Assembly (NCBI GenBank): GCA_000989305.1
Contig: LBTB01000002.1
Location: 40,411-104,410, forward strand
Source: Candidatus Shapirobacteria bacterium GW2011_GWF2_37_20
GTDB lineage: Bacteria; Patescibacteriota; Microgenomatia; UBA12405
Direction: 5' to 3'
Length of the DNA: 64,000 nt
Made by a program: the position numbers and the translations under genes
The notes under the pieces: generated by a model
What the model was told of the DNA's origin: nothing
What the model saw: only the letters and a program-made list of their open reading frames with translations
Database searches by the model: none
In this document: piece by piece, positions 1 to 64,000 of the stretch
Layout: each line of letters opens with the position of its first letter
Position numbering within the stretch: position 1 is the first letter of the stretch

Positions 1-216
1 CCTTCTCTTCGCGAAGTCTTAAACTCTTCGGCTCTGTATATTAATCCGGAAAAATCCAGCACTTTAATTTCAGCCTTTCAAAAAATGATCGATCAGAAGT
101 TTCGCCAAAAACTTATTGAAAAAAGTAAATTTCAAGCAAATAAATTCACCTGGGAAAACTCAGCTAAAAATTTAATTTTACTTTTTCACCAAAAATTTGG
201 GGCTAAAAATGTATAA
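1..216 (+). CDS. glycosyltransferase family 1 (GT4-like), C-terminal fragment; 5' end lies outside the window
   Basis: Frame-1 translation runs from the window edge to TAA at 214-216 (...NPEKSSTLISAFQKMIDQKFRQKLIEKSKFQANKFTWENSAKNLILLFHQKFG). The tail is typical of a GT4 C-terminus and heads a run of glycosyltransferase genes. Confidence 0.4.
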   Translation, partial: PSLREVLNSSALYINPEKSSTLISAFQKMIDQKFRQKLIEKSKFQANKFTWENSAKNLILLFHQKFGAKNV

Positions 217-817
217 TTCATCTATGAATCAATATGTTGGCCAAAAAGTTACCCTAAGCAATATATTTCCCAAGATTATCAATCGCCTTAGAACTATCGG
301 TTTAGAGTTGGTATTACTCTTTCTTCGCTGTGTTGGATATATTCCCCTTCATACAGTTCGTAAAATAATCTATATACTTTTTGGTGTAAAAATGCCCTTT
401 GATTCCAATATTTATATGGGTGCCAATTTTTTTAACCCTTCTGGCATCACCATTGGTCACGATTCGTTAATCGGATCTAATTGTTTTCTTGATGGCCGCG
501 CCCCTCTGACCATAGGTAATCACACCAGTCTGGCCAGTGAAGTAATGATCTACAACGACGAACACAATCTTAACTCACCAAATTACGAAAATTCTTTTGG
601 TGCCGTTACCATCGATGATTATGTATTTATTGGTCCCCGGGCCATAATTCTTCCCGGAGTCTCAATCGGAAGGGGAGCGGTTGTTGCTGCCGGCGCAGTG
701 GTTACCAAAAATATTCCGGATTTTGAAATTTGGGGTGGAGTTCCCGCCAAAAAAATCTCTGATCGTCAAATCAAAGATCCTCAATATAAACTTGGTCGAC
801 CAATGCTTTTCCAATAA
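197..817 (+). CDS. hexapeptide-repeat (left-handed beta-helix) sugar O-acetyltransferase
   Basis: Imperfect hexapeptide repeats and the C-terminal motif IGPRAIILPGVSIGRGAVVAAGAVVTKNIPDFEIWGGVPAKKI typical of WbbJ/maltose-acetyltransferase-like enzymes. The real start is probably ATG at 209. Confidence 0.75.
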   Translation: MGLKMYNSSMNQYVGQKVTLSNIFPKIINRLRTIGLELVLLFLRCVGYIPLHTVRKIIYILFGVKMPFDSNIYMGANFFNPSGITIGHDSLIGSNCFLDGRAPLTIGNHTSLASEVMIYNDEHNLNSPNYENSFGAVTIDDYVFIGPRAIILPGVSIGRGAVVAAGAVVTKNIPDFEIWGGVPAKKISDRQIKDPQYKLGRPMLFQ

Positions 818-1362
818 TGCTAAAAAAACTTCTACCAATTATTGTTGTTGTCGTTAATGCTGTATTTTTAACCTATCTCTTAATTCCTACCCCCACCCTT
901 AAGCCTCTTCCCAATAGTGTCAAATCCACTGAGCCGGGAGACACAGTCCAACTAAAAAATGTTTCCGCCTATTACACTAATCTTTCCCGGACGGAAATTA
1001 TGAATTTCTACAGATCATCCTACACCAATCCTCTTGTAATCCGTTTAAATTATCCACCCGAATTAAGTAAGATAATTTTCCGTGACACCATCCAAAGTTA
1101 TTATCTGGAAGAGTTATCCATTCCCTTTAAAGAATCTCTCTATATCAATGGTTTTGAATGGGAAAATGACGTCTTTACCAAACCCGAAAAAAGAATAAAG
1201 AATAAATTGCTTTTTGAAGGTATTGAGTATCGCGCCAAAATTACCCTAAAAACCATCCCCACCTCGATTCCCGTCCGCCTGCTTAGCTTTTTTGGTACTG
1301 AGATTGCATTAATTGGTGTAAGTTACCTCTACTTAAAATTTTTAAAAAACCGTGGTCGTTAA
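817..1362 (+). CDS. hypothetical membrane protein (single N-terminal TM)
   Basis: ATG overlaps the upstream stop (TAATG). Hydrophobic N-terminus LLPIIVVVVNAVFLTYLLIP. Sits inside the glycan cluster. No recognisable motif. Confidence 0.4.
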   Translation: MLKKLLPIIVVVVNAVFLTYLLIPTPTLKPLPNSVKSTEPGDTVQLKNVSAYYTNLSRTEIMNFYRSSYTNPLVIRLNYPPELSKIIFRDTIQSYYLEELSIPFKESLYINGFEWENDVFTKPEKRIKNKLLFEGIEYRAKITLKTIPTSIPVRLLSFFGTEIALIGVSYLYLKFLKNRGR

Positions 1363-2284
1363 GCCTCTTTTATCCATCATTATTGTTTCTTTTAATACCT
1401 GTCAAATCACTCTTGACTGCTTAAAATCTGTATTTAAAGATAAGGGCTTAGAATTTGATTTAAGTAAAACCACTCCAAGCGAAAAAATCCCCACCGAAAT
1501 AATTGTTGTCGACAATGATTCAAAAGACAATTCTGTAAAAGAGTTACAAAAAGTCAAAAACATAACCCTGATTGCCAATAAAGAAAATTCCGGTTTCGGT
1601 AAGGCCAATAATCAAGCTATAGAAATTTCCTCCGGCAATTACATTTTGTTGCTTAATTCCGACACCTTAGTTCTCCATTCAGCCATCAGTCAAAGTTTAA
1701 ACTGGCTTTCAGCCCATCCCGAAGCCCACATGTGTAGCGCCCAACTCCTAAACAAAGACCTCAGTATTCAGGCTAGTGGTGGTCATTTCCCCAACCTCCT
1801 CAATACGCTCGCTTGGTCATTTGGCTTAGATGATTTACCTTTCTTTAACTCCCTTGTTCCCGCCTTTCATCCCCACACTCCTCAGTTTTATACCCATGAA
1901 AAATTCTTTACTAAAGACCACCAACAAGATTGGGTTACCGGCGCCTTTATGTTAATCCGTCGCTCTATAGTCGACCAAACCAAAGGTTTTGATGAAAGTT
2001 ATTTTATGTACGGCGAGGAAGTTGAATGGGCCTACCGCATGCATCTTGCCTTACCTCAATCACAAACCTGGTACCTGGTTGGACCCCAAATTATTCATCT
2101 GGGCGGAGCCTCTGCCATCAAACGCTCTGACCCCATCATTCGGGAATATACCGGTGTTATCGCTTTCTTTCAACGACATCGTCCTCAATGGCAAACCGCA
2201 ATAGTTAAAAAAGCGTTAAAAATAAATGCCTGTCTCAGGAGCTTAATTATTCCTATCTACAAAGAAGTATGTTCAAAAATGTAA
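1352..2284 (+). CDS. glycosyltransferase family 2
   Basis: LSIIIVSFNTCQ...VVDNDSKDNS...LLNSDT...YGEEVEW: the GT2 (GT-A) N-terminal DxD region and core. Confidence 0.75.
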   Translation: MVVKPLLSIIIVSFNTCQITLDCLKSVFKDKGLEFDLSKTTPSEKIPTEIIVVDNDSKDNSVKELQKVKNITLIANKENSGFGKANNQAIEISSGNYILLLNSDTLVLHSAISQSLNWLSAHPEAHMCSAQLLNKDLSIQASGGHFPNLLNTLAWSFGLDDLPFFNSLVPAFHPHTPQFYTHEKFFTKDHQQDWVTGAFMLIRRSIVDQTKGFDESYFMYGEEVEWAYRMHLALPQSQTWYLVGPQIIHLGGASAIKRSDPIIREYTGVIAFFQRHRPQWQTAIVKKALKINACLRSLIIPIYKEVCSKM

Positions 2285-3663
2285 ACATTTTTAGGATAAT
2301 TTTAGCCTCTTTGATTGTTTTTATCCCTCTCTATCCTAAATTCCCCCTCTTAAGCGTTAACGGTACTTACGTAGCCATCAGACTTGACGATATTATTATC
2401 GGCCTCTCTATTATTTTCTGGTTATTTCACCAACTAAAAAATCGCTTTCCCTTTTTTAAACAGAGAATCACCCCACTATTTATTGCCTATTTTATAGCCA
2501 TAGTCATCAGTACTCTCAATGCCATCTTAATTTACCAAACCACTTCTCCTTCAATTCTTATTCTCAACACTCTCCGCCGTTTTGAATACATTTCTTTATT
2601 TTTTATTACTCTTGAAGGTGTAAAAAATCTCAAAGATTTTCTTTATCCTTACCTTTTTTCTCTCTTGGCTCTTTTTGGAATTGCCATCTATGGTTATGGG
2701 CAAAAGTTTTTTCAATTTCCAGTCATCTCCACCATGAATGAAGAGTTTTCCAAAGGCCAACTTCTACAAATGAATGTTTGGACCAGAATTTCTTCAACCT
2801 TTGCCGGTCACTACGATTTAGCCGCTTATCTCAGTCTGGTTTTAATAATAATTGGGGCCGTAGCTGTCATCAGTAAAAAAGCCTGGTTAAAAATTCCTTC
2901 ATTTATTCTATTTTTAGTTGGATTTCATCTCCTAACCCTCACTGCTTCGCGGGTTTCTATTTTCTCTTTTTGGGGAGCTATTGTTCTTTGTTTTATCTTA
3001 TTACGCCGATATTTATGGGTAATTCCTGTTTCAGTCTTAGTTGTCTTTAGTATCGTCAATTCAAAAGACCTCAACCAGCGTCTTTTGGCCACCATCCCTT
3101 CCTTAAAATTCCAAATAGAAAAAAATAAACCAACCACTACTCCCGTCCCCAGTTTAGCTCCCACACCCACCTCAGCTGTTATTGCCGTTACCACTCCCAA
3201 AAAGCTTCTTTCTCCCACCCCTACTGTTTTTAGACATCCTCCTGAATATGAAGTAACCCCGGCTGACCTTGATGCCGGTGTTGCCAGATCCGGTGAAATC
3301 CGATTTAATGTTGAATGGCCCCGGGCCATGACTGCCTTCAAAAAAAATCCTCTCCTGGGCACTGGACCCGGCTCAATAACCTTAGCCACAGACAACGATT
3401 ACCTCCGCTCGCTAGGAGAAAGCGGTCTCTTTGGTTTTTTTACATTTATTGTTATATTTATTTACTTGTTTATAAGAACCATTCCTCTGATATTTAAAAG
3501 ACCCACAGACTTAAAATCACAATTATCCCTTATCTTTTTTTCGGTAATGCTTTGTATTTGGGCCAACGCCGTCTTCATCGATATCTTTGAAGCCTCAAAA
3601 GTTGCCTATACAATTTGGATAATTATGGCTCTTTATTATCAAAGTCTCCACCTAAAAAAATGA
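2269..3663 (+). CDS. O-antigen ligase/polymerase-like polytopic membrane protein (Wzy_C family) with internal Pro/Thr-rich linker
   Basis: At least 10 predicted TM helices, the LTASRVSIFSFWG motif (O-antigen ligase 'SR' loop) and a large extracytoplasmic loop containing PTTTPVPSLAPTPTSAVIAVTTP. Confidence 0.5.
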   Translation: MFKNVNIFRIILASLIVFIPLYPKFPLLSVNGTYVAIRLDDIIIGLSIIFWLFHQLKNRFPFFKQRITPLFIAYFIAIVISTLNAILIYQTTSPSILILNTLRRFEYISLFFITLEGVKNLKDFLYPYLFSLLALFGIAIYGYGQKFFQFPVISTMNEEFSKGQLLQMNVWTRISSTFAGHYDLAAYLSLVLIIIGAVAVISKKAWLKIPSFILFLVGFHLLTLTASRVSIFSFWGAIVLCFILLRRYLWVIPVSVLVVFSIVNSKDLNQRLLATIPSLKFQIEKNKPTTTPVPSLAPTPTSAVIAVTTPKKLLSPTPTVFRHPPEYEVTPADLDAGVARSGEIRFNVEWPRAMTAFKKNPLLGTGPGSITLATDNDYLRSLGESGLFGFFTFIVIFIYLFIRTIPLIFKRPTDLKSQLSLIFFSVMLCIWANAVFIDIFEASKVAYTIWIIMALYYQSLHLKK

Positions 3664-4874
3664 CCAAAAAAAGACGCATTCTCATGATCACCCCTTATAT
3701 CCCCAGATTGTCACAATCCGGCGGACAAAGATCATCCTTCTATTCTATAAAGTACCTGGCTCCCAAAAACGACATCACCCTGATTTGTTTCAGCCGCGAC
3801 GAGGAAGGGGTTGAAGATGTTCGTCAATACTGTCAAAAAGTAATTGTTGTCAAAAGGGGCAAAACCTGGGACATAAAAAAAGTTTTTGCCACTGCTTTTA
3901 GTCCTTATCCCTTTTTGGTGGTTAACTACATTTCCGATGATTTTCGCAAAACCATCCAGCAGGAAATTGATACTCATAAGTTTGATCTGATTCACTGCGA
4001 TTGTTTTTACCCCATGCCCAATATCCCCAAAACCAACATTCCGGTAGTTTTAGTGGACTTAACTATTGAATATGCCGTTTATCAGCACTACGTCGAAAGC
4101 CTTTCCGGTTGGCGAAAACTTCTTGCTCCTATTTTATGGGTTGATGTCCGTAAATTAAAATATTGGGAAACCCACTATTGGAAAAATACTCACACCGTCG
4201 TTGCCTTTGGCATCGAAGACCAAAAAATTATCTCTGAAATTACCGGTCGAAATGATATTCAATATTTCCAAAACGGAGTTGATCAAAAATATATCGACGC
4301 TCCCATTAAAACTAAAAAATCGAAACGTCCCTCTATCCTTTTTGGGGTTTCCAACATGAAATGGATGCAAAACAGAGAATCGGTTGAGTTGATTCTTCAA
4401 AATTACTGGCCTCAAATTAAAGCTCAAATTCCCGATTGCCAGCTCAACATCATTGGCCGTTTTGCTCCTGAGTTTTTTGGGAAATATGCCTCCAAAGATA
4501 TTATTGTGGCCGAAGCCGATGCTGACGGTCAGGCAAAAGATCCCCAATATTATTACCAACATTGTTGGTTACTTTTAGCCCCAATGGGCAGTGGGGGAGG
4601 CACCCGTAATAAATTCCTTGAAGGTATGACCTTTGGTCTTCCGGTAATTACCAATCCAGAAGGAGGTATGGGTAGTATAAAAATAAAGAACTATAAACAT
4701 GCCATCGTTTGCCCCGACAATGAAATCCTAAAAAACGTTATCAAAATATTGACCGATACTAAGTTTCGAGAAAACCTCGGAACCAACGCCCGCAAACTTA
4801 TAAAAGACAATTATTCTTTTGTTAAATGCGTCGAAGGTCTTAACCAAATTTATGAAAATATCACTAAAAAATAA
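3660..4874 (+). CDS. glycosyltransferase family 1 (GT4)
   Basis: ATG at 3660 overlaps the upstream stop (ATGA). C-terminal LLAPMGSGGGTRNKFLEGMTFGLPVITNPEGG resembles the GT4 E-x7-E region. The longer ORF-track start at 3615 is probably upstream read-through. Confidence 0.6.
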   Translation: MTKKRRILMITPYIPRLSQSGGQRSSFYSIKYLAPKNDITLICFSRDEEGVEDVRQYCQKVIVVKRGKTWDIKKVFATAFSPYPFLVVNYISDDFRKTIQQEIDTHKFDLIHCDCFYPMPNIPKTNIPVVLVDLTIEYAVYQHYVESLSGWRKLLAPILWVDVRKLKYWETHYWKNTHTVVAFGIEDQKIISEITGRNDIQYFQNGVDQKYIDAPIKTKKSKRPSILFGVSNMKWMQNRESVELILQNYWPQIKAQIPDCQLNIIGRFAPEFFGKYASKDIIVAEADADGQAKDPQYYYQHCWLLLAPMGSGGGTRNKFLEGMTFGLPVITNPEGGMGSIKIKNYKHAIVCPDNEILKNVIKILTDTKFRENLGTNARKLIKDNYSFVKCVEGLNQIYENITKK

Positions 4875-5805
4875 CCCTATTCTTTCGGTTGTCATCTTAA
4901 ATTACAATGCCAAGGATTATTTAAAAAAATGTTTACAAAGCATAAACAAATCCATTTTATCTGGCTACTCAATTGAAATTATTATTGCCGACAACGCTTC
5001 CACCGATAATAGTATCGAGTTGGCCAAAACTGTCAAAAGCACTAATCCTCAAATAAATTTTATCTTCAGAAATAACTCCGGAAATATCGGTTTTGCCGCC
5101 GGCAACAATGAGGGTCTTACTGCCTCCAATCCTGCCTCAAAATACGTCTTATTTCTAAATCCCGACACCACCGTTGAAACTGACACCTTTCGTAAAATCA
5201 TCGATTTTTTCCAACATCACCCGGATGTAGACGCCGCCACCTGCAACTTAATCCTGGCCTTAACCGGAAAAACCCAACCGGAATCTCATCGGGGTTTTCC
5301 CACCCCCTGGAACGCCTTTTGTCATTTTTTCGGCTTTGGTCTTCCCAAACTCTTTCCTCACACCAAATTTTTTAATGGTTATTTCTTGGGCCATTTAGAT
5401 TACTCCAAAGTTCAAAAAATTGATGCCTGCGTTGGTGCCTTTATCATGATCAAAAGGGAAGTCGGTCAAAAAATTAACTGGTGGAATGAAAAATATTTTA
5501 TGTACGGTGAAGATTTAGATCTTTGTTGGCAGATAAAACAAAAAGGTTTCAACCTCTATTTCTATCCCGGCTGTAAAACCACCCATTATCAGGGGGTTTC
5601 TTCCGGTATCATTGCCCACTCACAAAAAATTTCCTCTGCTTCACGTATCACCAAAGCCAGATCCGCCCTGGCCACCACCAGTGCTATGCGGATTTTTTAT
5701 CAGGAAAATTTAATTAAAAATTATCCCCACTCTCTTCATTGGCTCGTTTGGCTGGGTATTGATATCTTGGAAAAATACCGCCTTTTTAAGGCTAAATATC
5801 TATGA
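4852..5805 (+). CDS. glycosyltransferase family 2
   Basis: ILSVVILNYNAKDYLKKCLQS...IIADNASTDNS...FLNPDT...YGEDLDLCW: classic GT2 motifs. ATG at 4852 is in frame with the longer track ORF. Confidence 0.75.
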   Translation: MKISLKNNPILSVVILNYNAKDYLKKCLQSINKSILSGYSIEIIIADNASTDNSIELAKTVKSTNPQINFIFRNNSGNIGFAAGNNEGLTASNPASKYVLFLNPDTTVETDTFRKIIDFFQHHPDVDAATCNLILALTGKTQPESHRGFPTPWNAFCHFFGFGLPKLFPHTKFFNGYFLGHLDYSKVQKIDACVGAFIMIKREVGQKINWWNEKYFMYGEDLDLCWQIKQKGFNLYFYPGCKTTHYQGVSSGIIAHSQKISSASRITKARSALATTSAMRIFYQENLIKNYPHSLHWLVWLGIDILEKYRLFKAKYL

Positions 5806-6929
5806 ACAGTAACATTGTCATCGATGCTAGGCTTTACGGACCACAGCATACAGGTTTGGGCCGATACACTAAAAACCTTTTAGTTGCCTTAAAGGGTTTA
5901 CCCACCTTCAACCAATACCACTTCACCCTTCTGGTTTATCCAGAATTGTTGACAGAAATAAAAAAAGACTTAGGTAATAATTTCACTTATGTCCCCACCA
6001 ATATCCGACATTATAGTCTCAGAGAACAATTGTGTTTACCTTTTTTACTAAACAAGCTTCATCCTGATCTTGTCCATTTTACTCACCTGGATAAACCCAT
6101 CTTGTATTTCAAAACATCCCTGGTGACCGTTCACGACTTGATCCGACATTTTTCCAAGGGCCCAGAGACTTCAACTAAAAGTTCCTTGCTTTATTGGCCA
6201 AAATACTGGGGTTATTTGCTAATGACTCGGATTGTTCTCGCTACCAGTTACCTAATTGTCCCTAGTAATTTTTGGCGTGACTATATTTTAAATAAATATA
6301 ATTTTAATCCAAAAAAAATTATTACCACCTACGAAGCCGTCGACCCCAAATTCCTCCAAAAATCTTCTAAACCCCAAAGTCTAAAATCTAATCCCTCAAA
6401 TTACATTCTCTATACCGGTAACTTATACCCTCATAAAAATATCGACATAGTCCTAAAAGCTCTCACCAAATTACCCTCAATTAAACTAAAAATAATTTGT
6501 GCCCGTTCGGTTTTTACCAAAACAATTGAAAAGCAAGTTTCACACTATCGTCTTCAAAAACAAGTCGAGTTTTTAGGTTTTGTTCCCGATAGTAAATTTT
6601 CTCAAATTTATCGTCAAGCCCTTGCCTTGGTCCACCCCTCATTCTGGGAGGGTTTTAGCCTCACCGGCCTAGAAGCCATGTCTCTCAATTGTCCAGTAAT
6701 TGCCGCTAAATCTAGTTGTTTACCTGAAATTTATGGTAATTCCGCGCTCTTTTTTGACCCAAAAGATTCAACTACTCTGATTGATCAAATTCTTCTCCTC
6801 CAAAAATCAGACACCTTACGTCATAAGCTAATCAAATTGGGACACTTGCAAGTTGCCAAATATTCATGGACAAAAACCGCCAAAGGCACTCTTTCATTTT
6901 ATGAAAAAATAATTCATGAAAAATCCTAA
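5802..6929 (+). CDS. glycosyltransferase family 1 (GT4)
   Basis: C-terminal EGFSLTGLEAMSLNCPVIAAKSSCLPEIYG (GT4 nucleotide-sugar binding). Start overlaps the upstream stop (ATGA). Confidence 0.7.
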   Translation: MNSNIVIDARLYGPQHTGLGRYTKNLLVALKGLPTFNQYHFTLLVYPELLTEIKKDLGNNFTYVPTNIRHYSLREQLCLPFLLNKLHPDLVHFTHLDKPILYFKTSLVTVHDLIRHFSKGPETSTKSSLLYWPKYWGYLLMTRIVLATSYLIVPSNFWRDYILNKYNFNPKKIITTYEAVDPKFLQKSSKPQSLKSNPSNYILYTGNLYPHKNIDIVLKALTKLPSIKLKIICARSVFTKTIEKQVSHYRLQKQVEFLGFVPDSKFSQIYRQALALVHPSFWEGFSLTGLEAMSLNCPVIAAKSSCLPEIYGNSALFFDPKDSTTLIDQILLLQKSDTLRHKLIKLGHLQVAKYSWTKTAKGTLSFYEKIIHEKS

Positions 6930-7980
6930 AGTAGCTATCTACTACGACTGGCTCAATCAGTGGGGTGGTGCAGAAAGAGTTTTGTTGGATCTTTTAGAGA
7001 TATATCCAAAAGCAGACATTTATACTCTGACCTACAACCCACAAAAAACATCCTGGCTCCCCAAAGGCCATCAGATATTCTCATTAAACTTAAAAAACAA
7101 ACTTTTATCTACCCCATTTTATGCCTATAAGTTAGAACAGATTGATTTTTCCTCTTATGATTTAGTTATTTCCACCACCTCAACTGTTGGCCACTGTCTC
7201 TTGACTCCCCCTCAATGTCTTTATATCTGCTATTTCCACAACATCAATCGTTATTTGTACCAACATCCTCCCGCCTTATTAAAACCGATATTAAATCAAT
7301 ACCAAAAAATTGATAAAATTTTTGCCACACGTCCCGACCATCTCTTTTGCAACTCCCAAAACGTGGCCTCACGCATTCAACAACATTATCACCGGGACGC
7401 TACCGTTCTTTATCCAGGAATTGACACCCAAAAATTTATCCCCAACCCCAAGCCACCACAAAAATATTTTTTGATTGTTTCTCGTCTTGTGGCTCACAAA
7501 AAAATTGATTTAGTTATTAATACGTTTAAAAGACTGCCTTATCGCCTAAAAATCGTTGGTACCGGTCGTGACGAGGCTTACTTAAAGTGTCTTGCTAATA
7601 ATTACCATAATATCGAATTTTATAAATCAATTGACGACTCTCAATTAATAAATCTATATCAAAACTGTCAGGGTCTAATTTATCCCCAGGAAGAAGACTT
7701 TGGCTTAACTGCCCTCGAAGTTCAATCCTGCGGTCGCGGAGTTATCGCCTTTAATCGGGGTGGTGCCAAAGAGTCAGTAATAAGCGGAAAAACCGGCATA
7801 TTTTTTGACAGACAAAGCCCAGAATCCCTCAGCGATGCCATCGAAAAATATTTATCAAAACCACCCCTAAGTGAGGACTGTCGTCGTCAAGCCATCAAGT
7901 TTGACCGACATAATTTTATGCTAAACTTTACCAAACAAGTCGACTCCATATGGTCAAAAAGACAAACCATTACATCATAA
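6916..7980 (+). CDS. glycosyltransferase family 1 (GT4)
   Basis: EEDFGLTALEVQSCGRGVIAFNRGGAKESV and WLNQWGGAERV (GT4-type). Confidence 0.7.
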   Translation: MKNPKVAIYYDWLNQWGGAERVLLDLLEIYPKADIYTLTYNPQKTSWLPKGHQIFSLNLKNKLLSTPFYAYKLEQIDFSSYDLVISTTSTVGHCLLTPPQCLYICYFHNINRYLYQHPPALLKPILNQYQKIDKIFATRPDHLFCNSQNVASRIQQHYHRDATVLYPGIDTQKFIPNPKPPQKYFLIVSRLVAHKKIDLVINTFKRLPYRLKIVGTGRDEAYLKCLANNYHNIEFYKSIDDSQLINLYQNCQGLIYPQEEDFGLTALEVQSCGRGVIAFNRGGAKESVISGKTGIFFDRQSPESLSDAIEKYLSKPPLSEDCRRQAIKFDRHNFMLNFTKQVDSIWSKRQTITS

Positions 7981-9038
7981 TTCTTTGCGGAGGTACCGGA
8001 CCCCGACTCTGGCCACTATCCCGGGTTAACCATCCCAAACAGTTTTTAAAAATTTTTTCCGATAATTCTTTACTTAAAGAAACCTTGTTACGTGCCCAAA
8101 AAATTGTTCCCCCGGAAAATATCTTTATTGTTACCAACAGCAAGTATTCCTCTCTCATTAAGCACGACCTCAAGGGACTAATCAAAGTTCAGAATGTTCT
8201 TGCTGAACCACAAAGAAAAAATACTGCCATGGCCATTCTGTATGCTTCAGCTGTTATTAGTCGCCTTAATCCCCAAGCCACCATCACCAGCTTTCCTTCT
8301 GATCATTTTATTGGTCAACTTAGCAATTTCAAACACGACATTAATCAAGGCTTTCAACTAGCCCAAAACAACGAAATTGTTACCTTTGGCATTAAACCCA
8401 ACTCACCCAGTACCTCTTTTGGATACATTCAGGTAAATCCCAAAAACCACGTTCTTCAATTTATTGAGAAACCAAAAATTGATCTTGCCAAAGAATTAAT
8501 CCGGAAAAATTCATGGTATTGGAATAGCGGTATCTACACTTTCAAAATTGATACCCTCATTAAAGAGTTTAGACTCTATTCAAAAGAATACCTTCCTCTC
8601 TTTATCAAGCTCCAGGAAAATTATCAGCATCCCAAAATAGTTCAAAAAATTTACTCTCTCTCACCCTCACTCCCCATCGACATCGCCATTTCCGAAAAAT
8701 CAAAAGCGATGACACTAATTCCAGCCACCTTTTCCTGGAACGATGTTGGTGAATGGAAATCAATCTACCAGGAATTACCCAAAAACAAAAACCATAATTC
8801 CACCTTACCCAAAAATGTAAAATATCTTGAATTAAACTCTAAAAACTGCCTTATTTCTGCCGATACTAATAAACTAGTAGGTCTGGTTGATGTCAACAAT
8901 TTAGCCGTAATTGACACTCCCGACGCCTTACTCATCTGCAATATCGCCAATGATGGCAGTTTTCGGGTTCGTGAATTAGTTTCAAAAATTGTTCAAAACC
9001 CCTCCCTTAAACATTATTTTACCGGTAAGTATGACTAA
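7950..9038 (+). CDS. manC: mannose-1-phosphate guanylyltransferase (nucleotidyltransferase domain, no C-terminal cupin)
   Basis: IIILCGGTGPRLWPLSRVNHPKQFLKI...VLAEPQRKNTAMAI matches the ManC/GMP N-terminal signature GGxGxRLWPLSR...PKQF. Confidence 0.7.
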   Translation: MVKKTNHYIIILCGGTGPRLWPLSRVNHPKQFLKIFSDNSLLKETLLRAQKIVPPENIFIVTNSKYSSLIKHDLKGLIKVQNVLAEPQRKNTAMAILYASAVISRLNPQATITSFPSDHFIGQLSNFKHDINQGFQLAQNNEIVTFGIKPNSPSTSFGYIQVNPKNHVLQFIEKPKIDLAKELIRKNSWYWNSGIYTFKIDTLIKEFRLYSKEYLPLFIKLQENYQHPKIVQKIYSLSPSLPIDIAISEKSKAMTLIPATFSWNDVGEWKSIYQELPKNKNHNSTLPKNVKYLELNSKNCLISADTNKLVGLVDVNNLAVIDTPDALLICNIANDGSFRVRELVSKIVQNPSLKHYFTGKYD

Positions 9039-9747
9039 AAGAGATTTGCCTTTTTACTCTCTGCGTGTTTTTCTTTTCGCTCCCGTTAAAAGAGCCATTG
9101 ATATTTTTGGTTCAATAATTCTTCTGATAATATTTTCTCCCTTGATGCTTGTAACCGCTGTTTTGGTTTACAAAACCTCCAAAACCGGTATTGTCTCCAA
9201 ATATCCTCAAAAGGGACATGCTGATAATCTGTTGGACAATATATTTTTTCATCAAAAAAGAGTTGGTCGAGGAAAAGAATTTGACATGTATAAATTTCAT
9301 TCCATGTATATCGCTGATAATGATAATTTTTTAAAATCAGAGTACCCAAAACTTTGGAAAAAATATAAAGCCAACGACTGGAAACTATCCGCCAATGAAG
9401 ACCCCCGGATTACCCCCATTGGTAAATTTATTCGGGCCACCTCTATTGATGAGATGCCTCAATTCATAAATGTCCTCAAGGGAGACATGAGCTTAGTTGG
9501 TCCCCGGGCATATCGTGACCAGGAGTTACACGAATACGCTCAAAAATATCCCCAGACAAAAAAATATATTGAAGTCATTAGGACTGCCAAACCCGGTATC
9601 ACCGGCCTTTGGCAAGTATCAGGTAGAAACGACCTACCCTTTGAGAAAAGGGCTAAGATGGATGCCGACTATATTGAAAACCGTTCTCTCCGTCAAGAAA
9701 TTGCCATCATCTTCAAAACCCCCATGGCCATGTTTTCTCATTGGTAA
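9031..9747 (+). CDS. bacterial sugar transferase (polyprenyl-phosphate priming glycosyl-1-phosphate transferase, WbaP/WcaJ C-terminal-domain type)
   Basis: N-terminal TM helix, then FDMYKFHSMY...EMPQFINVLKGDMSLVGPRA (PF02397 signature). Confidence 0.75.
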   Translation: MTKRDLPFYSLRVFLFAPVKRAIDIFGSIILLIIFSPLMLVTAVLVYKTSKTGIVSKYPQKGHADNLLDNIFFHQKRVGRGKEFDMYKFHSMYIADNDNFLKSEYPKLWKKYKANDWKLSANEDPRITPIGKFIRATSIDEMPQFINVLKGDMSLVGPRAYRDQELHEYAQKYPQTKKYIEVIRTAKPGITGLWQVSGRNDLPFEKRAKMDADYIENRSLRQEIAIIFKTPMAMFSHW

Positions 9748-9750
9748 TAC

Positions 9751-11706
9751 ATGTTAAAATTATCCATGGATATCCCCTCTACCCTAGTAAAAAACAACCC
9801 CGTTCCGGTTAAAAAGAACCTACAGTTAAAACCAAATAAAAAACTTATTACCATACTATCGGTAATATTTGGAGTACTCATCTTAATAGCCATCTTTCTT
9901 TTTTTCTTTCTCTATCTTCCCGGAAAAGCCATTGTCAAAGAAATCGATACCACCAAAACCATTGCTCTTTCCTTACAACAATCAATCTCTGATAAGGATC
10001 TGGCTCAAAGTAAGATCAATTTATCCGCCATTAAACAACAACTAGCTGTAGTTGAAAGTAAATTCAAAAAACTTTCGTACTTAAAAATTGTTCCTTTCGC
10101 CAATAAATATTACCAAGACGGACAAAGTTTATTAAAGATTGGAAATGATGCTTTAGAAACCGGCGACATAGTTATTCAGGCTATTGAACCCTACCAGGAT
10201 TTCCTTGGTTTAAAAGGTGCCGCCACCAGTAGTGCCAAAACCACCGAAGACAGAATTTCATTTTTAACCGAATCAGTTGAAGGTTTATTGCCCCACTTCG
10301 ATTCCATCGATACCAAAGTAACAGAAATCGAAACTTTAATTAACCAAATTGATATTACCCGCTATCCTGAAAACTTTAGGGGTATAGCTCTCAGAACTGA
10401 TTTTAACCAGGCCAAGGAAGCCATCGGTCAGGCAAAAAAATTTATTAGTGACGGCAAACCAATTCTTGCCCAAACCTCATGGTTATTGGGCAAAGACAAA
10501 GCACGAAATTATTTAATTATATTTCAAAACGACGGCGAGCTTAGACCCAGTGGTGGTTTTTGGACTGCCTACACCACCATTAAAGTTGATAAAGGAAAAA
10601 TTATTCCCGGATCATCCAACAATATTTACGATTTAGATGACAAAATTTCCAGTACTACTCCCGCCCCACGACTCATCAAGTCCTACCATATTAACGTTCC
10701 CTATTTAAATCTCCGGGATAGCAATCTTTCTCCGGATTTTCCGACAGATGCTCAAATTTTTCTTGACGGTTACTACAAAGCCATGGGCAAAAGAACTCTC
10801 TTTGACGCCGTTATCGCCCTCGACACTAACGTTTTAGTTGATATCGTCAAGGTATTAGGAAAACTCGATACCACCGTGGGCACTTTTACCACCGACCCCG
10901 ATCCTCGCTGTAATGGTTGTCCAAAAATTATCTACGACCTTGAATGGATTGCTGGCCGACCCAGAAATTATATTGAATTAGACCGTAAAGGCTTTCTTGG
11001 GCCTCTGATGCACGCTCTTTTAGCCAACGCTATGGGTTCTGAAAAAACCAAAATGGCTCCTTTGGCTCAAGCCTTTTTCAACAATATTAACCAAAAGCAT
11101 ATTATGTTCTATTTTTCTGATCCGGAAGTTCAAAAAGCTGCTCAATCAGCAAACATCGCCGGACATATTGTTCAAACAGACAGCAACACTGATTATTTCC
11201 ATCTCAACGACGCTAATTTTGCCAGCGCTAAAAGTAATATCTTTATTACTCAAAAGATTAAACACGAAATTACCACTAAAGACGGTAATGTCGAACATAA
11301 GGTTTCTATCACTTACACCAACCCTGCTAAAGCCTCAAACTGTAACCTGGAAAAAGGTGATTTATGTTTAAACGCACCCACTTACAGAGATCTGTTTAGG
11401 TTCTACGTTCCTGTTGGTAGCCAACTAATTAAAATGACCGGTTCCGAGGTCGAACCAGTAGTTTATGAAGAACTAGGCAAACAGGTCTTTGAGGGTTTCT
11501 ACGGCAACAAATACCCCCTCTATGCCATGTCCAACACCAAAATCAGTATTCAATATCTCTCACCGGTAAAAGCCAGTAAAAATTACGTTCTCTATCTCCA
11601 AAAACAACCTGGTACCAAAGCAGTTGAATATGAAGTCGAGGTCAACGGAAGGGAAGTGGAAACATTTTCCTGGATTGCTGACAAGAGCCTCCGGCTCTCT
11701 CTCTGA
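9751..11706 (+). CDS. large membrane-anchored extracytoplasmic protein of unknown function (possibly DUF4012-like)
   Basis: 651 aa with one N-terminal TM (ILSVIFGVLILIAIFLFFFLYL) and a long hydrophilic domain. Lies directly after the glycan cluster. The family call rests on architecture and context only. Confidence 0.35.
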   Translation: MLKLSMDIPSTLVKNNPVPVKKNLQLKPNKKLITILSVIFGVLILIAIFLFFFLYLPGKAIVKEIDTTKTIALSLQQSISDKDLAQSKINLSAIKQQLAVVESKFKKLSYLKIVPFANKYYQDGQSLLKIGNDALETGDIVIQAIEPYQDFLGLKGAATSSAKTTEDRISFLTESVEGLLPHFDSIDTKVTEIETLINQIDITRYPENFRGIALRTDFNQAKEAIGQAKKFISDGKPILAQTSWLLGKDKARNYLIIFQNDGELRPSGGFWTAYTTIKVDKGKIIPGSSNNIYDLDDKISSTTPAPRLIKSYHINVPYLNLRDSNLSPDFPTDAQIFLDGYYKAMGKRTLFDAVIALDTNVLVDIVKVLGKLDTTVGTFTTDPDPRCNGCPKIIYDLEWIAGRPRNYIELDRKGFLGPLMHALLANAMGSEKTKMAPLAQAFFNNINQKHIMFYFSDPEVQKAAQSANIAGHIVQTDSNTDYFHLNDANFASAKSNIFITQKIKHEITTKDGNVEHKVSITYTNPAKASNCNLEKGDLCLNAPTYRDLFRFYVPVGSQLIKMTGSEVEPVVYEELGKQVFEGFYGNKYPLYAMSNTKISIQYLSPVKASKNYVLYLQKQPGTKAVEYEVEVNGREVETFSWIADKSLRLSL

Positions 11707-12266
11707 TGCCAAAATTTATTACTACCACCGGCGTAGTTATCAACAAACAAAAACGGAAAGAAGGGGATTTGCTGACAACCATTTTTACCCCCAATTTGGG
11801 GAAAATAAATTGTATTGCCAAGGGAGCTCAATCTTTAAAGAGTCGACGTCTGGGTCACCTGGAAATTGGTACTTTAATCAAAGCCAGTTTATATGAAAAA
11901 AATTCATATTATTGGTTATCAGAAACAGAATCAATCTCCTCCTTTCTTCATACCTCATCTTCCTTAAGTCAAATTGCCTTGCTTTTTTATTTTTTAGAAA
12001 TAGTAAACACCCTTCTCCCTCTCGGACAAAAGGAACCCCAACTTTATCAAATAATTGTCAAAGCAATTGAAGCCATTAGTCTAAATCAGTTTTCACTATT
12101 TATTAAACAGGAAATTAGCTTTTTAGAAAAACTAGGCTATGGTATTCCCAAAGAAATCATTATTAGCTTTGAAAACAAAGACTATAAAAACACCCAACCA
12201 CTTATAAAAAGATTCTGTGAATCCATTATCGAAAAACAGCTCAAAAGCAGTACACTATTTCATTAA
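11706..12266 (+). CDS. recO: DNA repair protein RecO (short form)
   Basis: N-terminal OB-fold pattern GVVINKQKRKEGDLLTTIFTPNLGKINCIAKGAQSLKSRRLGHLEIGTLI resembles RecO. Confidence 0.55.
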   Translation: MPKFITTTGVVINKQKRKEGDLLTTIFTPNLGKINCIAKGAQSLKSRRLGHLEIGTLIKASLYEKNSYYWLSETESISSFLHTSSSLSQIALLFYFLEIVNTLLPLGQKEPQLYQIIVKAIEAISLNQFSLFIKQEISFLEKLGYGIPKEIIISFENKDYKNTQPLIKRFCESIIEKQLKSSTLFH

Positions 12267-12283
12267 TCAGCTATAATACTTAC

Positions 12284-13600
12284 ATGAGTAATGACCAAAA
12301 TGATCAAGTTGCCAAAATCGTTTCTCTTTGTAAACGTCGGGGAATAATTTTTCAAAACAGTGAAATTTATGGCGGGATTCAAGGTTTCTATGACTACGGA
12401 CCTATCGGTTCATTAATAAAAAACAATTGGAAATCACTTTGGCTGAAAAACAACGTTCAGCAACGACCTGACATGGTTTTAATTGACGGTTCCATTATTA
12501 CCCACCCCAAAGTTTGGGAAGCCTCTGGTCACGTTAAAAACTTCGCCGACACCATGGTTGAATGCAAATCCTGCCACAAACGTTTCCGTCCCGACCTTTT
12601 AAAAGATTCTTCTAAATGTCCCGAATGTGGTGGAAAGTTTACAAAAGGTCGTAAATACAACATTCTTTTTGAAACTGACATTGGTGTTATCGAGGGTGAA
12701 AAGACGCACACCTACCTTCGAGGTGAAGCTTGTCAAACAATTTATCTTGACTTCCAAAACATTGTCAATTCAAGCCGAGTCAAAATTCCTTTTGGTGTCG
12801 CTCAAATTGGTAAAGCCTTTAGAAATGAAATCACCCCCAAAAACTTTCTTTACCGCACCCGTGAATTCGAACAATGGGACATTCAATTCTTTACTAAAGA
12901 AGCAGAAATGGATAAATGGTATGAATATTGGAAGACTGAAAGAATGGCTTGGTACCAATCACTTTTTAATCAAAAAGATTCACTCCAATTCCGCCAACAC
13001 AAAAAGGACGAATTGGCTTTTTATGCCAAAAAAGCTTTCGATATTGAATATCAAACACCCTGGGGTTGGGCAGAAATGGAAGGCATCCACTGGCGAGGGG
13101 ATTATGATCTTAAGCAACACTCTGAATTTAGTCACGAAGACCTTTCCTACAACGATCCTTTAACCCATGAAAAATATTTACCCCATATTGTTGAATGTTC
13201 TGGTGGTGTCGACCGCTCATTATTCTTCTTATTGCTCGACGCTTATCAGGAACAAAAACTGGATAATGGTGAAACCAGAACCTACTTAAAAATTAACCCC
13301 AAAGTCTCAGCTTATAAATTAGCAATTTTCCCACTAGCTTCCAATAAACCAGAACTTGTTACCGCCGCCAATAAACTCTTTACCCACCTGTCTTCGAAAT
13401 ATTCTGTTGATTTTGACGATAGTAGTAATATTGGTAAAAAATATCGTCGTCAGGACGAAATTGGAACCCCTTGGTGTGCTGTTGTGGATTACCAAACTCT
13501 GGAAGATAATACCGTCACCATCCGTGACCGCGACACCATGTCTCAGGTTAGAGTTAAAATTGATGAAATTGACACTTGGTTACAAAAAAAGTTAAACTAA
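12284..13600 (+). CDS. glyQS: glycine--tRNA ligase (dimeric class II GlyRS)
   Basis: IFQNSEIYGGIQGFYDYGPIGSLIKNNWKSLW is the GlyRS N-terminal signature. A zinc-ribbon CKSCHKRF...CPECGG insert and class II motifs are present. Confidence 0.85.
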   Translation: MSNDQNDQVAKIVSLCKRRGIIFQNSEIYGGIQGFYDYGPIGSLIKNNWKSLWLKNNVQQRPDMVLIDGSIITHPKVWEASGHVKNFADTMVECKSCHKRFRPDLLKDSSKCPECGGKFTKGRKYNILFETDIGVIEGEKTHTYLRGEACQTIYLDFQNIVNSSRVKIPFGVAQIGKAFRNEITPKNFLYRTREFEQWDIQFFTKEAEMDKWYEYWKTERMAWYQSLFNQKDSLQFRQHKKDELAFYAKKAFDIEYQTPWGWAEMEGIHWRGDYDLKQHSEFSHEDLSYNDPLTHEKYLPHIVECSGGVDRSLFFLLLDAYQEQKLDNGETRTYLKINPKVSAYKLAIFPLASNKPELVTAANKLFTHLSSKYSVDFDDSSNIGKKYRRQDEIGTPWCAVVDYQTLEDNTVTIRDRDTMSQVRVKIDEIDTWLQKKLN

Positions 13601-13603
13601 AAT

Positions 13604-14212
13604 ATGAAAAAATATATCGGCCTCATTCTCATTTCCGCCTTATTCCTGTCAGCTTGTGGTAAAAAAACTACCACCAATATTGCTCCGTCTCCCACACCCA
13701 AACTAGTTGAACTCGCCCCCGAAGACCGACCTACCATCTCCCTGACCCCCAGAAGCGATGGTCACGAGCTAAGTCTAAAACTAGCCTCAATTTCAAACAA
13801 AATTTCTAAAATTGAGTATGAACTAACTTATTTGGCCGTCGACGGTAACCTTGAAATTGAAAAAGGTGCCAGTGGAATTATTGAATCAAAGGATTTTTCT
13901 TCCCAAAAAGCCGAAAGAAAAATACTCTTAGGTACCGAAAGTTGTACTAGCGGCTGTAAATACAAATACGACACCGGGATTACGGGTGGAAGCATAAATC
14001 TAATTTTTACCACCACAAATGGTCAAATCTCAACCTTTGACAGTCCCTTCATCCTCAAAACAGTCGCCGAGGTTAAAAAAGCGGGTAAACTTGTCTGGAC
14101 CGAAGAAGATTTTACTTACACTCCGACCAAATATACCGGCATCAGTTACTTCATCGCCCACAAAGACTTTAAGAATGGTGGCTACATGGTCACCAATAGT
14201 GGCGCTTTTTAA
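13604..14212 (+). CDS. lipoprotein of unknown function
   Basis: Signal peptide plus lipobox MKKYIGLILISALFLSAC-GKK. Confidence 0.5.
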   Translation: MKKYIGLILISALFLSACGKKTTTNIAPSPTPKLVELAPEDRPTISLTPRSDGHELSLKLASISNKISKIEYELTYLAVDGNLEIEKGASGIIESKDFSSQKAERKILLGTESCTSGCKYKYDTGITGGSINLIFTTTNGQISTFDSPFILKTVAEVKKAGKLVWTEEDFTYTPTKYTGISYFIAHKDFKNGGYMVTNSGAF

Positions 14213-15078
14213 TGAATTACCACCAACCTGTCCTCCTAAACGAAGTTGTCAACCTTCTTGATCCACAAGTCGGACAAACATTTCTTGATGCCACCTTGGG
14301 TCACGGGGGTCACAGTATTGAATTATTAAAAAAAGGCGCTACTGTTTATGCCCTGGACACTGATTCTGAAAATCAAAAAATTGCCACAGACAGAATCGAG
14401 ACACTGAAATTATCAAAAAATTTTCACCCCCTAACAGGCAACTTTTCCAACACGCTTTCCCTCTGGAAAAAACACATCAAAAAACCTCTTGACGGTATTT
14501 TGCTTGACCTTGGCCTAAGTGTTAACCAACAGTCAGGGCAGGGGAGAGGATTTTCCTTTCACGATACTCTTTCTCTTGATATGCGGCTAAATCCTAAAAC
14601 CCAAAAACTAACTGCCGAAGAAATAATCAACACCTGGGACAAAGAACAACTTTACGAACTCTTTACCAAACTCGCCCAGGAAAAGTTGGCCAAACCCTTA
14701 ATTTTTGAAATTATTAGGGCCCGACAAATTCATCCGATAAAAAGCGGTAAAGAGCTTGGCAATATTATCGAAAATTATTATCAAAAAAAACACTATTCAA
14801 CCCGCCACAATCCTGCCACCAAAATATTCTTAGCTCTCCGCATTGCCGTCAATCACGAATTTGATAACTTAAAAAAAATCCTAGAATTAAGTTTAAAAAT
14901 CACTAAAACTGGTGGCGGGATCGCCGTCATTTCTTTTCATTCCGGAGAAGACCGCATCGTCAAACAATTTATAATAAAAAATAATCTTAGTTCACAAAAA
15001 ATTCTCCCAACCCATACTGAAGTTAAAAAAAACCCTCTTTCTCGCTCGGCTATTCTTAGATTTTACAAAAATAATTAA
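14212..15078 (+). CDS. rsmH: 16S rRNA (cytosine1402-N4)-methyltransferase RsmH/MraW
   Basis: HQPVLLNEVVNLL...FLDATLGHGGHS is the RsmH signature. It is the first gene of the dcw cluster; no mraZ precedes it. Confidence 0.85.
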   Translation: MNYHQPVLLNEVVNLLDPQVGQTFLDATLGHGGHSIELLKKGATVYALDTDSENQKIATDRIETLKLSKNFHPLTGNFSNTLSLWKKHIKKPLDGILLDLGLSVNQQSGQGRGFSFHDTLSLDMRLNPKTQKLTAEEIINTWDKEQLYELFTKLAQEKLAKPLIFEIIRARQIHPIKSGKELGNIIENYYQKKHYSTRHNPATKIFLALRIAVNHEFDNLKKILELSLKITKTGGGIAVISFHSGEDRIVKQFIIKNNLSSQKILPTHTEVKKNPLSRSAILRFYKNN

Positions 15079-15284
15079 TGTCAAACCGGATATTATTAGC
15101 AATTGCCCTGGGACTTCTTTTTTTTCAGTTATCATTTTCCGTTTATTATTCCGGAAAAATCGTTGAATACAATCAAAAATATTCTCAACTTGAAAAAATC
15201 TATGCCGAATTAAAAAATGAAAATCAAAACTTAGAAATAGAATTTGCCAATAAATTCGCCATCAATGGAAACAAATCGCCCTAA
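15078..15284 (+). CDS. cell division protein FtsL-like (small bitopic membrane protein)
   Basis: 68 aa with one TM (ILLAIALGLLFFQLSF) and a coiled-coil tail (LEKIYAELKNENQNLEIEF). Conserved position between rsmH and ftsI. Confidence 0.45.
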   Translation: MSNRILLAIALGLLFFQLSFSVYYSGKIVEYNQKYSQLEKIYAELKNENQNLEIEFANKFAINGNKSP

Positions 15285-16836
15285 AATTATTCTGGTAACC
15301 ATCTATCTTTGCTTCATTTTTATTCTAGCCAAATTATTTTATTGGCAAATCATTAAGGGTCAGGAGTTACGCGACAGGGCAGTTTCTCAAATCTATAAAC
15401 TTGAAAAAATCCTTCCCCAACAAGGTCGTATTTTAAGCTCTGACGGCTATCCTCTTAGCCTTGATTATTCCTATTACGGTCTAGCCCTTTATAAACCAAA
15501 TTTTAAAAAAGAATTAACTGAAATAATTTCTGAGATAAACACCATTAAACCTCAATTTGCTACTGAAAATGCCAAAGCTTTGGACAAATTCAACAATCCT
15601 GCTCAAAAATGGATGGAATTTACCACCCAGTTTAATCGTGATGAAATGCTTAAATTGTCAAAAATTGCCGGCACCGATTTCACCTTAAAACAAAAACGAT
15701 ATTATCCAGAAAATGATTTAGCCTATCACCTAGTTTCTAATTTAGAAAAATATTATCGCCGCCAAATTTTTGGACAAATTGGTTTCACCCGTACTATTAT
15801 TGACGGCACTGGAGGCAATTTACTTACCCGAAAAAACTGGCAAAAAAGTGAAATCGACGGTCAGGATATTCACAGTTCTCTAAATCGACAAATCCAGCTA
15901 TTATCTGAAAATTCTCTCAAATATGGAGTCGAAAAATATCAAGCTGATTCTGCTTCTTTAATTATCATTAGACCGGAAAATGGAGAAATTATTGCCATGG
16001 CCAGTTTTGAAGCCAGCCCCTCAGCCCAATCCACAAAAATACCAAACATCGCCAACCTCTTTGAGCCAGGGTCAATCTTTAAACCGCTAATAGTGTCTGC
16101 CGCCCTCGACTCCAACAGTATCAATCAAAATTATATTTGCCCAAAATGTAATCAACCTAGAGTAATTGGTCAATACACTATTAATAACTGGAACGACGAA
16201 TTTCATCCGGATTCTACCCTTAAAGATATCATCAAAAACTCAGACAATATTGGTATGAGCTATATTATTTACGAACTGGGTCTTGATAAATTCTTAGACT
16301 ATTTTCATCGACTTAAACTTGATCAAAAAACCGGCGTTGAACTGACCGGAGAATCAATTTCGCCTCCCAAAAGCTATTGGTCAGACATCGATCTGGCCAC
16401 CGCTTCTTTTGGACAGGGTTTAGCTGTAAACCAACTTCAAATGATTCAAGCCTTCAACGCTATTGCCAATAATGGCCAATTGGTTAAGGTTCATTTCAAT
16501 CAACAAAACCAAATTGAATCAAGTCAGGTCTTTAGTCCCCAAAGCATTGCCATAATAAAAGACATTCTCCGGTACGCCGTCGACAATAGCCCTGTCGCCG
16601 CCTTAAAACCAAAAGAAATGGAAGTTTGTGCCAAAAGTGGCACAGCTCAGGTTGCCATTAAAGGCGAATACACCAACTCCGACACTATTGGCTCATATAT
16701 AGGCTTTTACCCCTGTATTAATCCCAAATTTACCATGATTGTCACTGTCAACAATCCCCGCTTGTCACAATGGGGTTCGTCCACCGCCGCCCCAATCTGG
16801 TTTGAATTAGCTCAAAATTTGGAGCCCTTGCTATAA
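15265..16836 (+). CDS. ftsI: penicillin-binding protein 2 / FtsI (peptidoglycan D,D-transpeptidase)
   Basis: N-terminal TM, the SxxK motif (GSIFKP), SxN (NSDN) and KTG (KSGTA). ATG at 15265 overlaps the ftsL 3' end. Confidence 0.8.
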   Translation: METNRPKIILVTIYLCFIFILAKLFYWQIIKGQELRDRAVSQIYKLEKILPQQGRILSSDGYPLSLDYSYYGLALYKPNFKKELTEIISEINTIKPQFATENAKALDKFNNPAQKWMEFTTQFNRDEMLKLSKIAGTDFTLKQKRYYPENDLAYHLVSNLEKYYRRQIFGQIGFTRTIIDGTGGNLLTRKNWQKSEIDGQDIHSSLNRQIQLLSENSLKYGVEKYQADSASLIIIRPENGEIIAMASFEASPSAQSTKIPNIANLFEPGSIFKPLIVSAALDSNSINQNYICPKCNQPRVIGQYTINNWNDEFHPDSTLKDIIKNSDNIGMSYIIYELGLDKFLDYFHRLKLDQKTGVELTGESISPPKSYWSDIDLATASFGQGLAVNQLQMIQAFNAIANNGQLVKVHFNQQNQIESSQVFSPQSIAIIKDILRYAVDNSPVAALKPKEMEVCAKSGTAQVAIKGEYTNSDTIGSYIGFYPCINPKFTMIVTVNNPRLSQWGSSTAAPIWFELAQNLEPLL

Positions 16837-16851
16837 TTAAACATTCTATCT

Positions 16852-18105
16852 ATGATTCGCAAATTAAAAAATCTTTTATGGCACCTCCCACGAGGAATTT
16901 TTTGGAATCTATACTTTTCTTTCCCTAGTCGAAAATTAACCCTTATTGGCGTTACTGGTACGGACGGAAAAACAACCTGTTGTACTCTAATTCAAAAGCT
17001 TCTGGAAAATAGCGGTATCAAATGTGGCATTATCAGTACCATTAGTTCTCCCGGCCTACACACCACCAGTCCTGATCCAAAAATTCTTCAAAAAATATTT
17101 GACGATTACCAAAAACAAGGCTATACCCATGTCGTTTGCGAAGTTACCTCACACGCCCTGGACCAACATCGCTTCTGGGGTTGTCATTTTAAAAGTAGTT
17201 TAATTACCAATATTTCCCATGAGCATCTTGATTATCACAAAAATATAGACGCCTACATTGCCGCAAAGGCAAAATTATTTTCTCAATCCGATCTGGCCAT
17301 TCTCAATCGCGACGATCCTCATTATTTGGCCTTAAAAAAGCTGGTTAAAGTTCCCGTGACTACCTACGGCATTAAAAATAAATCTGATTTTACGGCCAAA
17401 AACATAAAAATTACTTCAGACTCTCTAAGTTTTAATATCAACCAACAAAAATTTGTCAGCGACAGTAACTATGAATATCAAATTTACAACATTCTTGCCT
17501 GTTACTCCATCTTTATTAAACTTAAACTCGACCCAAAAATATTTTCCGACACCATTACCAATTTCCCCGAAACTAAAGGACGACGCGAAATTATTGAAAA
17601 CAATCTTCACCTAAAAACCATCGTTGACTTTGCCCACACTCCAAACGCACTTTTTGTTACTCTCTCATCACTACGTCGGACCACTCAAGGAAAACTAATA
17701 GTTATCTTTGGTGCCACCGGTGGCCGGGATAAAACAAAAAGACCAATAATGGGAAAAAATGTCTCCCAATTGGCTGATGTTGCCATAATTACCGCCGACG
17801 ATACTAGAAATGAAAAAATCGAAGATATTAATCAGCAAATAATTTCCGGAATAGATCCTGGCAAATCTATTTTAGGCAACCCTTTAAATCCAGTTATTAC
17901 CAAAGCCCGCCGCTTTCATTATTTCAATGTTCCCAATCGACAAGATGCCTTTAACTTGGCCGTCAAAATCGCCAAAGCCGGTGATACCATCGTTGCTTGC
18001 GGAAAAGGTCACGAGACCTCTATTCTACACGAGAGCACTGAATATCCCTGGTCAGAAGCCGAAGCCTTTAGAACTGCTTTTCGCCTAAAAAACCAAAATG
18101 TATAA
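16852..18105 (+). CDS. murE: UDP-N-acetylmuramoyl-tripeptide synthetase MurE (lacks N-terminal domain)
   Basis: P-loop LIGVTGTDGKTT (MurE-type GxTGTxGKTT). 417 aa with the central and C-terminal domains only. dcw position after ftsI. Confidence 0.7.
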   Translation: MIRKLKNLLWHLPRGIFWNLYFSFPSRKLTLIGVTGTDGKTTCCTLIQKLLENSGIKCGIISTISSPGLHTTSPDPKILQKIFDDYQKQGYTHVVCEVTSHALDQHRFWGCHFKSSLITNISHEHLDYHKNIDAYIAAKAKLFSQSDLAILNRDDPHYLALKKLVKVPVTTYGIKNKSDFTAKNIKITSDSLSFNINQQKFVSDSNYEYQIYNILACYSIFIKLKLDPKIFSDTITNFPETKGRREIIENNLHLKTIVDFAHTPNALFVTLSSLRRTTQGKLIVIFGATGGRDKTKRPIMGKNVSQLADVAIITADDTRNEKIEDINQQIISGIDPGKSILGNPLNPVITKARRFHYFNVPNRQDAFNLAVKIAKAGDTIVACGKGHETSILHESTEYPWSEAEAFRTAFRLKNQNV

Positions 18106-18697
18106 TCTAAAAAATAATTTGTCAATTGAAGAAAACTATTTGCAGGGTTATCTTCCCCAAAGAAATTCCCAAGACTCCTTTTATCAAGACGAAAACCATT
18201 CTTCTCGTTGTGATCTAAGCTTATTCCAATTATCTTCAGAGAACAGACGTATCATTAAAAAGACTGAAAATTTCACTTTTACCAAACTTCTTCTTTCAGA
18301 ATTTAACTACACCCCTCTTATTCAAAAACAAATTGTAGACTGGGTCAAAGAATTAGGATGGGATTTTCCAACCTCATCAATAAAAACCGTATTTACCAAT
18401 CATATTTTTAACTATCTATATATATGGTATGACCAAAACAAAGAAATTTGTGCCTACTCAATTTGTTATATTAATGAAAATTTTTCCCACATAGCCTATG
18501 TTTTTTATAATCCCAAATATACCCACAACGATTTGCCCATCCGACTTTCCCTGCAAGTAGTTACCGATAGTAACGACATGAAACTTAAATACTGTTATTT
18601 AGGCCGCTTTAACCCCAGTAATAAGCTTGGTTTTTATAAAAGAAACTTTCCGGGCTTCCAATATTTTACTCAGGGGACTTGGTTATCATATAATTAA
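18098..18697 (+). CDS. aminoacyl-tRNA--protein transferase-like protein (Ate/Bpt family C-terminal domain, GNAT/Fem-like fold)
   Basis: C-terminal YCYLGRFNPSNKLGFYKRNFPGFQYFTQGTW matches the Bpt/Ate1 signature YLGYWI..S.KM.YK..F.P.E.L..G.W. It lacks the N-terminal Cys-rich ATE_N motif. Confidence 0.45.
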   Translation: MYNLKNNLSIEENYLQGYLPQRNSQDSFYQDENHSSRCDLSLFQLSSENRRIIKKTENFTFTKLLLSEFNYTPLIQKQIVDWVKELGWDFPTSSIKTVFTNHIFNYLYIWYDQNKEICAYSICYINENFSHIAYVFYNPKYTHNDLPIRLSLQVVTDSNDMKLKYCYLGRFNPSNKLGFYKRNFPGFQYFTQGTWLSYN

Positions 18698-18702
18698 CAA
18701 AT

Positions 18703-19992
18703 ATGCATATTTACCTTGTTGGAATTGCCGGTTCAATGACCGCCCCCTTGGCCATTGCCCTTCAAAAACAAGGCCACAAGGTCACCGGATCAGACCAAGA
18801 AAAAACCTTTCCTCCCTACCGGCAACAGCTAAAAAAAGCCAATATTTTAATTAATCAGACACCAATAAATTCTGAGATTGATTTGGCCATTATCGGCTCA
18901 TCATATTTATTCTTTAAAAAAACCAGAGAAGATTTCGAAGCCGTCAAAGCCCAAAAGATCCCCTACATTTCCGCCACTGAGTATCTTTCTAAAAACCTAA
19001 TCAAAGAAAATTCCATATTAGTTGCCGGCTCATATGGTAAAACAACCATTAGTGCCGCCCTTGCCCATCTTCTAAGCCAAGCCAAACTTAATCCTTCCTA
19101 CATGTTTGGTGGCCAAAGTCTTAATCGACTTGACTCCCTACACTTCTCCGACTCAACCTGGTCCGTCCTTGAAGCCGACGAATCAATCAACGGCCTCGAC
19201 ACCAAAGCAAAATTTCTTTATTATCCCGTTAAATATCTAATATTGACTAGTGCCCTCTGGGAACATAAAGAAAGCTATCGAAGCGATGCAAAAAACTTTG
19301 CCGCATTTTTAGAATTAGTAAAAAAAATACCCTCCGACGGTCTTCTGATATATAACCAGAACGATACTTCCATTTTGCCACTTCTTCCCCATGTCAAATG
19401 CCAAAAAATTGCTTACCAAAAAACTTCATTAAGCACTTCCTTAATCGGCAAATACAACCAAGAAAATCTTGGTGCCGTTGAAACCTTAGCTCAAAATATA
19501 AATATCTCTCCCCAAATTATTAAAAAATCCCTTTCCTCTTTTAAGGGAGTTAAAAGGCGTTTAGAACTTTGCGCTCAAGCAGGGGGGATAATATTTATCG
19601 ATGATTTTGCCCAATCAGCCAATAGAATCAAGGCGGCCCTTGAAGTCATCAAAAATACTTATCCCAAATCTCATCTTAAAGTTTTTTATGAAGCTCACGC
19701 CTCTTTTATGCAATATCGTTCTGGTGTAAAACAGCTCTGCTCTGTTTTTAATCTAGCTGATGAAACCGTCATTTTCCAACTCAAATTTAATTCAAAAATC
19801 AGCACCAAAGACAGAATTGTGGCCAAAGATTTCTTAGAAATTATTCCCCAAAGCCTTTACCTGCCCCTGGCAAGTGATGTCATAAAACATTACCGCAAAA
19901 CCCTTAAAAAGGGTGATATTTTAATTCATTTTAGTTCTGGTGGAGTTGAAGGGCAAAAAACTTTTCGAAAAATTATTAATTTATACAAATAA
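18703..19992 (+). CDS. murC: Mur ligase, MurC/Mpl-like (UDP-N-acetylmuramate--L-alanine ligase)
   Basis: N-terminal HIYLVGIAGSMTAPLAIALQKQGHKVTGSD (MurC Rossmann/GSD motif) and P-loop VAGSYGKTT. Confidence 0.6.
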   Translation: MHIYLVGIAGSMTAPLAIALQKQGHKVTGSDQEKTFPPYRQQLKKANILINQTPINSEIDLAIIGSSYLFFKKTREDFEAVKAQKIPYISATEYLSKNLIKENSILVAGSYGKTTISAALAHLLSQAKLNPSYMFGGQSLNRLDSLHFSDSTWSVLEADESINGLDTKAKFLYYPVKYLILTSALWEHKESYRSDAKNFAAFLELVKKIPSDGLLIYNQNDTSILPLLPHVKCQKIAYQKTSLSTSLIGKYNQENLGAVETLAQNINISPQIIKKSLSSFKGVKRRLELCAQAGGIIFIDDFAQSANRIKAALEVIKNTYPKSHLKVFYEAHASFMQYRSGVKQLCSVFNLADETVIFQLKFNSKISTKDRIVAKDFLEIIPQSLYLPLASDVIKHYRKTLKKGDILIHFSSGGVEGQKTFRKIINLYK

Positions 19993-19998
19993 GAAATA

Positions 19999-21327
19999 AT
20001 GTCACGATACATAATCAACGGCGGTCAAAGCCTGAGCGGTGAAGTTTCTATCCGTGGTGCTAAAAATGCCGGCTATAAACAAATTATCGCCTCACTTCTC
20101 TCAGATAAGCCCAGTCACATCAACAACATTCCTCAAATTTCCGACGTTAAAATTACTCAAAGTATTGCCGAAAGTTTAGGCTCTCAAATAACCAGAACCG
20201 GTGAACACAGTTTAACTATTCATACTCCAAAATTTACCTCTTCAACAGTACCTCACGGTACCGGAGAAAAATCCCGAACCTCCTTTATTTTTGCCGCCCC
20301 GCTTTTAAGTCGAACTGGAATGGCCACCATTCCCACTCCTGGTGGAGACAAGCTCGGTGCCCGACCCTTGGATAGGCTTTTCGACTGCTTTTCCACCATG
20401 GGTATCAACACCGAACTCAAAGACGATCTAATGATTTTTAAAACCGATGGCATAAAAGCTACCCATTATGTTTTTAACAAACCCAGCCATACTGTCACTG
20501 AAGTTGTTGTTATGACCGCCGCCTTAGCCACCGGACAAAGTATTTTTGAAAATACTGCTCTTGAACCAGAAATTGACGATTTAATTTCCATGCTCAATTC
20601 TATGGGGGCCAAAATTCAGCGTTCTTCTCAAAATCCAAAAACTATCATCGTTGACGGAGTTCCTTCATTGTCTGGCACCAGCCATCAGGTAATTTCTGAT
20701 AGAAACGAAGCCATCACTTTTGCCTGTGCCGCATTGGCCACAAAAGGCTCTGTTAATATTCTCAGAACAGATCCCAAAATTATCAAAACCTTTTTAGATA
20801 CTGTTGAAAAAATGGGTGCCCAAATTGATAGGGGTAGTGATGAAGTTGCCGTCTCTTGGGTTAAACAATTAAAAGCGGTTGATATCGAAACCGGTCCCGA
20901 ACCAGGTTTTATGACCGACTGGCAGGCAATCTTTTCAGTTCTCTTAACTCAAGCCATCGGTGTTAGTAGTATCATCGAAAAAGTTTATCCTTCACGCTTT
21001 CAACACCTTCAATACCTGGAAAAAATGGGGGTTAAAACAGTATTGTTTAATCCTAAAATAGCCGACCCTTCCGCTTATTATGAATTTAACCCCGATACTG
21101 ATAAGCCCGAATATCTTCACGGCGTCAGAATATACGGACCAGTTAAGCTAAAACCTTCTCAATTTAGTATTAGTGATCTTAGGGCTGGTGCCTGTATAAC
21201 TTTGGCCGCCCTTACCGCTGAAGGTGAAAGTATTATCGATAATGTTGAATTTATTGAAAGAGGTTATGAAAAATTAGCCGAACGACTTTGCTCTTTGGGT
21301 GCTAATATAAAATATATCAAAACATGA
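19999..21327 (+). CDS. murA: UDP-N-acetylglucosamine 1-carboxyvinyltransferase MurA
   Basis: MSRYIINGGQSLSGEVSIRGAKNAG is the MurA N-terminal signature. EPSP-synthase fold, length 442 aa. Confidence 0.85.
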   Translation: MSRYIINGGQSLSGEVSIRGAKNAGYKQIIASLLSDKPSHINNIPQISDVKITQSIAESLGSQITRTGEHSLTIHTPKFTSSTVPHGTGEKSRTSFIFAAPLLSRTGMATIPTPGGDKLGARPLDRLFDCFSTMGINTELKDDLMIFKTDGIKATHYVFNKPSHTVTEVVVMTAALATGQSIFENTALEPEIDDLISMLNSMGAKIQRSSQNPKTIIVDGVPSLSGTSHQVISDRNEAITFACAALATKGSVNILRTDPKIIKTFLDTVEKMGAQIDRGSDEVAVSWVKQLKAVDIETGPEPGFMTDWQAIFSVLLTQAIGVSSIIEKVYPSRFQHLQYLEKMGVKTVLFNPKIADPSAYYEFNPDTDKPEYLHGVRIYGPVKLKPSQFSISDLRAGACITLAALTAEGESIIDNVEFIERGYEKLAERLCSLGANIKYIKT

Positions 21328-22358
21328 TTCACTTATATCTTGGCCTTCTATTATTCTCCTTTCTGGCTACCAGCATTTTAGTCGTACCCTACATTAATCT
21401 TCTTTACCGACTTAAATTTCAGCGTCAAAAACAGTCCACCCTTGATTTTCAAAATCAAAAGACCCCCATCTTTGACAAATTCCACTCATTAAAAAGTGGT
21501 ACACCCGTTGGCGGTGGACTTCTTATCATTGTCACTGTTGTCATTCTTTTTGCTTTCCTGTTTCCCATGTTAAAAATGTCCCGTCTCTTTATTTCCAGTA
21601 ACTACCACCTAATCAATGAGTTGATCGTTATCTTTTTTACCTTCATAAGTTTCGGTCTTCTTGGTCTATATGACGACATTCTAAAGTTTTTTAACTTTAA
21701 AAAGTCCGGATTTTTTGGCCTAAGAATGAAATACAAATTAATTCTTCAGTTACTCTTGGCCACCGTCATTTCCAGCCTAATCTATTTTCAGCTGGGAATC
21801 AATTTTATCTATCTTCCTTTTGTAGGTGCTGTCAGTCTTGGATTATTCTTTATTCCAATTTCCACCACAATCATTGTTGCTTTTGCCAACTTTTTTAATA
21901 TCACCGATGGTTTAGACGGCTTGGCCTGTGGCACTTTGATGATTTCTCTTTTCGCTTTCTGGATTCTAGCTGGCACCTCCCTTGATACCCCCATCTCCCT
22001 CTTTTTATCCCTCTGGATCGGTTCTCTTATTGCCTTTCTTTACTTTAATGTCTACCCGGCTCGTATCTGGCTGGGAGACGTTGGTTCATTATCTTTTGGG
22101 GCCACCTTTGCTGTCATCGCTCTGCTTCTAGGAAAGGTTGTTCCTCTTTTTATTGTCGGGGCTCCTTTTATTATCGAAGGTATGACCAGTGCCATTCAAA
22201 TCTTTAGTAAAATCTATCTTCACAAAAAAATATTTCCCGCCGCTCCAATCCACCTCACTCTTCAAAAAAATGGCTGGGAAGAACCCAAAATTGTTTTTAG
22301 AGCTTGGCTAGCTGCTATTATTTTAGCTATTTTTGGACTATGGCTGGGACTAAATTAA
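21324..22358 (+). CDS. mraY: phospho-N-acetylmuramoyl-pentapeptide transferase MraY
   Basis: Polytopic membrane protein with NFFNITDGLDGLA (MraY/WecA DDxxD-type signature). Confidence 0.85.
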   Translation: MIHLYLGLLLFSFLATSILVVPYINLLYRLKFQRQKQSTLDFQNQKTPIFDKFHSLKSGTPVGGGLLIIVTVVILFAFLFPMLKMSRLFISSNYHLINELIVIFFTFISFGLLGLYDDILKFFNFKKSGFFGLRMKYKLILQLLLATVISSLIYFQLGINFIYLPFVGAVSLGLFFIPISTTIIVAFANFFNITDGLDGLACGTLMISLFAFWILAGTSLDTPISLFLSLWIGSLIAFLYFNVYPARIWLGDVGSLSFGATFAVIALLLGKVVPLFIVGAPFIIEGMTSAIQIFSKIYLHKKIFPAAPIHLTLQKNGWEEPKIVFRAWLAAIILAIFGLWLGLN

Positions 22359-22879
22359 GTGAATTACGTCAGGAAATTTTAAAATATATTGGCATCCCGT
22401 ACCATACCAATATCCCTAAGGTAATTTCTACTGAAAATGTTTTACTTGGTAAGGGCAATGCCAGGGAGATTGCCCTAAAAACAATTGAATTAGCCAATAA
22501 AAATAACCTAAAAATTCTAAATTTAAGTCCCCAACAAATCTATAATTTTCAAAAAAAGAATAAAATTGGCATTGATTGCTCCGGTCTGGCCTGTCATCTT
22601 CTTAATTTTTACTTTAATACCAAACTAAATGTTCGGCGCACCTCCGCCGACATGCTTAGCTCCGCCCCCTTATCAAAACAAATTGACATTTCCGACACCC
22701 AAACCGCCGACCTAATCCGACAAAAAGATGGTCACCACCTTCTCTTTGTTATCGAAAAAATTGGTGACAAAGTTGTCTATGTTGATTCTTCACGAAAGGG
22801 CAGGGGAGTACGCTATGGCGAATTCGACATCACTGACAAAAACTTCAAACACAACGGAGTTTTCAGATTAAATAGATAG
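22340..22879 (+). CDS. NlpC/P60-family (papain-like) cell-wall hydrolase, putative
   Basis: GIDCSGLACHLLNFYFNTKLNVRRTSADM (catalytic Cys context like DCSGLV...PRTS) and GHHLLFVIEKIGDKVVYVDSSRKG (His context like HVGIYIG..IHAS). The longer track ORF starts at 22304 inside mraY. Confidence 0.5.
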   Translation: MAGTKLSELRQEILKYIGIPYHTNIPKVISTENVLLGKGNAREIALKTIELANKNNLKILNLSPQQIYNFQKKNKIGIDCSGLACHLLNFYFNTKLNVRRTSADMLSSAPLSKQIDISDTQTADLIRQKDGHHLLFVIEKIGDKVVYVDSSRKGRGVRYGEFDITDKNFKHNGVFRLNR

Positions 22880-22881
22880 GT

Positions 22882-23190
22882 TTATTTCTTTTCCCAGCGA
22901 TCCTTGTCTCTTTTTTTGTATTTATCCATTATTCTGTCAAAATGTTTGTCCAAATCAATATTAAGTGAATTAGCCAAGCATGCCAGAGTGTAGATGATGT
23001 CTGCCATTTCATCACCCAATTCCTGGGTTTCTTCAGATGGCTTTTTCTTTTTTGAACCAAAAAGATGATTTAACTCTCTTGCCGTCTCACCAACTTCTTC
23101 AACTAATCGAGCTAAAATCTCTAAAGGTTTAAAATAACCAACCTTGTACTGAGAAATCCATTCATCAACTTCTTTTTGAATCCTTTTCAT
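22882..23190 (-). CDS. MazG-like nucleoside triphosphate pyrophosphohydrolase (small all-alpha NTP-PPase)
   Basis: LVEEVGETARELNH...ELGDEMADIIYTLACLAN is the MazG/HisE-type EExxE...D motif pair. Start ATG overlaps the stop of the upstream LysW-like ORF by 1 nt. Confidence 0.7.
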   Translation of the reverse strand: MKRIQKEVDEWISQYKVGYFKPLEILARLVEEVGETARELNHLFGSKKKKPSEETQELGDEMADIIYTLACLANSLNIDLDKHFDRIMDKYKKRDKDRWEKK

Positions 23191-23354
23191 TATTTTTCCT
23201 CAATCAACTCCCGGTACCGAAGAGGGGTGGTTGAGATAATTTCCACTTCAGTTCCACATTCCTGACATTCTAAAATATCTCCAAGCATTGGGCTTTCACC
23301 TTTAATTTCCGCCTGGCAATCAGGGCAAAGAACTTTATTATTAGTATCTGGCAT
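23190..23354 (-). CDS. LysW-like zinc-ribbon protein (amino-group carrier protein family), 54 aa; not in the ORF track
   Basis: Translation MPDTNNKVLCPDCQAEIKGESPMLGDILECQECGTEVEIISTTPLRYRELIEEK. It has the CxxC-16-CxxC spacing and the ELGE[LI]VxCxxCGxElEV[VI]...PL.L...EE pattern of LysW (Thermus LysW: CPECGAELRLENPELGELVVCEDCGAELEVVGLDPLRLEPAPEE...). The C-terminus is -EEK rather than the acidic -E of canonical LysW. TAATG coupling to the mazG-like gene. Confidence 0.55.
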   Translation of the reverse strand: MPDTNNKVLCPDCQAEIKGESPMLGDILECQECGTEVEIISTTPLRYRELIEEK

Positions 23355-23388
23355 ATAATTTAGCTAAAATATAACTAATCACTATTAT

Positions 23389-24186
23389 ATGACACCACTA
23401 AGTAAAATCGATAATCTATATTTTAAACGTGAAGATTTAAATCCCACCGGCTCCGCCAAAGACAGAGCTCTACCCTTCCAGATTCAAAACTTACTAAATA
23501 ACGGCTTTAAATCCGCCGTTATTTCTTCAACCGGCAATGCCGCCATTTCCGCCACCTATTATTGTCAAAAAGAAAATATTCCCCTAACCATTTTTGTTTC
23601 TCCAAAAATCAATATCAACAAATTATCCCTTATAAAAGGCAATATCATCAAGTCTCTCAAACCAATCAGCGATGCCATCAAGTTTTCTAAAGCCAACCAT
23701 GCCTATCTTTTACGACAATCAACTGACCCCTCAGCTCAAGTAGGCTATGCTGAAATAGCCAAAGAAATATTAATTCAATTACCACAAATTACCAGCCTTT
23801 TTATTCCCGTTGGTAGTGGTACTACCTTACTGGGGATTGCCAAAGTCTTACCCAACAACGTTAAAATCTTTGCCGCCCAACCAGCCAGTAATCCAACTAT
23901 CTCTAGTGTTTTTGATCAGGATTACACACCAGAAACTCAAACCATTACCGATGCTCTTAGCGTAAAATATTTACCTCTTAAAACCGAAGTGATAAATGCA
24001 ATTAAATCACGCTATTCTTTTGGTATTGTTGTCAAAAATACTGACGCTATCAAATATTTAGATTTTGTTAAACAATTTGAAACCTCACCAGAGTCAGCCC
24101 TGACTCTAGCCGCCTACCATCAAATAAAAAATAAACCCGAAGTGGGGGATTATCCTGTTATTCTTTTAACCGGCACAAAACGCTAA
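23389..24186 (+). CDS. PLP-dependent enzyme, fold type II (tryptophan-synthase-beta superfamily; threonine-synthase/cysteine-synthase-like), unusually short (265 aa)
   Basis: FKREDLNPTGSAKDRA is the fold-II PLP-lysine motif (xNPTGSFKDR). The phosphate-binding Gly loop is PVGSGTT. Confidence 0.6.
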   Translation: MTPLSKIDNLYFKREDLNPTGSAKDRALPFQIQNLLNNGFKSAVISSTGNAAISATYYCQKENIPLTIFVSPKININKLSLIKGNIIKSLKPISDAIKFSKANHAYLLRQSTDPSAQVGYAEIAKEILIQLPQITSLFIPVGSGTTLLGIAKVLPNNVKIFAAQPASNPTISSVFDQDYTPETQTITDALSVKYLPLKTEVINAIKSRYSFGIVVKNTDAIKYLDFVKQFETSPESALTLAAYHQIKNKPEVGDYPVILLTGTKR

Positions 24187-25277
24187 TGGGCAATCTAGAG
24201 ACTTTATTAAAAAATTCCGGCTACAACTTTTTCTTTTTAGTTGTCGATAAATTCTTAGACATTAGTTTACCCCAACTTCCAAATTTTCAATCTCTGTCTC
24301 AAAAAAATCTGAAAATCAAAAATAGTGGTTTTCTTTTATCGCAGGGAAACATTCAAAATACAATTAAATCTGCCCCAAATCCGGCCATCATTCCTTTTAA
24401 GCCCTCAGCAAAAATTGAAAAAATATGTCAAAAAAATTCCTGGACCTTAGTTGCCAATCCCGCCAAAATTAATCGACTTTTAGAGAACAAAATCAAATTT
24501 TTTGAAACCTGTAACATAAATGGATTACCCATAGTTCCTGGAATTGTTGCCGAATTTAATCAAAATTCTTTTCAAAAAGCCCAAGAAAAATTTGGCAACT
24601 CTTTAGTTGTTCAAACCCATTTTGGTTGGGCAGGAAATAGTACCCATTACTTTGATAATTACGAAACAGCAAAAGCCGTTATCCCTAAAAACACTCTTGC
24701 CAAATTCTCTCCCTATTTAAAAGGATATTCCCTTCTTAATAATTGCTGTCTCACCCGCCATGGACTACTTCAAAGCCCTCCCGCCCTTCAGTACACCGGA
24801 CTACCCAACCTAACCCAAAACCCCTTTGCCACCGTTGGCCGTCAGTGGCCATCATTTGCTCCACTCGAAATCCAGGAACAGATTTACCAAATTACTGAAA
24901 ATTTTTCAAACAAAATACTTAAGCCCCTGAATTATCGTGGTTTTTTTGGTTTAGATTTTATTGTCTCTGACAATAAGGTCTACCTTCTTGAATGCAACCC
25001 GAGACTTACCGCTTCCTTCGCCTTTTATACTCAAATCGAAGTAAACAACAACCTCACCCCACTCTTTTATTACCACTTAGCTGAATTTATTAATCAAGAT
25101 TATTCAATTGATTTAAAGTTAGAACAACAACGCTTTCACCATCAAAATATTATCGGCTCTGAGATAACTCAAAGAAACAGCGACGGCCTCATCGTTAAAA
25201 AATATCACGATTTTAAGGTCTTCTCTACAAAAACAGATCCTGTCATTATTAACCAGGAAATTTTGTCAAAACTTTAG
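24186..25277 (+). CDS. ATP-grasp domain protein (carboxylate--amine ligase family), subfamily unassigned
   Basis: KIKFFETCNINGLPIVPG (central domain), LVVQTHFGWAGNS (ATP-binding strand-like) and DFIVSDNKVYLLECNPRLTASF (Mg-binding E/N motif of ATP-grasp). TAATG coupling with the upstream PLP-enzyme gene, and 2 nt from ftsW. Confidence 0.5.
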   Translation: MGNLETLLKNSGYNFFFLVVDKFLDISLPQLPNFQSLSQKNLKIKNSGFLLSQGNIQNTIKSAPNPAIIPFKPSAKIEKICQKNSWTLVANPAKINRLLENKIKFFETCNINGLPIVPGIVAEFNQNSFQKAQEKFGNSLVVQTHFGWAGNSTHYFDNYETAKAVIPKNTLAKFSPYLKGYSLLNNCCLTRHGLLQSPPALQYTGLPNLTQNPFATVGRQWPSFAPLEIQEQIYQITENFSNKILKPLNYRGFFGLDFIVSDNKVYLLECNPRLTASFAFYTQIEVNNNLTPLFYYHLAEFINQDYSIDLKLEQQRFHHQNIIGSEITQRNSDGLIVKKYHDFKVFSTKTDPVIINQEILSKL

Positions 25278-25279
25278 AA

Positions 25280-26410
25280 ATGAAAATTTCCCCCCTGCTT
25301 ACTTACTCCACCCTTCTCTCTTTTATCGGTTTGTTATTTATTTCTTCCTCCTCCCTTTTTGAAGCCGAAAAAACTATTGGCGACCCATATTTTTTCCTTA
25401 AAAAACAAATGCTTTGGCTTGTTGTTGGTTTAATTAGCCTCTTTATTACCTCTAAAATTAAACTAGATACTTTTGTCAACAATTCTTTTCGCCTCTATTT
25501 ATTCTCTGCTATTTTATTACTCCTGGTATTAATTCCTGGTATCGGTGCACAAGTTCTTGGCGCCAGACGTCAAATTGATTTAGGCTTTTTTAATTTTCAG
25601 CCCTCTGAACTATTTAAGTTTGCCTCAGTAATTTTCTTTTCCTTTCTTTTTTCTTTAAAGGAAAAAAGAAATTTAAAAAACTTAACCCTATATCTCGGAC
25701 CACCTTTAATTTTAATCATTCTTGAGCCAAACCTCAGTACTACTGTCATGATTGCCGCTATTGTCATTTCTATCTACTATCTTTCCGGTGCTGAAATTAT
25801 AAGCCTTTTCTCGGCCGGTTTTGTCATCACCCTTCTAAGTTTCTTATTAATTCTAGTCTCACCCTATCGTCTGGCCCGCGTTAAAACTCTTCTCAACCAG
25901 CAAAGTAATCAAGACCTGAGTTACCACAGCGAACAAATAGTACTTTCCTTAGCCTCTGGCGGGTGGTCAGGTAAAGGCTTTGCCAATTCCGACCATAAAT
26001 ATCAATTTATCCCTAAAATAAGCACCGATTCGATCCTTGCTATTGTTGGTGAAGAAACTGGCTTTGTCGGCTTAACTTTAATTAGCTATCTATTTTTACT
26101 TTTAATTTCCCGATTAATTCATATCTCTCAAGTGGCCACCGATACTTATGAAAAACTTCTCGTCAGTGGTATTGCCTGTTGGATAGCCTATCAAGGTTTA
26201 ATTAATTTTGCCGCCATTGTTGCCTTAATCCCGCTGACCGGAATTCCTTTTCCCTTCATTGCCTATGGAGGCTCCTCCCTAATCACCCTATTTTGCGCCT
26301 TGGGACTAGCTATAAATATAGAAAATAAATATTCTAAATTGCTATACTCAAAGGATGACCGAAACCAGAAAGATAATCATCACCGGCACTCATATCACCC
26401 CCGCCATTGA
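25280..26410 (+). CDS. ftsW: SEDS-family peptidoglycan glycosyltransferase FtsW
   Basis: 10-TM protein with GIPFPFIAYGGSSLITL (SEDS signature). dcw position before murG. Confidence 0.75.
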   Translation: MKISPLLTYSTLLSFIGLLFISSSSLFEAEKTIGDPYFFLKKQMLWLVVGLISLFITSKIKLDTFVNNSFRLYLFSAILLLLVLIPGIGAQVLGARRQIDLGFFNFQPSELFKFASVIFFSFLFSLKEKRNLKNLTLYLGPPLILIILEPNLSTTVMIAAIVISIYYLSGAEIISLFSAGFVITLLSFLLILVSPYRLARVKTLLNQQSNQDLSYHSEQIVLSLASGGWSGKGFANSDHKYQFIPKISTDSILAIVGEETGFVGLTLISYLFLLLISRLIHISQVATDTYEKLLVSGIACWIAYQGLINFAAIVALIPLTGIPFPFIAYGGSSLITLFCALGLAINIENKYSKLLYSKDDRNQKDNHHRHSYHPRH

Positions 26411-27434
26411 GTTGATCCACCAACTTCAAAGTGACCGCGATATCAACTGGGAAATATTCTACATAGGCAGACGTTTCAACTCCAGTGTCCAGAGAGAAGC
26501 TTCGATAGAATCAAAAATAATTCCTCAAAATAACGTAAAATTTTACGGCATCTTGTGTGGCAAATACGACCGTCGTTGGCTACCAAACACCATTTCTGGT
26601 CTGCCTCAAATGTTATCGGGCTTCAAAAGCGCCCACCAAATCCTCAAAAAAATAAAACCTCATTTAGTCGTCTCTTTTGGCGGATATGTTTCAGTTCCGG
26701 TTATTATTTCTGCCTGGCTCCAAAATCTTCCCTCAATTACTCACGAGCAAACCCACACTCTAAGTCTGTCAACCAAAATCAACGCTTTGTTTTGTCGTCA
26801 CATCGCCCTATCCTTCCCCGTTACCAAATCATCCGACAAATATCTGGTTACCGGCAATCTTTTGAGACGGGAAATTTTTAATTTTCATTCCCAATATTTT
26901 GAAAAGCAAAAATTTGACCTAAAAAAGTTTCCTCTGATTTATCTTACCGCCGGCAATCAGGGTTCACATCGTCTAAATTTAGTCTTAAAAAAATTATTAC
27001 CTTCTCTTTGCAAGAGATTTACCATTATTCACCAAAGCGGATCAAAAGATTTTAATAGATATAAAAAACTCTCTTTAAAATTTCCTAATTATTTGGTCAA
27101 AAACTATATTGATTCCGTCGACATTGGTTGGATTTTTCATCATTCAAAACTAATCGTCAGTCGCGCCGGCGCCAACACCACCCAAGAAATTGCCGTTTTG
27201 GGTCTTAATTCCGTCATCATCCCCCTCTTAATAAGCCAACAAAATGAACAATTTAAAAACGCTCTTTGGTTACAAGAAAAACTACCTAAAAATACCATAA
27301 TCATTAAAGAATCGGAACTTACGGCAAAATCACTTGGAGACTCTATCAACATTCTTGCTTCAAAAAAGAAAGCACCCTCTTCTGTTTTACCCTCTCCAAA
27401 TCTTAAACTATTAAAACTAATCAAAAAGCTCTAA
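26355..27434 (+). CDS. murG: undecaprenyldiphospho-muramoylpentapeptide beta-N-acetylglucosaminyltransferase MurG (GT28)
   Basis: IIITGTHITPAIELI (variant of the GGTGGH G-loop) and LIVSRAGANTTQEIAVLGLNSVIIPL...NEQFKNA (MurG C-terminal signature). Confidence 0.75.
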   Translation: MTETRKIIITGTHITPAIELIHQLQSDRDINWEIFYIGRRFNSSVQREASIESKIIPQNNVKFYGILCGKYDRRWLPNTISGLPQMLSGFKSAHQILKKIKPHLVVSFGGYVSVPVIISAWLQNLPSITHEQTHTLSLSTKINALFCRHIALSFPVTKSSDKYLVTGNLLRREIFNFHSQYFEKQKFDLKKFPLIYLTAGNQGSHRLNLVLKKLLPSLCKRFTIIHQSGSKDFNRYKKLSLKFPNYLVKNYIDSVDIGWIFHHSKLIVSRAGANTTQEIAVLGLNSVIIPLLISQQNEQFKNALWLQEKLPKNTIIIKESELTAKSLGDSINILASKKKAPSSVLPSPNLKLLKLIKKL

Positions 27435-27443
27435 AATTAAAAC

Positions 27444-28697
27444 ATGCAACATTTTAAAACCATTAATTGTCTTGACATCGGCACTTCGAAAATAACCTCC
27501 ATTATCGGTCAGTATCCTGAAAACGAAACCAAGATAAATGTCGTTGGTGTTGCCTCTGTTCCGGCAGTCGGTTTTAAAAAAGGTCAAATAATCAATCTGG
27601 AACAAGCCAGCAAAACTATTACCGAATGTATCGAATCTTCCGAAAGAATGGCTGGTTTTCAAATTAATCACGCCTTTATTTCCCTCACCGCTCCCCACTT
27701 TGAATCATTTAATTCCAAGGGTGTAACTGCTATTTCCGGAGCTAGCGGAGAAATATCAAGTGTAGATATTGATCGGGCCATTGAGGCCGCCAAGGCAATC
27801 TCACTGCCAGCTAATAAAGAAATTGTTCATGTAATTCCCCGTCTTTTTACCGTTGATGGTCAGGAAGGCGTCATCGACCCCATTGGAATGAGTGGTGTTC
27901 GACTAGAGGTTGAAACTCATTTAATTTTAGCCTCAACCCCGGCTTTAAAGAATCTCAACAAGTGCCTCGAAGAAATTGGTATAAAGGTCGATGCTCTTGC
28001 CTATTCCGGTTTAACTTCCGCCAAAGCTTGTTTAAGCGAAACAGAAACAGAACTTGGAGTAGCCCTTGTCGATATTGGAGGTAGCAACACCACCATTACC
28101 ATTTTCCAGGAGTCCTCACCAGTCTTTTCCGGAGTAATTCCTCTTGGTGCCAACAACATTACCAACGATTTGGCCATAGGTCTTAGACTCCCGCTCCAAG
28201 AATCAGAAAAAATTAAAATCAAACTGAAAGCTTATGCCGACAAGAAAGGCTTTGAAGACGAAATTGAATTAACTCATCTTGGCATCCTAAGTGAGGACAA
28301 GAAAAAAATCTCATTTTCCACCACTGTTAACGGCATTATCAAAGCCAGACTTGAAGAAATTTTTGGATTTATCTTTGACCAAATAGAAGACAATGGTTTT
28401 AAAAATTCTATTCCCGCCGGAATTGTTCTAACCGGTGGCGGCTCTCAAACAATTTTGGCTAAAGAAGTCTGCGCTGATGTTATCCCTTTGCCAGTCAGAA
28501 TAGCCGATCCTCCACGTCTCGGAGGCTTGGTTGACGATATAACCAACCCCGCCTTTTCCAGCACCATCGGTACTATTTTATATTTTCAAACTCATAAAAT
28601 TAATCCAAAAAACAACTCTTCAAACAAAAAAATGAAGGTTTCTTTTGATGGAATATTCGGTCGTCTTAAAGGTTTTATCGAACCTCTTTTACCTTAA
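27444..28697 (+). CDS. ftsA: cell division protein FtsA
   Basis: CLDIGTSKITSIIG (actin-like phosphate-1 motif), VDIGGSNTTITIF (phosphate-2) and VLTGGGSQT (adenosine motif). Confidence 0.8.
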   Translation: MQHFKTINCLDIGTSKITSIIGQYPENETKINVVGVASVPAVGFKKGQIINLEQASKTITECIESSERMAGFQINHAFISLTAPHFESFNSKGVTAISGASGEISSVDIDRAIEAAKAISLPANKEIVHVIPRLFTVDGQEGVIDPIGMSGVRLEVETHLILASTPALKNLNKCLEEIGIKVDALAYSGLTSAKACLSETETELGVALVDIGGSNTTITIFQESSPVFSGVIPLGANNITNDLAIGLRLPLQESEKIKIKLKAYADKKGFEDEIELTHLGILSEDKKKISFSTTVNGIIKARLEEIFGFIFDQIEDNGFKNSIPAGIVLTGGGSQTILAKEVCADVIPLPVRIADPPRLGGLVDDITNPAFSSTIGTILYFQTHKINPKNNSSNKKMKVSFDGIFGRLKGFIEPLLP

Positions 28698-28698
28698 C

Positions 28699-29847
28699 AT
28701 GGGCTTAATTAAAACACTTACAGGTCAATTCGCAAAAATAAAAGTCATTGGTGTCGGTGGCGGCGGTAACAATGCCGTAAACTCCATGATTTCTCAAGAA
28801 GAAATCAAGGGTGTTGATTTTATTGCTGTCAATACTGATTCTCAGGTTCTTTTAAACTCCCTGGCTCCGATCAAAATTCAAATTGGAGAAAAAATTACCA
28901 AGGGTCTTGGGGCCGGTGGTGACCCAAATGTTGGCCAACAAGCAGCTGAAGAATCCCGGGAACGAATTAAGGAAGTGCTTGAAGGTACTGACATGCTTTT
29001 TATCACCGGCGGTATGGGTGGTGGTACTTGTACTGGTGCCGCTCCCATCATTGCTGAAATTGCCAAAAAAGAACTAAATATCCTGACAATTGCCGTCGTC
29101 ACCAAACCCTTCTTGTTCGAAGGAACCCGGCGCATGAGCAAAGCCGAGGAAGGCTTGTCCCGTCTTCGACAAAATGTCGACACCCTGATTGTAATCCCAA
29201 ACCAGCGGGTTATGGAGGTAGTTAACTCTCAGGCTACTCTGCTTGAAGCCTTCAAAATTGCTGATTCTGTTTTAACCAAAGGTACCAAAGCCATTGCCGA
29301 TTTAATCACCACTTCCGGCCTGATCAACCTTGATTTTGCTGATATCAAATCTGTCATGAGCAATGCCGGTTCTGCCCTCATGGGAGTCGGGGAAGCTGAA
29401 GGAAAAAATAAGGCCCAAGACGCCGTTGAAACTGCCATTGATTCTCCGCTCGTTGAAGTTAATATTGACGGGGCCAGGGGAGTCCTTATCAATATCACCG
29501 GAGGTCCCGACATTACTATGGCCGAAATTGAAGAATCTGCCAAAACTATCACCTCTCACGTTGCTCCCGACGCTAATGTAATTTTTGGAGCTTCGATTGA
29601 CCCGGAACTCAAAGATAAAGTTAAAATCACCATCATTGCTACCGGTTTCGATCCAAGTAAAAATCTAACCCATTCTTCCTACAAAAAACCAGTTACCATG
29701 CAAAAACCCTTAATCGATGACGATTCTGAACCTCAAAAAGAACTTGATCCTAAACTTCAAAATTTGATGGCCGATCAGGAAATTCCTGCCGGAGTTGAAA
29801 TCGAAGACGAATTCGACATCCCTGCCTTTTTACGAAAAAATAGTTAA
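28699..29847 (+). CDS. ftsZ: cell division GTPase FtsZ
   Basis: IKVIGVGGGGNNAVNSM and GGMGGGTCTGAAPIIAEIAK (tubulin signature; Cys at 29029-29031 replaces the usual Gly of GGGTGTG), then T7-loop NIDFADIK. ATG at 28699 lies 1 nt after the ftsA stop. Confidence 0.9.
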   Translation: MGLIKTLTGQFAKIKVIGVGGGGNNAVNSMISQEEIKGVDFIAVNTDSQVLLNSLAPIKIQIGEKITKGLGAGGDPNVGQQAAEESRERIKEVLEGTDMLFITGGMGGGTCTGAAPIIAEIAKKELNILTIAVVTKPFLFEGTRRMSKAEEGLSRLRQNVDTLIVIPNQRVMEVVNSQATLLEAFKIADSVLTKGTKAIADLITTSGLINLDFADIKSVMSNAGSALMGVGEAEGKNKAQDAVETAIDSPLVEVNIDGARGVLINITGGPDITMAEIEESAKTITSHVAPDANVIFGASIDPELKDKVKITIIATGFDPSKNLTHSSYKKPVTMQKPLIDDDSEPQKELDPKLQNLMADQEIPAGVEIEDEFDIPAFLRKNS

Positions 29848-29855
29848 AATACACT

Positions 29856-32627
29856 ATGCCGTATTTTAAAGAACTTCCCAATACCCCAGACTTTCCTCAG
29901 CTGGAAAAAGATATTCTCACCTGGTGGCAGGATAACAATCTTGTCCAAAAATATCTTCACAAAAATGATGATTCAAAAGAAATCTTTTCTTTTATTGACG
30001 GACCTATCACCGCCAACGCCCCCATGGGAGTTCACCATGCTCGGGGAAGGACTTTAAAAGACGTCTTTCAAAGATTTAAAAACGCTCAAGGCTTTTCCCA
30101 AAGGTTTCAAAATGGTTTTGATTGTCAGGGACTTTGGGTCGAAGTTGAAGTCGAAAAAGAAAATGGTTTTAATTCTAAAAAAGATATTCAAAATTTTGGT
30201 TTAAAAAACTTTACTAAAGCTTGCCTGGCTCGGGTTGACAAATTCAGTAAAATTCAAACCGAACAATCAATTCGTCTAGGAATGTTTATGGATTGGGAAA
30301 ACTCATATTACACCAATTCCCAGACCAATAATCTCTATATCTGGCACTTTCTAAAAACTGTTTGGCAAAAAGGTTGGCTTGTTCAAAGAAAAAGTGCCAC
30401 TACTTGGTGTCCCCGCTGTGAAACCGGCCTCTCTCAACATGAGCAAGCCGATGGATATCAAATGGATACCGACACTTCTGTTTTTCTAAAATTCAAATTA
30501 AGCGACAGGAAAAATGAATATTTTCTTGCTTGGACTACAACGCCCTGGACTCTCGCCGCCAATGTTTTATTGGCTATTAATACTAAATTTGAATATGTCA
30601 AAGCCAAATATGAAAATCAAATTTTGTATTTAGCCAAAGAATCTGCCGACAGACTGGGCATAACTGATTACAAGAACATAGACCCTAAAACTTTACTAAA
30701 TCTTAAATACGAATCATTGTTTGATATTCCCGCCCAAAAGGGGATTAAGCACTATATTACTCAATGGGACCAGGTCAATCCTTCCGAAGGTACTGGAGTT
30801 GTCCATATCGCCCCCGGCTGTGGTCAGGAAGATTTTGAATTAGGTAAAAAACTAAATTCCGATATGTTATCGCCCTTAACCGAAAATGGTCACTTTATTG
30901 AAAACTATGGTTTTCTAACCGGAAAATATGCCCACGGAGTCAATGATGAAGTTATTAAATACTTAGAATCCAATAACTCTTTATTTAAAACTGAAGCCGT
31001 CACTCATCGCTACCCCCATTGCTGGCGCTGTAAAACAAAGTGTCTCTTCCGTTTGGAAAATTCCTGGTATATTAATTCCGATGAAATTCGCCCTCTCCTA
31101 AAGGAAGCTGCAAAAAAAGTTGACTGGCATCCAAAATATACCGCTCGCCGGATGCAAAATTGGCTTGATTCTATGGAAGATTGGATGATTAGTCGCAAAC
31201 GTTTCTACGGCCTCGCCCTTCCTTTTTATCAATGTAGTTGTGGTGAATTAACTGTCATTGGTTCTAAAGAAGAACTAAAGGAAAAAGCTATTAATCCTAA
31301 ATTAATCGACAAACTACCTTCATTTCATCGACCCTGGATTGATGAAATAGAAATAAAATGCCCAAAATGCGGCAAAAATGTCAAACGTATTCCTGACGTC
31401 GGCGACGTTTGGCTTGATGCTGGAGTTGTTCCTTTTTCAACCCTAAAATACCTCGATGATAAAACCTATTGGCAAAAGTGGTTCCCCGCCCAAATGGTTC
31501 TGGAAATGACCGAACAAATACGTTTATGGTTTTATTCCATGCTTTACTTTAGTGTTACTTTTGAGGGTACCGCGCCTTACAAAAGTGTTGTTACTTACTC
31601 CGAAGTTCGTGATCAAAAAGGAGAGCGCATGAGCAAGACCAAGAAAAATGGCATTCCCTTTGACGAAGCTGTTGATAAAATGGGGGCCGACCCCATGCGT
31701 TGGCTTTATTGCCAACAAAAAGCTCACGCCAGTGTTAACTTTGGCTACAATATCGCCGACCAGGTAAAGCGTGATTTCCTTTTAATTCTTTGGAATTCCT
31801 ATCGTTTTTTCACCCAACACGCCAATCTTGAAAACTGGCAACCTCCAAAAAACTCAAGCCCAAGCGAGACCAAACATCCTATGGATAAATGGCTACTGTC
31901 ACGTCTGCACCACACCATCGAGCTCTCAACAAAAAACCTTGAAAAATATAACACCTCAAAAGTCACTGAAAGTATCGAAAAATTTGTCAACGATCTTTCC
32001 ACTTGGTACATTCGACGTTCCCGTGACCGAAATGATAATTTCGAACTATTGTCTCTTGTCTTTGACAACTTATTTAAACTAATGGCTCCCGTTACCCCTT
32101 TCTTAAGTGAAACTTTATATCAAAATCTAAATTCTCAAAAATCAGTACATTTGGAAAAATGGCCACTAAATGACAACTCCTTCATTGATGAAAAATTAGA
32201 AAAAGACATGGACCTCGTTAGAACACTTTGTCAACTAGCCCACGCCCAAAGACAAGTTGCCAATATTAAAATTCGTCAGCCATTATCAAATCTTGATCTT
32301 CACTGCCCCACAGAATTGAGCCCGGAACTTTTAGCTATTATTGGCGAAGAAGTAAACATCAAAACAGTTAAGATTACAAAAATCACTGACACTGTTAAAG
32401 TAATTTTGGAAACAACAATTACTCCCGAACTTGCCGCTGAAGGTGAATATCGAGATCTGATCAGAAACATCCAGGTTCTCAGAAAAAATCAGGGCTTACT
32501 CGTCCAAGATAGAATTAAAATACGCGCCCCCTCATGGCCCAAAGAATTCGAAAAACAAATTTTGGAAAAAACCCTTGCCGATTCTTTGGAAATAGGGGAC
32601 ATTCTCAGTCTTGAAAAAAGCTCATGA
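29856..32627 (+). CDS. ileS: isoleucine--tRNA ligase (class I, reduced 923-aa form)
   Basis: HIGH-like PMGVHHARG and KMSKS-like ERMSKTKKNG. IleRS-like blocks FGLKNFTKACLARVDKFSKIQTEQSIRLGMFMDWENSYYT and TWCPRCETGLSQHE. ValRS cannot be fully excluded without alignment. Confidence 0.65.
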   Translation: MPYFKELPNTPDFPQLEKDILTWWQDNNLVQKYLHKNDDSKEIFSFIDGPITANAPMGVHHARGRTLKDVFQRFKNAQGFSQRFQNGFDCQGLWVEVEVEKENGFNSKKDIQNFGLKNFTKACLARVDKFSKIQTEQSIRLGMFMDWENSYYTNSQTNNLYIWHFLKTVWQKGWLVQRKSATTWCPRCETGLSQHEQADGYQMDTDTSVFLKFKLSDRKNEYFLAWTTTPWTLAANVLLAINTKFEYVKAKYENQILYLAKESADRLGITDYKNIDPKTLLNLKYESLFDIPAQKGIKHYITQWDQVNPSEGTGVVHIAPGCGQEDFELGKKLNSDMLSPLTENGHFIENYGFLTGKYAHGVNDEVIKYLESNNSLFKTEAVTHRYPHCWRCKTKCLFRLENSWYINSDEIRPLLKEAAKKVDWHPKYTARRMQNWLDSMEDWMISRKRFYGLALPFYQCSCGELTVIGSKEELKEKAINPKLIDKLPSFHRPWIDEIEIKCPKCGKNVKRIPDVGDVWLDAGVVPFSTLKYLDDKTYWQKWFPAQMVLEMTEQIRLWFYSMLYFSVTFEGTAPYKSVVTYSEVRDQKGERMSKTKKNGIPFDEAVDKMGADPMRWLYCQQKAHASVNFGYNIADQVKRDFLLILWNSYRFFTQHANLENWQPPKNSSPSETKHPMDKWLLSRLHHTIELSTKNLEKYNTSKVTESIEKFVNDLSTWYIRRSRDRNDNFELLSLVFDNLFKLMAPVTPFLSETLYQNLNSQKSVHLEKWPLNDNSFIDEKLEKDMDLVRTLCQLAHAQRQVANIKIRQPLSNLDLHCPTELSPELLAIIGEEVNIKTVKITKITDTVKVILETTITPELAAEGEYRDLIRNIQVLRKNQGLLVQDRIKIRAPSWPKEFEKQILEKTLADSLEIGDILSLEKSS

Positions 32628-33622
32628 GAAAAAAAATTCCTATCGCTCTTATCATCAGTCTAATAGTCCTCTCCTCACTTAATTTGCTGATGATTAGTTC
32701 CTTAGCTCCGTCACTTTTTTGGAAACAATTATTAGCCTGGATTATCGGAATCGGCTTGTTTGTCTTCGGTATGCAGATTAACCCCAAACAAACTAAAGCT
32801 CAGGGGCCACTCCTCCTAATCATTTCTTGCATAATTCTATTACTACCCATACTGGCCGGAAATTTCACCCGTGGCTCCCGTCGTTGGCTCTACATCGGCC
32901 CAATGTCATTACAGCCAAGTGAAATTGTCAAAGGTCCTCTCATGCTTTTTTTATCAACTACCAGCCTTCCTCTTCTTCACCTTATCCCAGTGGGAATTAT
33001 CATGCTTCAGCCGGATTTAGGAAGTGCCATTACTGTCTTTATCCTGATTATTCCCATAATTCTTTATAGTAAAAAATTATTCAAGCTTAGTCTCATTGCT
33101 GGAGCTATCTTTCTTCTTATCTCTCCCTTAAGTTATAAGTATATTCTCAAAGATTATCAGCGTCAGAGAATTGAACACTTTTTAAACCCTGCCTCCGACC
33201 CGCTAGGTCAGGGATATAACTTAATTCAGTCTCAAATTGCCATTGGCTCCGGCGGTCTCTTTGGTAAAGGTTACCGTAAAGGCACCCAGGGACAATTACT
33301 CTTCTTGCCCGAAAAACATTCCGATTTTATTTTTGCTTCTACTACTGAAGAATTAGGTCTCTTTGCTGTTCTACTTATTATTACTTCCTATTTTTTAATC
33401 ATAAAAACCCTCCTTGTCAAAGCCTTTCAAACAACCAACAACTTACCTCTTTTTCTTTTTACTCTCGGCATTGCCATTGAAATTTGGGTCCAAGCCTTTA
33501 TCAATATCGGTATGAATTTAGGTCTACTGCCGGTTACCGGAATTCCTCTGCCTTTCATGTCAGTCGGCGGTTCTTCTATTATGGCCCTCCTCTTTTCTCT
33601 TGGTGTTATTTCCTCCGCCTAA
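32624..33622 (+). CDS. rodA: SEDS-family protein (RodA/FtsW paralogue)
   Basis: TGIPLPFMSVGGSSIMALLFSLGV (SEDS signature) in a polytopic membrane protein. Second SEDS gene in the window. Confidence 0.65.
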   Translation: MRKKIPIALIISLIVLSSLNLLMISSLAPSLFWKQLLAWIIGIGLFVFGMQINPKQTKAQGPLLLIISCIILLLPILAGNFTRGSRRWLYIGPMSLQPSEIVKGPLMLFLSTTSLPLLHLIPVGIIMLQPDLGSAITVFILIIPIILYSKKLFKLSLIAGAIFLLISPLSYKYILKDYQRQRIEHFLNPASDPLGQGYNLIQSQIAIGSGGLFGKGYRKGTQGQLLFLPEKHSDFIFASTTEELGLFAVLLIITSYFLIIKTLLVKAFQTTNNLPLFLFTLGIAIEIWVQAFINIGMNLGLLPVTGIPLPFMSVGGSSIMALLFSLGVISSA

Positions 33623-33634
33623 AAATTTATCCTA

Positions 33635-33643
33635 TGATATAAT
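33635..33643 (+). promoter_or_regulatory. extended -10 element TGATATAAT upstream of rplU (very short leader)
   Basis: TGnTATAAT at 33635-33643, 8 nt before the rplU ATG. No obvious SD, so the transcript may be leaderless or near-leaderless. Confidence 0.3.
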
Positions 33644-33651
33644 CGAAAAGT

Positions 33652-33957
33652 ATGAAATATGCGGTAATTGCCATTTCTGGCACACAATACAAAGTTGAAG
33701 AAAATCAAACCATTACGGTCGACAAATTTGATCCCACCATTAAATCGACCGATCAAGTTCTTTTAACCGTCAATGACGACAAAATTACTGTCGGTACTCC
33801 TCTGGTTAAAGGTGCCTCCGTTGACTTTGAATCAGTCAGAGACTATCAGGGAGAAAAACTCCGTGTCTCGACTTTTAAAGCCAAATCCCGTTATCGAAAA
33901 ACCCGTGGTTTTAGGGCTCAATTAGCCGACATTAAAATTACCAAAATTAATCTCTAA
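33652..33957 (+). CDS. rplU: 50S ribosomal protein L21
   Basis: MKYAVIAISGTQYKVEENQTITVDK matches the L21 N-terminus (MYAVIETGGKQYKV). Confidence 0.85.
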   Translation: MKYAVIAISGTQYKVEENQTITVDKFDPTIKSTDQVLLTVNDDKITVGTPLVKGASVDFESVRDYQGEKLRVSTFKAKSRYRKTRGFRAQLADIKITKINL

Positions 33958-33960
33958 ACA

Positions 33961-34395
33961 ATGGCACATACAAAATCCCAAGGAAAAACTAATCAAAAAT
34001 CAAATCGTCCCGGTCAAAGACGAGGCATCAAAAAATTTGGTGATCAAAAAATTTCTGTTGGCCAAATTATTGTCCGTCAAGTTGGCTCCAAAGTTCATGG
34101 GGGAGTTGGTACCAAAACTGGTAAAGATTTCACTGTTTATGCTATGCGTCCCGGTATAGTCAAGTTTTTCACAAAATTAGGCAAAAAATTCGTTTCTGTT
34201 GTTAAGGCTAATAAAAATGTTAAAAAAGCTGAGAAAAAAAGTGTTGAACATACTAGTAAAATTGTCAAAGCCAAATATGTCACTAAAAAAGCTGTTACCG
34301 AAAAAGTAGCCGTAAAAGCTATTAAGAAAACAGTCAAAAAACCCGTAAAGAAAACAGTCAAAAAAACTGCCTCCACCACTAAAGCTAAAAACTGA
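33961..34395 (+). CDS. rpmA: 50S ribosomal protein L27 with a ~60-aa lysine-rich C-terminal extension
   Basis: MAHTKSQGKTNQKS...RQVGSKVHGGVGTKTGKDFTVYAMRPGIVKF is the L27 core, about 85 aa. It is followed by KANKNVKKAEKK...KKTVKKPVKKTVKKTASTTKAKN. Confidence 0.85.
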   Translation: MAHTKSQGKTNQKSNRPGQRRGIKKFGDQKISVGQIIVRQVGSKVHGGVGTKTGKDFTVYAMRPGIVKFFTKLGKKFVSVVKANKNVKKAEKKSVEHTSKIVKAKYVTKKAVTEKVAVKAIKKTVKKPVKKTVKKTASTTKAKN

Positions 34396-34445
34396 CACAT
34401 TTCATCACACTTTTTTCACGAGGGTTTTCATAGTAGACTCTTTAC

Positions 34446-35294
34446 ATGAAAGATGTCACTCAAATTCCAACCAACCAGCTTGAACCAAATCCCTTACAAC
34501 CCAGAGGCACCATCAACCCTGATTCGGTTGCCGAATTAGTCGAGTCTATCCGTGAACACGGCATCTTGGAGCCTTTGATTATCGCCCAAACTCCGGCCGG
34601 CTATCAAATTATTGCCGGTGAGCGTCGGTGGCGTGCCGCCCGTATCTTAAAATTACCCTACGTTCCAGCAATTATCAAAAAAACTACCCCCCAGCAAATG
34701 CTGGAAATGGCCATTGTTGAAAATGTTCAACGTAAAGATTTAAATCCAATTGAAAGAGCCAAAGCTTTTTTAAGACTTAAAGAAGAATTCGGTCTTGATA
34801 ATCACGGTATTGCCAAAAAAGTCAGCAAAAGTGTTCCTTATATTATTAATGTTCTAAAGCTTCTCAGTTTACCTGACGCCATCAAAGATGGGTTATTGTC
34901 TGGATTAATCTCCGAAGGTCATGCTAGAGCTCTCAGCGGCATTGCTGATACCCGTTTAATGATCGAGGCATACAAAATTATTCTCAAAGAAAAGGCCTCG
35001 GTTCGACGTGCCGAAGAAATCGCCAGACGCATGCGTCAAAAAATTGATGAAGGACTTATTCCCATCAACAAAGAAAATATACCCCAATTTTTAAAATCCC
35101 GTCTCGACAATATCAGTTCAGATCTTGAATCTATTTTTGACGATAAAACTACTAAGGTAAAAATTTCTCAAACCAATATTTACACTCGGGTTATTTTTCA
35201 ATTTCGGGGTCCAGTCGAGAAACGTTTTCAGCAACTTAGCGAATTATACAAAGAAGTCTGTAAAAAAGATTTACAACCTGATAGTCGGGATTAA
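34446..35294 (+). CDS. parB: chromosome partitioning protein ParB/Spo0J
   Basis: ParB N-terminal domain GERRWRAARILKL (ParB box II) and LSGLISEGHARAL. Confidence 0.8.
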   Translation: MKDVTQIPTNQLEPNPLQPRGTINPDSVAELVESIREHGILEPLIIAQTPAGYQIIAGERRWRAARILKLPYVPAIIKKTTPQQMLEMAIVENVQRKDLNPIERAKAFLRLKEEFGLDNHGIAKKVSKSVPYIINVLKLLSLPDAIKDGLLSGLISEGHARALSGIADTRLMIEAYKIILKEKASVRRAEEIARRMRQKIDEGLIPINKENIPQFLKSRLDNISSDLESIFDDKTTKVKISQTNIYTRVIFQFRGPVEKRFQQLSELYKEVCKKDLQPDSRD

Positions 35295-35849
35295 ACCCAT
35301 TGCCGAAATTGGCCAGTACTTAAAGAATGCCTTGCCTAAAATTAATTCTTTATTAATTGGTCCAAATTCACGGCTATCACGGGAATGAGATCGATTATCT
35401 CCGAAAACTAAAAACTGACCTTCAGGTACCGATACTTCCAATCCTTCCTGACAAAATTCTCCTGGCAATGTCACATAGTCATCAGGCAAAAAGTTCTGCT
35501 CCAACAATTGACCATTCAAATATACCTTGTTGTTTTCCACCATTACTCTATCACCAGGTAAACCTATTATTCTCTTTATATACTCACATTCATCTTCAGC
35601 GCAGGCTTCAGTTGCCGGAGCCTTAAACACCACCACATCACCCCGCATCGGCTGTGAAAATTGATAGCTAAGCTTATCGGTCAATAAATACTCTCCGTCA
35701 GTAAAATTTGGTACCATTGAACTTCCCTTAACTTGATTGGGTTGAGCTACAAATAAATACAAGAGAACAAAGACTGACAGAGCCAAAACAATTGACTGAA
35801 CAAACTCTAAAATAAAATTTCCCAGTGAAAACGCCTTTCTAAATTTCAT
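35271..35849 (-). CDS. lepB: signal peptidase I
   Basis: N-terminal TM, GSSMVPNF (catalytic Ser box B), GDVVVFKAP, GLPGDRV and GDNRSHSRDSREFGP (boxes D/E). Confidence 0.8.
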   Translation of the reverse strand: MKFRKAFSLGNFILEFVQSIVLALSVFVLLYLFVAQPNQVKGSSMVPNFTDGEYLLTDKLSYQFSQPMRGDVVVFKAPATEACAEDECEYIKRIIGLPGDRVMVENNKVYLNGQLLEQNFLPDDYVTLPGEFCQEGLEVSVPEGQFLVFGDNRSHSRDSREFGPINKELILGKAFFKYWPISAMGLIPTIRL

Positions 35850-35913
35850 AATGTTTAAGTATATATTTCTCCCGCAACAACTACAATCCTTTGTTTTGGT
35901 ATAATTTCCCCAA

Positions 35914-35985
35914 GGCCGCTTGGCTCAGTGGTAGAGCATTCCATTCACATTGGAAAGGTCAAAGGTTCGATCCCTTTAGCGGCCA
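35914..35985 (+). tRNA. tRNA-Val (anticodon CAC)
   Basis: Hand-folded cloverleaf: acceptor GGCCGCT/AGCGGCC, D-arm GCTC-AGTGGTA-GAGC, anticodon stem TTCCA/TGGAA with loop TTCACAT, T-arm AAAGG-TTCGATC-CCTTT, discriminator A. Confidence 0.8.
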
Positions 35986-36028
35986 CTTATAAATTGACTA
36001 GTTACTATCCTCAGTCTAAAATTCAAAC

Positions 36029-37363
36029 ATGTATAAACTCAACCAATTTCTTGAATCCGTCAAATTAAATAATCCCGGCGAAACCGAATTTCTCCAGGCT
36101 GTTACTGAATTCGCCACTTCAGTCATTGATTTTGTCAACAAAAATCCCGCCTATGAACAGGCAAAAATCCTTGAAAGAATCGTTGAACCTGAAAGAAATA
36201 TTTCCTTTAGAGTCACTTGGACCAATGATAAAGGCGAGGTTCAAGTCAATCGCGGCTACCGCATCGAATTTAATTCTGCCATTGGTCCTTACAAGGGAGG
36301 TCTTCGTTTTCATCCGACCGTTAATTCCAGCATCTTAAAATTTTTAGGTTTTGAACAAATTTTCAAAAATTCTCTTACGGGTTTACCCATGGGTGGAGGA
36401 AAAGGTGGGTCCGATTTTGATCCACATGAAAAAACTGATTCTGAAGTTATGAAATTTTGTCAAGCATTCATGAGCGAACTTTATCGCCATATCGGACCAA
36501 ATACCGATGTTCCCGCCGGTGATATCGGCGTTGGTGGTCGAGAAATTGGATATCTTTTCGGTCAATACAAAAAACTAAAAAATGAATTTTCCGGTGTTCT
36601 AACCGGCAAGGGCTTTAATTGGGGTGGTTCTCTTATCCGTCCCGAGGCCACTGGTTTTGGTTTAGTCTATTTCGTCAACGAAATGTTAAAAAATCAAAAA
36701 GATTCTTTAAAAGGTAAAAATGTCTTAATCTCTGGATCCGGTAATGTTGCTCAGTTTGCCGCTCAAAAAGTTATTGAACTTGGCGGTAAATTATTAACCA
36801 TGTCCGATTCCGACGGCACTGTCTACGACAAGGATGGAATTACTCAAGAAAAACTTCAATTTATTATGGATCTAAAAAACAAACAACGCGGCCGTATTAA
36901 AGATTACGCCGACAAATACCACACCGAATATCTTGATGGCAAAAAACCTTGGTCCCTAAAAGCCGACATAGCTCTACCCTGCGCCACTCAAAACGAAATC
37001 GAATTAGAGGATGCTAAGGAATTAGTTTCCAGCGGTGTCATTTTGGTAGGGGAGGGAGCCAACATGCCTCTAAGCAACGATGCTATTGACTATCTTCATT
37101 CTGAAAAAGTTCTTCATTCTCCGGGGAAAGCCAGTAATGCTGGTGGAGTCGCAGTTTCAGGACTCGAAATGTCACAAAATTCTCTTCGTCTTCAATGGTC
37201 CAGAGATGAATTAGACGAAAGACTTCAAAACATCATGAAAGACATTCATCACAAGTGCGTTGAGTACGGCACCGAAAATGGCTATGTAAATTATGTCAAG
37301 GGTGCTAACATTGCCGGCTTCAAAAAAGTCGCCGATGCCATGCTCGACCAGGGAATAGTTTAA
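36029..37363 (+). CDS. gdhA: glutamate dehydrogenase (Glu/Leu/Phe/Val dehydrogenase family)
   Basis: GGGKGGSDFDPHEKTDSEVMKFCQAFMSELYRHIGPNTDVPAGDIGVGGREIGY (GDH catalytic-Lys Gly-rich region) and NAD(P) Rossmann GSGNVAQFAA. Confidence 0.9.
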   Translation: MYKLNQFLESVKLNNPGETEFLQAVTEFATSVIDFVNKNPAYEQAKILERIVEPERNISFRVTWTNDKGEVQVNRGYRIEFNSAIGPYKGGLRFHPTVNSSILKFLGFEQIFKNSLTGLPMGGGKGGSDFDPHEKTDSEVMKFCQAFMSELYRHIGPNTDVPAGDIGVGGREIGYLFGQYKKLKNEFSGVLTGKGFNWGGSLIRPEATGFGLVYFVNEMLKNQKDSLKGKNVLISGSGNVAQFAAQKVIELGGKLLTMSDSDGTVYDKDGITQEKLQFIMDLKNKQRGRIKDYADKYHTEYLDGKKPWSLKADIALPCATQNEIELEDAKELVSSGVILVGEGANMPLSNDAIDYLHSEKVLHSPGKASNAGGVAVSGLEMSQNSLRLQWSRDELDERLQNIMKDIHHKCVEYGTENGYVNYVKGANIAGFKKVADAMLDQGIV

Positions 37364-37364
37364 A

Positions 37365-39590
37365 TTATTTCCAAACTATTTTAAACAGTTTCGCGGCCAA
37401 ATAATTTCCACCATAGTTTAAAGAAGGACTCATTAAGTTCTCAGCTTGGTAAAAATTTATCGATGCCGAATAGTCTGGACTAAATTTATTTTTCTTTTCC
37501 GCCAATGCTTTTTGTAATTCCGCTAAATAATATAAGGTATTTTTCTCAAACAGAGCAATTTTTCTTTTATTCAAAATAATTTTTAAATTATCTAATATTT
37601 CTTCACTGTTTGTAAAGATATTTTCTTTTGATCTAAACAATATATAAGCCTCAACCGCTTCAGATATATTTTCTTTTCGTGCCGCTTTCAATGCCTTACT
37701 GGCCCCAATAATCTCAAAATCTCTTCTTAATATTTCCCAACTCTCACTAGTTTGATTATCCATTATTTTAATTATTTGTCCATCTTCGATTACACCTTCA
37801 TAATATTTCCACTCCCTATCGTCACCCGCCACCAAATGATATACACCCCCACCACCATTTCCCACAAGTTTTATGACACAATCTCCCAACAGATAATTCT
37901 CCATAATTACCCAACCATCAACATCACTTTTTTCCGTCCCACCACAGTTTACGGTCATATTTGCTGGTGATCCCAAATAAAATATAGCTTGTCTTTCAGA
38001 ATAACTACTCCCATTATTTACCGCCACTTCCAGTCCCATTTTTTGTAAAATCCAATTAGTTGATTCGTCAACCAAAGCTCGGTGACTCGAATCAAAATCT
38101 TCATTCTCAGCTTCTGAAATTATTGCACTTTTCCTTAAAACCGTTCCATCACCATCCCCGTATTCATGTAATTTTGGTTTTCCATCTTTCCAAATTCCCA
38201 AAAATTGATCGAATATGGAACTGTCTTTCAAATAAATCCATTCTTTTGTCTCTTCTCCAGTTCCACCTATTGTCGACAATTGACCAAAAAAAGAAGACAT
38301 TGTATTGTTCTTCTCCCGTAAAAACGGACTGGTGTTTATAGAAACTGTATTACCATTCTTTTTTAAAAATTCAAAGGTAGGCAATAAATCAAAAACAACT
38401 GGGGCGTAACTCCGTAAAGTTTGCACAATCGTATCATTGTTTTTCTTTTGTAGCTGCAATAAAACATTTAAAGCTACCGCAGCGATATCCGTACTATCAC
38501 TAATTTTTGCCCCATTCCAAGCTTCATACGCCTTAACTGATCCATAATGAGGGCTTCCCAAAGTAATTGTTTTATCAATCAATTCACCATGATCTTGAGA
38601 CCAAATCCGGGCCACCAAGCCTCCCAAACTGTGTCCTACTAAGTCCAGTTTTTGCCCTGTTTCCAAATCTAAACTATTTACATAATTATTGAAATCTCCC
38701 ACTATCTGATTTAGCGGCTTCCTCCAGTCATAATTCCACACATAAAAATCTTGGTCTTTTTCCATGCCATTATTTTCCAAGGCTCTGACTAACAAATCAT
38801 AATTCTTAACGAAAGGTGTCATCGTCCAGTGAAAATTTGCCGACGTATTCCCGGTTAACATTGCCTCCGGGTTCCAACTCGCCCCTAAACCGGGGAAAAT
38901 AATAACTTTATTTACCGGTACTGGTGTAACATCACCCGTATACAGGTTGACATAATCCATATTTAAGTCATTCCAGTCTGTTCTCCCTCCGCGTTGTGAA
39001 TTACCAATAAATATATTTTGAGGAATACATTGGTTATCATTGGTGATAAAAATTATTTGCGAATCAAGCGAAATAGTGTATTTTCCACCATTTTTTTCAA
39101 TCTTAAAAATATGCCAACCCCCAGTATCAGCCAAACGGATTCTTGATAAGGATATGTTACTGTAATCACATCTGCCATCAGATAACACCTCAACATTTCT
39201 GTACTGAAAAACAAGTCCCATGTCCAAGTCATTCCAAATAGAAAATTGATAATATGGATAATCATTATCCCCAGTATAACCAACACCCATACCATCACCC
39301 ATAAAACCAATCTGACCATAACTATAACGATATTCCAAAGTAACATGGTCAAAATCGCCAAACTTTGTAGCTTCAGAATTTGTAACAAAAGGAAAATTTA
39401 GCCCAGACGATGACAAACTCATTATCCCATCCATGAAAATTATTTCTCCACCATTGGCTTCATATTTCCAATTGCTATCTTCCTTTATATGAAAATCATC
39501 AGAAAATAACACGTAGGAATATGATTCTTTTGTAGAAAAAATAAAAATAAAAAATAAAACAAACAAAGATAATTGTATTTTTTTTAACAT
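37365..39590 (-). CDS. large secreted alpha/beta-hydrolase (lipase/esterase-like, GHSxG nucleophile elbow) with extra N- and C-terminal domains
   Basis: Signal peptide MLKKIQLSLFVLFFIFIFSTKESYS. DLVGHSLGGLVAR (lipase class-2/PGAP1-like Ser motif) at about residue 320. 741 aa. Convergent with gdhA, 1-nt spacing. Confidence 0.5.
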   Translation of the reverse strand: MLKKIQLSLFVLFFIFIFSTKESYSYVLFSDDFHIKEDSNWKYEANGGEIIFMDGIMSLSSSGLNFPFVTNSEATKFGDFDHVTLEYRYSYGQIGFMGDGMGVGYTGDNDYPYYQFSIWNDLDMGLVFQYRNVEVLSDGRCDYSNISLSRIRLADTGGWHIFKIEKNGGKYTISLDSQIIFITNDNQCIPQNIFIGNSQRGGRTDWNDLNMDYVNLYTGDVTPVPVNKVIIFPGLGASWNPEAMLTGNTSANFHWTMTPFVKNYDLLVRALENNGMEKDQDFYVWNYDWRKPLNQIVGDFNNYVNSLDLETGQKLDLVGHSLGGLVARIWSQDHGELIDKTITLGSPHYGSVKAYEAWNGAKISDSTDIAAVALNVLLQLQKKNNDTIVQTLRSYAPVVFDLLPTFEFLKKNGNTVSINTSPFLREKNNTMSSFFGQLSTIGGTGEETKEWIYLKDSSIFDQFLGIWKDGKPKLHEYGDGDGTVLRKSAIISEAENEDFDSSHRALVDESTNWILQKMGLEVAVNNGSSYSERQAIFYLGSPANMTVNCGGTEKSDVDGWVIMENYLLGDCVIKLVGNGGGGVYHLVAGDDREWKYYEGVIEDGQIIKIMDNQTSESWEILRRDFEIIGASKALKAARKENISEAVEAYILFRSKENIFTNSEEILDNLKIILNKRKIALFEKNTLYYLAELQKALAEKKNKFSPDYSASINFYQAENLMSPSLNYGGNYLAAKLFKIVWK

Positions 39591-39764
39591 AAATTAATAA
39601 TAATACTTGTGAAAAAAATTGCAATATTTCATAATTTAAATCCGAGCATCAGGCTTAATATATTAAAAAAAGTAAGATTATATTTATTAAAAAAACTATA
39701 TTTATCAAAAATTGTATAATTAACTGGAATTACACCGTAGATTAAATATAAAAAATAATTCAAC

Positions 39765-40529
39765 ATGAACAACATCTCTCTTCTTCTCCTCACTAAAAAT
39801 GAACAAGATAACCTCAAAGGGTGGAGCGATTGGATACACCAATTAACAGCCATCAATGAAATTGTTGTAGTTGATGATGAATCAACCGACAGCACCGTAA
39901 AAATCTTAAAATCATTCTTCACCAAAGAGCTATCAATTAACATTTTCAAAAAAAAACTCGAAAACAACTTCTCTGATCAAAGAAATTTTGGGTTAAAAAA
40001 ATGTCAAAACGATTGGATCCTGTTTCTTGACGCCGATGAAGTTCCCACTGAAAAAACTATTAATTACCTCAATCACCTTTCCCTCAAAAACGGTGAAAAT
40101 TATTCTTTTAAAAGAAGCGTTGTTTATCTGGGCCACACCATCTCCCATGGTCAATGTCTCAACGATCTCCCTATAAAATTATTCAATAAGAATGAAGGTA
40201 AGTTTATTAACCCTGTCCATGAAATTTGGGAAAGTACCAGTACCACTATAGATACATACCAAACCATTCTTCACTACTCCATAAAATCACTTACAGCTTT
40301 TCTGCAAAAAATAAACTTCTATTCATCTCTTCGTGCCCAAGAACTTTTTAACCAAAAACACCATCCCCACCTCTGGGAAATAATTATTTACCCAAAACTA
40401 AAGTTTTTAGACTTATATTTTCTAAGACTCGGATTTCTTGACGGTACTGCCGGCATTATCCTCTCCCTATCTTTGTCCTTTAACAGCTTTTTAGTTCGGT
40501 CAAAACTATGGCACTTGTCACAAAAATAG
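39765..40529 (+). CDS. glycosyltransferase family 2
   Basis: ISLLLLTKNEQDNLKGW...IVVVDDESTDSTVKIL...LFLDADEV (GT2 DxD region). Confidence 0.65.
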   Translation: MNNISLLLLTKNEQDNLKGWSDWIHQLTAINEIVVVDDESTDSTVKILKSFFTKELSINIFKKKLENNFSDQRNFGLKKCQNDWILFLDADEVPTEKTINYLNHLSLKNGENYSFKRSVVYLGHTISHGQCLNDLPIKLFNKNEGKFINPVHEIWESTSTTIDTYQTILHYSIKSLTAFLQKINFYSSLRAQELFNQKHHPHLWEIIIYPKLKFLDLYFLRLGFLDGTAGIILSLSLSFNSFLVRSKLWHLSQK

Positions 40530-41575
40530 CCCTATATCTAACCATCATCCTTTTCTTTTTTGGTCAACTTTTTCGTCTTCAATTATTAAATATTTCTTTC
40601 CCAATTTTCGACATTGCTCTTTTATTTCTTGCCTTTTCAAATCTTCTTTCAAATAAATTTAATTTAAAAAATCTCCACTCCTGGGTAATATATTTTTCCC
40701 TATTTTCTCTATTAACCCTCGTTTTAAATTGGTTCCGTTTCCCCTTTTCCCTCTCTAGTTTCTTTTATTGGCTCCGCTTAGTTTCACTTCTTTCTCTGTT
40801 TCTTTTTCCCCTTAATATCGATCAAAAAACAGATAAATTTTTTCGTCTCATTCTATGGTCAGGACTTATATTTGGATTTATCCAATATATTTTCTGGCCG
40901 GATTTTACCTACTTTTCCACTCTCAACTGGGATCCTCATTTATACCGCCTTTTGGGAACTTTTTTCGATCCCACTTTTACCGGATTAATTTTTCTATTAT
41001 TTCTTATTAAAATATACTTTTCATCCCAGACAAAATTGTTTTTAATCCCTATCTATTTTGGTCTCGCCCTAACTTATAGCCGCTCGTCTCTCCTAGCATT
41101 TATGATTGTTTTTGCTTTTATCGCCATTATCAAAAAGAATCTAAAGATTTTTTTGATATCTTTGTTAATTTTCGTCTCGACCATTATTATTCTTCCGCGT
41201 ATGCCAGGAGAGGGGACTAAGCTGGAAAGGACTAGTTCTATAAAAGCAAAAATTGCCAATTATAAAAGTGGCCTAAAACTATTCTTCACCTCTCCGATTG
41301 TTGGAGTTGGTTACAACAACCTTTCCACCATCAGACCTGATAAAAACTCTCACGCTAATTCCGGTTTCGACGGCAGTCTATTAACCATCTGTGTCACTAC
41401 CGGCCTAATTGGTCTTTTTCTATTTTCTAAAATATTTATTCAAAATCTCGGTTCTACCTCACTTTATTGGCAATCAATACTTCTCACCGTGTTTATTCAT
41501 TCACTTTTTGCCAACTCTCTTCTCTATCCTTGGATCCTATTTTTTCTTGCTTTCGAGTTTAGATATCGTAAGTAA
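40508..41575 (+). CDS. O-antigen ligase-like polytopic membrane protein (Wzy_C family)
   Basis: About 10 TM helices and the LALTYSRSSLLAFMIVFAF motif (O-antigen ligase SR loop). Overlaps the upstream GT2 by 22 nt. Confidence 0.45.
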   Translation: MALVTKIALYLTIILFFFGQLFRLQLLNISFPIFDIALLFLAFSNLLSNKFNLKNLHSWVIYFSLFSLLTLVLNWFRFPFSLSSFFYWLRLVSLLSLFLFPLNIDQKTDKFFRLILWSGLIFGFIQYIFWPDFTYFSTLNWDPHLYRLLGTFFDPTFTGLIFLLFLIKIYFSSQTKLFLIPIYFGLALTYSRSSLLAFMIVFAFIAIIKKNLKIFLISLLIFVSTIIILPRMPGEGTKLERTSSIKAKIANYKSGLKLFFTSPIVGVGYNNLSTIRPDKNSHANSGFDGSLLTICVTTGLIGLFLFSKIFIQNLGSTSLYWQSILLTVFIHSLFANSLLYPWILFFLAFEFRYRK

Positions 41576-42290
41576 TTTCAATTGTTTTCTTTGTCTCGTT
41601 GCCCGCATCACTTCGAATTATTATTTCCAAATTATTCTTTCCCGCATTCAACTGAACTTTAAGCTTAAACAACCCTTCATCATCTACCAGTGCCAATCGT
41701 CCGTTTATACTCACACTAACTCCTTTATCGCTTTTTCCTACAACATCAAAATCTGCGCTATCAACACTAATCTTATCCTCAGACGGGTTAATCATGTTTA
41801 AACTTGGCGGTTGGTTGTCATAAATAATTGTCACCGCCTTAGATAACTCACTGTTTCCCTCTTTTGGTGTCGATGCTAAAGCCGTAAATGTATTTCCACC
41901 GCTATCCAAAGTTATATCTGTAAAAACAAAACCGCCCTTGTCATCAACTATTTTCTTTCCCAAAGATACATCGTTTTTCAATAATTCCACTTCAACCTTC
42001 GGTTCTGCTACTCCAGAAATTGAAAATCGCGCACTGTTTGTCGCCTCAAAGCTTACAACTAACCTTGGTGGTAATGGAGGCAACACTTTTTCTTGATTAT
42101 CAGTTCTTGATAAGCTTTTTGCATTACCCAAAAGTACTGACAATTTTATCAAAAGAGGTAAACCAAAAATAAGAACGGCAGCAAAAATAAGCACCGTTAC
42201 CCCCCCTAAAACTATTGTCTTTTTAGTTATCTCCTCGTCCTCTTTTCTATTTAGTCTCGATCTTGGTTTTGTCTTAAAAAATTCTGACAT
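41559..42290 (-). CDS. membrane-anchored extracytoplasmic protein with beta-rich (Ig-like) repeats, unknown function
   Basis: N-terminal TM (IVLGGVTVLIFAAVLIFGLPLLI), PPLPP linker, then repeated beta-strand-like segments (KVEVELLKNDVSL..., GVSVSINGRLALV...). Confidence 0.4.
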   Translation of the reverse strand: MSEFFKTKPRSRLNRKEDEEITKKTIVLGGVTVLIFAAVLIFGLPLLIKLSVLLGNAKSLSRTDNQEKVLPPLPPRLVVSFEATNSARFSISGVAEPKVEVELLKNDVSLGKKIVDDKGGFVFTDITLDSGGNTFTALASTPKEGNSELSKAVTIIYDNQPPSLNMINPSEDKISVDSADFDVVGKSDKGVSVSINGRLALVDDEGLFKLKVQLNAGKNNLEIIIRSDAGNETKKTIEITYDI

Positions 42291-42323
42291 ATTATTAATA
42301 TATTTTACATCAATAAAAACTCA

Positions 42324-42394
42324 GAGCCCCTTGCCAGAATTGAACTGACATCTGTGGTTTACGATACCAAAGCTCTACCGTTGAGCTAAAGGGG
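42324..42394 (-). tRNA. tRNA-Thr (anticodon CGT)
   Basis: Reverse complement folds as acceptor GCCCCTT/AAGGGGC, D-arm GCTC-AACGGTA-GAGC, anticodon stem TTGGT/ACCAC with loop ATCGTAA, T-arm GTCAG-TTCAATT-CTGGC, discriminator T. 4-nt variable loop. Confidence 0.7.
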
Positions 42395-42403
42395 CACAGG
42401 TTT

Positions 42404-42474
42404 GAGCGGCTAGAGGGAATCGGACCCTCGACTAATCCTTGGGAAGGATTCATTTTACCACTAAACCATAGCCG
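42404..42474 (-). tRNA. tRNA-Gly (anticodon CCC)
   Basis: Reverse complement: acceptor GCGGCTA/TAGCCGC, anticodon stem AATCC/GGATT with loop TTCCCAA, T-arm GAGGG-TCCGATT-CCCTC, discriminator T. Confidence 0.75.
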
Positions 42475-42481
42475 CACTGGC

Positions 42482-43099
42482 CTAAATTTTACCATAGATA
42501 CTCAGTGTCATTCCGATTTCCAGCTTGTCCGGGCTATTTAGTTTACTCCTATTATCTTGCCAAATTTTAGTCCATTGGTATCCGTCACCATACACTCTCT
42601 GGGCAATTTTCCACAAACTGTCACCCCAAACCACCACATACTCTGTTTTTTCATTGACAACTGTAGCGCTTCCTTCATTGTCAGCCTTGACTTCACTTTT
42701 TTCAATTATTGGTAAGACCAATTTTTGACCAACGTAAACCAGTCCAGGATTTTCCAAATTATTCAATTTGGCAATCTCAGTCCACTTATAGCCATCGTTG
42801 AATTCTCTGACAGCAATCTTCCACAAACTATCATCTTTTTGAACCGTGACTGTATTTTCACCATTTTTATCACCAATTTTAATTTCTTCTTCCACCTTTA
42901 AGTAATTACTTACTCCAGGTACACCAACATTTCCTTTTCGTTTTTCAATATAATTCACCAGAAAGCCAATCGCCGCCACTACCACCACCAAACCTAAAAA
43001 CATACTAACCACATCTTCTCTTGATTTAAAGAATCCTTTCTTTGTTTGTTTTGCCATATATCCAAACATAGCGAATTTAGGTCCTATAGTCAACTCCAA
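42482..43099 (-). CDS. LysM-domain peptidoglycan-binding protein (two LysM repeats, N-terminal TM)
   Basis: Two LysM motifs: VTVQKDDSLWKIAVREF...YVGQKLVLP and YVVVWGDSLWKIAQRVYGDGYQWTKIWQDN...LEIGMTLSI. Confidence 0.75.
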   Translation of the reverse strand: MELTIGPKFAMFGYMAKQTKKGFFKSREDVVSMFLGLVVVVAAIGFLVNYIEKRKGNVGVPGVSNYLKVEEEIKIGDKNGENTVTVQKDDSLWKIAVREFNDGYKWTEIAKLNNLENPGLVYVGQKLVLPIIEKSEVKADNEGSATVVNEKTEYVVVWGDSLWKIAQRVYGDGYQWTKIWQDNRSKLNSPDKLEIGMTLSIYGKI

Positions 43100-43107
43100 A
43101 GGGTCAA

Positions 43108-43404
43108 TTATCTCCGTATAATAATTTCATCACCAAGCTTTTGACTACTTAATTGCATTAACCTATTTAATTCTTTTACAAATAGTTCCGCCTTTTCTAA
43201 ATTTAACTTATATATTCTTTCTTTCCCCTTAACCCTGTCATTAACTAGTCCAGCTTTTCTTAAAACCGACAAATGATTCGATACTGTTGCCTGGCTTAAA
43301 TTTAATTTTTTAACAATTTCACTCACGTTTAATTCGCCAAATCCCAACCAATAAACTATTTTTCTCCGGTTTATTTCAGCCATCGCTTTATATATCTTAT
43401 CCAT
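43108..43404 (-). CDS. ArsR/SmtB-family HTH transcriptional regulator
   Basis: INRRKIVYWLGFGELNVSEIVKKLNLSQATVSNHLSVLRKAGLV (winged helix, ArsR pattern). Confidence 0.7.
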   Translation of the reverse strand: MDKIYKAMAEINRRKIVYWLGFGELNVSEIVKKLNLSQATVSNHLSVLRKAGLVNDRVKGKERIYKLNLEKAELFVKELNRLMQLSSQKLGDEIIIRR

Positions 43405-43492
43405 AATTGCATTATATCGACAACCATCAATATGTCAATAAATCATTATGTGGTTGAAAAAAATACGCTCAGGCGTCAAAATATACTTCAAT

Positions 43493-44104
43493 ATGAACAA
43501 CTACGATGATAAACAGGAAAAATCTTTAGTTTTAGTAAAACCAGATGGCGTTCAAAGGGCCCTAATCGGTGAAGCAATTAAACGATATGAACAATGTGGT
43601 CTAAAACTCGTTGCCATGAAAATGGTAATTCCCACCCGCGATCAAGCCCTTAAACACTATTCTGTTGATCCAGACTGGGCATTTAAAACCGGCACCAAAT
43701 CTATCGAATCGTGGAAGGCTAAGGGTTTAACTCCTCCAACAGAAGACCCAATTGAGCTGGCTGAGAATGTCAGGAAACAACTAGTTGATTTCCTAAGTAG
43801 TGGTCCAGTTGTAGCCATGGTTTGGCAGGGAATGAATGCCATTGGAGTTATTCGAAAAATTACTGGCGGCACCGAGCCTCTTACCTCCGTTCCCGGAACC
43901 ATTCGTGGAGACTATACTATTGATTCATATCGAGCCTCTGATACTGATAAGCGCGCCGTCCGCAACATTATTCACGCCTCCGGCTCAGTTGAAGAAGCTG
44001 ACAAGGAAATGGCTCTCTGGTTTAAACCAGAAGAAATCTTAAATTATCGCCTAATTGCTGAAGAAATCATCTACGACGCCAACCTCGACGGTATTTTGGA
44101 ATAA
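43493..44104 (+). CDS. ndk: nucleoside diphosphate kinase with an internal insertion
   Basis: EKSLVLVKPDGVQRALIGEAIKRYEQCGLKLVAMKMV (NDK N-terminus) and NIIHASGSVEEADKEMALWF (catalytic His motif NxxHGSDS). About 35 extra residues in the middle. The longer track ORF starts at 43448. Confidence 0.75.
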   Translation: MNNYDDKQEKSLVLVKPDGVQRALIGEAIKRYEQCGLKLVAMKMVIPTRDQALKHYSVDPDWAFKTGTKSIESWKAKGLTPPTEDPIELAENVRKQLVDFLSSGPVVAMVWQGMNAIGVIRKITGGTEPLTSVPGTIRGDYTIDSYRASDTDKRAVRNIIHASGSVEEADKEMALWFKPEEILNYRLIAEEIIYDANLDGILE

Positions 44105-44129
44105 AAAAGGGATAGTGAGATAATTAGTT

Positions 44130-44741
44130 GTGAAAATTGTTTATATTATCGTTAGCCTTCTCTTGGTATTTCTTATCTATGATAATTTTTTCTCACAACA
44201 TTCAAGACAAACACCCAGCGTTACCATAAATTCTCCGACACCTACGCCAACTCAACCATCCAATAAAATAGTCGAACCTGTCGCAGAATTTAAAACAAGA
44301 ATTACTAAAAAATTCTACGGTACTTATATAACACCCCAAAATTCACCCATAAAACCTGAAAAGTTCACCGGCTTTCACACAGCAGTTGATGTTGAATATG
44401 AAGATATTAAGGGCGATGTTCCCGTATATTCTATTGACGACGGTCAGGTAATATATTCAGGCCAAGTTAACGGTTATGGCGGTTTTATTGCCATCCAGTA
44501 TCCTCAATATATTGGAATCTATGGACACTTACAGCCAAAAAGTCTTCTTCCCAATAAATCGGTTATCAAAAAAGGCAATGTTATTGGAATTCTGGGTCAA
44601 GCCTATTCTGCGGAAACTGATGGTGAGCGAAAACATCTTCATTTTGCCATTCTTAAAAGTGTAAAACTCGACTTTCGTGGATATGTTCAAACAGAATCCG
44701 AACTTTCTTTATGGATTGATCCTCTCACCTTATTTCCTTGA
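44130..44741 (+). CDS. M23-family (LytM-like) zinc metallopeptidase with N-terminal TM
   Basis: FTGFHTAVDVEY (HxxxD zinc ligands) and KHLHFAI (HxH motif). GTG start. Confidence 0.7.
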   Translation: MKIVYIIVSLLLVFLIYDNFFSQHSRQTPSVTINSPTPTPTQPSNKIVEPVAEFKTRITKKFYGTYITPQNSPIKPEKFTGFHTAVDVEYEDIKGDVPVYSIDDGQVIYSGQVNGYGGFIAIQYPQYIGIYGHLQPKSLLPNKSVIKKGNVIGILGQAYSAETDGERKHLHFAILKSVKLDFRGYVQTESELSLWIDPLTLFP

Positions 44742-44768
44742 TCTAAAAAACAAGTGAGATAATACGGT

Positions 44769-45230
44769 GTGATCGAACAGGCGAAAATTCTTTGCACTAT
44801 TTTGGGAAGTTTCAAATTTAAAAAAGAAATCGATTTAGTTCGGGAAGAGCTTGAAGACAATAAGGTAACCGTTTTAGCACCAGAAAAAGGGTCAATATAT
44901 ATTCCACCCTCCAGAAGACATATCCTGATTCCGTCAAGTTTTAGACCCCTACCAAGCGAGAAAAACAAACCCATAAAACAAGTAGAAAATAATTTTTTGC
45001 GAAACATTGGCATATCAAATTTTACATACTTAGTAGATATTGATGGATATGTTGGCCCCGTGGTCAGCATGGAAATGGGATTTACCATTGCAAGAGAAAT
45101 TCCCCTATATGCCAAAGAAAAAATTAATATAAATTTAGATCCTAATCCGGAATGGAAAGAAAGAGTAGAAAAGATTCCGGTAATGACCCCAGCTGAAGCT
45201 TTAAAAGATTTTCAAGAAAAAAATCTATAA
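44769..45230 (+). CDS. hypothetical protein (weak nucleoside 2-deoxyribosyltransferase-like pattern, unverified)
   Basis: GTG start. ILCTILGSF...LVDIDGYVGPVVSMEMGFTIAREIPLYA loosely resembles the NDT/Rossmann-like GxxxExG region. No firm assignment. Confidence 0.3.
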   Translation: MIEQAKILCTILGSFKFKKEIDLVREELEDNKVTVLAPEKGSIYIPPSRRHILIPSSFRPLPSEKNKPIKQVENNFLRNIGISNFTYLVDIDGYVGPVVSMEMGFTIAREIPLYAKEKININLDPNPEWKERVEKIPVMTPAEALKDFQEKNL

Positions 45231-45236
45231 ATCACT

Positions 45237-45275
45237 AAAAATCCCCCAAGAAGGGGGATTTTGCTTTGCGGACCA
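45237..45275. repeat. direct repeat copy A (about 38 bp) containing a bidirectional terminator hairpin
   Basis: AAAAATCCCCCAAGAAGGGGGATTTTGCTTTGCGGACCA. It matches copy B at 45836-45877 with 2-3 differences and carries the 8 nt of the tRNA-Asp 3' end (GCGGACC). Confidence 0.6.
45241..45266. terminator. bidirectional intrinsic terminator (ATCCCCC-AAGAA-GGGGGAT plus T-run)
   Basis: Perfect 7-bp GC-rich stem with T-runs on both strands. Lies between the convergent genes 44769-45230 (+) and 45288-45833 (-). Confidence 0.55.
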
Positions 45276-45287
45276 TGTGGGACGAGA

Positions 45288-45833
45288 TTAGAACTTATTT
45301 AAATACTTATTCAGAACAATTTTCAACTCCTCAATCTCATATTGTCCGGGGTTAAACCGAACTAATGGAAAATTATTACGTTTAAATAACTCTCCAACAA
45401 ACTTATCTCTATCTATTCTATCTTCTTCCTCGTGACTTGAATCATCTAACTCAATAGCAAAAACTGGAGATTGTGTACCTTTATTCACTATTAAAAAATC
45501 TACTGATTTTTGGTTTATTCTCCTCAACCAACCTAAATAATATTTATATGCGCTTTGACGTTCAATCCTAAAAATCTTATCCAAATTAACCTGGGGATAA
45601 ACATCATAATTTAATCCTAAAACAACTCTAAGATTTTCAAACAATAATCTTTCATGATTTGACATCACGGTTTCTCTTAATCTATACGGTAAATAATAAT
45701 TAGGATTACTTACATCTTTTTCGTCCAATTCTCCCTCTTTAACCTCAATATTTGATTTTGAACGTAACCATAAATACAAAATTCCTATCACTAAAATAAT
45801 TACTATAGATTGCATAATTAAATATACACCCAA
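45288..45833 (-). CDS. DUF2726-like (restriction-endonuclease-like/PD-(D/E)xK-type fold) protein with N-terminal TM
   Basis: N-terminal TM (MQSIVIILVIGILYLWL) and the C-terminal pattern VDFLIVNKGTQSPVFAIELDDSSHEEEDRIDRDKFVGELFKRNNFPLVRF. The family call is from memory of DUF2726 and is unverified. Confidence 0.4.
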   Translation of the reverse strand: MGVYLIMQSIVIILVIGILYLWLRSKSNIEVKEGELDEKDVSNPNYYLPYRLRETVMSNHERLLFENLRVVLGLNYDVYPQVNLDKIFRIERQSAYKYYLGWLRRINQKSVDFLIVNKGTQSPVFAIELDDSSHEEEDRIDRDKFVGELFKRNNFPLVRFNPGQYEIEELKIVLNKYLNKF

Positions 45834-45835
45834 TT

Positions 45836-45877
45836 AAAAAATCCCCCAAAGTATGGGGGATTTTGCTTGCGGACCCA
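45836..45877. repeat. direct repeat copy B: tRNA-Asp 3' end plus its downstream terminator
   Basis: AAAAATCCCCCAAAGTATGGGGGATTTTGCTTGCGGACCCA. On the minus strand this is the tRNA-Asp acceptor 3' end followed by stem ATCCCCC/GGGGGAT and TTTTT. Confidence 0.6.
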
Positions 45878-45943
45878 ATGGGATTTGAACCCACGATCTT
45901 CCGCGTGACAGGCGGATGTGCTAGACCGCTGCACCATGGGTCC
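45870..45943 (-). tRNA. tRNA-Asp (anticodon GTC)
   Basis: Reverse complement: acceptor GGACCCA/TGGGTCC, D-arm GTGC-AGCGGTCTA-GCAC, anticodon stem TCCGC/GCGGA with loop CTGTCAC, T-arm GTGGG-TTCAAAT-CCCAT, discriminator G. Confidence 0.8.
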
Positions 45944-45988
45944 TAGAGCCTAAATACTATATCAAAATTACCACCTTTTATCTATTAT

Positions 45989-46573
45989 CTATTTTTCCCA
46001 ATTATTCAAAATCTTTTCTACCGCCTCAATTGAAAACAATTGATGAATATTTCGATTTTCCCAAACAATAGCTTCTTTGTATTCTTCATCCGAATAGGGG
46101 ACTAATCCTAACTTTTTCGTCAAATCATCAGGATCATTCTTTCCGGTCCCCGATTCAATTTCAAAAGTATAATAATCATCTGTATATTTTGACAACTTTA
46201 CCTCAAAGTCTTCAAAATCAAATTCCCAGCTCTCCCATTGATAAATCATTCCCTTGCCTAAACCCAACCTGACAAACATTTTTATTGTTTCCAGTATCTG
46301 TCCCTCTTCCAATTTTATATCCAGCTCCTCTCTTTCTTTATCATTAAAGTTCCCCATTTTAGCGCTAATTTTTTCTTTACTTCCTGATTTCTTTATTCTC
46401 AAATCAACCCCACTCACATTCTGCCAACTTCTGTCCACCTCATTAAATCCCGGCGAGATATCCACCGACAATCTCTTGTAACAATCCTTTAGACTGGCAT
46501 CTTTATTCATCAATGCCATCACTTCGTTAAACTTTTCTTTAGTTATTTTCCCTCTTATTTCTATTTCCGTCAT
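45989..46573 (-). CDS. CYTH-domain protein (triphosphate tunnel metalloenzyme family), putative
   Basis: N-terminal MTEIEIRGKI matches the CYTH ExExK signature. Size (194 aa) and the acidic-residue pattern are consistent. Confidence 0.4.
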   Translation of the reverse strand: MTEIEIRGKITKEKFNEVMALMNKDASLKDCYKRLSVDISPGFNEVDRSWQNVSGVDLRIKKSGSKEKISAKMGNFNDKEREELDIKLEEGQILETIKMFVRLGLGKGMIYQWESWEFDFEDFEVKLSKYTDDYYTFEIESGTGKNDPDDLTKKLGLVPYSDEEYKEAIVWENRNIHQLFSIEAVEKILNNWEK

Positions 46574-46590
46574 ATATATTTTTTGACCAC

Positions 46591-46839
46591 TTAATCAATA
46601 ACTTCTTCATCACCATCACCAATTCCATCATCAAAAGTTACTTTTCGGGGTTTTAATATACAATTTTCACCGGTAATCTCACACCTATTGTCTCTTCCCA
46701 TTCTTCCACATAATTCCACCATTTCCACTCTTGCTCTTATTGTATTACCCGGCTTCCCCGTGTCAACACTGCCTATTCTCGTTAAAACATCGTTGCCCTG
46801 ACATACAATTGGTATTTCTACAAACATAATCTTTGTCAA
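46591..46839 (-). CDS. hypothetical small protein (82 aa)
   Basis: ORF 17 nt downstream of the CYTH gene stop on the same strand. No motif recognised. Acidic C-terminus. Confidence 0.25.
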   Translation of the reverse strand: MTKIMFVEIPIVCQGNDVLTRIGSVDTGKPGNTIRARVEMVELCGRMGRDNRCEITGENCILKPRKVTFDDGIGDGDEEVID

Positions 46840-46866
46840 TTTTAGCAGATGATTCTATAATTAATT

Positions 46867-47883
46867 ATGTCAAAAAACTTTAATAACTCTCAGGTTTTTG
46901 AATATTTGACAAATATCGCCACTGCCTACGAAATAAAAAACAAAGGTCGTTTTCGAATTGTAGCTTACGAAAACGCCGCCGACACCGCCCTCACCTATCC
47001 CGAAAATTTGTATGAACTCTGGCGAAAAAATCCAAACAGTCTCGATTCAATCCCCAACATCGGTCCTTCAATCCTAAAAAAAATTGATTATCTATTCCGC
47101 TATCAAAAACCTTACCCCAAACTTAAAATTATATTTAAAAATATTCATCCCGCCGTTTTTACCTTCACTAAAATTAACGGTATAGGTCCCCTAATTGCCC
47201 ACAAACTTACTCAAACTTTAAAGTTTTCAAAAAATCCCACCAAAGCCCTGGATCAACTAATTTCCTATTGCCAAAAAGGAAAAATAAAAAATATTCCCTC
47301 CTTTGGCGAGAAATCTGAGGAATCAATTTTAAACAACACTTTATCTTTTCTTGGCCGCCAGAGCCGTATGCCTTTAAAAAAGGCTCAAATATTGGCTGAT
47401 AAAATTATTCAGTATCTCCATCACCGTTTCCCAAATATTGAATTTATTCCCCTAGGTTCTCTTCGCCGCCAATCAGATAGCGTCGGCGACATTGACATTG
47501 CCGCCGCCGCTGTAAATTCTCAAGAAATTATCGACTACTTTCTTCAATATCCTGATATTATCCAGGTTATTGCCGAAGGTAAAAACAAAGCCAGTCTCCG
47601 GCTACTCCATGATATCCACGTCGATTTAATGATAAAACCACCTTCTTCCTTTGGCTCCCTACTTCAACACTTTACCGGTTCCCGTCAACACAACATTCTT
47701 CTTCGCCGTCACGCCCTAAAACTTGGCTATTCTGTATCAGAATACGGAATTAAAGACCTAAAAACCGGCATTATCCATCAATTCGACAATGAAAAAAAAT
47801 TTTATAACTTCCTTCATCTAAAATATATTCCGCCCAAAGACAGGCTGGGGGAACTTGAACTAGAAAAGTTTAAAATGCTATAA
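46867..47883 (+). CDS. DNA polymerase X family (Pol beta-like) nucleotidyltransferase, no PHP domain
   Basis: N-terminal 8-kDa/fingers pattern (FRIVAYENAADT...IPNIGPSILKKI) and the NTase motif GSLRRQSDSVGDIDIAAA (GS-x-RR...GD[IV]D). Confidence 0.7.
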   Translation: MSKNFNNSQVFEYLTNIATAYEIKNKGRFRIVAYENAADTALTYPENLYELWRKNPNSLDSIPNIGPSILKKIDYLFRYQKPYPKLKIIFKNIHPAVFTFTKINGIGPLIAHKLTQTLKFSKNPTKALDQLISYCQKGKIKNIPSFGEKSEESILNNTLSFLGRQSRMPLKKAQILADKIIQYLHHRFPNIEFIPLGSLRRQSDSVGDIDIAAAAVNSQEIIDYFLQYPDIIQVIAEGKNKASLRLLHDIHVDLMIKPPSSFGSLLQHFTGSRQHNILLRRHALKLGYSVSEYGIKDLKTGIIHQFDNEKKFYNFLHLKYIPPKDRLGELELEKFKML

Positions 47884-47890
47884 TTAATCC

Positions 47891-48472
47891 ATGATTATAC
47901 CTATCATTGTAATAGCCGCAATTGTTTTCTATTTAATTGCCTTTTTTAATGGCCTAAGAACTACTGAGGTCCAAATTGGTGCCGCCATTCAGGAGATCGG
48001 CAACCAACTAAAACGTCAAAGTCAACTCATCCCTAATCTTATTGAATCCGTAAAAGGTTACATGAAACACGAAAAAGGCATTTTTGAAGATTTAACTTCT
48101 GCCAGAAAAATGATTGACCAAGCCATTGCCTCACAGGATCCTAAATCTATTGACGCCGCTCAAGCCCTGTTAACTAAAACCATGGGCTCCATTAGAGTTA
48201 TCGCTGAATCAAATCCTCAAATTCAAGCTTCGAATTTAGTCGGCAATATGATGGAAGAACTTCGTGATACTGCCGATAAAATTATGTATGCCCGACGTAC
48301 CTTTATCGACCTCTCTGCTGATTTTAACGTCAAAATTAGCACTATTCCCGGAGTCTGGTTAGCCCCTCTTTTTGGTTTTAAGAAAAAATCCGGCTTAGAA
48401 ACTCCTCAAGATAGTCATATTACCTCTGTTTCTGAAGGCGAAACCAAAAATCCTGAAGTCAAGCTCAATTAA
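47891..48472 (+). CDS. lemA: LemA-family membrane protein
   Basis: N-terminal TM and FNGLRTTEVQIGAAIQEIGNQLKRQSQLIPNLIESVKGYMKHEKG (LemA signature ...RR.DLIPNLV..VKGY..HE). Confidence 0.75.
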   Translation: MIIPIIVIAAIVFYLIAFFNGLRTTEVQIGAAIQEIGNQLKRQSQLIPNLIESVKGYMKHEKGIFEDLTSARKMIDQAIASQDPKSIDAAQALLTKTMGSIRVIAESNPQIQASNLVGNMMEELRDTADKIMYARRTFIDLSADFNVKISTIPGVWLAPLFGFKKKSGLETPQDSHITSVSEGETKNPEVKLN

Positions 48473-48486
48473 TTTTTTCTTTTTCT

Positions 48487-49371
48487 ATGTCTAATTTTTA
48501 TCAACAAGTTAACAGTAATCGCTGGCGCTCTGGATTTATCATTGCCCTGTTTGTTCTTTTTATCATTGGAGCCGGTTACGTTCTCAGCTATTCTTTTGAC
48601 AGTCAATATTTTTTACCCATTGCTATCGCTTATTCAGGCATTTCCGCCTTTGGAAGTTATTTTTTAGGGGACAAAATTGTTTTAGCCTTAAACAAGGCTG
48701 TTCCGGCCACCCGTAAAAAATATTTTGACTTCTATACTGTGACTGAAAACCTGAGCTTAGTAGCCAAAATCCCGGCTCCCAAAATATATGTCATTGAAAC
48801 CGAAGCTATGAATGCCTTTGCCACCGGCCGTAACCCCCAACACGCTGTTGTCTGCGCCACCACCGGTCTGTTAAACAAACTTAACCGAACCGAATTAGAA
48901 GGTGTCATCGCCCACGAACTTTCCCATATTAAAAATTATGACATTCTTCTTATGACTGTTGTTTCCGTTCTCATCGGCACCCTCTCAATCTTAATCAACC
49001 TAACCAGCCGAAGAATGTTTTTTGGAGGAGGGGATAACCGCGACCGAAATAATAGCTCTGGAATCTTTGCTGTCATTGGTATTGCCATGATTATTTTTGC
49101 CCCCCTAATCGCCCAATTAATTCAATTAGCTATTTCCCGCCGTCGTGAATATTTTGCCGATGCTTCAAGTGTTTCATTTACCCGTCAACCCTCTGGTCTT
49201 ATTAGTGCTTTACAAAAAATTAATGCTGACCCCACTCCTTTTGCCCAAGCATCAACCGCCACCGCATCACTATATATTTCCAATCCTTTCAAAGGCAAAA
49301 AATTTGCCTCCATGTTCTCAACCCACCCCCCTGTTGAAGACCGTATTCGTGCCCTGGAAACCATGATGTAA
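48487..49371 (+). CDS. htpX: M48-family zinc metalloprotease HtpX
   Basis: Four TM segments, HEXXH as AHELSHIKNYD and the downstream EYFADASS (third zinc ligand region). Confidence 0.8.
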   Translation: MSNFYQQVNSNRWRSGFIIALFVLFIIGAGYVLSYSFDSQYFLPIAIAYSGISAFGSYFLGDKIVLALNKAVPATRKKYFDFYTVTENLSLVAKIPAPKIYVIETEAMNAFATGRNPQHAVVCATTGLLNKLNRTELEGVIAHELSHIKNYDILLMTVVSVLIGTLSILINLTSRRMFFGGGDNRDRNNSSGIFAVIGIAMIIFAPLIAQLIQLAISRRREYFADASSVSFTRQPSGLISALQKINADPTPFAQASTATASLYISNPFKGKKFASMFSTHPPVEDRIRALETMM

Positions 49372-49389
49372 TCTGATATACTCCAAATT

Positions 49390-49857
49390 GTGTACCAAAA
49401 AGAGCTCGAACCCAGAATTAAAAAAATTCTTCATGCCACCACCCTTGCTACAGTCACCAGCATTTTAGTCAGTATGGAAAACGTAAAACTTGTGGCGCCA
49501 ATACCTGGAAACGATTGGGAATTATGTAGCAATCTAACTCAAGAAGGTTTCAATCAAATCGTTGATGCTACCCGACTCGGTCTCACCCATCTTCTGAAAC
49601 AGGCCAGAATAAACTTGCCCTCATATATACAAATTAATGAAAATGTTATCGCCAACTCATTGGTTGAGGATGCCGGATTACCTCTGATTAGAAAGATTGA
49701 AAATCAGGAAATTGAAATTAAATTCGTCGGTCCTCAACCACTAATAAAACAACTTAATTCATATCTTGATCCTCAAAAATATCATGCCACGCAGATCAGA
49801 CGCATGGAACTTAACCCCATCGCACTCGTTTTTGAATCTCCAGATCACCTTAACTAG
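49390..49857 (+). CDS. hypothetical protein
   Basis: 155-aa ORF in a tight gap between htpX and dnaE. No motif recognised. Confidence 0.3.
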   Translation: MYQKELEPRIKKILHATTLATVTSILVSMENVKLVAPIPGNDWELCSNLTQEGFNQIVDATRLGLTHLLKQARINLPSYIQINENVIANSLVEDAGLPLIRKIENQEIEIKFVGPQPLIKQLNSYLDPQKYHATQIRRMELNPIALVFESPDHLN

Positions 49858-49962
49858 AAATACTTTACCAACAGTGTAATTACCGCATATTATTAGTACA
49901 ACTTGCTTTTGATTTACTTTATCTACATTGAAAAGTGATCATTAAAAATCAATAATTAAGTA

Positions 49963-52900
49963 ATGTCTTTTGTTCACCTTCATCTTCACACCGAATACTC
50001 ACTTCTGGACGGACTCTCCAAAATTAAAAAACTTGTTAATTTAATTAAAGAACAAGGAGGCAACGCCGTTGCCATAACCGATCATGGAAACATGTATGGC
50101 GCCATCGAATTTTATAAAGCCTGTCAAAAAGCAGACATAAAACCCATTATTGGCTGTGAAATTTATACCTGCATCGGACATCGTAGCGAAAAAACTTCTC
50201 AAAACCGCAAAAACAACCACCTAATTCTTCTGGTCAAAGACACTCAGGGTTATAAAAATTTAATGAAACTTGTCAGTATCGGCCATCAAGAAGGCTTTTA
50301 CTACAAACCCCGCATTGACTGGGAAAGTTTGGAAAAATACCACGAGGGTTTAATTTGCCTCAGTGGCTGCGCCGCCGGCGAAGTATCTCAATACCTCATC
50401 AACGGCGAATACAAGAAAGCTAAAGGTACCGCCAAAAAATACCAGGATCTTTTCGGAGAAGACTATTATTTGGAAATCCAACGCCATCCCGGACTTGAAG
50501 AGTTTGACAAAGCCAATGAGGGCCTTATTAAAATTAGCCGGGAATTAGGCATTCCTCTCGTTGCTACAAATGACAGTCATTATCTGAAAAAAGAAGACGC
50601 CTTTGCTCAAGACGTTCTGGTAATGATCAACACCCAGACCAATATCAACACTCCCAACCGTCTAAGTATGGCCAATACTCCCGATTTTTATGTTAAAAGT
50701 CCTCAGGAGATGGAAGAACAGTTTTCTGATTATCCTGAGTCTATAGAAAATACTCAAAAAATTGCCGATAAATGTAATCTTCATCTCGAGTTAGGAAAAT
50801 GGTATTTCCCAAAATTTAAACTTCCAGAAGGTAAAACAGCCGAAGAGGCTTTAACCGAAATGGTTTATAGAACCGCCAAAGAGTATTACGGCAAATTAAA
50901 TTCAGAAGTAAAAGAAAGACTTGAATATGAATTGGATCTAATTTGTACCAAAGGTTATGCCTCATATTTTTTGATCATGCACGACTTTATTGTTTGGTGT
51001 GAACAAAACGACACTCCCACCAACACTCGTGGAAGCGCTGGTGGTTCCCTGGTTTCTTTTGTTTTGGGTATTGTTACTGTAGATCCATTAACTTATGGCC
51101 TTCCTTTCGAACGTTTTTTAAACAAAGACCGCCCCTCTCCCCCTGATATCGACCTTGATATTGCCGATGATCAACGCCAACAAATGCTTTTTCACATCAT
51201 CGAACAATATGGCCACAAATCCTTTGCTCAAATTTGTACTTTTGGAAGAATGATGGCTCGGGGTGCAGTCCGCGATACCGCCAGAGCCCTCGGTTACGAG
51301 TATGCCACCGGCGACAGAATCAGCAAATTAATTCCCATGGGTTCACAAGGCTTCCCCATGAGTATCGATAAGGCTCTCGACACTACCCCCGAATTAAACC
51401 AACTTTATAAAACCGATGCTGATGCTAAAAAAATTATTGATACCGCCAAGCAAATTGAAGGTTGCGCCCGACATATTTCTGTTCATGCCTGTGCTATCGT
51501 GATTTCTCCTACCAGTATCAATGAATTTTCACCCACTCAAGTTGAAGCCGGAGGCGAAAAACCAATCACTCAATATGAAATGCACGCCTGTGAAGATGTT
51601 GGCTTAATAAAATTCGACATTCTCGGAATTAGGAATTTATCTTTCTTGCGCCAGGCCGTCATTAATGTCCGTAAAACCAAAAACATTGACATAAATCTTA
51701 GAAAATTACCCCTCGATAATCCAAAAACATTTGAAATGCTCTCCCGGGGCGACACCATGGGTGTATTTCAATTGGGCGGTGAGGGGATGACTAAATGGTT
51801 AAAAGAACTAAAACCAAATCGGGTTGAAGATTTAATGGCCATGGTAGCTCTTTATCGCCCTGGTCCCATGGCAATTATCCCTGAATATATTGCCCGAAAA
51901 AAAGATCCGAGTAAAATCGAATATTTTGATCCCAAAATGGAAAAGTTCTTGAAAAATTCTTACGGCCTTTTGGTTTATCAAGATGATTGTTTGTACACCG
52001 CTATCGAACTTGCCGGTTATAACTGGACCGAAGTTGACAAATTTAGAAAAGCCATTGGTAAAAAAATTCCCGAAGAAATGGCGGCTCAAAAAGAAAAATT
52101 TATCGACGGTTGCATTAAAAATGGCTATACCAAGAAAAAAGCTGAAGAAATTTTTAAACTAATTGAACCCTTCACCTCCTATGGTTTCAACAAAGCCCAC
52201 GCCGCTTCATATGGCATGTTGGCCTATCGAACCGCCTACATGAAAGCCAACTATCCCGTGGAATATATGTGCGCCCTCTTAACTGCCGAATCCGGAGATA
52301 TTGAAAAAATTAGCGCTGGTATCGAGGAATGCCGAAATTTAGGCATTATAGTCTCATCACCCGACATAAACACCTCCCACAAGGCTTTCGAATTTGAAAA
52401 AAATGAGACCTCACTTGGTGGTTTATCTATTCGGGTCGGTTTATCTGCTATCAAAAATGTCGGAGATATCGCCATTGATTTAATCATCAAAGAACGGGAC
52501 GAAAATGGACCTTTTAAATCTTTCAATGATTTCTGCCTTCGGGTTAATAGTCAAAAAGTAAATAAAAAAGTCATTGAAAGTCTGGTTAAAGTTGGCGCCT
52601 TTGATCAGTTTGGGGAAAGAAATGCCATATTAGCCGCCATCGACGAAATTAGAAACAAATGTAGCAAACAAAATGACAATAAAAACTCCGGACAATCCGG
52701 ACTTTTTGATACTTCTGACAACACCACTTTAATTCCACAGGACATTTTTCCCGAGGTTACTCCCATGCCTGAAAAAGAAAAATTAGCCCAGGAAAAAATG
52801 CTTTTAGGAATTTACGTTACTGAAAACCCAACCAGTAAAATTTTAGATCCGTTTCGCGAAGCAAGTCTGCCAAAAATTAACGAAATTTTAAACAAAAATG

Positions 52901-53364
52901 GCAACGAAACAGTAAAATTTGCCGCCGTTCTTCATAAATTTAAAGTAATCCACACTAAAAAAAATAATGCCGCCATGGCTTTTCTCACTTTCGATGATGG
53001 CACCGGCCAGATTGAAGGAGTTATCTTCCCCCAAGCCTTTGAAACCTATAAAAACATCATTGAAGAAAATAGGGGACTCTACATCGAAGGTAAAATCTCA
53101 ATTCGCGACGATAACAAATCTGTCCTAGTTGATTCTCTTTCTGAAACTCTTCCCAAAAATATTAAAAAATACGACTTTATTATCGATGTTCCCGCAGGCA
53201 CTACCCAAGCTCAATTAATGGAACTAAATCAACTCTTAAAAAATCACCAAAATGGCCACCGTGGCCTTATCATCCTACCCAACGGTAAACAAATAACCCT
53301 TTCTTATGGCGTAAATTACAACCCCTCTCTTCAAGAAAAAATTAGCCAAATATTAACTAAATAG
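49963..53364 (+). CDS. dnaE: DNA polymerase III alpha subunit
   Basis: PHP domain start MSFVHLHLHTEYSLLDG. Pol IIIalpha palm/fingers (YASYFLIMHDFIVWC..., GPMAIIPEYIARK) and an OB-fold C-terminus. 1133 aa. Confidence 0.9.
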   Translation: MSFVHLHLHTEYSLLDGLSKIKKLVNLIKEQGGNAVAITDHGNMYGAIEFYKACQKADIKPIIGCEIYTCIGHRSEKTSQNRKNNHLILLVKDTQGYKNLMKLVSIGHQEGFYYKPRIDWESLEKYHEGLICLSGCAAGEVSQYLINGEYKKAKGTAKKYQDLFGEDYYLEIQRHPGLEEFDKANEGLIKISRELGIPLVATNDSHYLKKEDAFAQDVLVMINTQTNINTPNRLSMANTPDFYVKSPQEMEEQFSDYPESIENTQKIADKCNLHLELGKWYFPKFKLPEGKTAEEALTEMVYRTAKEYYGKLNSEVKERLEYELDLICTKGYASYFLIMHDFIVWCEQNDTPTNTRGSAGGSLVSFVLGIVTVDPLTYGLPFERFLNKDRPSPPDIDLDIADDQRQQMLFHIIEQYGHKSFAQICTFGRMMARGAVRDTARALGYEYATGDRISKLIPMGSQGFPMSIDKALDTTPELNQLYKTDADAKKIIDTAKQIEGCARHISVHACAIVISPTSINEFSPTQVEAGGEKPITQYEMHACEDVGLIKFDILGIRNLSFLRQAVINVRKTKNIDINLRKLPLDNPKTFEMLSRGDTMGVFQLGGEGMTKWLKELKPNRVEDLMAMVALYRPGPMAIIPEYIARKKDPSKIEYFDPKMEKFLKNSYGLLVYQDDCLYTAIELAGYNWTEVDKFRKAIGKKIPEEMAAQKEKFIDGCIKNGYTKKKAEEIFKLIEPFTSYGFNKAHAASYGMLAYRTAYMKANYPVEYMCALLTAESGDIEKISAGIEECRNLGIIVSSPDINTSHKAFEFEKNETSLGGLSIRVGLSAIKNVGDIAIDLIIKERDENGPFKSFNDFCLRVNSQKVNKKVIESLVKVGAFDQFGERNAILAAIDEIRNKCSKQNDNKNSGQSGLFDTSDNTTLIPQDIFPEVTPMPEKEKLAQEKMLLGIYVTENPTSKILDPFREASLPKINEILNKNGNETVKFAAVLHKFKVIHTKKNNAAMAFLTFDDGTGQIEGVIFPQAFETYKNIIEENRGLYIEGKISIRDDNKSVLVDSLSETLPKNIKKYDFIIDVPAGTTQAQLMELNQLLKNHQNGHRGLIILPNGKQITLSYGVNYNPSLQEKISQILTK

Positions 53365-53560
53365 GTCGTATATATTTTATTGATCTCTCGCAATTACGTG
53401 AGATAATCTCCCCACAATTGGAAAGACAAAACACTTTCCAATATTCTGTTGGATCAGGGTGTCCTCTTAAAATTATTTTATTTCTTACACCTATTCCAAC
53501 TTCACACCCCACACATACTTGTGGATTTGTAGAATATTTACAATATTTTTCTTCTGTCAT
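53357..53560 (-). CDS. hypothetical Cys-rich small protein (possible zinc ribbon); doubtful
   Basis: CVGCE...CLSNCGE spacing. Overlaps the dnaE 3' end by 8 nt on the opposite strand. No SD seen. Confidence 0.2.
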   Translation of the reverse strand: MTEEKYCKYSTNPQVCVGCEVGIGVRNKIILRGHPDPTEYWKVFCLSNCGEIISRNCERSIKYIRPI

Positions 53561-53882
53561 ATTTTTAAAATATTAATTTTGGCAAAAAAAATCCCCAATG
53601 AAATTCATGAGAACTTAATTCAACTCAAATACTAAAATTTAGACTAAAAGGTTTGAAAAAGGCCGCGAATTACACGTGCCTTTTCAACCCGTCTGGGTTT
53701 ATAGGGAGACAACCACGACGCGCACACTACTTTCTCCCTATTTGTCCCCGAGGAAGACACCGGATACTCACATTCGTGTAATTCTGTAGAGTTTTTTATT
53801 TTTTCACCTTCTCCTCTAACTATTATCCCATTAAATAATAATTCCACTATAATTTCACCTCCAATTATAAATATTTAAAAAC

Positions 53883-54215
53883 CTACGTTTTTTGTCCATT
53901 GTTTGTTTTTTTGCTTCTAGTATTCCTTCTTTCAATCGTCTTATTTAACCAAATATTTTCTTTTGTATTTTCCGGAAGAGAATCGACCCCCAAGTCCTTA
54001 CATTTTCGTTCATACATATATGCAGCTTCCTGAAAATCTTCATCAATGTCTCCAGACTTAACCTCATTAACTGCAGTACTTATTAAATTAAGTTGAATTC
54101 GACTTAATTCCTCTCTACTAATCAGACCCATATTAATTCTAGTTCTTATGACAAGTAGTTCCTCTCTACTGTAATATTTTTCTCTTCCCTCTCTTTCTAT
54201 CCCATTCACTACCAT
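53883..54215 (-). CDS. hypothetical protein (110 aa)
   Basis: Strong RBS GGAGGTAGAAG 7 nt before ATG on the minus strand. No motif recognised. Confidence 0.4.
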   Translation of the reverse strand: MVVNGIEREGREKYYSREELLVIRTRINMGLISREELSRIQLNLISTAVNEVKSGDIDEDFQEAAYMYERKCKDLGVDSLPENTKENIWLNKTIERRNTRSKKTNNGQKT

Positions 54216-54266
54216 CTTCTACCTCCATCTAAAAAAAATCCCCTAAACAGGGAATTAAGTAAAGTT

Positions 54267-54290
54267 AAAAAAAAACCGCCCTCCGGCGGC
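54267..54290 (-). terminator. intrinsic terminator on minus strand (CCGCC-GGAG-GGCGG followed by T9)
   Basis: Plus-strand AAAAAAAAACCGCCCTCCGGCGG. The reverse complement gives a GC stem plus 9 U. A second hairpin/T-run (TCCC..GGGA, 54229-54257) follows. Confidence 0.5.
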
Positions 54291-54449
54291 GTAGTATCAA
54301 ATTGTATGTATTTGATGTGACTCATGATATAAATTTTTTTATTTTACCCAAATATATCAAATTATTCCTCTAAATATACCTGTATGTTGATTCACGCCCC
54401 GGATTAATATAAAATACCAAAGTTTCTACTAAAAATTTATTAAAATAAA

Positions 54450-54761
54450 ATGGCTATCAAATTCATGCACCAAGATACAGAATTCCACATTGGGGATACT
54501 GTCAAAGTTAACTACAAAATCAAAGAAAAGGATAAAGAAAGACTTCAGGCTTTTGACGGAATCATTTTAGCCATCACCGGATTAGGGGCCAATAAAAACT
54601 TCTTAGTTGCCAAAAATGCTTCTGACGGCATCAGAGTTGAACGTATTTTCCCAATCAACTCACCTTGGATTGAATCTATTAAAAAGCTTCGCAGTCCTAA
54701 GCGTCTTCTTCATCGTGCTAAACTTTATTTCTTGCGCGAACCCCGCGCCAGATCAATTTAA
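54450..54761 (+). CDS. rplS: 50S ribosomal protein L19
   Basis: GDTVKVNYKIKEKDKERLQAFDGIILAI...GIRVERIFPINSPWIESIKKLRSPKRLLHRAKLYFLREPRARSI matches the L19 pattern (GDTV.V...EG.K.R.Q.F.GVVIA...G..VER.F...SP....I.V.RRG.VRRAKLYYLR). Confidence 0.85.
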   Translation: MAIKFMHQDTEFHIGDTVKVNYKIKEKDKERLQAFDGIILAITGLGANKNFLVAKNASDGIRVERIFPINSPWIESIKKLRSPKRLLHRAKLYFLREPRARSI

Positions 54762-54767
54762 CTATCT

Positions 54768-54839
54768 GGGTCCTTAGCTCAGTGGTAGAGCAGTTGCCTT
54801 TTAAGCAATTGGTCGCGAGTCCGATCCTCGCAGGGCCCA
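54768..54839 (+). tRNA. tRNA-Lys (anticodon TTT), CCA encoded (54840-54842)
   Basis: Acceptor GGGTCCT/AGGGCCC, D-arm GCTC-AGTGGTA-GAGC, anticodon stem GTTGC/GCAAT with loop CTTTTAA, T-arm GCGAG-TCCGATC-CTCGC, discriminator A followed by CCA. Confidence 0.8.
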
Positions 54840-54843
54840 CCAA

Positions 54844-55452
54844 GTGAATCTCTACGGCCTAATCATCGGCATTTCAATCGCTATCGGCATTCAATATTTT
54901 TCCAAAAATAATCGCATTATCCCTAAAAACCGCGAGAGCATGTTCCTTTTTGGTTTACTGATTTCCGGGCTATTTGGAGCCAGAATCTATCATGTCATTG
55001 ATCAGTGGTCCTATTATCAAACTCACCCCTCTCTCATCTTTCAAACCTGGCATGGGGGATTAGCTATCTATGGTGCTCTAATTTTCACGACTCTTTTTAT
55101 TTTTATCTACTCTCTTATATCTAAAATCTCGTTTCTTTCAATCTTAGATTCCATCACTCCCATCTTGCCCTTATGCCAGGCCATCGGTAGAGTTGGTAAC
55201 TTTGTCAATAAAGAAATTCCCACTTGGTGGATTGAAGCCTCATTAAATTTACTTCTTTTCTTTCTCCTAAGAAAATCAAAAACACCTACCTCCCATTATT
55301 TAATTGGTTATGGAATTATTCGTTTTTTTGTTGAATTTCTGCGTAGCGATACCTGGCAAATCAGTAATTTTAAAATTGCCCAAATAATCAGTCTTCTTTG
55401 TATATTCTTGGGGCTACTTACTTTGCATCAGTCTCGTCGAATAAGGAATTAG
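54844..55452 (+). CDS. lgt: prolipoprotein diacylglyceryl transferase Lgt (short form)
   Basis: Polytopic membrane protein. TWHGGLAIYGALI and the Lgt signature AIGRVGNFVNKEIPTWW (R.GNF.N.E). GTG start abuts the tRNA-Lys 3' end. Confidence 0.7.
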   Translation: MNLYGLIIGISIAIGIQYFSKNNRIIPKNRESMFLFGLLISGLFGARIYHVIDQWSYYQTHPSLIFQTWHGGLAIYGALIFTTLFIFIYSLISKISFLSILDSITPILPLCQAIGRVGNFVNKEIPTWWIEASLNLLLFFLLRKSKTPTSHYLIGYGIIRFFVEFLRSDTWQISNFKIAQIISLLCIFLGLLTLHQSRRIRN

Positions 55453-56505
55453 TCTTTCATAAACTCCGGATTTCTTTGCTTCCTCTACTGTAACTTTATT
55501 GCAAATATTTAGCATTTCCTGATTACTGGAACCCACACTTCTTAACTCTTCTTCTGAAGCCTCTAAGGGCATCTTTGGACCCCCCAAAAACGTTCCCGTC
55601 CAATTACAGCGAATACAAGCTTTGTTTAACTTATCTCCAAAAAACTTTCTGACAAAACTATGCAAATTGGCATCAACAACTTGATTTTCGTTCGCCGCCG
55701 GGTAAGGGGAGTAATATCGAAGCGGCTTAGTGCTTTCCAAAAGAGCACTGCAACATCCGCCCACAAAATTTACCTTCAATTTTTTACAGGCCAAACTAAT
55801 TACTCTCATTCCAAAAGCCGTTGCCATCGGCGCAATCGTTACTACTGTTTTTGGTTTACAACCTATTTTTACCAATTCTTCCAACATCTTTACATGTTGC
55901 ATTCCCGACGCTACCGGATCAGAGATATATAAAATTTCTAAATTATTTAAATTAAAACCTTCCAAATTTGGCTTAACTGACAATTGTGATTCCCTGGTAT
56001 ATATATTCTCACAATCTTTGTGACTCATGGCTACAATTGTTGATGGAATATTTTTCGTTTCATCCACCAAAAATAACGCTCTCTGCCAGTTGGTTAAATG
56101 ACCCTCCCTCGCAAAATATATTATTCCTGAGTTATCAGCCCTTGATCTGTTAATCAACTTTTTCATCTTAGGAGTATTTGCCAATTGATACATCGCCACC
56201 TCCATGTCCAATTGCGCCAAGGGCCCAAAATGATATCGCGGTAAAACAAATTTATTATCTTTATCAAAACCTCCAGCTCCGCTAATTATTTCTGCTTCCG
56301 GACTAGAAATCGTTACCACCCCCATTGTTTCCATGCAAGACAACTCGCTCTTTTCCCCCAAAACTGGCGAATACAATTTATGGTTTTTTACTTGAAACTT
56401 TCTTCTTATACCTTTTCCAACTATCTCACTTAATCTTTCTTTTTCGACTTGACTGGCAATCTTAAAAAAAATACTTGGTTTATCTCCAGGTTTTTTAATT
56501 GCCAT
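55414..56505 (-). CDS. hypothetical protein with a type-I phosphoribosyltransferase-like segment (UPRTase-like?), unverified
   Basis: EILYISDPVASGMQHVKMLEEL resembles the PRPP-binding loop of UPRTases (vllDPMLATGGS) and IIYFAREGH resembles ILRAGLGM. The rest of the 363-aa protein is not recognised. Confidence 0.35.
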   Translation of the reverse strand: MAIKKPGDKPSIFFKIASQVEKERLSEIVGKGIRRKFQVKNHKLYSPVLGEKSELSCMETMGVVTISSPEAEIISGAGGFDKDNKFVLPRYHFGPLAQLDMEVAMYQLANTPKMKKLINRSRADNSGIIYFAREGHLTNWQRALFLVDETKNIPSTIVAMSHKDCENIYTRESQLSVKPNLEGFNLNNLEILYISDPVASGMQHVKMLEELVKIGCKPKTVVTIAPMATAFGMRVISLACKKLKVNFVGGCCSALLESTKPLRYYSPYPAANENQVVDANLHSFVRKFFGDKLNKACIRCNWTGTFLGGPKMPLEASEEELRSVGSSNQEMLNICNKVTVEEAKKSGVYERLIPYSTRLMQSK

Positions 56506-56554
56506 CCTGGAATCTTATTTTAGCAGAAATTAATTTCCGAAACAATTTGTAAAG

Positions 56555-56628
56555 TGACTCCAGTGGGAGTCGAACCCACGATTGCCTGGATGAAAGCCAG
56601 GAGTCCTAGGCCACTAGACGATGGAGCC
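56555..56628 (-). tRNA. tRNA-Glu (anticodon TTC)
   Basis: Reverse complement: acceptor GGCTCCA/TGGAGTC (one G-U pair), D-arm GTCT-AGTGGCCTA-GGAC, anticodon stem CCTGG/CCAGG with loop CTTTCAT, T-arm GTGGG-TTCGACT-CCCAC, discriminator A. Confidence 0.75.
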
Positions 56629-56675
56629 GTTTTTAGCCTTATTGAAACAGTGAGTATTTTACCATAAACTACACC

Positions 56676-57299
56676 GTGATCTATATTTTCCACGGTAACC
56701 ATAATACCCAAAGTTATACCGCCTTCTCTGAATTGCTAAACAATTACGATAAACACGAAAAATTCCATCAAAATGGTAAAAATATTAATCCTGACTCTCT
56801 CGATAATTTCTTAAACACTCCCTCTCTTTTTTCTGAAACCAAAGTCGTAATTTTTGAAAATCTTTTCTCTCTTCTCAAATCTCCCTTCGATAAAATTATT
56901 AAGTTAATTAATTCCCATCCTGATTTTGATTACCTGTTCTGGCAGGACAAAAAGATCGAAGTTGCCAAACTCAAACTTTTACCTCAAGCTGACATTAAAA
57001 TTTTCACTCTTCCTGAATTACTTTTTTCTTGTCTTAATGCCATTAAGCCAAAAAATAAAGTAGATTTCTCCAAAAAATATCAGGAGCTAATGGCCACTTT
57101 TCCTTTAGAATTAGCCTTATTTTGGTTTAAAAACACTCTTCGTCGTCAGTTAACCACCTATTCCAAATTTTCAGAAGAAAATCTAAAAAAAGCCTACTTA
57201 AACTTGATTGAACTCGACAAAAAATCTAAAAGTGGCACCTTATACGAACCAAAAGATATGGCCATAGAGAGAATTATTCTCTCCCTCCTCGACGCCTAA
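56676..57299 (+). CDS. DNA polymerase III delta-subunit (HolA)-like protein, putative
   Basis: N-terminal MIYIFHGNHNTQSYTAFSEL...SLFSETKVVIFENLFSL resembles the HolA N-terminal AAA+-like lid pattern (i.l.yG.d......l....slF.e.rlv...n). Weak. Confidence 0.3.
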   Translation: MIYIFHGNHNTQSYTAFSELLNNYDKHEKFHQNGKNINPDSLDNFLNTPSLFSETKVVIFENLFSLLKSPFDKIIKLINSHPDFDYLFWQDKKIEVAKLKLLPQADIKIFTLPELLFSCLNAIKPKNKVDFSKKYQELMATFPLELALFWFKNTLRRQLTTYSKFSEENLKKAYLNLIELDKKSKSGTLYEPKDMAIERIILSLLDA

Positions 57300-57725
57300 G
57301 TGTCGTTTCTGTTATTATTTTGTATGACTGCCCAAATTGTCGACAAACCCTGGGGTCGTGAGATTATTCTTACCACTCCCGATCTGCCTTATGTTGCTAA
57401 AATTCTAGAAATAAAAGCCCAAAAACGTCTTTCTTTGCAATATCATGATCAAAAACTTGAAACATTAACTCTTTTTTCCGGCGAAGCCAATATTATCTGG
57501 GGAAAAGATAAAGATAATTTGGTCACCGAAAAAATGATTCCCAACAACGGCTACACCATTGCTCCGAATACAATTCATCGCTTTGAAGCTATAACTGATT
57601 GTCAAATCTTTGAAGCCTCAACTGGAGAAATTGGCACCACTTTCCGTCTAGAAGACGACGTTAATCGTCCTAACGAAACTGAAGAAATTAGAAATTCTCC
57701 CAATCGTGGCTGGACCCAAAAATGA
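57300..57725 (+). CDS. cupin-domain protein (mannose-6-phosphate isomerase type-II C-terminal-like small cupin)
   Basis: VDKPWGREIILTT...AKILEIKAQKRLSLQYHDQKLETLTLFSG is the type-II PMI/cupin signature (PWGxE...LSLQxHxxRxE). Confidence 0.55.
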   Translation: MSFLLLFCMTAQIVDKPWGREIILTTPDLPYVAKILEIKAQKRLSLQYHDQKLETLTLFSGEANIIWGKDKDNLVTEKMIPNNGYTIAPNTIHRFEAITDCQIFEASTGEIGTTFRLEDDVNRPNETEEIRNSPNRGWTQK

Positions 57726-59975
57726 TTAAAAAGCCCTCCTTATTATGGTTTAAAGACATTCATTTTGAAGATGTCAATATAGTCGGAGGAAAAGGCGCTA
57801 ATTTGGGGGAAATGTATAATATCGGCATTCCCGTCCCCAATGGTTTTTGTGTTACTGCCGAAGCCTATTTTAAATTCATCGAAGTCAATAAATTAAAGCC
57901 CAAAATCAAAGACATTCTTCAAAGCACCGATGTCGATCAACCCGAACAATTATCACAAGCTTCCTCAAAAATAAGAAAATTAATTAAATCTAGCCTTGGA
58001 AATCATGATGGCTTACAAAAAACTTTGCTCTTTTGGCGGACTCAAAGATGCTCCTGTCGCAGTTCGCACCTCCGCCACCGCCGAGGATAGCGCTGATGCC
58101 TCATTTGCCGGCCAAGGTGACACTTTTTTAAATGTTACCGGTGAAACTAATGTTGTTAACCAAGTCCGCGCTTGTTGGTCTTCACTCTTTACCTCACGTT
58201 CAATTTTCTATCAGGTCAAAAAACATTACGACCACTTTAAAATTGGGGTTGCTGTTCCGGTTCAAAAAATGGTCCAAAGTGAAGTCTCCGGAATCGTCTT
58301 TACCCTTAATCCAGTCACTAATAACAAAAACGAAATTGTAGTCGAAACTATCTGGGGACTTGGAGAATATATAGTTCAGGGAATTGTTACCCCCGACCAA
58401 CATCTCATTGATAAAAGTAACTGGGAAATAAAATATAAAAATTCCGTTCATCAAGATATCCAGTTAACCCGTTTCGCCGATAGTAATAAAGAATTAAAAG
58501 TTCCAAAATATAAGCAAAATAAAGCTAAAATCAGTGATACCATGGCAGTTAAAATCGCCAAATTATCCCAAAAGCTCCACAATCATTACGCCAAGGCTCA
58601 GGACATAGAATTCGCTATTGAAAAAGGTAAATTATATTTTGTTCAAACCCGACCTATTACTACCGTTGATGTCAGTCAAAAAAATATTAACGACCAAAAT
58701 AAAATTGACGTCAATTTACTTCCCATTCTTACCGGTGAACCAGCCAGTCCCGGTTCTGCCTCCGGAATTGCCGTCATTATTAAAGATCCAAAAGATATTA
58801 CCCGCGTTCAAAAAGGCCAAATCCTAATTACCCAGATGACCACTCCGGATTTTGTTCCTGCCATGAAAAAAGTCAACGGAATTATTACCGACAAAGGTGG
58901 TCAAACGTCTCATGCCGCCATTGTCAGTCGGGAACTTGGAGTTCCTTGTGTTGTCGGCACAACTACCGCTACCAAACTAATAAAAGAAGGGGACATTATT
59001 ACTATCGATGGTACCACTGGAAAAATTTACAGTGGCGACCACAGCTCCGGACTTATTGCCAAAAAGGTTGTCCATACCCTTCAAAAAACCGCTACCAAAC
59101 TCTATGTCAATTTAGGCGAACCAGACCTGGCCAAGGAAATCAGTAAAAGAAATGTTGATGGTATTGGTCTTCTCCGGGCTGAATTTATGATTGCCAATAT
59201 TGGCGTTCACCCAAAACGGATGATTCAGGAAGGTCGACAAAAAGAGTACGTAGAAAAATTAGCGCTAGGTATGGCTCAATTTTGCAAAAACTTCAACCCT
59301 CGACCTGTTATTTACCGAGCCACCGATTTTAAAACCAATGAATACCGCTATCTAAAATGGGGTAAACAGTACGAACCAGAAGAACCAAATCCACTCCTGG
59401 GTTTTCGTGGTGCAATTCGCTACATCAATTCTCCTGATGTCTTTCAAATGGAACTTGACGCCATTAAACTAATTCGCAATAAATATAATCTAAAAAATCT
59501 CTGGCTAATGATTCCCTTTTGTCGTTCACCTGAAGAGTTGTCAAAAGTTAAAAAAATTATCACTGATGCCGGCCTCTTACGTAGCCCCTCTTTTAAGCTT
59601 TTTATGATGGCTGAAATTCCCACCAACGTTATCATGATCGATAAATTTATCGATGTTGGTATTGATGGTATCTCGATTGGTAGCAACGACCTGACCATGC
59701 TTACTCTTGGCCTTGATCGCGACAATTCCGAAATTGCCAAAGACTTCAATGAGCTTGATCCTGCCGTCCTCTGGTCTCTAAAGAGATTAGTTACCAAAGC
59801 CAAAAAACGCAACATTATGGTTGGAATTTGTGGACAAGCTCCCAGTAACCATCCGGATTTAGTGCAAAAATTGGTGAAGTGGGGGATTTCCTCTATCTCC
59901 GTTTCACCCGACGCCATCGATCGCACCCGGGAAATCATCGCCTGGGCCGAAAATAAGAGATTTGAGAAAAAATAA
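57722..59975 (+). pseudogene. ppsA: phosphoenolpyruvate synthase (PEP-utilising enzyme) interrupted by a single-nucleotide frameshift near 57992-57998
   Basis: The N-terminal piece (57722-58090; VGGKGANLGEMYNIGIPVPNGFCVTAEAY) and the rest (57996-59975; VAVRTSATAEDSADASFAGQGDTFLNV..., phospho-His domain GGQTSHAAIVSRELGVPCVVG, C-terminal TIM barrel) are contiguous PpsA sequence in two frames. Stops in the downstream frame at 57972 and 57981 show the break is real in this sequence. Confidence 0.6.
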
Positions 59976-59977
59976 AT

Positions 59978-60415
59978 CTAGTTAGTCCTTCTTTGCACAA
60001 CTAAGCTTGGAATTTCACGGCCAGCAATTCGTTGAGCCTCAGCATTATCCATTAATGTTTTATTTACCAATACTACTGATCCGGAATATAAATCATAACG
60101 CGCCGCATCTGACTTTTTATCAATCTTTAGTTTTTCACCCTTACCTACCGGAATTATTTCATAAATACTCGGACGTCTTTCCTGCCAAATACCTATTGCT
60201 TTAGCACTTGGTGCACTACCAACAAAGCTAAGAATTTCTAAATACGGATCCTCGCTAAAAACAACAATTTTATTTTCTTCCAATGTCGAAACACTAACAC
60301 CTATTCCCTGTTTAAGTGGAATACTGATACTACCACTCTCCGCCAATCCTCGTCTAACTGAAAATCCACGATTATCTGTTCTAATAGTAGCCTGTTCTAC
60401 TGTAATTGTCTCCAT
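59978..60415 (-). CDS. hypothetical protein (145 aa)
   Basis: Clean ORF 2 nt from the ppsA stop (convergent). VRRGLAESG and EAQRIAGRE faintly recall dUTPase motifs 2 and 4, but motifs 1 and 3 are absent, so unassigned. Confidence 0.4.
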   Translation of the reverse strand: METITVEQATIRTDNRGFSVRRGLAESGSISIPLKQGIGVSVSTLEENKIVVFSEDPYLEILSFVGSAPSAKAIGIWQERRPSIYEIIPVGKGEKLKIDKKSDAARYDLYSGSVVLVNKTLMDNAEAQRIAGREIPSLVVQRRTN

Positions 60416-60450
60416 AAGTGAAACATATCACACTTTTAAAAAAATTCCAA

Positions 60451-60469
60451 TATCCCCTAGCAGGGGATA
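60451..60469 (-). terminator. possible intrinsic terminator hairpin (TATCCCCT-AGC-AGGGGATA) after the 123-aa gene
   Basis: 8-bp stem 22 nt downstream of the 60491-60862 (-) stop. The U-run on the minus strand is offset (TTGGAATTTTTTT). Confidence 0.35.
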
Positions 60470-60490
60470 AAAGATTTGAGATAAAACAAT

Positions 60491-60862
60491 TTATTTACGA
60501 GATATTCTTAACCCCACCGTCTGCTTATCCTTAAAAACACTCCCTCTGGTTATAACTTCAACATTTTTTCCAGTTATTGCAAAACATACATATAATTTTG
60601 GTCTCCCTTCTATGTTATCCTCAGTTGCAAAACCATCAACCAGAAATTTAACTCTTTTCCCTTTTTTATTTTTCTTACCTTCCAAAACAGTGGCTTCCCG
60701 GGTATCCAAGATACTGGCCAAGCCCGGTATAACAACCTCTAAATCTTTCTTCAATTCCTCCGCTGTAATAATCCTGTTGACAATGGTCATTGGCTCAGTC
60801 GAGGAAAAGGCTTCCTCTGATCCGTCTCGATTAATAATTATTTTTTCTATTTCAGTTGTCAT
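60491..60862 (-). CDS. hypothetical protein (123 aa)
   Basis: ORF in an operon-like arrangement downstream of lexA-rsmI. No motif recognised. Confidence 0.4.
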   Translation of the reverse strand: MTTEIEKIIINRDGSEEAFSSTEPMTIVNRIITAEELKKDLEVVIPGLASILDTREATVLEGKKNKKGKRVKFLVDGFATEDNIEGRPKLYVCFAITGKNVEVITRGSVFKDKQTVGLRISRK

Positions 60863-60885
60863 TAACGGATTTTAAAATATAATTT

Positions 60886-61203
60886 TTATTTAACAAACGT
60901 CATTCTCACCACTCTCCAACCATGATCTTTATTTGGCTTTTCACCTACCACAATTTGTTTTCCCAACGGAATGCTTATTAAACCTTCAACCGCCCTATAA
61001 GTCGAAACATTATCAATAAACTCCACCAATTTAACTCTATCATTGGCAATAATATAAGCCCCCTTATCGTCTTCTTCAGGATAACCCCACCTACTTTCTC
61101 TTACAAAAATGTCTTGACCTGCATTAAAAGTTTTTTCAAAATCCATAGGAATAAAAAACTTTTCAGCGTCAAGCACACCTTGTTCAACCCGCACTGGTGA
61201 CAT
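60886..61203 (-). CDS. hypothetical protein (105 aa)
   Basis: ORF 19 nt downstream of rsmI on the same strand. Beta-rich, no motif recognised. Confidence 0.4.
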   Translation of the reverse strand: MSPVRVEQGVLDAEKFFIPMDFEKTFNAGQDIFVRESRWGYPEEDDKGAYIIANDRVKLVEFIDNVSTYRAVEGLISIPLGKQIVVGEKPNKDHGWRVVRMTFVK

Positions 61204-61222
61204 GTATGTATTATATCACACC

Positions 61223-61861
61223 TTAGGCAAAAACAACTACAACTTCACCTCGAATATCACCGTCCCAATCATTTTTTATTTCTTCAAACTTCTTTGTCAT
61301 CTCCCGGATTATTCTAATCTCCACCTTATCTCCATAAATCTCTTTCACTTCTTTCACTAATTTTTCAGTTCGAAGAGGGGATTCGTAAACCACTTTCGAC
61401 CCCTCAACCTCTTTGTATTTTTCCAAAATCTTTTTTCTCTCTCCGTCTTTCTTTGGTAAAAAACCCAAATATGAGAATCGTCCCATTGGTAATCCAGCCA
61501 AAACTAAAGCATTAATTGTTGCCGATGCTCCAGGAAGGGCTGTATATTTCAGACCCAACTCCTGACACTTTCGGACTAATAACCAGCCCGGATCAGACAA
61601 TAGGGGAGTTCCAGCATCAGTAACTAAACCCACTTCAAGTCCTTCTTTTAACATCTCCACTATTTGCGGTATTTTTTGTCTTTCTACTTCATCATAAAAA
61701 GATAACAGCTTTGGAGTATTGGCAATTTTAAGTTCTTTTAATAAAATTCCTGTTTTTCTAGTATCTTCACATAATAATACATCGATACTTTCAAACATAT
61801 CGATAGCCCTCAATGTAATATCTTTCATATTGCCAATTGGTGTTGCGATTATGTACAACAT
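61223..61861 (-). CDS. rsmI: 16S rRNA (cytidine1402-2'-O)-methyltransferase RsmI
   Basis: MLYIIATPIGNMKDITLRAIDMFESIDVLLCEDTRKTGILL (RsmI N-terminal signature LYxVxTPIGNxxDxTxRA...EDTR), LVTDAGTPLLSDPG and ALPGASA. Confidence 0.85.
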   Translation of the reverse strand: MLYIIATPIGNMKDITLRAIDMFESIDVLLCEDTRKTGILLKELKIANTPKLLSFYDEVERQKIPQIVEMLKEGLEVGLVTDAGTPLLSDPGWLLVRKCQELGLKYTALPGASATINALVLAGLPMGRFSYLGFLPKKDGERKKILEKYKEVEGSKVVYESPLRTEKLVKEVKEIYGDKVEIRIIREMTKKFEEIKNDWDGDIRGEVVVVFA

Positions 61862-61865
61862 TTCT

Positions 61866-62495
61866 TTAATTAAATTGTCTAATCACTGCCACCACTTTTC
61901 CTCTAATTTCCACGTCAGTCACATACATCGGACTCATGGTGGAATTAGCTGGTTGCAAACGAATTCGATTGGCTTCCTGATAATATCTTTTCAAAGTTGC
62001 AAAACCATTTCGTAACACCGCCACCACAATATCACCATTATTAGCCATTTTTTGCTCTTTAATCACCACGTAATCTCCACTTAAGATTCCATCATCAATC
62101 ATCGAATCACCCTTGGCCTGCAATACAAACGATTTATCACCCGACTTAATCAAGGTCGAAGACACCATTAGGGTTGCGTTTGGATCAGTATATGGTTCAA
62201 TTGGTGCTCCACAAGCAATGAAACCTAAAACGGGTAATTCAGTTGTGTCTTCATTTCCTTTTTCTGTATTGTCCAACAATTCAATACCCCGTACTGCTCC
62301 ACGATAGCGCCTGACTAAACCTTTCTTTTCTAGGGCTGATAAGTGTTCATGCACAGTTGCAAGTGAAGATAATCCTAAATTTTGGGCAATTTCAGTTAAG
62401 GTCGGAGCATAACCATACCTGTCAATCGACTTAGCAATTAAATCAAGGATTTCTTTTTGTCTTTTGTATACAATGGCTGGCATATTTTTAATCAT
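61866..62495 (-). CDS. lexA: LexA repressor (S24 peptidase)
   Basis: N-terminal winged HTH (LTEIAQNLGLSSLATVHEHLSALEKKGLV), Ala-Gly cleavage region (FIACGAP), Ser nucleophile in KGDSMIDDGI and Lys in ATLKRY. Confidence 0.85.
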   Translation of the reverse strand: MIKNMPAIVYKRQKEILDLIAKSIDRYGYAPTLTEIAQNLGLSSLATVHEHLSALEKKGLVRRYRGAVRGIELLDNTEKGNEDTTELPVLGFIACGAPIEPYTDPNATLMVSSTLIKSGDKSFVLQAKGDSMIDDGILSGDYVVIKEQKMANNGDIVVAVLRNGFATLKRYYQEANRIRLQPANSTMSPMYVTDVEIRGKVVAVIRQFN

Positions 62496-62565
62496 ACACG
62501 AACAATACCCGAAGTCAACCCTTTAATGGATGTTAATATTGAATATGTTCTTATGTTTATTCCTT

Positions 62566-64000
62566 ATGTTTTTTTTCTTTAAAACACCTACCCTTGCTCT
62601 TTCTGACTTCACTATTAACGAAAACATTGAATATCTTCTCAACCTTTCCGGCCAAGCTACTGTCACCCACCAAATCGATATAACCAATAATTTTTCCCAA
62701 ATTTACCCCAAAGAATACCAAATTCAAATTCAGGGTTTACCTCTAAGCGATTTAAACGCCACGGACGATGGGGGAAATATTCTTACCAATTTCTTGTCCC
62801 AAAATGATTCTTCCCAGATCAAACTAAAATTTAACCAGCCAAAAGTTGGTAAAAATCAAACCACCACCTTTAAGCTGATATATCGTGTTCCAGAGCTAGC
62901 CAAGCATAAAGGAAAAACCTGGGAAATTTCTTTACCTCAATTAACTGACTCTGCCCTAAACAATACTCAAATTACCCTAAAAACTCCTTCTGATTTCGGC
63001 ACCCTCTCCTTCGCCTCCGTTCCAGTCAAATTTCAGGAAGGTCTTAATCAAAATACAGTCAGCCTTCAAAACAATTCACATTCCAAAATTCTAATAATCC
63101 TTGGCAATTATCAACTCTTTGATTTTAAGCTAAATTACTCCCTCAAAAACAACACCTCATCCACCATCACTTCCGAAATCGCCATCATTCCCGACACCTA
63201 TTCTCAGTCCGTCTATTATCAGTCAATATCTCCCTCCCCACTCGGTATTAGAGTTGATCCTGACGGTAATTGGTTAGCAAGCTACGAATTAAAAAGTGGA
63301 GAGGAACTAAATATTATTGCCGATGGTCAGGTTAAAACAGGCTTACATCTCCCAGTTGAAACCACAAACCTTGAAAAATACCTTTCCGATCAAACCTTCT
63401 GGCCAGTATCCGATCCTCAAATACAAGATATTTCCCGAAACCTAAACAGTTCCCGGGCTATTTATAATTATGTTGTCGACACTCTCAATTACAATTACGA
63501 CCGCTTAAATTCTTCGGGTCGCCTGGGAGCTCTTGCGGCTATCAATGACCCCAATAATTCGCTCTGTACTGAATTTACTGATCTTTTCGTCACCCTAGCC
63601 CGAGCTAAGAATATTCCCGCCCGAGAAATTGAAGGCTTTGCTTATTCCAATAATCCCAAAATTAAACCAATCAGTCTTCAAAACGATGTTCTTCATGCCT
63701 GGCCGGAATACTACGATTCCACCTCAAAAACCTGGAAAGCTGTCGATCCCACCTGGGAAAAAACAACCAACGGAATTGATTATTTTAGCGACCTTGACCT
63801 AAACCATATTACTTTCGTCACCCACGGACTCGACAGCCAAAACCCACTTCCGCCTGGTTCCTATAGAAATGAATTCAGTGAAAAATCAATTGCCATAAGT
63901 TTTGCCACCGAAGAAATAAAAACGGTTACCGCCCTTCCCTTAATTGCCTTTAAAAACGACCGTCTTCTACTCCAGAATTACACTCCGAATTCCCAAAAAA
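62566..64000 (+). CDS. exported transglutaminase-like (papain-fold Cys-His-Asp) domain protein; 3' end outside window
   Basis: Hydrophobic N-terminus MFFFFKTPTLALS. Transglutaminase-core triad context: SLCTEFTDLFVTLARAKNIPAREIEGFAY (Cys), LHAWPEYYD (His), WKAVDPTWE (Asp). The ORF runs to the window edge, so it is absent from the ORF track. Confidence 0.6.
   Translation, partial: MFFFFKTPTLALSDFTINENIEYLLNLSGQATVTHQIDITNNFSQIYPKEYQIQIQGLPLSDLNATDDGGNILTNFLSQNDSSQIKLKFNQPKVGKNQTTTFKLIYRVPELAKHKGKTWEISLPQLTDSALNNTQITLKTPSDFGTLSFASVPVKFQEGLNQNTVSLQNNSHSKILIILGNYQLFDFKLNYSLKNNTSSTITSEIAIIPDTYSQSVYYQSISPSPLGIRVDPDGNWLASYELKSGEELNIIADGQVKTGLHLPVETTNLEKYLSDQTFWPVSDPQIQDISRNLNSSRAIYNYVVDTLNYNYDRLNSSGRLGALAAINDPNNSLCTEFTDLFVTLARAKNIPAREIEGFAYSNNPKIKPISLQNDVLHAWPEYYDSTSKTWKAVDPTWEKTTNGIDYFSDLDLNHITFVTHGLDSQNPLPPGSYRNEFSEKSIAISFATEEIKTVTALPLIAFKNDRLLLQNYTPNSQK

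Follow-up and report, generated by a model that had tools for sequence, protein, structure and literature searches.

A conserved LysW-like carrier, PLP enzyme, ATP-grasp and NlpC/P60-like gene set in the cell-wall cluster of Shapirobacteria and other CPR bacteria

What occupies the interval between mraY and ftsW in the cell-wall (dcw) cluster of this genome from the ultra-small Shapirobacteria, and could it contribute to peptidoglycan precursor synthesis? The 64-kb stretch of DNA analyzed here (the window) carries its dcw genes in the order rsmH-ftsL-ftsI-murE-(ATE-like)-murC-murA-mraY ... ftsW-murG-ftsA-ftsZ, where the ftsL call is uncertain. The original prediction placed no Mur ligase between mraY and ftsW, and this holds for the window as a whole: MurD, MurF, Ddl and MurB were all absent among the scanned ORFs of at least 100 aa, which include every ORF of 160 aa or more. 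Inspection of the interval reveals five ORFs (Table 1) at the coordinates first proposed, except that the mechanically called TTG start of the first ORF at 22304 is replaced by a conserved ATG at 22340 (MAGTKL...). Both TAATG overlaps claimed earlier can be read directly from the sequence, one linking the stop codon of the LysW-like gene with the MazG start codon on the minus strand (23188-23192) and the other joining the stop of the PLP enzyme gene (PALP) to the ATP-grasp start (24184-24188). The 2-nt gap that follows is likewise present, with the ATP-grasp gene ending at 25277 and ftsW starting at 25280. Consensus-like promoter sites occur on both strands around the divergent intergenic region (23313-23341, plus; 23395-23368, minus); their count is no higher than in shuffled sequence, making them a weak feature.

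Table 1 Features of the mraY-ftsW interval and of the murE-murC junction in the window
Feature	Position	Strand	Remarks
ATE/Bpt-like aminoacyl-tRNA transferase homolog	18098..18697	+	PF04377, 28.4 bits (threshold 25); between murE and murC
NlpC/P60-like cysteine amidase, 179 aa	22340..22879	+	ATG start conserved; 19-nt overlap with mraY end
MazG-like NTP pyrophosphohydrolase, 102 aa	22882..23190	-	PF03819, 2e-14; translationally coupled to LysW-like gene
LysW-family zinc-ribbon carrier-like protein, 54 aa	23190..23354	-	PF21344; pI 4.2; tail ...LIEEK
Divergent intergenic region, AT-rich, 34 bp	23355..23388		Lies between the starts of the LysW-like and PALP genes; may hold divergent promoters
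Minimal fold-type-II PLP enzyme (PALP), 265 aa	23389..24186	+	PF00291, 4.6e-37
ATP-grasp ligase, 363 aa	24186..25277	+	ATP-grasp_3, PF02655, 2e-8; translationally coupled to PALP; 2 nt from ftsW

Profile comparisons indicate that the 54-aa protein is a true LysW homolog. It matches PF21344 at 1e-10 (41.5 bits, gathering threshold 27) and TIGR01206 at 43 bits, under the 53.2 cut-off of that model, and its profile matches solved LysW chains (3wwl, 3e-9; 5k2m_E, 6e-7). The small ORF is conserved in relatives, in line with the original prediction, and a median dN/dS of 0.16 points to purifying selection. Its terminal lysine is invariant in all complete sequences and constant across lineages whose ATP-grasp proteins share only 33-38% identity. 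The sequences end in EEK in 76/80 and 62/64 cases, the others having Q, T or V for the penultimate or antepenultimate E. The gene and its ATP-grasp neighbor are encoded on opposite strands at 52/52 and 32/33 loci, and the product is acidic where the partner enzymes have pI values of 9.1-9.7.

The PALP protein carries a PLP-lysine motif (NPTGSAKDR), an SSTGN loop and a GSGTT phosphate loop. It belongs to a conserved family of 265-277 aa that scores far under every threonine synthase cut-off, ruling out a threonine synthase fragment. Among its structural neighbors are PLP-dependent racemases acting on aspartate or serine, along with serine-dehydratase-like proteins, and its best PDB sequence matches are serine racemases; Fn1220, SbnA and CysM are also close structural matches. 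Overall the protein is equidistant from racemase, dehydratase, beta-replacement and threonine synthase enzymes. The ATP-grasp protein is placed structurally with PurK, biotin carboxylase and L-amino-acid ligases (Lal), in line with the earlier view that it is not obviously RimK/LysX-like. A canonical Ddl is ruled out, given 18.9 bits against a Ddl model cut-off of 310 and a structure nearer to other ATP-grasp clades. The structural neighbors of the module ligase include PGM1, PylC, the peptide ligase 8ynd and BesA, a glutamate ligase; these enzymes activate the carboxylate of a small molecule and couple it to a peptide or lysine amine. Distant ATP-grasp paralogs also occur in unrelated contexts, as in locus L008.

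No Pfam or NCBIfam family is matched directly by the first ORF. We assign it as a putative NlpC/P60 protein because it contains a DCSG...GHH motif, aligns by hhalign with bona fide NlpC/P60 domains fused to ATP-grasp homologs (probability 79%, E 1.6e-5) and has a 61%-identical homolog (P0466) that passes PF00877 (27.8 bits, threshold 23) and whose NCBI name agrees. The equivalent gene in locus L131 scores 60.5 bits against PF00877. A releasing or transfer enzyme is the role proposed for this amidase within the module. MazG is found only in the window and in loci L001-L003, L013 and L165, and is a lineage-specific passenger of the closest relatives. The five ORFs originally described as a single insert are thus real, but the conserved unit is a four-gene module of NlpC/P60-like, LysW-like (opposite strand), PALP and ATP-grasp genes, to which MazG does not belong.

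Synteny of these genes extends across about 80 species and deep lineages, bearing out the earlier expectation. Module synteny holds in 51-52 of the 52 Shapirobacteria species loci with good flanks (GTDB species; PALP in 51, LysW in 52, NlpC in 51), and the module recurs in deeply divergent CPR (candidate-phyla-radiation) lineages, with PALP at 34, LysW at 33 and NlpC at 30 of 37 diverse metagenome loci. Presence of the four-gene unit at more than 100 independent loci is far beyond chance. The NlpC/P60 gene takes different places in different lineages (upstream, downstream or as a fusion), and it is absent near the module at some loci, such as L093 and L006. Fusion proteins of the PALP::ATP-grasp type were found, as were four representatives of ATP-grasp::NlpC/P60 fusions. 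The mraY-ftsW slot holds module genes in the lineage of the window, and a place among mur and fts genes is kept across divergence to about 35% identity.

The position of the module relative to murD addresses whether it substitutes for that gene. No murD was found in the window or in the ±10 kb flanks of any type-A relative. Other lineages show the arrangement NlpC-murD-LysW(-)-PALP-ATP-grasp at about 22 loci, and L131 reads mraY ... NlpC ... murD-LysW(-)-PALP ... ATP-grasp-ftsW with several unlabelled ORFs between. The murD products of the 22-locus arrangement score 174-258 bits against TIGR01087, with three of five passing the 212-bit cut-off, and for four proteins scanned at a threshold of 1e-35 murD was the sole family below it. 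Since a canonical murD is flanked by the module in other lineages, the two co-exist, and the module does not generally stand in for murD. Linkage of murD and module survives even where the remaining dcw cluster is dispersed (L125, L136, L150). At three loci (L120, L146, L147) the module instead lies between murC and murF, away from murD and its slot. The ATE-like gene, which lies outside the interval first described but may belong to the same rewired pathway, appears in all 79 murD-less loci showing both it and murC, and is fused to MurC in L009.

The original prediction offered a minimal carrier-tethered module feeding a peptidoglycan step, and this is the reading best supported by the fusions, the invariant tail and the structural homology to LysW. 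We accordingly favor, tentatively and at somewhat less than even confidence, a LysW-type carrier pathway within peptidoglycan precursor synthesis made up of the carrier, the ATP-grasp ligase, PALP and the NlpC/P60-like amidase. Our best reading is that such a new pathway would tailor an amino acid, possibly D-Glu, for stem-peptide position 2. The ATP-grasp enzyme would spend ATP to form an acyl-phosphate and then join an amino acid to the invariant C-terminal tail of the carrier; in the variant we favor, the gamma-carboxyl of L-Glu would be placed on the epsilon-amine of the terminal Lys, so that Glu keeps a free alpha-amino-acid end. PALP, translationally coupled to the ligase, would then act on the tethered residue, most plausibly racemizing it to D-Glu, and the amidase may release the product or pass it on for the MurD step. 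Also in its favor are the tight linkage of the four genes whatever their order, the tie to the MurD step and the structural neighbors of the ligase and of PALP. Known enzymes add to this. NlpC/P60 enzymes commonly hydrolyze gamma-D-Glu-Lys or gamma-D-Glu-DAP bonds; in butirosin synthesis BtrJ tethers Glu by its gamma-carboxyl to the carrier BtrI before the PLP enzyme BtrK acts; and glutamate racemase activity is known from a mammalian fold-II enzyme of serine/threonine dehydratase-like type. Several points weigh against this reading. The predicted tail ends in Lys, whereas to our knowledge all characterized LysW and amino-group carrier proteins (AmCPs) end in Glu; PALP favors none of the four chemistries listed above; and racemizing Glu poses no obvious chemical need for tethering. 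The loci lacking NlpC/P60 and those with murC-murF placement fit it poorly, and a dcw neighborhood can be historical, without functional meaning.

Other readings account for parts of these observations. One that we regard as possible but unlikely dispenses with the carrier: PALP would racemize a free amino acid to give D-Ser, D-Asp, D-Ala or D-Glu, the ATP-grasp enzyme would ligate the D-amino acid, either forming a dipeptide in the manner of Ddl or extending the stem peptide in that of Enterococcus faecium Aslfm/Racfm, the LysW-like protein would be accessory or regulatory, and NlpC/P60 would serve trimming or recycling. Cell-wall operons of a racemase and a ligase are known, the coupling and occasional fusion of PALP and ATP-grasp and the serine racemase matches fit this pairing, and ddl is absent from all clusters, even the otherwise complete L007 and L094. 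However, the ATP-grasp protein fails Ddl models and is nearer to the group of PurK, biotin carboxylase and L-amino-acid ligases; the presence at nearly all loci of a LysW homolog whose tail is invariant is left unexplained; and the module tracks murD rather than murF, whose ligase consumes what Ddl makes. The MurD replacement posed earlier, extended there to Ddl, is unsupported as a general statement. Confined to the lineage of the window, with the ATP-grasp enzyme ligating Glu (made D by PALP) to UDP-MurNAc-L-Ala, it would suit the type-A loci, with the module in or close to the murD slot, and the L007, L094 and L105 clusters, which hold every other mur gene. We nonetheless consider it the most improbable of the readings, as the loci that bracket murD include basal branches of a rough ATP-grasp tree, and the carrier and amidase are left without a role.

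It is distinctly unlikely, in our estimation, that the module supplies stem position 3 with a diamino acid resembling DAP. Here the carrier would present a C-terminally encoded Lys, reloaded by the ATP-grasp enzyme and blocked at its alpha-amine; PALP would form aminoacrylate from Ser, O-phosphoserine or Cys and add it to the free epsilon-amine by beta-replacement; and NlpC/P60 would cut the Glu-Lys* bond to yield a diamino-dicarboxylic acid for MurE. Such a scheme preserves the protective-group logic of LysW pathways, the S-x-K-D-R motif and STGN loop are similar to those of beta-replacement enzymes and threonine synthases, and Fn1220, SbnA and CysM are among the close structural matches. DAP synthesis is generally missing in CPR bacteria, and MurE of the window has a DNPR-type motif (ADDTRNE) with its Arg retained, a residue that recognizes a distal carboxylate. 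Yet that motif is not conserved in the L007 lineage (EDTY), the linkage to murD goes unexplained, the ligase is not LysX/RimK-like, and we know of no such diamino acid in any peptidoglycan. A function outside precursor synthesis, either peptide recycling and turnover or an unrelated small-metabolite pathway hitch-hiking in the dcw operon, seems very unlikely. NlpC/P60 proteins are classically hydrolases of existing peptidoglycan peptides, including cytoplasmic YkfC-type recycling enzymes, and the paralogs in unrelated contexts could be read the same way; set against this are the long-conserved, coupled placement between essential mur and fts genes, 2 nt from ftsW, and the persistence of murD linkage where dcw is dispersed.

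Comparison with known systems places the module closest to the LysW/LysX pathways of alpha-aminoadipate lysine and arginine synthesis (Thermus, Sulfolobus, Thermococcus) and the AmCP clusters of Streptomyces. Both have a homologous acidic zinc-ribbon carrier (PF21344), always beside an ATP-grasp gene and with a conserved C-terminal tail, and the accompanying hydrolase is a conceptual analogue of LysK. The module differs in its tail (usually ...EEK, against ...EDWGE in LysW), in lacking LysZ, LysY, LysJ and LysK homologs, in using a fold-II PLP enzyme for modification and an NlpC/P60-type hydrolase, and in its dcw/murD context rather than one of amino-acid biosynthesis. Its ligase is not of the LysX/RimK type, and the analogy is therefore partial. 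Butirosin BtrI/BtrJ/BtrK/BtrG shares the logic of an ATP-grasp enzyme loading Glu onto a small carrier, a PLP enzyme then working on the tethered Glu, and removal of the gamma-glutamyl link by an enzyme of its own (BtrG). That carrier is a phosphopantetheinyl ACP with a thioester linkage, the PLP enzyme there is a decarboxylase with a different fold, and the proteins, which belong to secondary metabolism, are not homologous beyond the ATP-grasp superfamily. Aslfm and Racfm likewise pair a D-aspartate ligase of ATP-grasp type with a co-encoded aspartate racemase for peptidoglycan precursors, Aslfm joining a side-chain carboxyl to the Lys epsilon-amine; the racemase is PLP-independent, and carrier and NlpC/P60 are missing. 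Cysteine synthesis by CysO/CysM/Mec+ in Mycobacterium is also protein-bound, but uses a thiocarboxylate on a carrier of ubiquitin-like fold, adenylation by MoeZ (not an ATP-grasp enzyme) and a JAMM metalloprotease. Ddl and MurD share ATP-dependent amide-bond chemistry and the type of locus, although Mur ligases differ in fold from the module ATP-grasp protein.

The four-gene set inside the cell-wall cluster of Shapirobacteria and other CPR bacteria, physically linked to mraY, ftsW and murD, is previously undescribed. Since the module lies at or around murD, it probably makes or handles a cell-wall peptide building block in a new way.

Inspection of the window reveals the gene order rsmH-ftsL?-ftsI-murE-(ATE-like)-murC-murA-mraY-insert-ftsW-murG-ftsA-ftsZ-ileS-rodA. 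The original prediction had placed a five-gene insert at the murD/ddl slot, and all of its ORFs are present, as are the TAATG stop/start overlaps on both strands and the 2-nt gap between the ATP-grasp gene and ftsW. The first gene begins at the conserved ATG at 22340 rather than at the TTG at 22304. No module protein contains Mur ligase domains, in agreement with the predicted lack of a Mur ligase in the insert. MurD, MurF, Ddl and MurB were likewise absent from the scanned ORFs of at least 100 aa in the 64 kb, a scan that left out few ORFs, all below 160 aa. Scanning positions 22200-25400 for promoters and terminators gave a site count not above that of shuffled sequence. A Candidatus Shapirobacteria MAG (GW2011_GWE1_38_...) encodes proteins with 100% identity to the ATP-grasp and PLP enzymes of the window.

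Other features of the window lie outside the insert. An exopolysaccharide-type cluster is located upstream of recO, and a RodA-like second SEDS protein is encoded directly after ileS, downstream of ftsZ, in a ftsZ-ileS-RodA-like order kept across Shapirobacteria loci. GC skew is negative in every 2-kb bin of positions 1-64000 (-0.07 to -0.38), so that the (+) strand, which is mostly coding, is C-rich throughout.

Coordinates of features in the window and in compared loci (L-numbers)
Feature	Sequence	Position	Strand	Description
Exopolysaccharide-type cluster	window	197-11706		acetyltransferase, several GT2 and GT4 glycosyltransferases, Wzy-like protein, mannose-1-phosphate guanylyltransferase, polyprenyl glycosylphosphotransferase, 651-aa DUF4012 protein
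MurE	window	16852-18105	+	417 aa; MurE profiles align from about position 76-94
ATE_C/Bpt-like aminoacyl-tRNA-protein transferase homolog	window	18098-18697	+	199 aa; between murE and murC
MurC-like ligase	window	18703-19992	+	TIGR01082 195 bits (cut-off 335); Mpl model 147 bits
NlpC/P60-like gene	window	22340-22879	+	
MazG-like gene	window	22882-23190	-	
TAATG overlap	window	23188-23192	-	
LysW-like gene	window	23190-23354	-	54 aa
PALP gene	window	23389-24186	+	fold-type-II PLP enzyme, 265 aa
TAATG overlap	window	24184-24188	+	
ATP-grasp gene	window	24186-25277	+	363 aa
RodA-like protein	window	32624-33622	+	332 aa
LysW-like/murD 3' overlap	L006	8869-8885		
LysW-like/murD 3' overlap	L090	1606-1622		
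LysW-like/murD 3' overlap	L125	8837-8868		
LysW-like/murD 3' overlap	L136	8896-8945		
ATE-like::MurC fusion	L009	3331-5268		645 aa; ATE-like part N-terminal
Distant ATP-grasp paralog system	L008	2075-10930		includes P0330, 493 aa

GTDB species representatives were searched with an ATP-grasp profile, which returned 138 matching stretches. The best 80 loci were kept, and nearly all of these are from Shapirobacteria as judged by title or synteny. The species representatives of GTDB that contain the module number at least 138, and many deep CPR lineages have it as well. A profile search of the whole library returned 1,989 representatives, of which 253 fall below 1e-30. ORF and BLAST annotation indicates the order mraY-NlpC-LysW(-)-PALP-ATP-grasp-ftsW throughout the kept loci. 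Where loci are well flanked (n=52), LysW is present in all 52 and always on the opposite strand, PALP and NlpC are each present in 51, and MazG is present in none. The MazG-like gene is confined to the window, L001-L003, L013 and L165, which makes it a passenger of the closest relatives, and it was rejected as a module member. The predicted five-gene insert thus stands as five ORFs in the window, with MazG outside the conserved unit. Fusions also occur among the other genes, namely a PALP::ATP-grasp protein (P0395, 782 aa; P-numbers denote homologous proteins from the profile search) and four ATP-grasp::NlpC/P60 proteins (P0301, P0316, P0358 and P0387), each matching PF00877 at ~1e-17. Since the four genes remain joined through both rearrangement and fusion, a chance neighbourhood is excluded.

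Some bins are evidently mislabelled, since among GTDB records whose dcw locus is of the Shapirobacteria type many bear the title 'uncultured Gammaproteobacteria bacterium' (L011, L015, L018, L022, L025 and others) and one (L035) the title 'Candidatus Methanoperedens sp.'. BLAST labels suggest additional putative fusions, MurC::MurB (L113) and MurC::NlpC (L157). A distant ATP-grasp paralog in L008, P0330, is probably NCBIfam PRK06524-like and occurs without LysW or PALP in a system comprising 7TM_transglut, ATPgrasp_ST, MATCAP, an N-formylglutamate amidohydrolase, a Ddl-like protein and GNAT.

On sequence grounds, the small protein of 54 aa is a true zinc ribbon of the LysW family. It scores 41.5 bits against PF21344 (threshold 27), and the LysW-like profile matches the globular domain of solved LysW chains from Thermus (3wwl, 3e-9) and Thermococcus (5k2m_E, about 6e-7); against the TIGR01206 equivalog it reaches 43 bits, under the 53.2 cut-off. 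The protein is acidic, with a pI of 4.2 versus 9.1-9.7 for its neighbours. Median dN/dS values, which are approximate because dS is saturated, are 0.16 for the LysW-like gene, 0.21 for PALP, 0.24 for ATP-grasp and 0.25 for the NlpC-like gene. The small ORF lies antisense in an otherwise co-directional operon in 84 of 85 loci, and its dN/dS together with its LysW homology rules out an antisense artefact.

The canonical LysW tail reads ...EDWGE. LysW models cover the globular part only and leave the tail outside the alignment, and tails were compared in a first set of 80 sequences (L001-L089, 77 distinct) and a second set of 65 (L090-L173, 64 complete). The C-terminal residue is Lys in all complete sequences of both sets, and the tail takes the form ...EEK in 76 of the 80 and in 62 of the 64. 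The penultimate E is replaced by Q or T in four first-set tails, and the second set has one VEK and one VQK tail. An acidic tail of the EDWGE type ending in Glu was not found in either set, the invariant Lys standing in its place. ATP-grasp proteins of type-B loci, those with murD beside the module, are only 31-38% identical to the window protein, so that the carrier tail is conserved over deep divergence. The LysW-like and murD 3' ends of type B converge and overlap on opposite strands by 17-50 nt. Because the tail is kept equally in overlapping and non-overlapping loci, the overlap constraint does not explain it, and maintenance of the tail solely through overlap with murD was ruled out.

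The 265-aa protein matches PF00291 at 4.6e-37 with invariant NPTGSAKDR, SSTGN and GSGTT motifs, and its PALP domain has the marks of a fold-type-II PLP enzyme, of minimal size here, namely a Schiff-base lysine and a phosphate loop rich in glycine. In profile searches, serine racemase, dehydratases, threonine synthase and an Fn1220-type cysteine synthase all score between 1e-14 and 1e-12, which puts the protein at equal distance from racemases, dehydratases and cysteine synthases and favours no single chemistry; it falls under every NCBIfam cut-off. The original prediction had named two ordinary identities as alternatives to its own reading, a threonine synthase fragment for the PLP enzyme and a canonical Ddl for the ATP-grasp protein, and neither holds. 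The PLP enzyme fails the threonine synthase family cut-offs (PRK08329, 88 bits versus 358; TIGR00260, 33.8 versus 167) and is 265-277 aa long in all relatives. The ATP-grasp protein fails the Ddl family models and is not structurally closest to Ddl, and a RimK/LysX-family loading ligase was also rejected. Its sequence similarity to CPS, biotin carboxylase and PurK is confined to their ExNPR region; its AF2 model (363 aa) has a pLDDT of 90.4. The window protein encoded by the first gene has no Pfam match, so its predicted NlpC/P60 nature is remote. The assignment draws on a DCSG...GHH motif invariant among the NlpC-like proteins, on an hhalign probability of 79% (E 1.6e-5), and on a 61%-identical homolog (P0466) that passes PF00877, as does the L131 equivalent, and is named NlpC/P60 family protein by NCBI.

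Contexts of distant members and the 80-locus metagenome scan define two architectures. Type A, that of the window, follows the order murE-ATE-murC-(murB)-murA-(murF)-mraY-NlpC-LysW(-)-PALP-ATP-grasp-ftsW-murG and never has murD within ±10 kb. Type B, with about 22 loci, follows the order NlpC-murD-LysW(-)-PALP-ATP-grasp, with murD adjacent. A real MurD adjoins the module in L006, L090, L131, L125 and L136. Against TIGR01087 (cut-off 212), the type-B ligase scores 258, 243 and 229 bits in three loci, while two further loci give 188 and 174 bits. Four of these proteins were scanned at a threshold of 1e-35, and MurD is the sole family below it. In L131 the module genes are interspersed in a canonical mraY-murD-ftsW order, as mraY ... 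NlpC ... murD-LysW(-)-PALP ... ATP-grasp-ftsW with several unlabelled ORFs between. NlpC-murD-LysW-PALP-ATP-grasp remains united in L125, L136 and L150 even though the remaining dcw cluster lies elsewhere, and the module neighbours there are glycosyltransferases, a PAP2 phosphatase, prfB and ftsEX-pcsB. A third arrangement has the module between murC and murF (L120, L146, L147), and NlpC lies downstream of ATP-grasp in L145, L151 and L155. In a rough neighbour-joining tree of the ATP-grasp proteins, drawn without support values, murD-adjacent loci are scattered and include basal branches, which hints at an old link in which murD adjacency is widespread and possibly ancestral.

We tentatively favour, with rather less than even confidence, a carrier-based pathway that would serve stem-peptide synthesis at the MurD step. 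This reading draws on a LysW homolog with an invariant tail and an obligatory ATP-grasp partner, and on two further enzymes, a translationally coupled or fused PLP enzyme and an adjacent or fused NlpC/P60 amidase. It includes a D-Glu variant, which is doubtful when taken alone. The ATP-grasp enzyme would activate the gamma-carboxyl of L-Glu and attach it to the carrier at the terminal Lys epsilon-amine, the PLP enzyme would racemise the free alpha-amino-acid end of the carrier-tethered Glu, and the NlpC/P60 enzyme would free D-Glu or hand it to MurD. PylC and BesA are structural neighbours of the module ATP-grasp. Ligation to a Lys epsilon-amine has the polarity seen in PylC, Aslfm and BtrJ, and gamma-carboxyl activation is as in BesA. 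Fold-II racemases are among the PALP neighbours, and the NlpC/P60 family typically cleaves gamma-D-glutamyl amides.

Other readings were weighed against the carrier-based pathway. A racemase and ligase working together without a carrier, in the manner of Ddl/Alr or Aslfm/Racfm, are unlikely. The partner of the Aslfm-type D-aspartate ligase is a PLP-independent Asp racemase, whereas the module partner is a PLP enzyme. TS/CysK-like motifs, and the Arg retained in the window MurE where the DNPR-type motif reads ADDTRNE, lend some support to carrier-based formation of a DAP-like diamino acid via beta-replacement on the tethered Lys, which we nevertheless hold to be improbable. A recycling role, or an unrelated hitch-hiker, appears quite improbable. 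The predicted substitution of MurD by the PLP enzyme and ATP-grasp does not hold in general, because the module co-occurs with murD and brackets it in type B, and we give very little credence to direct replacement of MurD in type-A lineages, where murD is missing from the locus.

Type-A loci carry an ATE-like gene between murE and murC wherever murC is shown with enough upstream sequence (n=79), and in L009 the transferase is fused to MurC. The gene is absent beside murC in all five murC-showing loci of murD-containing lineages, a small sample, and the ATE-like profile matched no sequence in the PDB. Possible roles of the ATE-like protein are Fem-like addition of branches and participation in a MurD bypass. 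Given where MurE profiles begin to align, MurE of type A is missing its N-terminal UDP-binding domain (median length 425 aa in 59 relatives). MurC stays under its equivalog cut-off but does fairly well against the Mpl model. The ATE-like gene, the truncated MurE and the Mpl-like MurC scores allow, but do not show, a rewiring in which murD-less lineages, including the window genome, would have lost MurD and would assemble the early stem peptide off the nucleotide in a tRNA- and carrier-dependent manner, a scenario we consider a long shot. D-Glu may first be formed while tethered to the LysW-like carrier. The ATE/Bpt-like transferase, whose family acts on N-terminal Asp or Glu, may then make the L-Ala-D-Glu bond 'backwards' from Ala-tRNA, after which the Mpl-like MurC may join the peptide to UDP-MurNAc. 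Finally, the MurE without its UDP-binding domain and the NlpC/P60 enzyme may complete or release the product.

Comparison with known systems centers on AmCP (LysW/LysX), with which the module carrier shares the LysW zinc-ribbon globular domain. In AmCP the tail Glu gamma-carboxyl carries the substrate and the loading ligase belongs to the RimK/LysX ATP-grasp family, whereas the module carrier tail ends in Lys and the module ATP-grasp lies outside that family. LysZ/Y/J/K (kinase, reductase, aminotransferase, M20 hydrolase) were not found in the scanned window ORFs or among the scanned neighbours in L136, the one type-B locus covered. The partner enzymes of LysW pathways are not homologous to those of the module, whose context is peptidoglycan synthesis. 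As far as homology and gene context indicate, the module is a LysW-type carrier system with different tail chemistry in a new peptidoglycan context. That is to say, it is filed with LysW-type systems because its carrier is homologous to LysW, and set apart as new because the tail chemistry differs, the partner enzymes are non-homologous and the peptidoglycan context is new. Literature searches, of incomplete coverage, returned no account of a LysW-like/PALP/ATP-grasp/NlpC set.

Peptidoglycan synthesis in the cytoplasm proceeds through MurA-F, Ddl and racemases, steps that rank among the best conserved and studied bacterial pathways and are major antibiotic targets. To our knowledge, carrier-protein amino-acid chemistry has so far been confined to the biosynthesis of lysine, arginine and a small number of natural products. 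The module offers a defined, small set of soluble proteins for in vitro tests although the organisms themselves are beyond culture. If the carrier-based pathway is true, carrier-protein-mediated amino-acid chemistry would reach cell-wall synthesis through a carrier with a terminal lysine instead of glutamate, and CPR bacteria would have an unrecognised way to acquire one of the stem-peptide residues, perhaps D-Glu, or to put it in place. If off-nucleotide assembly were also true, the stem peptide would be made by a tRNA- and carrier-protein-dependent route.

Follow-up and report, generated by a model that had tools for sequence, protein, structure and literature searches.

The small zinc-ribbon gene at 23190..23354 (minus strand) of the 64-kb window, that is, the whole stretch of Shapirobacteria DNA that was analyzed, is real and encodes a 54-aa protein with a LysW fold. 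Alignments place the protein in a distinct and widespread branch of the LysW family that is defined by a short -E-E-K-COOH tail. This branch of the LysW carrier family is previously undescribed, and literature searches found no published description of the -EEK subfamily or of its module. The ribbon is the obligatory genomic partner of a threonine-synthase-like (ThrC-like) PLP enzyme, an ATP-grasp ligase predicted to be of the biotin carboxylase (BC)/PurK type, and a cytoplasmic NlpC/P60 peptidase, and the module lies in or beside peptidoglycan (dcw) gene clusters. The module suggests a carrier-protein step in the cell-wall precursor synthesis of ultra-small bacteria.

The ribbon ORF starts with ATG, stops with TAA, and is translated to MPDTNNKVLCPDCQAEIKGESPMLGDILECQECGTEVEIISTTPLRYRELIEEK. 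Its cysteines (CPDC...CQEC) are spaced C10xxC13-16-C30xxC33, in agreement with the CxxC-16-CxxC pattern noticed in the first-pass annotation, and base 23190 is common to its stop codon and the ATG of a 102-aa MazG-domain ORF (22882..23190), as the reported 1-nt overlap with a mazG-like gene had implied. In the profile search proposed at that stage, the Pfam model PF21344 (Zn_ribbon_LysW) gave 41.5 bits, above its gathering score of 27, and TIGR01206 gave 43 bits, under its equivalog cutoff of 53.2. NF041070 gave 24 bits against 75. The profile of the ribbon family matched the solved LysW structures 3wwl and 5k2m with E-values of 3e-8 and 6e-8, respectively. The AF2 model of the ribbon had a pLDDT of 78 (62 in the last block), and its six best PDB matches in Foldseek were all LysW chains (TM 0.72, rmsd 1.7 Å, 40% identity). 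With a Pfam score above threshold and LysW structures as the best matches of the model, the LysW-like ORF initially proposed is confirmed. It was, on the other hand, wrongly called unannotated, as the exact protein is present in GenBank as KKQ31704.1, 'Alpha-aminoadipate carrier protein LysW' of Candidatus Shapirobacteria bacterium. The name "LysW" given to this entry misleads.

To the coding evidence belongs also the DNA pattern made of the core motif and the EEK-stop, which occurred once in the window, with none expected from 100 shuffles. Among eight orthologous ribbon coding sequences, 653 changes were found at the third codon position versus 316 and 226 at the first and second, and this dominance of third-position changes indicates that the ORF is under purifying selection. 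Start and stop were intact in more than 150 related loci from phylum-level lineages, so the ORF is conserved where its absence or a frameshift would have spoken against it. Promoter and terminator signals near the ribbon ORF were at chance level only.

The -EEK ending in place of an acidic C-terminus, on which the first-pass annotation had remarked, turned out to be a conserved feature of a subfamily and no accident. In the alignment of 25 close relatives, E52 and E53 were invariant and K54 was present in all but one (24/25), and over 44 distant sequences at 33–66% identity each of the three residues was at least 90% conserved and the tail length was fixed. The tail (...RELIEEK-COOH) has 21 residues after the second CxxC, compared to 26 in the EDWGE-type relatives. 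The C-terminus takes the form [ILVE]-E-E-K-COOH at a fixed 10 residues after a conserved Pro, also in the window ribbon. An exhaustive HMMER search returned 576 matches, and among the best 150 cluster representatives approximately 46–50 end in -EEK and 27 in an EDWGE-like tail. The most common endings among 115 genome loci were EEEK (59), IEEK (28), and VEEK (20). The terminal Lys is the best conserved residue of the tail and is kept in the variants ETK, EQK, VEK, VQK, LHK, and EGK. When the globular core alone was compared, the nearest neighbor was of the EEK type for 97 out of 111 EEK-type proteins. The subfamily is spread across Patescibacteria and CSSED10-310. In the AF2 model the free tail comprises only about four residues, while that of LysW is longer; as a consequence, each enzyme acting on it would need to have the globular domain docked very near its active site.

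Ribbon loci were retrieved with a degenerate DNA pattern built by hand (core plus EEK-stop), and the genome scan gave 119 stretches, 118 of which were true ribbons. Module counts are based on the 115 loci caught by an ORF regular expression, each represented by one 8-kb piece. PALP (the PLP enzyme gene) and/or ATP-grasp was found in the same piece as the ribbon in 101 of these loci, with both present in 87, and P60 was in the 8-kb piece in 82. In the reverse test, metagenome loci were picked via an alignment of the closer ATP-grasp relatives, and a ribbon ending in xEEK or EKEK was found in all 33 loci that extended upstream of PALP. The same gene set was present in Shapirobacteria loci and in distant lineages with 37–43% ribbon identity. 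In the window, PALP lies immediately beside the ribbon and is followed by the ATP-grasp gene. A few ribbons, such as those of L053 and L089, had no module gene within about 4 kb. No LysX(RimK), LysZ, LysY, LysJ, or LysK gene was seen beside the ribbon in about 170 loci, and AA_kinase, Semialdhyde_dh, Aminotran_3, and M20 families were absent from the conserved neighbor clusters in the neighborhoods of 128 loci and from the loci annotated with Pfam. As a control, an EDWGE-type LysW was found in a canonical operon with homocitrate synthase, LysX (LysX_preATP_grasp and RimK), LysY, LysZ, and LysJ. The decisive context, i.e., the conserved grouping of the ribbon with PALP, ATP-grasp, and the upstream P60 as one module inside a dcw cluster, was absent from the first-pass annotation.

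The PALP gene (23389..24186, plus strand) is divergent from the ribbon gene with a gap of 34 nt and adjoins the ribbon in nearly all loci. It encodes a 265-aa fold-type II PLP enzyme (PF00291, E-value 4.6e-37) that resembles threonine synthase and keeps the catalytic Lys K24 in the motif NPTGSAKDR; the PLP lysine is invariant in the family. The threonine synthase models gave only sub-threshold matches. The best match of the family profile was ThrC 6cgq (7e-27), followed by dehydratases, serine racemase (2e-21), and Asp racemase. Hallmarks of ThrC are altered (SS[ST]GNA for STGNT and SG[ST] for GNAGN), and a comparison of motifs did not separate racemase from beta/gamma-replacement chemistry. 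We also considered whether an archaeal-type threonine synthase had been split and the ribbon was its detached N-terminal zinc ribbon, and rejected this because the two genes are on opposite strands and the ribbon matches LysW specifically. In addition, longer PALPs in other lineages keep their own ThrC-type N-terminus (GIW[RK]Y) and have the ribbon as well.

The start of the ATP-grasp gene (24186..25277, plus strand; 363 aa) overlaps the PALP stop. The product (PF02655, E-value 2e-8) is identical to US68_C0009G0050 of Shapirobacteria GW2011_GWE1_38. It scored 99.6 bits against a PRK06524-like model, with rimK_fam reaching an E-value of only 0.065. Its AF2 model had a pLDDT of 94.9, and biotin carboxylase, PurK, and PurT were the best matches in Foldseek, with TM values of about 0.6. 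Weak profile matches to gamma-glutamyl ligases were obtained over about 50 residues (BesA 8yi6, 5.9e-6; MfnD, 2.8e-5), and TTL appeared at the noise level (E-value about 0.05). The modeled structure thus indicates an enzyme that is BC/PurK-like and not of the RimK/LysX type. The first-pass suggestion of a RimK-type poly-Glu tail fails on the same grounds, as no RimK-family enzyme is encoded next to the ribbon; a tail of the RimK/S6 type was rejected also because the ribbon ends in Lys.

The NlpC/P60-like cysteine peptidase gene (22304..22879, plus strand) is transcribed toward the convergent MazG and ribbon genes, and its true start is probably the ATG at 22340 (MAGTKL...). The window protein was recognized by our own P60 HMM with an E-value of 1e-81. 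It matched PF00877 weakly (E-value 0.012), with orthologues in other lineages reaching 1e-18. The DCSG catalytic motif was present in 81 of 82 orthologues, none of which has a signal peptide-like hydrophobic N-terminus or a TM segment. We propose that this cytoplasmic enzyme may serve in release or trimming. In some loci P60 forms a fusion protein with a D-glutamate-cyclase-like domain (PF14336; E-value 3.5e-57), and in L015 it is adjoined by an Amidohydro_3 gene of the PRK09061 type, which we take to be an N-acyl-D-glutamate-deacylase-like amidohydrolase. The MazG-domain NTP pyrophosphohydrolase (PF03819, E-value 2e-14; 102 aa, minus strand), although translationally coupled to the ribbon in the window, was found beside it only in some Shapirobacteria-like loci (the window, L006, and L007) and was absent from this position in L001, L002–L005, L008, and all distant lineages. 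MazG is a lineage-specific passenger and no core part of the module, and a functional MazG–ribbon coupling was rejected, as the adjacency is not conserved.

All these genes are embedded in a dcw cluster, with plus-strand genes of the cluster on both sides. Upstream are murE (16852–18105; TIGR01085 321 bits, above 257), an ATE_C/Fem-like gene (18098–18697; ATE_C match), a murC-like gene (18703–19992; 195 bits with the murC model, below 335), and murA (19999–21327) and mraY (21324–22358), which were assigned by gene order and the Pfam families of the syntenic locus L001. Downstream are ftsW (25280–26410), murG (26355–27434), ftsA (27444–28697), and ftsZ (28645–29847), assigned by the Pfam families of syntenic genes in L001 and L006. 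In the window the module fills the interval between mraY and ftsW, which is the usual site of murD. No MurD-type ligase was found in the cluster or in the whole 64-kb window, in which murD, murF, murB, ddl, murI, and alr are all without an annotated copy. Elsewhere, a true MurD is within the 8-kb piece in 24 of the 115 genome loci, and the Mur ligase of module loci is MurD (TIGR01087 206–257 bits, cutoff 212). It is a frequent but not universal member of the module, occurring in Gottesmanbacteria-type, CSSED10-310-type, and other loci. Operons of ribbon, P60, MurD, PALP, and ATP-grasp that stand alone outside dcw clusters were found in L013, L016, L021, and L052, and in L016 MurD and PALP are fused into a protein of 831 aa. 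No MurD was seen in the module clusters of Shapirobacteria, so the MurD link is lineage-dependent, and it could partly reflect the usual mraY–murD–ftsW gene order.

Our preferred reading, which we hold at about even odds, is that the ribbon serves as carrier or adaptor in a module for peptidoglycan precursors; we stand by this general statement, with Lys-epsilon and D-Glu chemistry as a working hypothesis. Judging from gene context, D-Glu supply is most plausibly the step that the module serves. By analogy with LysW, an intermediate bound covalently to the ribbon would be passed from one enzyme to the next, with the invariant C-terminal Lys instead of a C-terminal Glu as the attachment handle. 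First, an acidic amino acid, most plausibly L-Glu, would be activated at its side-chain carboxylate by the ATP-grasp enzyme and joined through it to the terminal Lys at the epsilon-amine. The tethered residue, with its alpha-amine and alpha-carboxylate free, could then be inverted from L to D at the alpha-carbon by the ThrC-like PLP enzyme; it would be roughly isosteric with O-phosphohomoserine, and therefore such an enzyme could act on its alpha-carbon. Finally, P60 would set free either the D-residue or the product of MurD and so restore the carrier. Overall, the stem peptide would be supplied with D-Glu for its position 2 in one direction only, driven by ATP. We infer every chemical step of this scheme from gene context. 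Among ATP-grasp ligases, acylation of a Lys epsilon-amine is known (PylC and the D-Asp ligase Aslfm), as is the formation of gamma-glutamyl amides (MfnD and BesA). On the other hand, PALP is ThrC-like and no known Glu racemase. The usual P60 substrates are gamma-D-Glu-Lys/DAP bonds, which are cut at the alpha-amine of Lys/DAP, while the scheme needs cleavage at the epsilon-amine. In its full form, i.e., a third, ATP-driven D-Glu route with L-Glu tethered by its gamma-carboxyl to the Lys epsilon-amine of the carrier, converted there to D-Glu, and released by a D-specific P60 amidase before or after its use by MurD, widespread in Patescibacteria and in Shapirobacteria maybe replacing a missing MurD step, the proposal is speculative and rather unlikely to hold in every part. 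At least one Saccharibacterium has been reported to have an active glutamate racemase, according to a source cited in PMC11974145.

The closest known systems share some of these features. LysW/ArgW of Thermus thermophilus, Sulfolobus, and Thermococcus (PDB 3wwl, 3vpb, 5k2m) have the zinc-ribbon fold and the core motif in common with the ribbon, and they are likewise small acidic proteins whose genes have those of an ATP-grasp ligase and a potential product-releasing hydrolase as neighbors. They differ in that their tail is five residues longer and ends in -EDWGE, their ligase is RimK/LysX and not BC/PurK-like, their further partners are LysZ, LysY, LysJ, and LysK instead of a ThrC-like PLP enzyme, NlpC/P60, and MurD, and their context is Lys/Arg biosynthesis and not peptidoglycan synthesis. 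Aslfm, PylC, MfnD, and BesA resemble the proposed chemistry, in which the acyl phosphate of a carboxylate is attacked by an amine; Asl is also paired with a racemase (Racfm) in a cell-wall context, and in BesA a gamma-glutamyl tether is the handle for later enzymes. However, these ligases do not use a protein acceptor, and the sequence similarity of BesA and MfnD to the window enzyme is marginal. YkfC-type cytoplasmic NlpC/P60 enzymes, the gamma-D-glutamyl-L-diamino-acid endopeptidases of murein peptide recycling, are signal-less and carry the DCSG motif as well, and their likeness to the module P60 extends to the D-Glu-related domain to which the latter is fused in some lineages. Their partners, however, are a peptide transporter or an epimerase, while the window P60, with its weak PF00877 match, is accompanied by a protein ending in Glu-Lys. 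Xanthomonas possesses an ATP-dependent one-way L-to-D Glu route, MurD2/MurL, encoded next to murD (PMC8788868). Like the proposed scheme, this route departs from the canonical one, consumes ATP to bring D-Glu into the stem peptide, and has a murD-type ligase gene beside it, but it lacks the carrier protein, PLP enzyme, ATP-grasp, and P60 that the module has.

The ribbon might instead never carry a substrate and have a non-covalent role, as a scaffold, as a regulatory subunit, or by imitating the stem-peptide end (...Glu-Lys-COOH) and thereby gating or inhibiting the enzymes, a possibility that we regard as a serious minority view. PALP and ATP-grasp would then be ordinary soluble enzymes of peptidoglycan-precursor synthesis. 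They could work as a racemase and a D-amino-acid ligase, as Rac and Asl do in attaching D-Asp to Lys3, or they could replace Ddl. This reading would agree with their place in dcw clusters, the matches of the PALP profile to serine and aspartate racemases, an ATP-grasp that is not LysX-like, and the very short tail. Also the ...E-K-COOH end resembles that of a gamma-D-Glu-L-Lys tripeptide, and P60 enzymes bind ends of this type. However, the strict 1:1 co-occurrence of ribbon and enzymes in both directions and a near-invariant C-terminal residue at a fixed distance are as for a covalent handle, and the characterized homologues of the fold are all covalent carriers. The association is, moreover, with MurD and not with MurF or MurE, which speaks against a Ddl or cross-bridge role. 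Attachment to the wall in the manner of Braun's lipoprotein was rejected for a cytoplasmic zinc protein that has no signal peptide.

An improbable alternative is that the terminal Lys is a removable cap, comparable to the Tyr of alpha-tubulin, which P60 would cut off to expose a C-terminal Glu, after which ATP-grasp would load an amino acid via its alpha-amine, as LysX does, or re-add the Lys. In such a cycle the substrate of the PLP enzyme would be either the amino acid that is yet to be loaded or a side chain. Tubulin tyrosination (TTL and vasohibin on ...EEY) indeed combines an acidic end carrying one encoded non-acidic residue with an ATP-grasp enzyme and a papain-fold peptidase. Without its Lys the ribbon tail would end in Glu like that of LysW, and TTL is among the weak profile matches of the ATP-grasp. 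The amidohydrolase in L015, presumably acting on N-acyl-D-glutamate, would fit as well. The tubulin cycle is nevertheless only an analogy, being eukaryotic, without a PLP enzyme or Mur ligase, and the TTL similarity is at the noise level. The Lys is better conserved than the preceding Glu residues, which would be odd for a mere cap, and the ATP-grasp is predicted to be structurally closer to BC/PurK than to RimK, LysX, or TTL. In addition, a substrate linked through its alpha-amine could not form a PLP aldimine, so the always-adjacent PALP would be left without a carrier-bound substrate.

It is highly improbable that the protein is an ordinary LysW/ArgW of alpha-aminoadipate lysine or arginine biosynthesis, as its GenBank name says. 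The Pfam LysW domain match and the database names 'LysW' agree with such a role, but it was rejected as the tail, the TIGR01206 score, and the neighbors are all against it: there is no EDWGE tail, and the lysine genes are missing beside the ribbon in every one of the roughly 170 loci, while the EDWGE-type relative has them all. That the region is non-coding or the ORF due to chance can practically be dismissed, since in spite of only 54 codons and a promoter signal not above chance the ORF is conserved in more than 150 loci, is under purifying selection, and has a confident, specific fold prediction. The first-pass statement that the canonical C-terminal-Glu/LysX chemistry does not apply holds, as there is no EDWGE tail and no RimK-type LysX. 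The choice it left between altered carrier chemistry and a non-carrier role leans to the former, centered on the terminal Lys, because this Lys is the best conserved tail residue.

To our knowledge, LysW-type carriers are known only from lysine and arginine biosynthesis and a few secondary-metabolite pathways, and in each case the handle is a C-terminal Glu and the loader is of the RimK type. The -EEK subfamily would have a different handle, the proposed terminal Lys, and it has a different set of enzymes, situated among the essential cell-wall genes of much of the Candidate Phyla Radiation. Database names such as 'lysine biosynthesis protein LysW' and 'threonine synthase' lead to reduced genomes being wrongly credited with amino-acid biosynthesis. 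Should the module turn out to supply or install D-Glu, or a different building block of the stem peptide, a gap in the peptidoglycan building of ultra-small symbiotic bacteria would be filled, and, if true, this would bring new chemistry to protein-carrier biochemistry as well as a lineage-specific target.

The 54-aa ORF at 23190–23354 on the minus strand, hereafter the ribbon, comprises 54 codons, begins with ATG, and ends with TAA; its product is MPDTNNKVLCPDCQAEIKGESPMLGDILECQECGTEVEIISTTPLRYRELIEEK. The cysteine spacing reported in the first-pass annotation (CxxC-16-CxxC) was recovered as C10xxC13 and C30xxC33 with 16 residues between them, and base 23190 is common to the ribbon stop and the ATG of the MazG-like gene, which agrees with the 1-nt overlap described there. 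The ORF had been regarded as unannotated, but the identical protein is already in GenBank (KKQ31704.1) as 'Alpha-aminoadipate carrier protein LysW'. Its assignment to the LysW family held for PF21344, the LysW globular domain (41.5 bits; gathering score 27), but not for TIGR01206 (43 vs 53.2 bits), and the score against NF041070 (24 bits) was below the curated cutoff of 75. A profile of 25 ribbon relatives matched the solved LysW of Thermus and Thermococcus (E-values 3e-8 and 6e-8) over the globular part only. The AlphaFold model (pLDDT 78) shows a small beta-ribbon spanning residues 8–50 and a free tail of about four residues; its six best PDB matches were all LysW chains (TM 0.72, rmsd 1.7 Å, 40% identity). 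The start and stop codons are intact in well over 150 loci, and third-position changes dominate among eight orthologous 54-codon ribbon genes. With these results and the LysW fold, a chance ORF can be dismissed as practically impossible, and the ribbon ORF is a genuine gene encoding a LysW-fold protein.

The -EEK end was conserved in an alignment of 24 close relatives (61–96% identity), where L[IV]EEK was found in all but one (EEI). When 1.84 billion cluster representatives were searched exhaustively with HMMER, 576 matches were obtained; among the best 150 of these, about 46–50 end in -E-E-K, mostly [LIV]EEEK, and 27 have an EDWGE-like tail, as in canonical LysW. When 44 EEK-type proteins were aligned (33–66% identity), the four Cys and E36 were invariant, E52, E53, and K54 each reached 90% conservation or more, and tail length did not vary. 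The variants ETK, EQK, VEK, VQK, LHK, and EGK all retain Lys, which makes it the most conserved tail residue. When the globular core alone was compared, the nearest neighbour was also EEK-type for 97 of 111 EEK-type proteins. The -EEK end defines a large subfamily. Other protein families from the search (P0166, P0171, P0175, P0189, P0200, P0207, and others) contain two or three tandem LysW-like ribbons with basic, Lys/Arg-rich C-termini distinct from both the EDWGE and EEK types.

Compared with EDWGE-type LysW, the ribbon tail is five residues shorter and ends in Lys. The partner differs as well: LysW is served by RimK/LysX, whereas the ATP-grasp ligase encoded near the ribbon matches PF02655 and PRK06524, with rimK_fam reaching only an E-value of 0.065. 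In the confident model of the window ATP-grasp (pLDDT 94.9), the fold most resembles those of biotin carboxylase, PurK, and PurT. No lysZ, lysY, lysJ, or lysK was found in any ribbon neighbourhood examined. As a control, the EDWGE-type protein P0376 (Anaerolineae) from the same search sits in a textbook lysine operon with homocitrate synthase, homoaconitase, homoisocitrate dehydrogenase, LysX (RimK), LysY, LysZ, and LysJ. Tail type therefore predicts gene context. The canonical LysW role is very improbable for the ribbon, given the sub-cutoff scores and the absence of an EDWGE tail and of RimK/LysX and lysZ/Y/J/K genes nearby, and the database names 'LysW' for the ribbon and 'threonine synthase' for its PLP-enzyme neighbour are probably misannotations.

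In the window, the gene for a small MazG-domain pyrophosphohydrolase (22882–23190, minus strand; 102 aa, PF03819, E-value 2e-14) lies on one side of the ribbon and is translationally coupled to it. On the other, 34 nt away and divergent, is a ThrC-like PLP enzyme, PALP (23389–24186; 265 aa), whose stop overlaps the start of the ATP-grasp gene (24186–25277; 363 aa). An NlpC/P60-like peptidase without a signal peptide, P60 (22304–22879), is located upstream, after mraY, and ftsW, murG, ftsA, and ftsZ are on the downstream side. The cell-wall and division (dcw) cluster (16852–29847) encodes two Mur ligases only, MurE (321 bits; cutoff 257) and a MurC-like ligase (195 bits vs the TIGR01082 cutoff of 335), and no murD, murF, murB, ddl, murI, or alr was found within the 64-kb window. 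Between these two ligase genes, overlapping murE by 8 nt, is an ATE_C-like gene (18098–18697, plus strand; 199 aa) that resembles arginyl-tRNA-protein-transferase (Fem or L/F-transferase-type) and recurs in 22 related loci; its product might add branches to the stem peptide in a tRNA-dependent reaction. The window also carries, on the plus strand, a second FtsW/RodA-family gene (32624–33622), a Glu/Leu/Phe/Val dehydrogenase-family gene that could supply L-Glu (36029–37363), and a large cluster of glycosyltransferase, Wzy-like, sugar-transferase, and DUF4012 genes (197–11706).

The arrangement around the ribbon is repeated in other Shapirobacteria, and ribbons just 37–43% identical to that of the window are surrounded by the same gene set (loci L009, L010, L011, L013, L015, and L016). 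In locus L013, ribbon, P60, MurD, PALP, and ATP-grasp form one co-linear operon, and further cell-wall genes are absent from its vicinity. In L015, the ribbon is flanked by MurB-MurC-MurG-FtsW-ATP-grasp-PALP on one side and MurD-P60-amidohydrolase-...-MraY on the other; a 524-aa Amidohydro_3 protein (9347–10921) adjoining this P60 and MurD matches PRK09061, a D-glutamate deacylase in CDD. In the CSSED10-310-type locus L016, the ribbon and ATP-grasp are accompanied by a P60 with an N-terminal PF14336 D-glutamate-cyclase-like domain (348–2048, E-value 3.5e-57; also L021, 2241–4064, 7.8e-55) and by an 831-aa MurD-PALP fusion (2086–4581).

A degenerate DNA pattern (core plus EEK-stop) was run on one-genome-per-species contigs and matched at least 119 stretches; 118 of the 119 matches listed were true ribbons, and the other was a chance match in a Robertmurraya genome. 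The record titles displayed were Shapirobacteria, Gottesmanbacteria, Woesebacteria, Microgenomates, Dojkabacteria, Saccharibacteria, Parcubacteria, 'Patescibacteria group', and candidate division CSSED10-310. For each of 115 ribbons picked up by an ORF regex, an 8-kb piece was searched with HMMs built on the first loci. PALP and/or ATP-grasp were in the same piece in 101 of the 115 loci and both in 87, most loci without module genes ending at the edge of the piece; P60 was found in 82 and true MurD (E-value below 1e-40) in 24. In the reverse test, 39 metagenome loci were chosen by ATP-grasp alone, and all 33 that reach upstream of PALP have a ribbon ending in EEEK, VEEK, IEEK, or EKEK. Other recurrent neighbours were ordinary dcw genes only, MazG recurring beside the ribbon solely in a subset of Shapirobacteria-like loci. 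The ribbon is an obligatory partner of a predicted ATP-dependent amide ligase, PLP enzyme, and cytoplasmic cysteine amidase, and in many lineages MurD is in the same operon, in a peptidoglycan gene context.

For ribbons of the ...ELEYKGKDK.GK..LE[IV]IEEEK type, the surrounding 4 kb or so contain no module gene in L053 (3405–3584) and L089 (4096–4272), and in L115 (7359–7568) PALP and ATP-grasp are 2.4 kb off; the ribbon of this lineage has moved away from its partners. Only Saccharibacteria-type loci have an ORF of about 200 aa between PALP and ATP-grasp (L045, 5018–5623, and eight others, including L031, L065, L075, L101, L109, L129, and L135), with weak methyltransferase-domain matches (E-value about 1e-3). 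The module was also found in many bins titled 'uncultured Gammaproteobacteria bacterium' (L017, L023, L025, L027, L040–L043, L081, and others). These labels appear wrong: the dcw clusters of these TPA bins are Shapirobacteria- or Gottesmanbacteria-like, and L008 and L081 are one contig.

PALP retains the Schiff-base lysine (K24, invariant), and the profile of its family comes nearest to threonine synthases (6cgq, 7e-27), followed by Thr/Ser dehydratases and then serine and aspartate racemases. The ThrC hallmarks STGNT and GNAGN are changed to SS[ST]GNA and SG[ST], and their loss makes classical threonine synthase activity unlikely. The catalytic DCSG motif is present in 81 of 82 P60 proteins; none of the 82 has a hydrophobic N-terminus, from which a cytoplasmic location follows. 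The usual substrates of the P60 family are gamma-D-Glu-Lys/DAP bonds. By the NCBIfam model TIGR01087, the Mur ligase of the module is MurD (206–257 bits; cutoff 212). Among ATP-grasp enzymes, PylC and Aslfm acylate a Lys epsilon-amine, and MfnD and BesA form gamma-glutamyl amides; the latter two are among the weak matches of the window ATP-grasp.

We infer that the ribbon, like LysW, acts as a carrier or adaptor, but with the terminal Lys as its handle. As a general statement, that it is a carrier within a peptidoglycan module has about an even chance of being correct. We give a smaller but appreciable chance to PALP and ATP-grasp being soluble precursor enzymes, a racemase and a ligase on the model of the Asl/Rac pair, with the ribbon serving as a non-covalently bound subunit or mimicking a stem-peptide end in ...Glu-Lys. 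It is clearly improbable that the encoded Lys, in the manner of the tubulin -EEY cycle, caps the tail and is taken off to expose a LysW-like terminal Glu.

For the carrier, we favour a specific chemistry on the Lys epsilon-amine and D-Glu, although it is fairly unlikely to be right. ATP-grasp would activate the gamma-carboxylate of L-Glu and join it to the epsilon-amine of K54. The tethered Glu, with free alpha-amine and alpha-carboxylate, would resemble O-phosphohomoserine, and therefore the ThrC-derived PALP could bind it and invert the alpha-carbon; P60 would then free D-Glu, or the MurD product, from the ribbon. This scheme would account for the conserved Lys, for the amidase and the D-glutamate-cyclase-like domain fused to it in CSSED10-310-type loci, and for MurD being embedded in the module and fused to PALP. 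It would also leave free the alpha-amine needed by the PLP enzyme; attachment through that amine, as in LysW, would make it unavailable. A parallel is the MurD2/MurL route, which is encoded beside murD, depends on ATP, and inverts Glu from L to D in one direction only (PMC8788868). The Shapirobacteria clusters without MurD are a weak point of the scheme, as is the ribbon tail with its few free residues in the model. A further weakness is that P60 enzymes normally cleave gamma-D-Glu linked to an alpha-amine rather than an epsilon-amine. One Saccharibacterium, according to a report cited in PMC11974145, has an active glutamate racemase, which also weighs against the D-Glu scheme.

Open-access papers and preprints yielded no account of a LysW-like protein ending in -EEK or of the module, though other literature may hold one, and NCBIfam has no specific model for the -EEK ribbon. 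We class the ribbon subfamily as putative carriers of the LysW type that differ from the known ones in handle, enzymes, and pathway. Should the mechanism through Lys-epsilon and D-Glu prove true, it would come close to being a category of its own.
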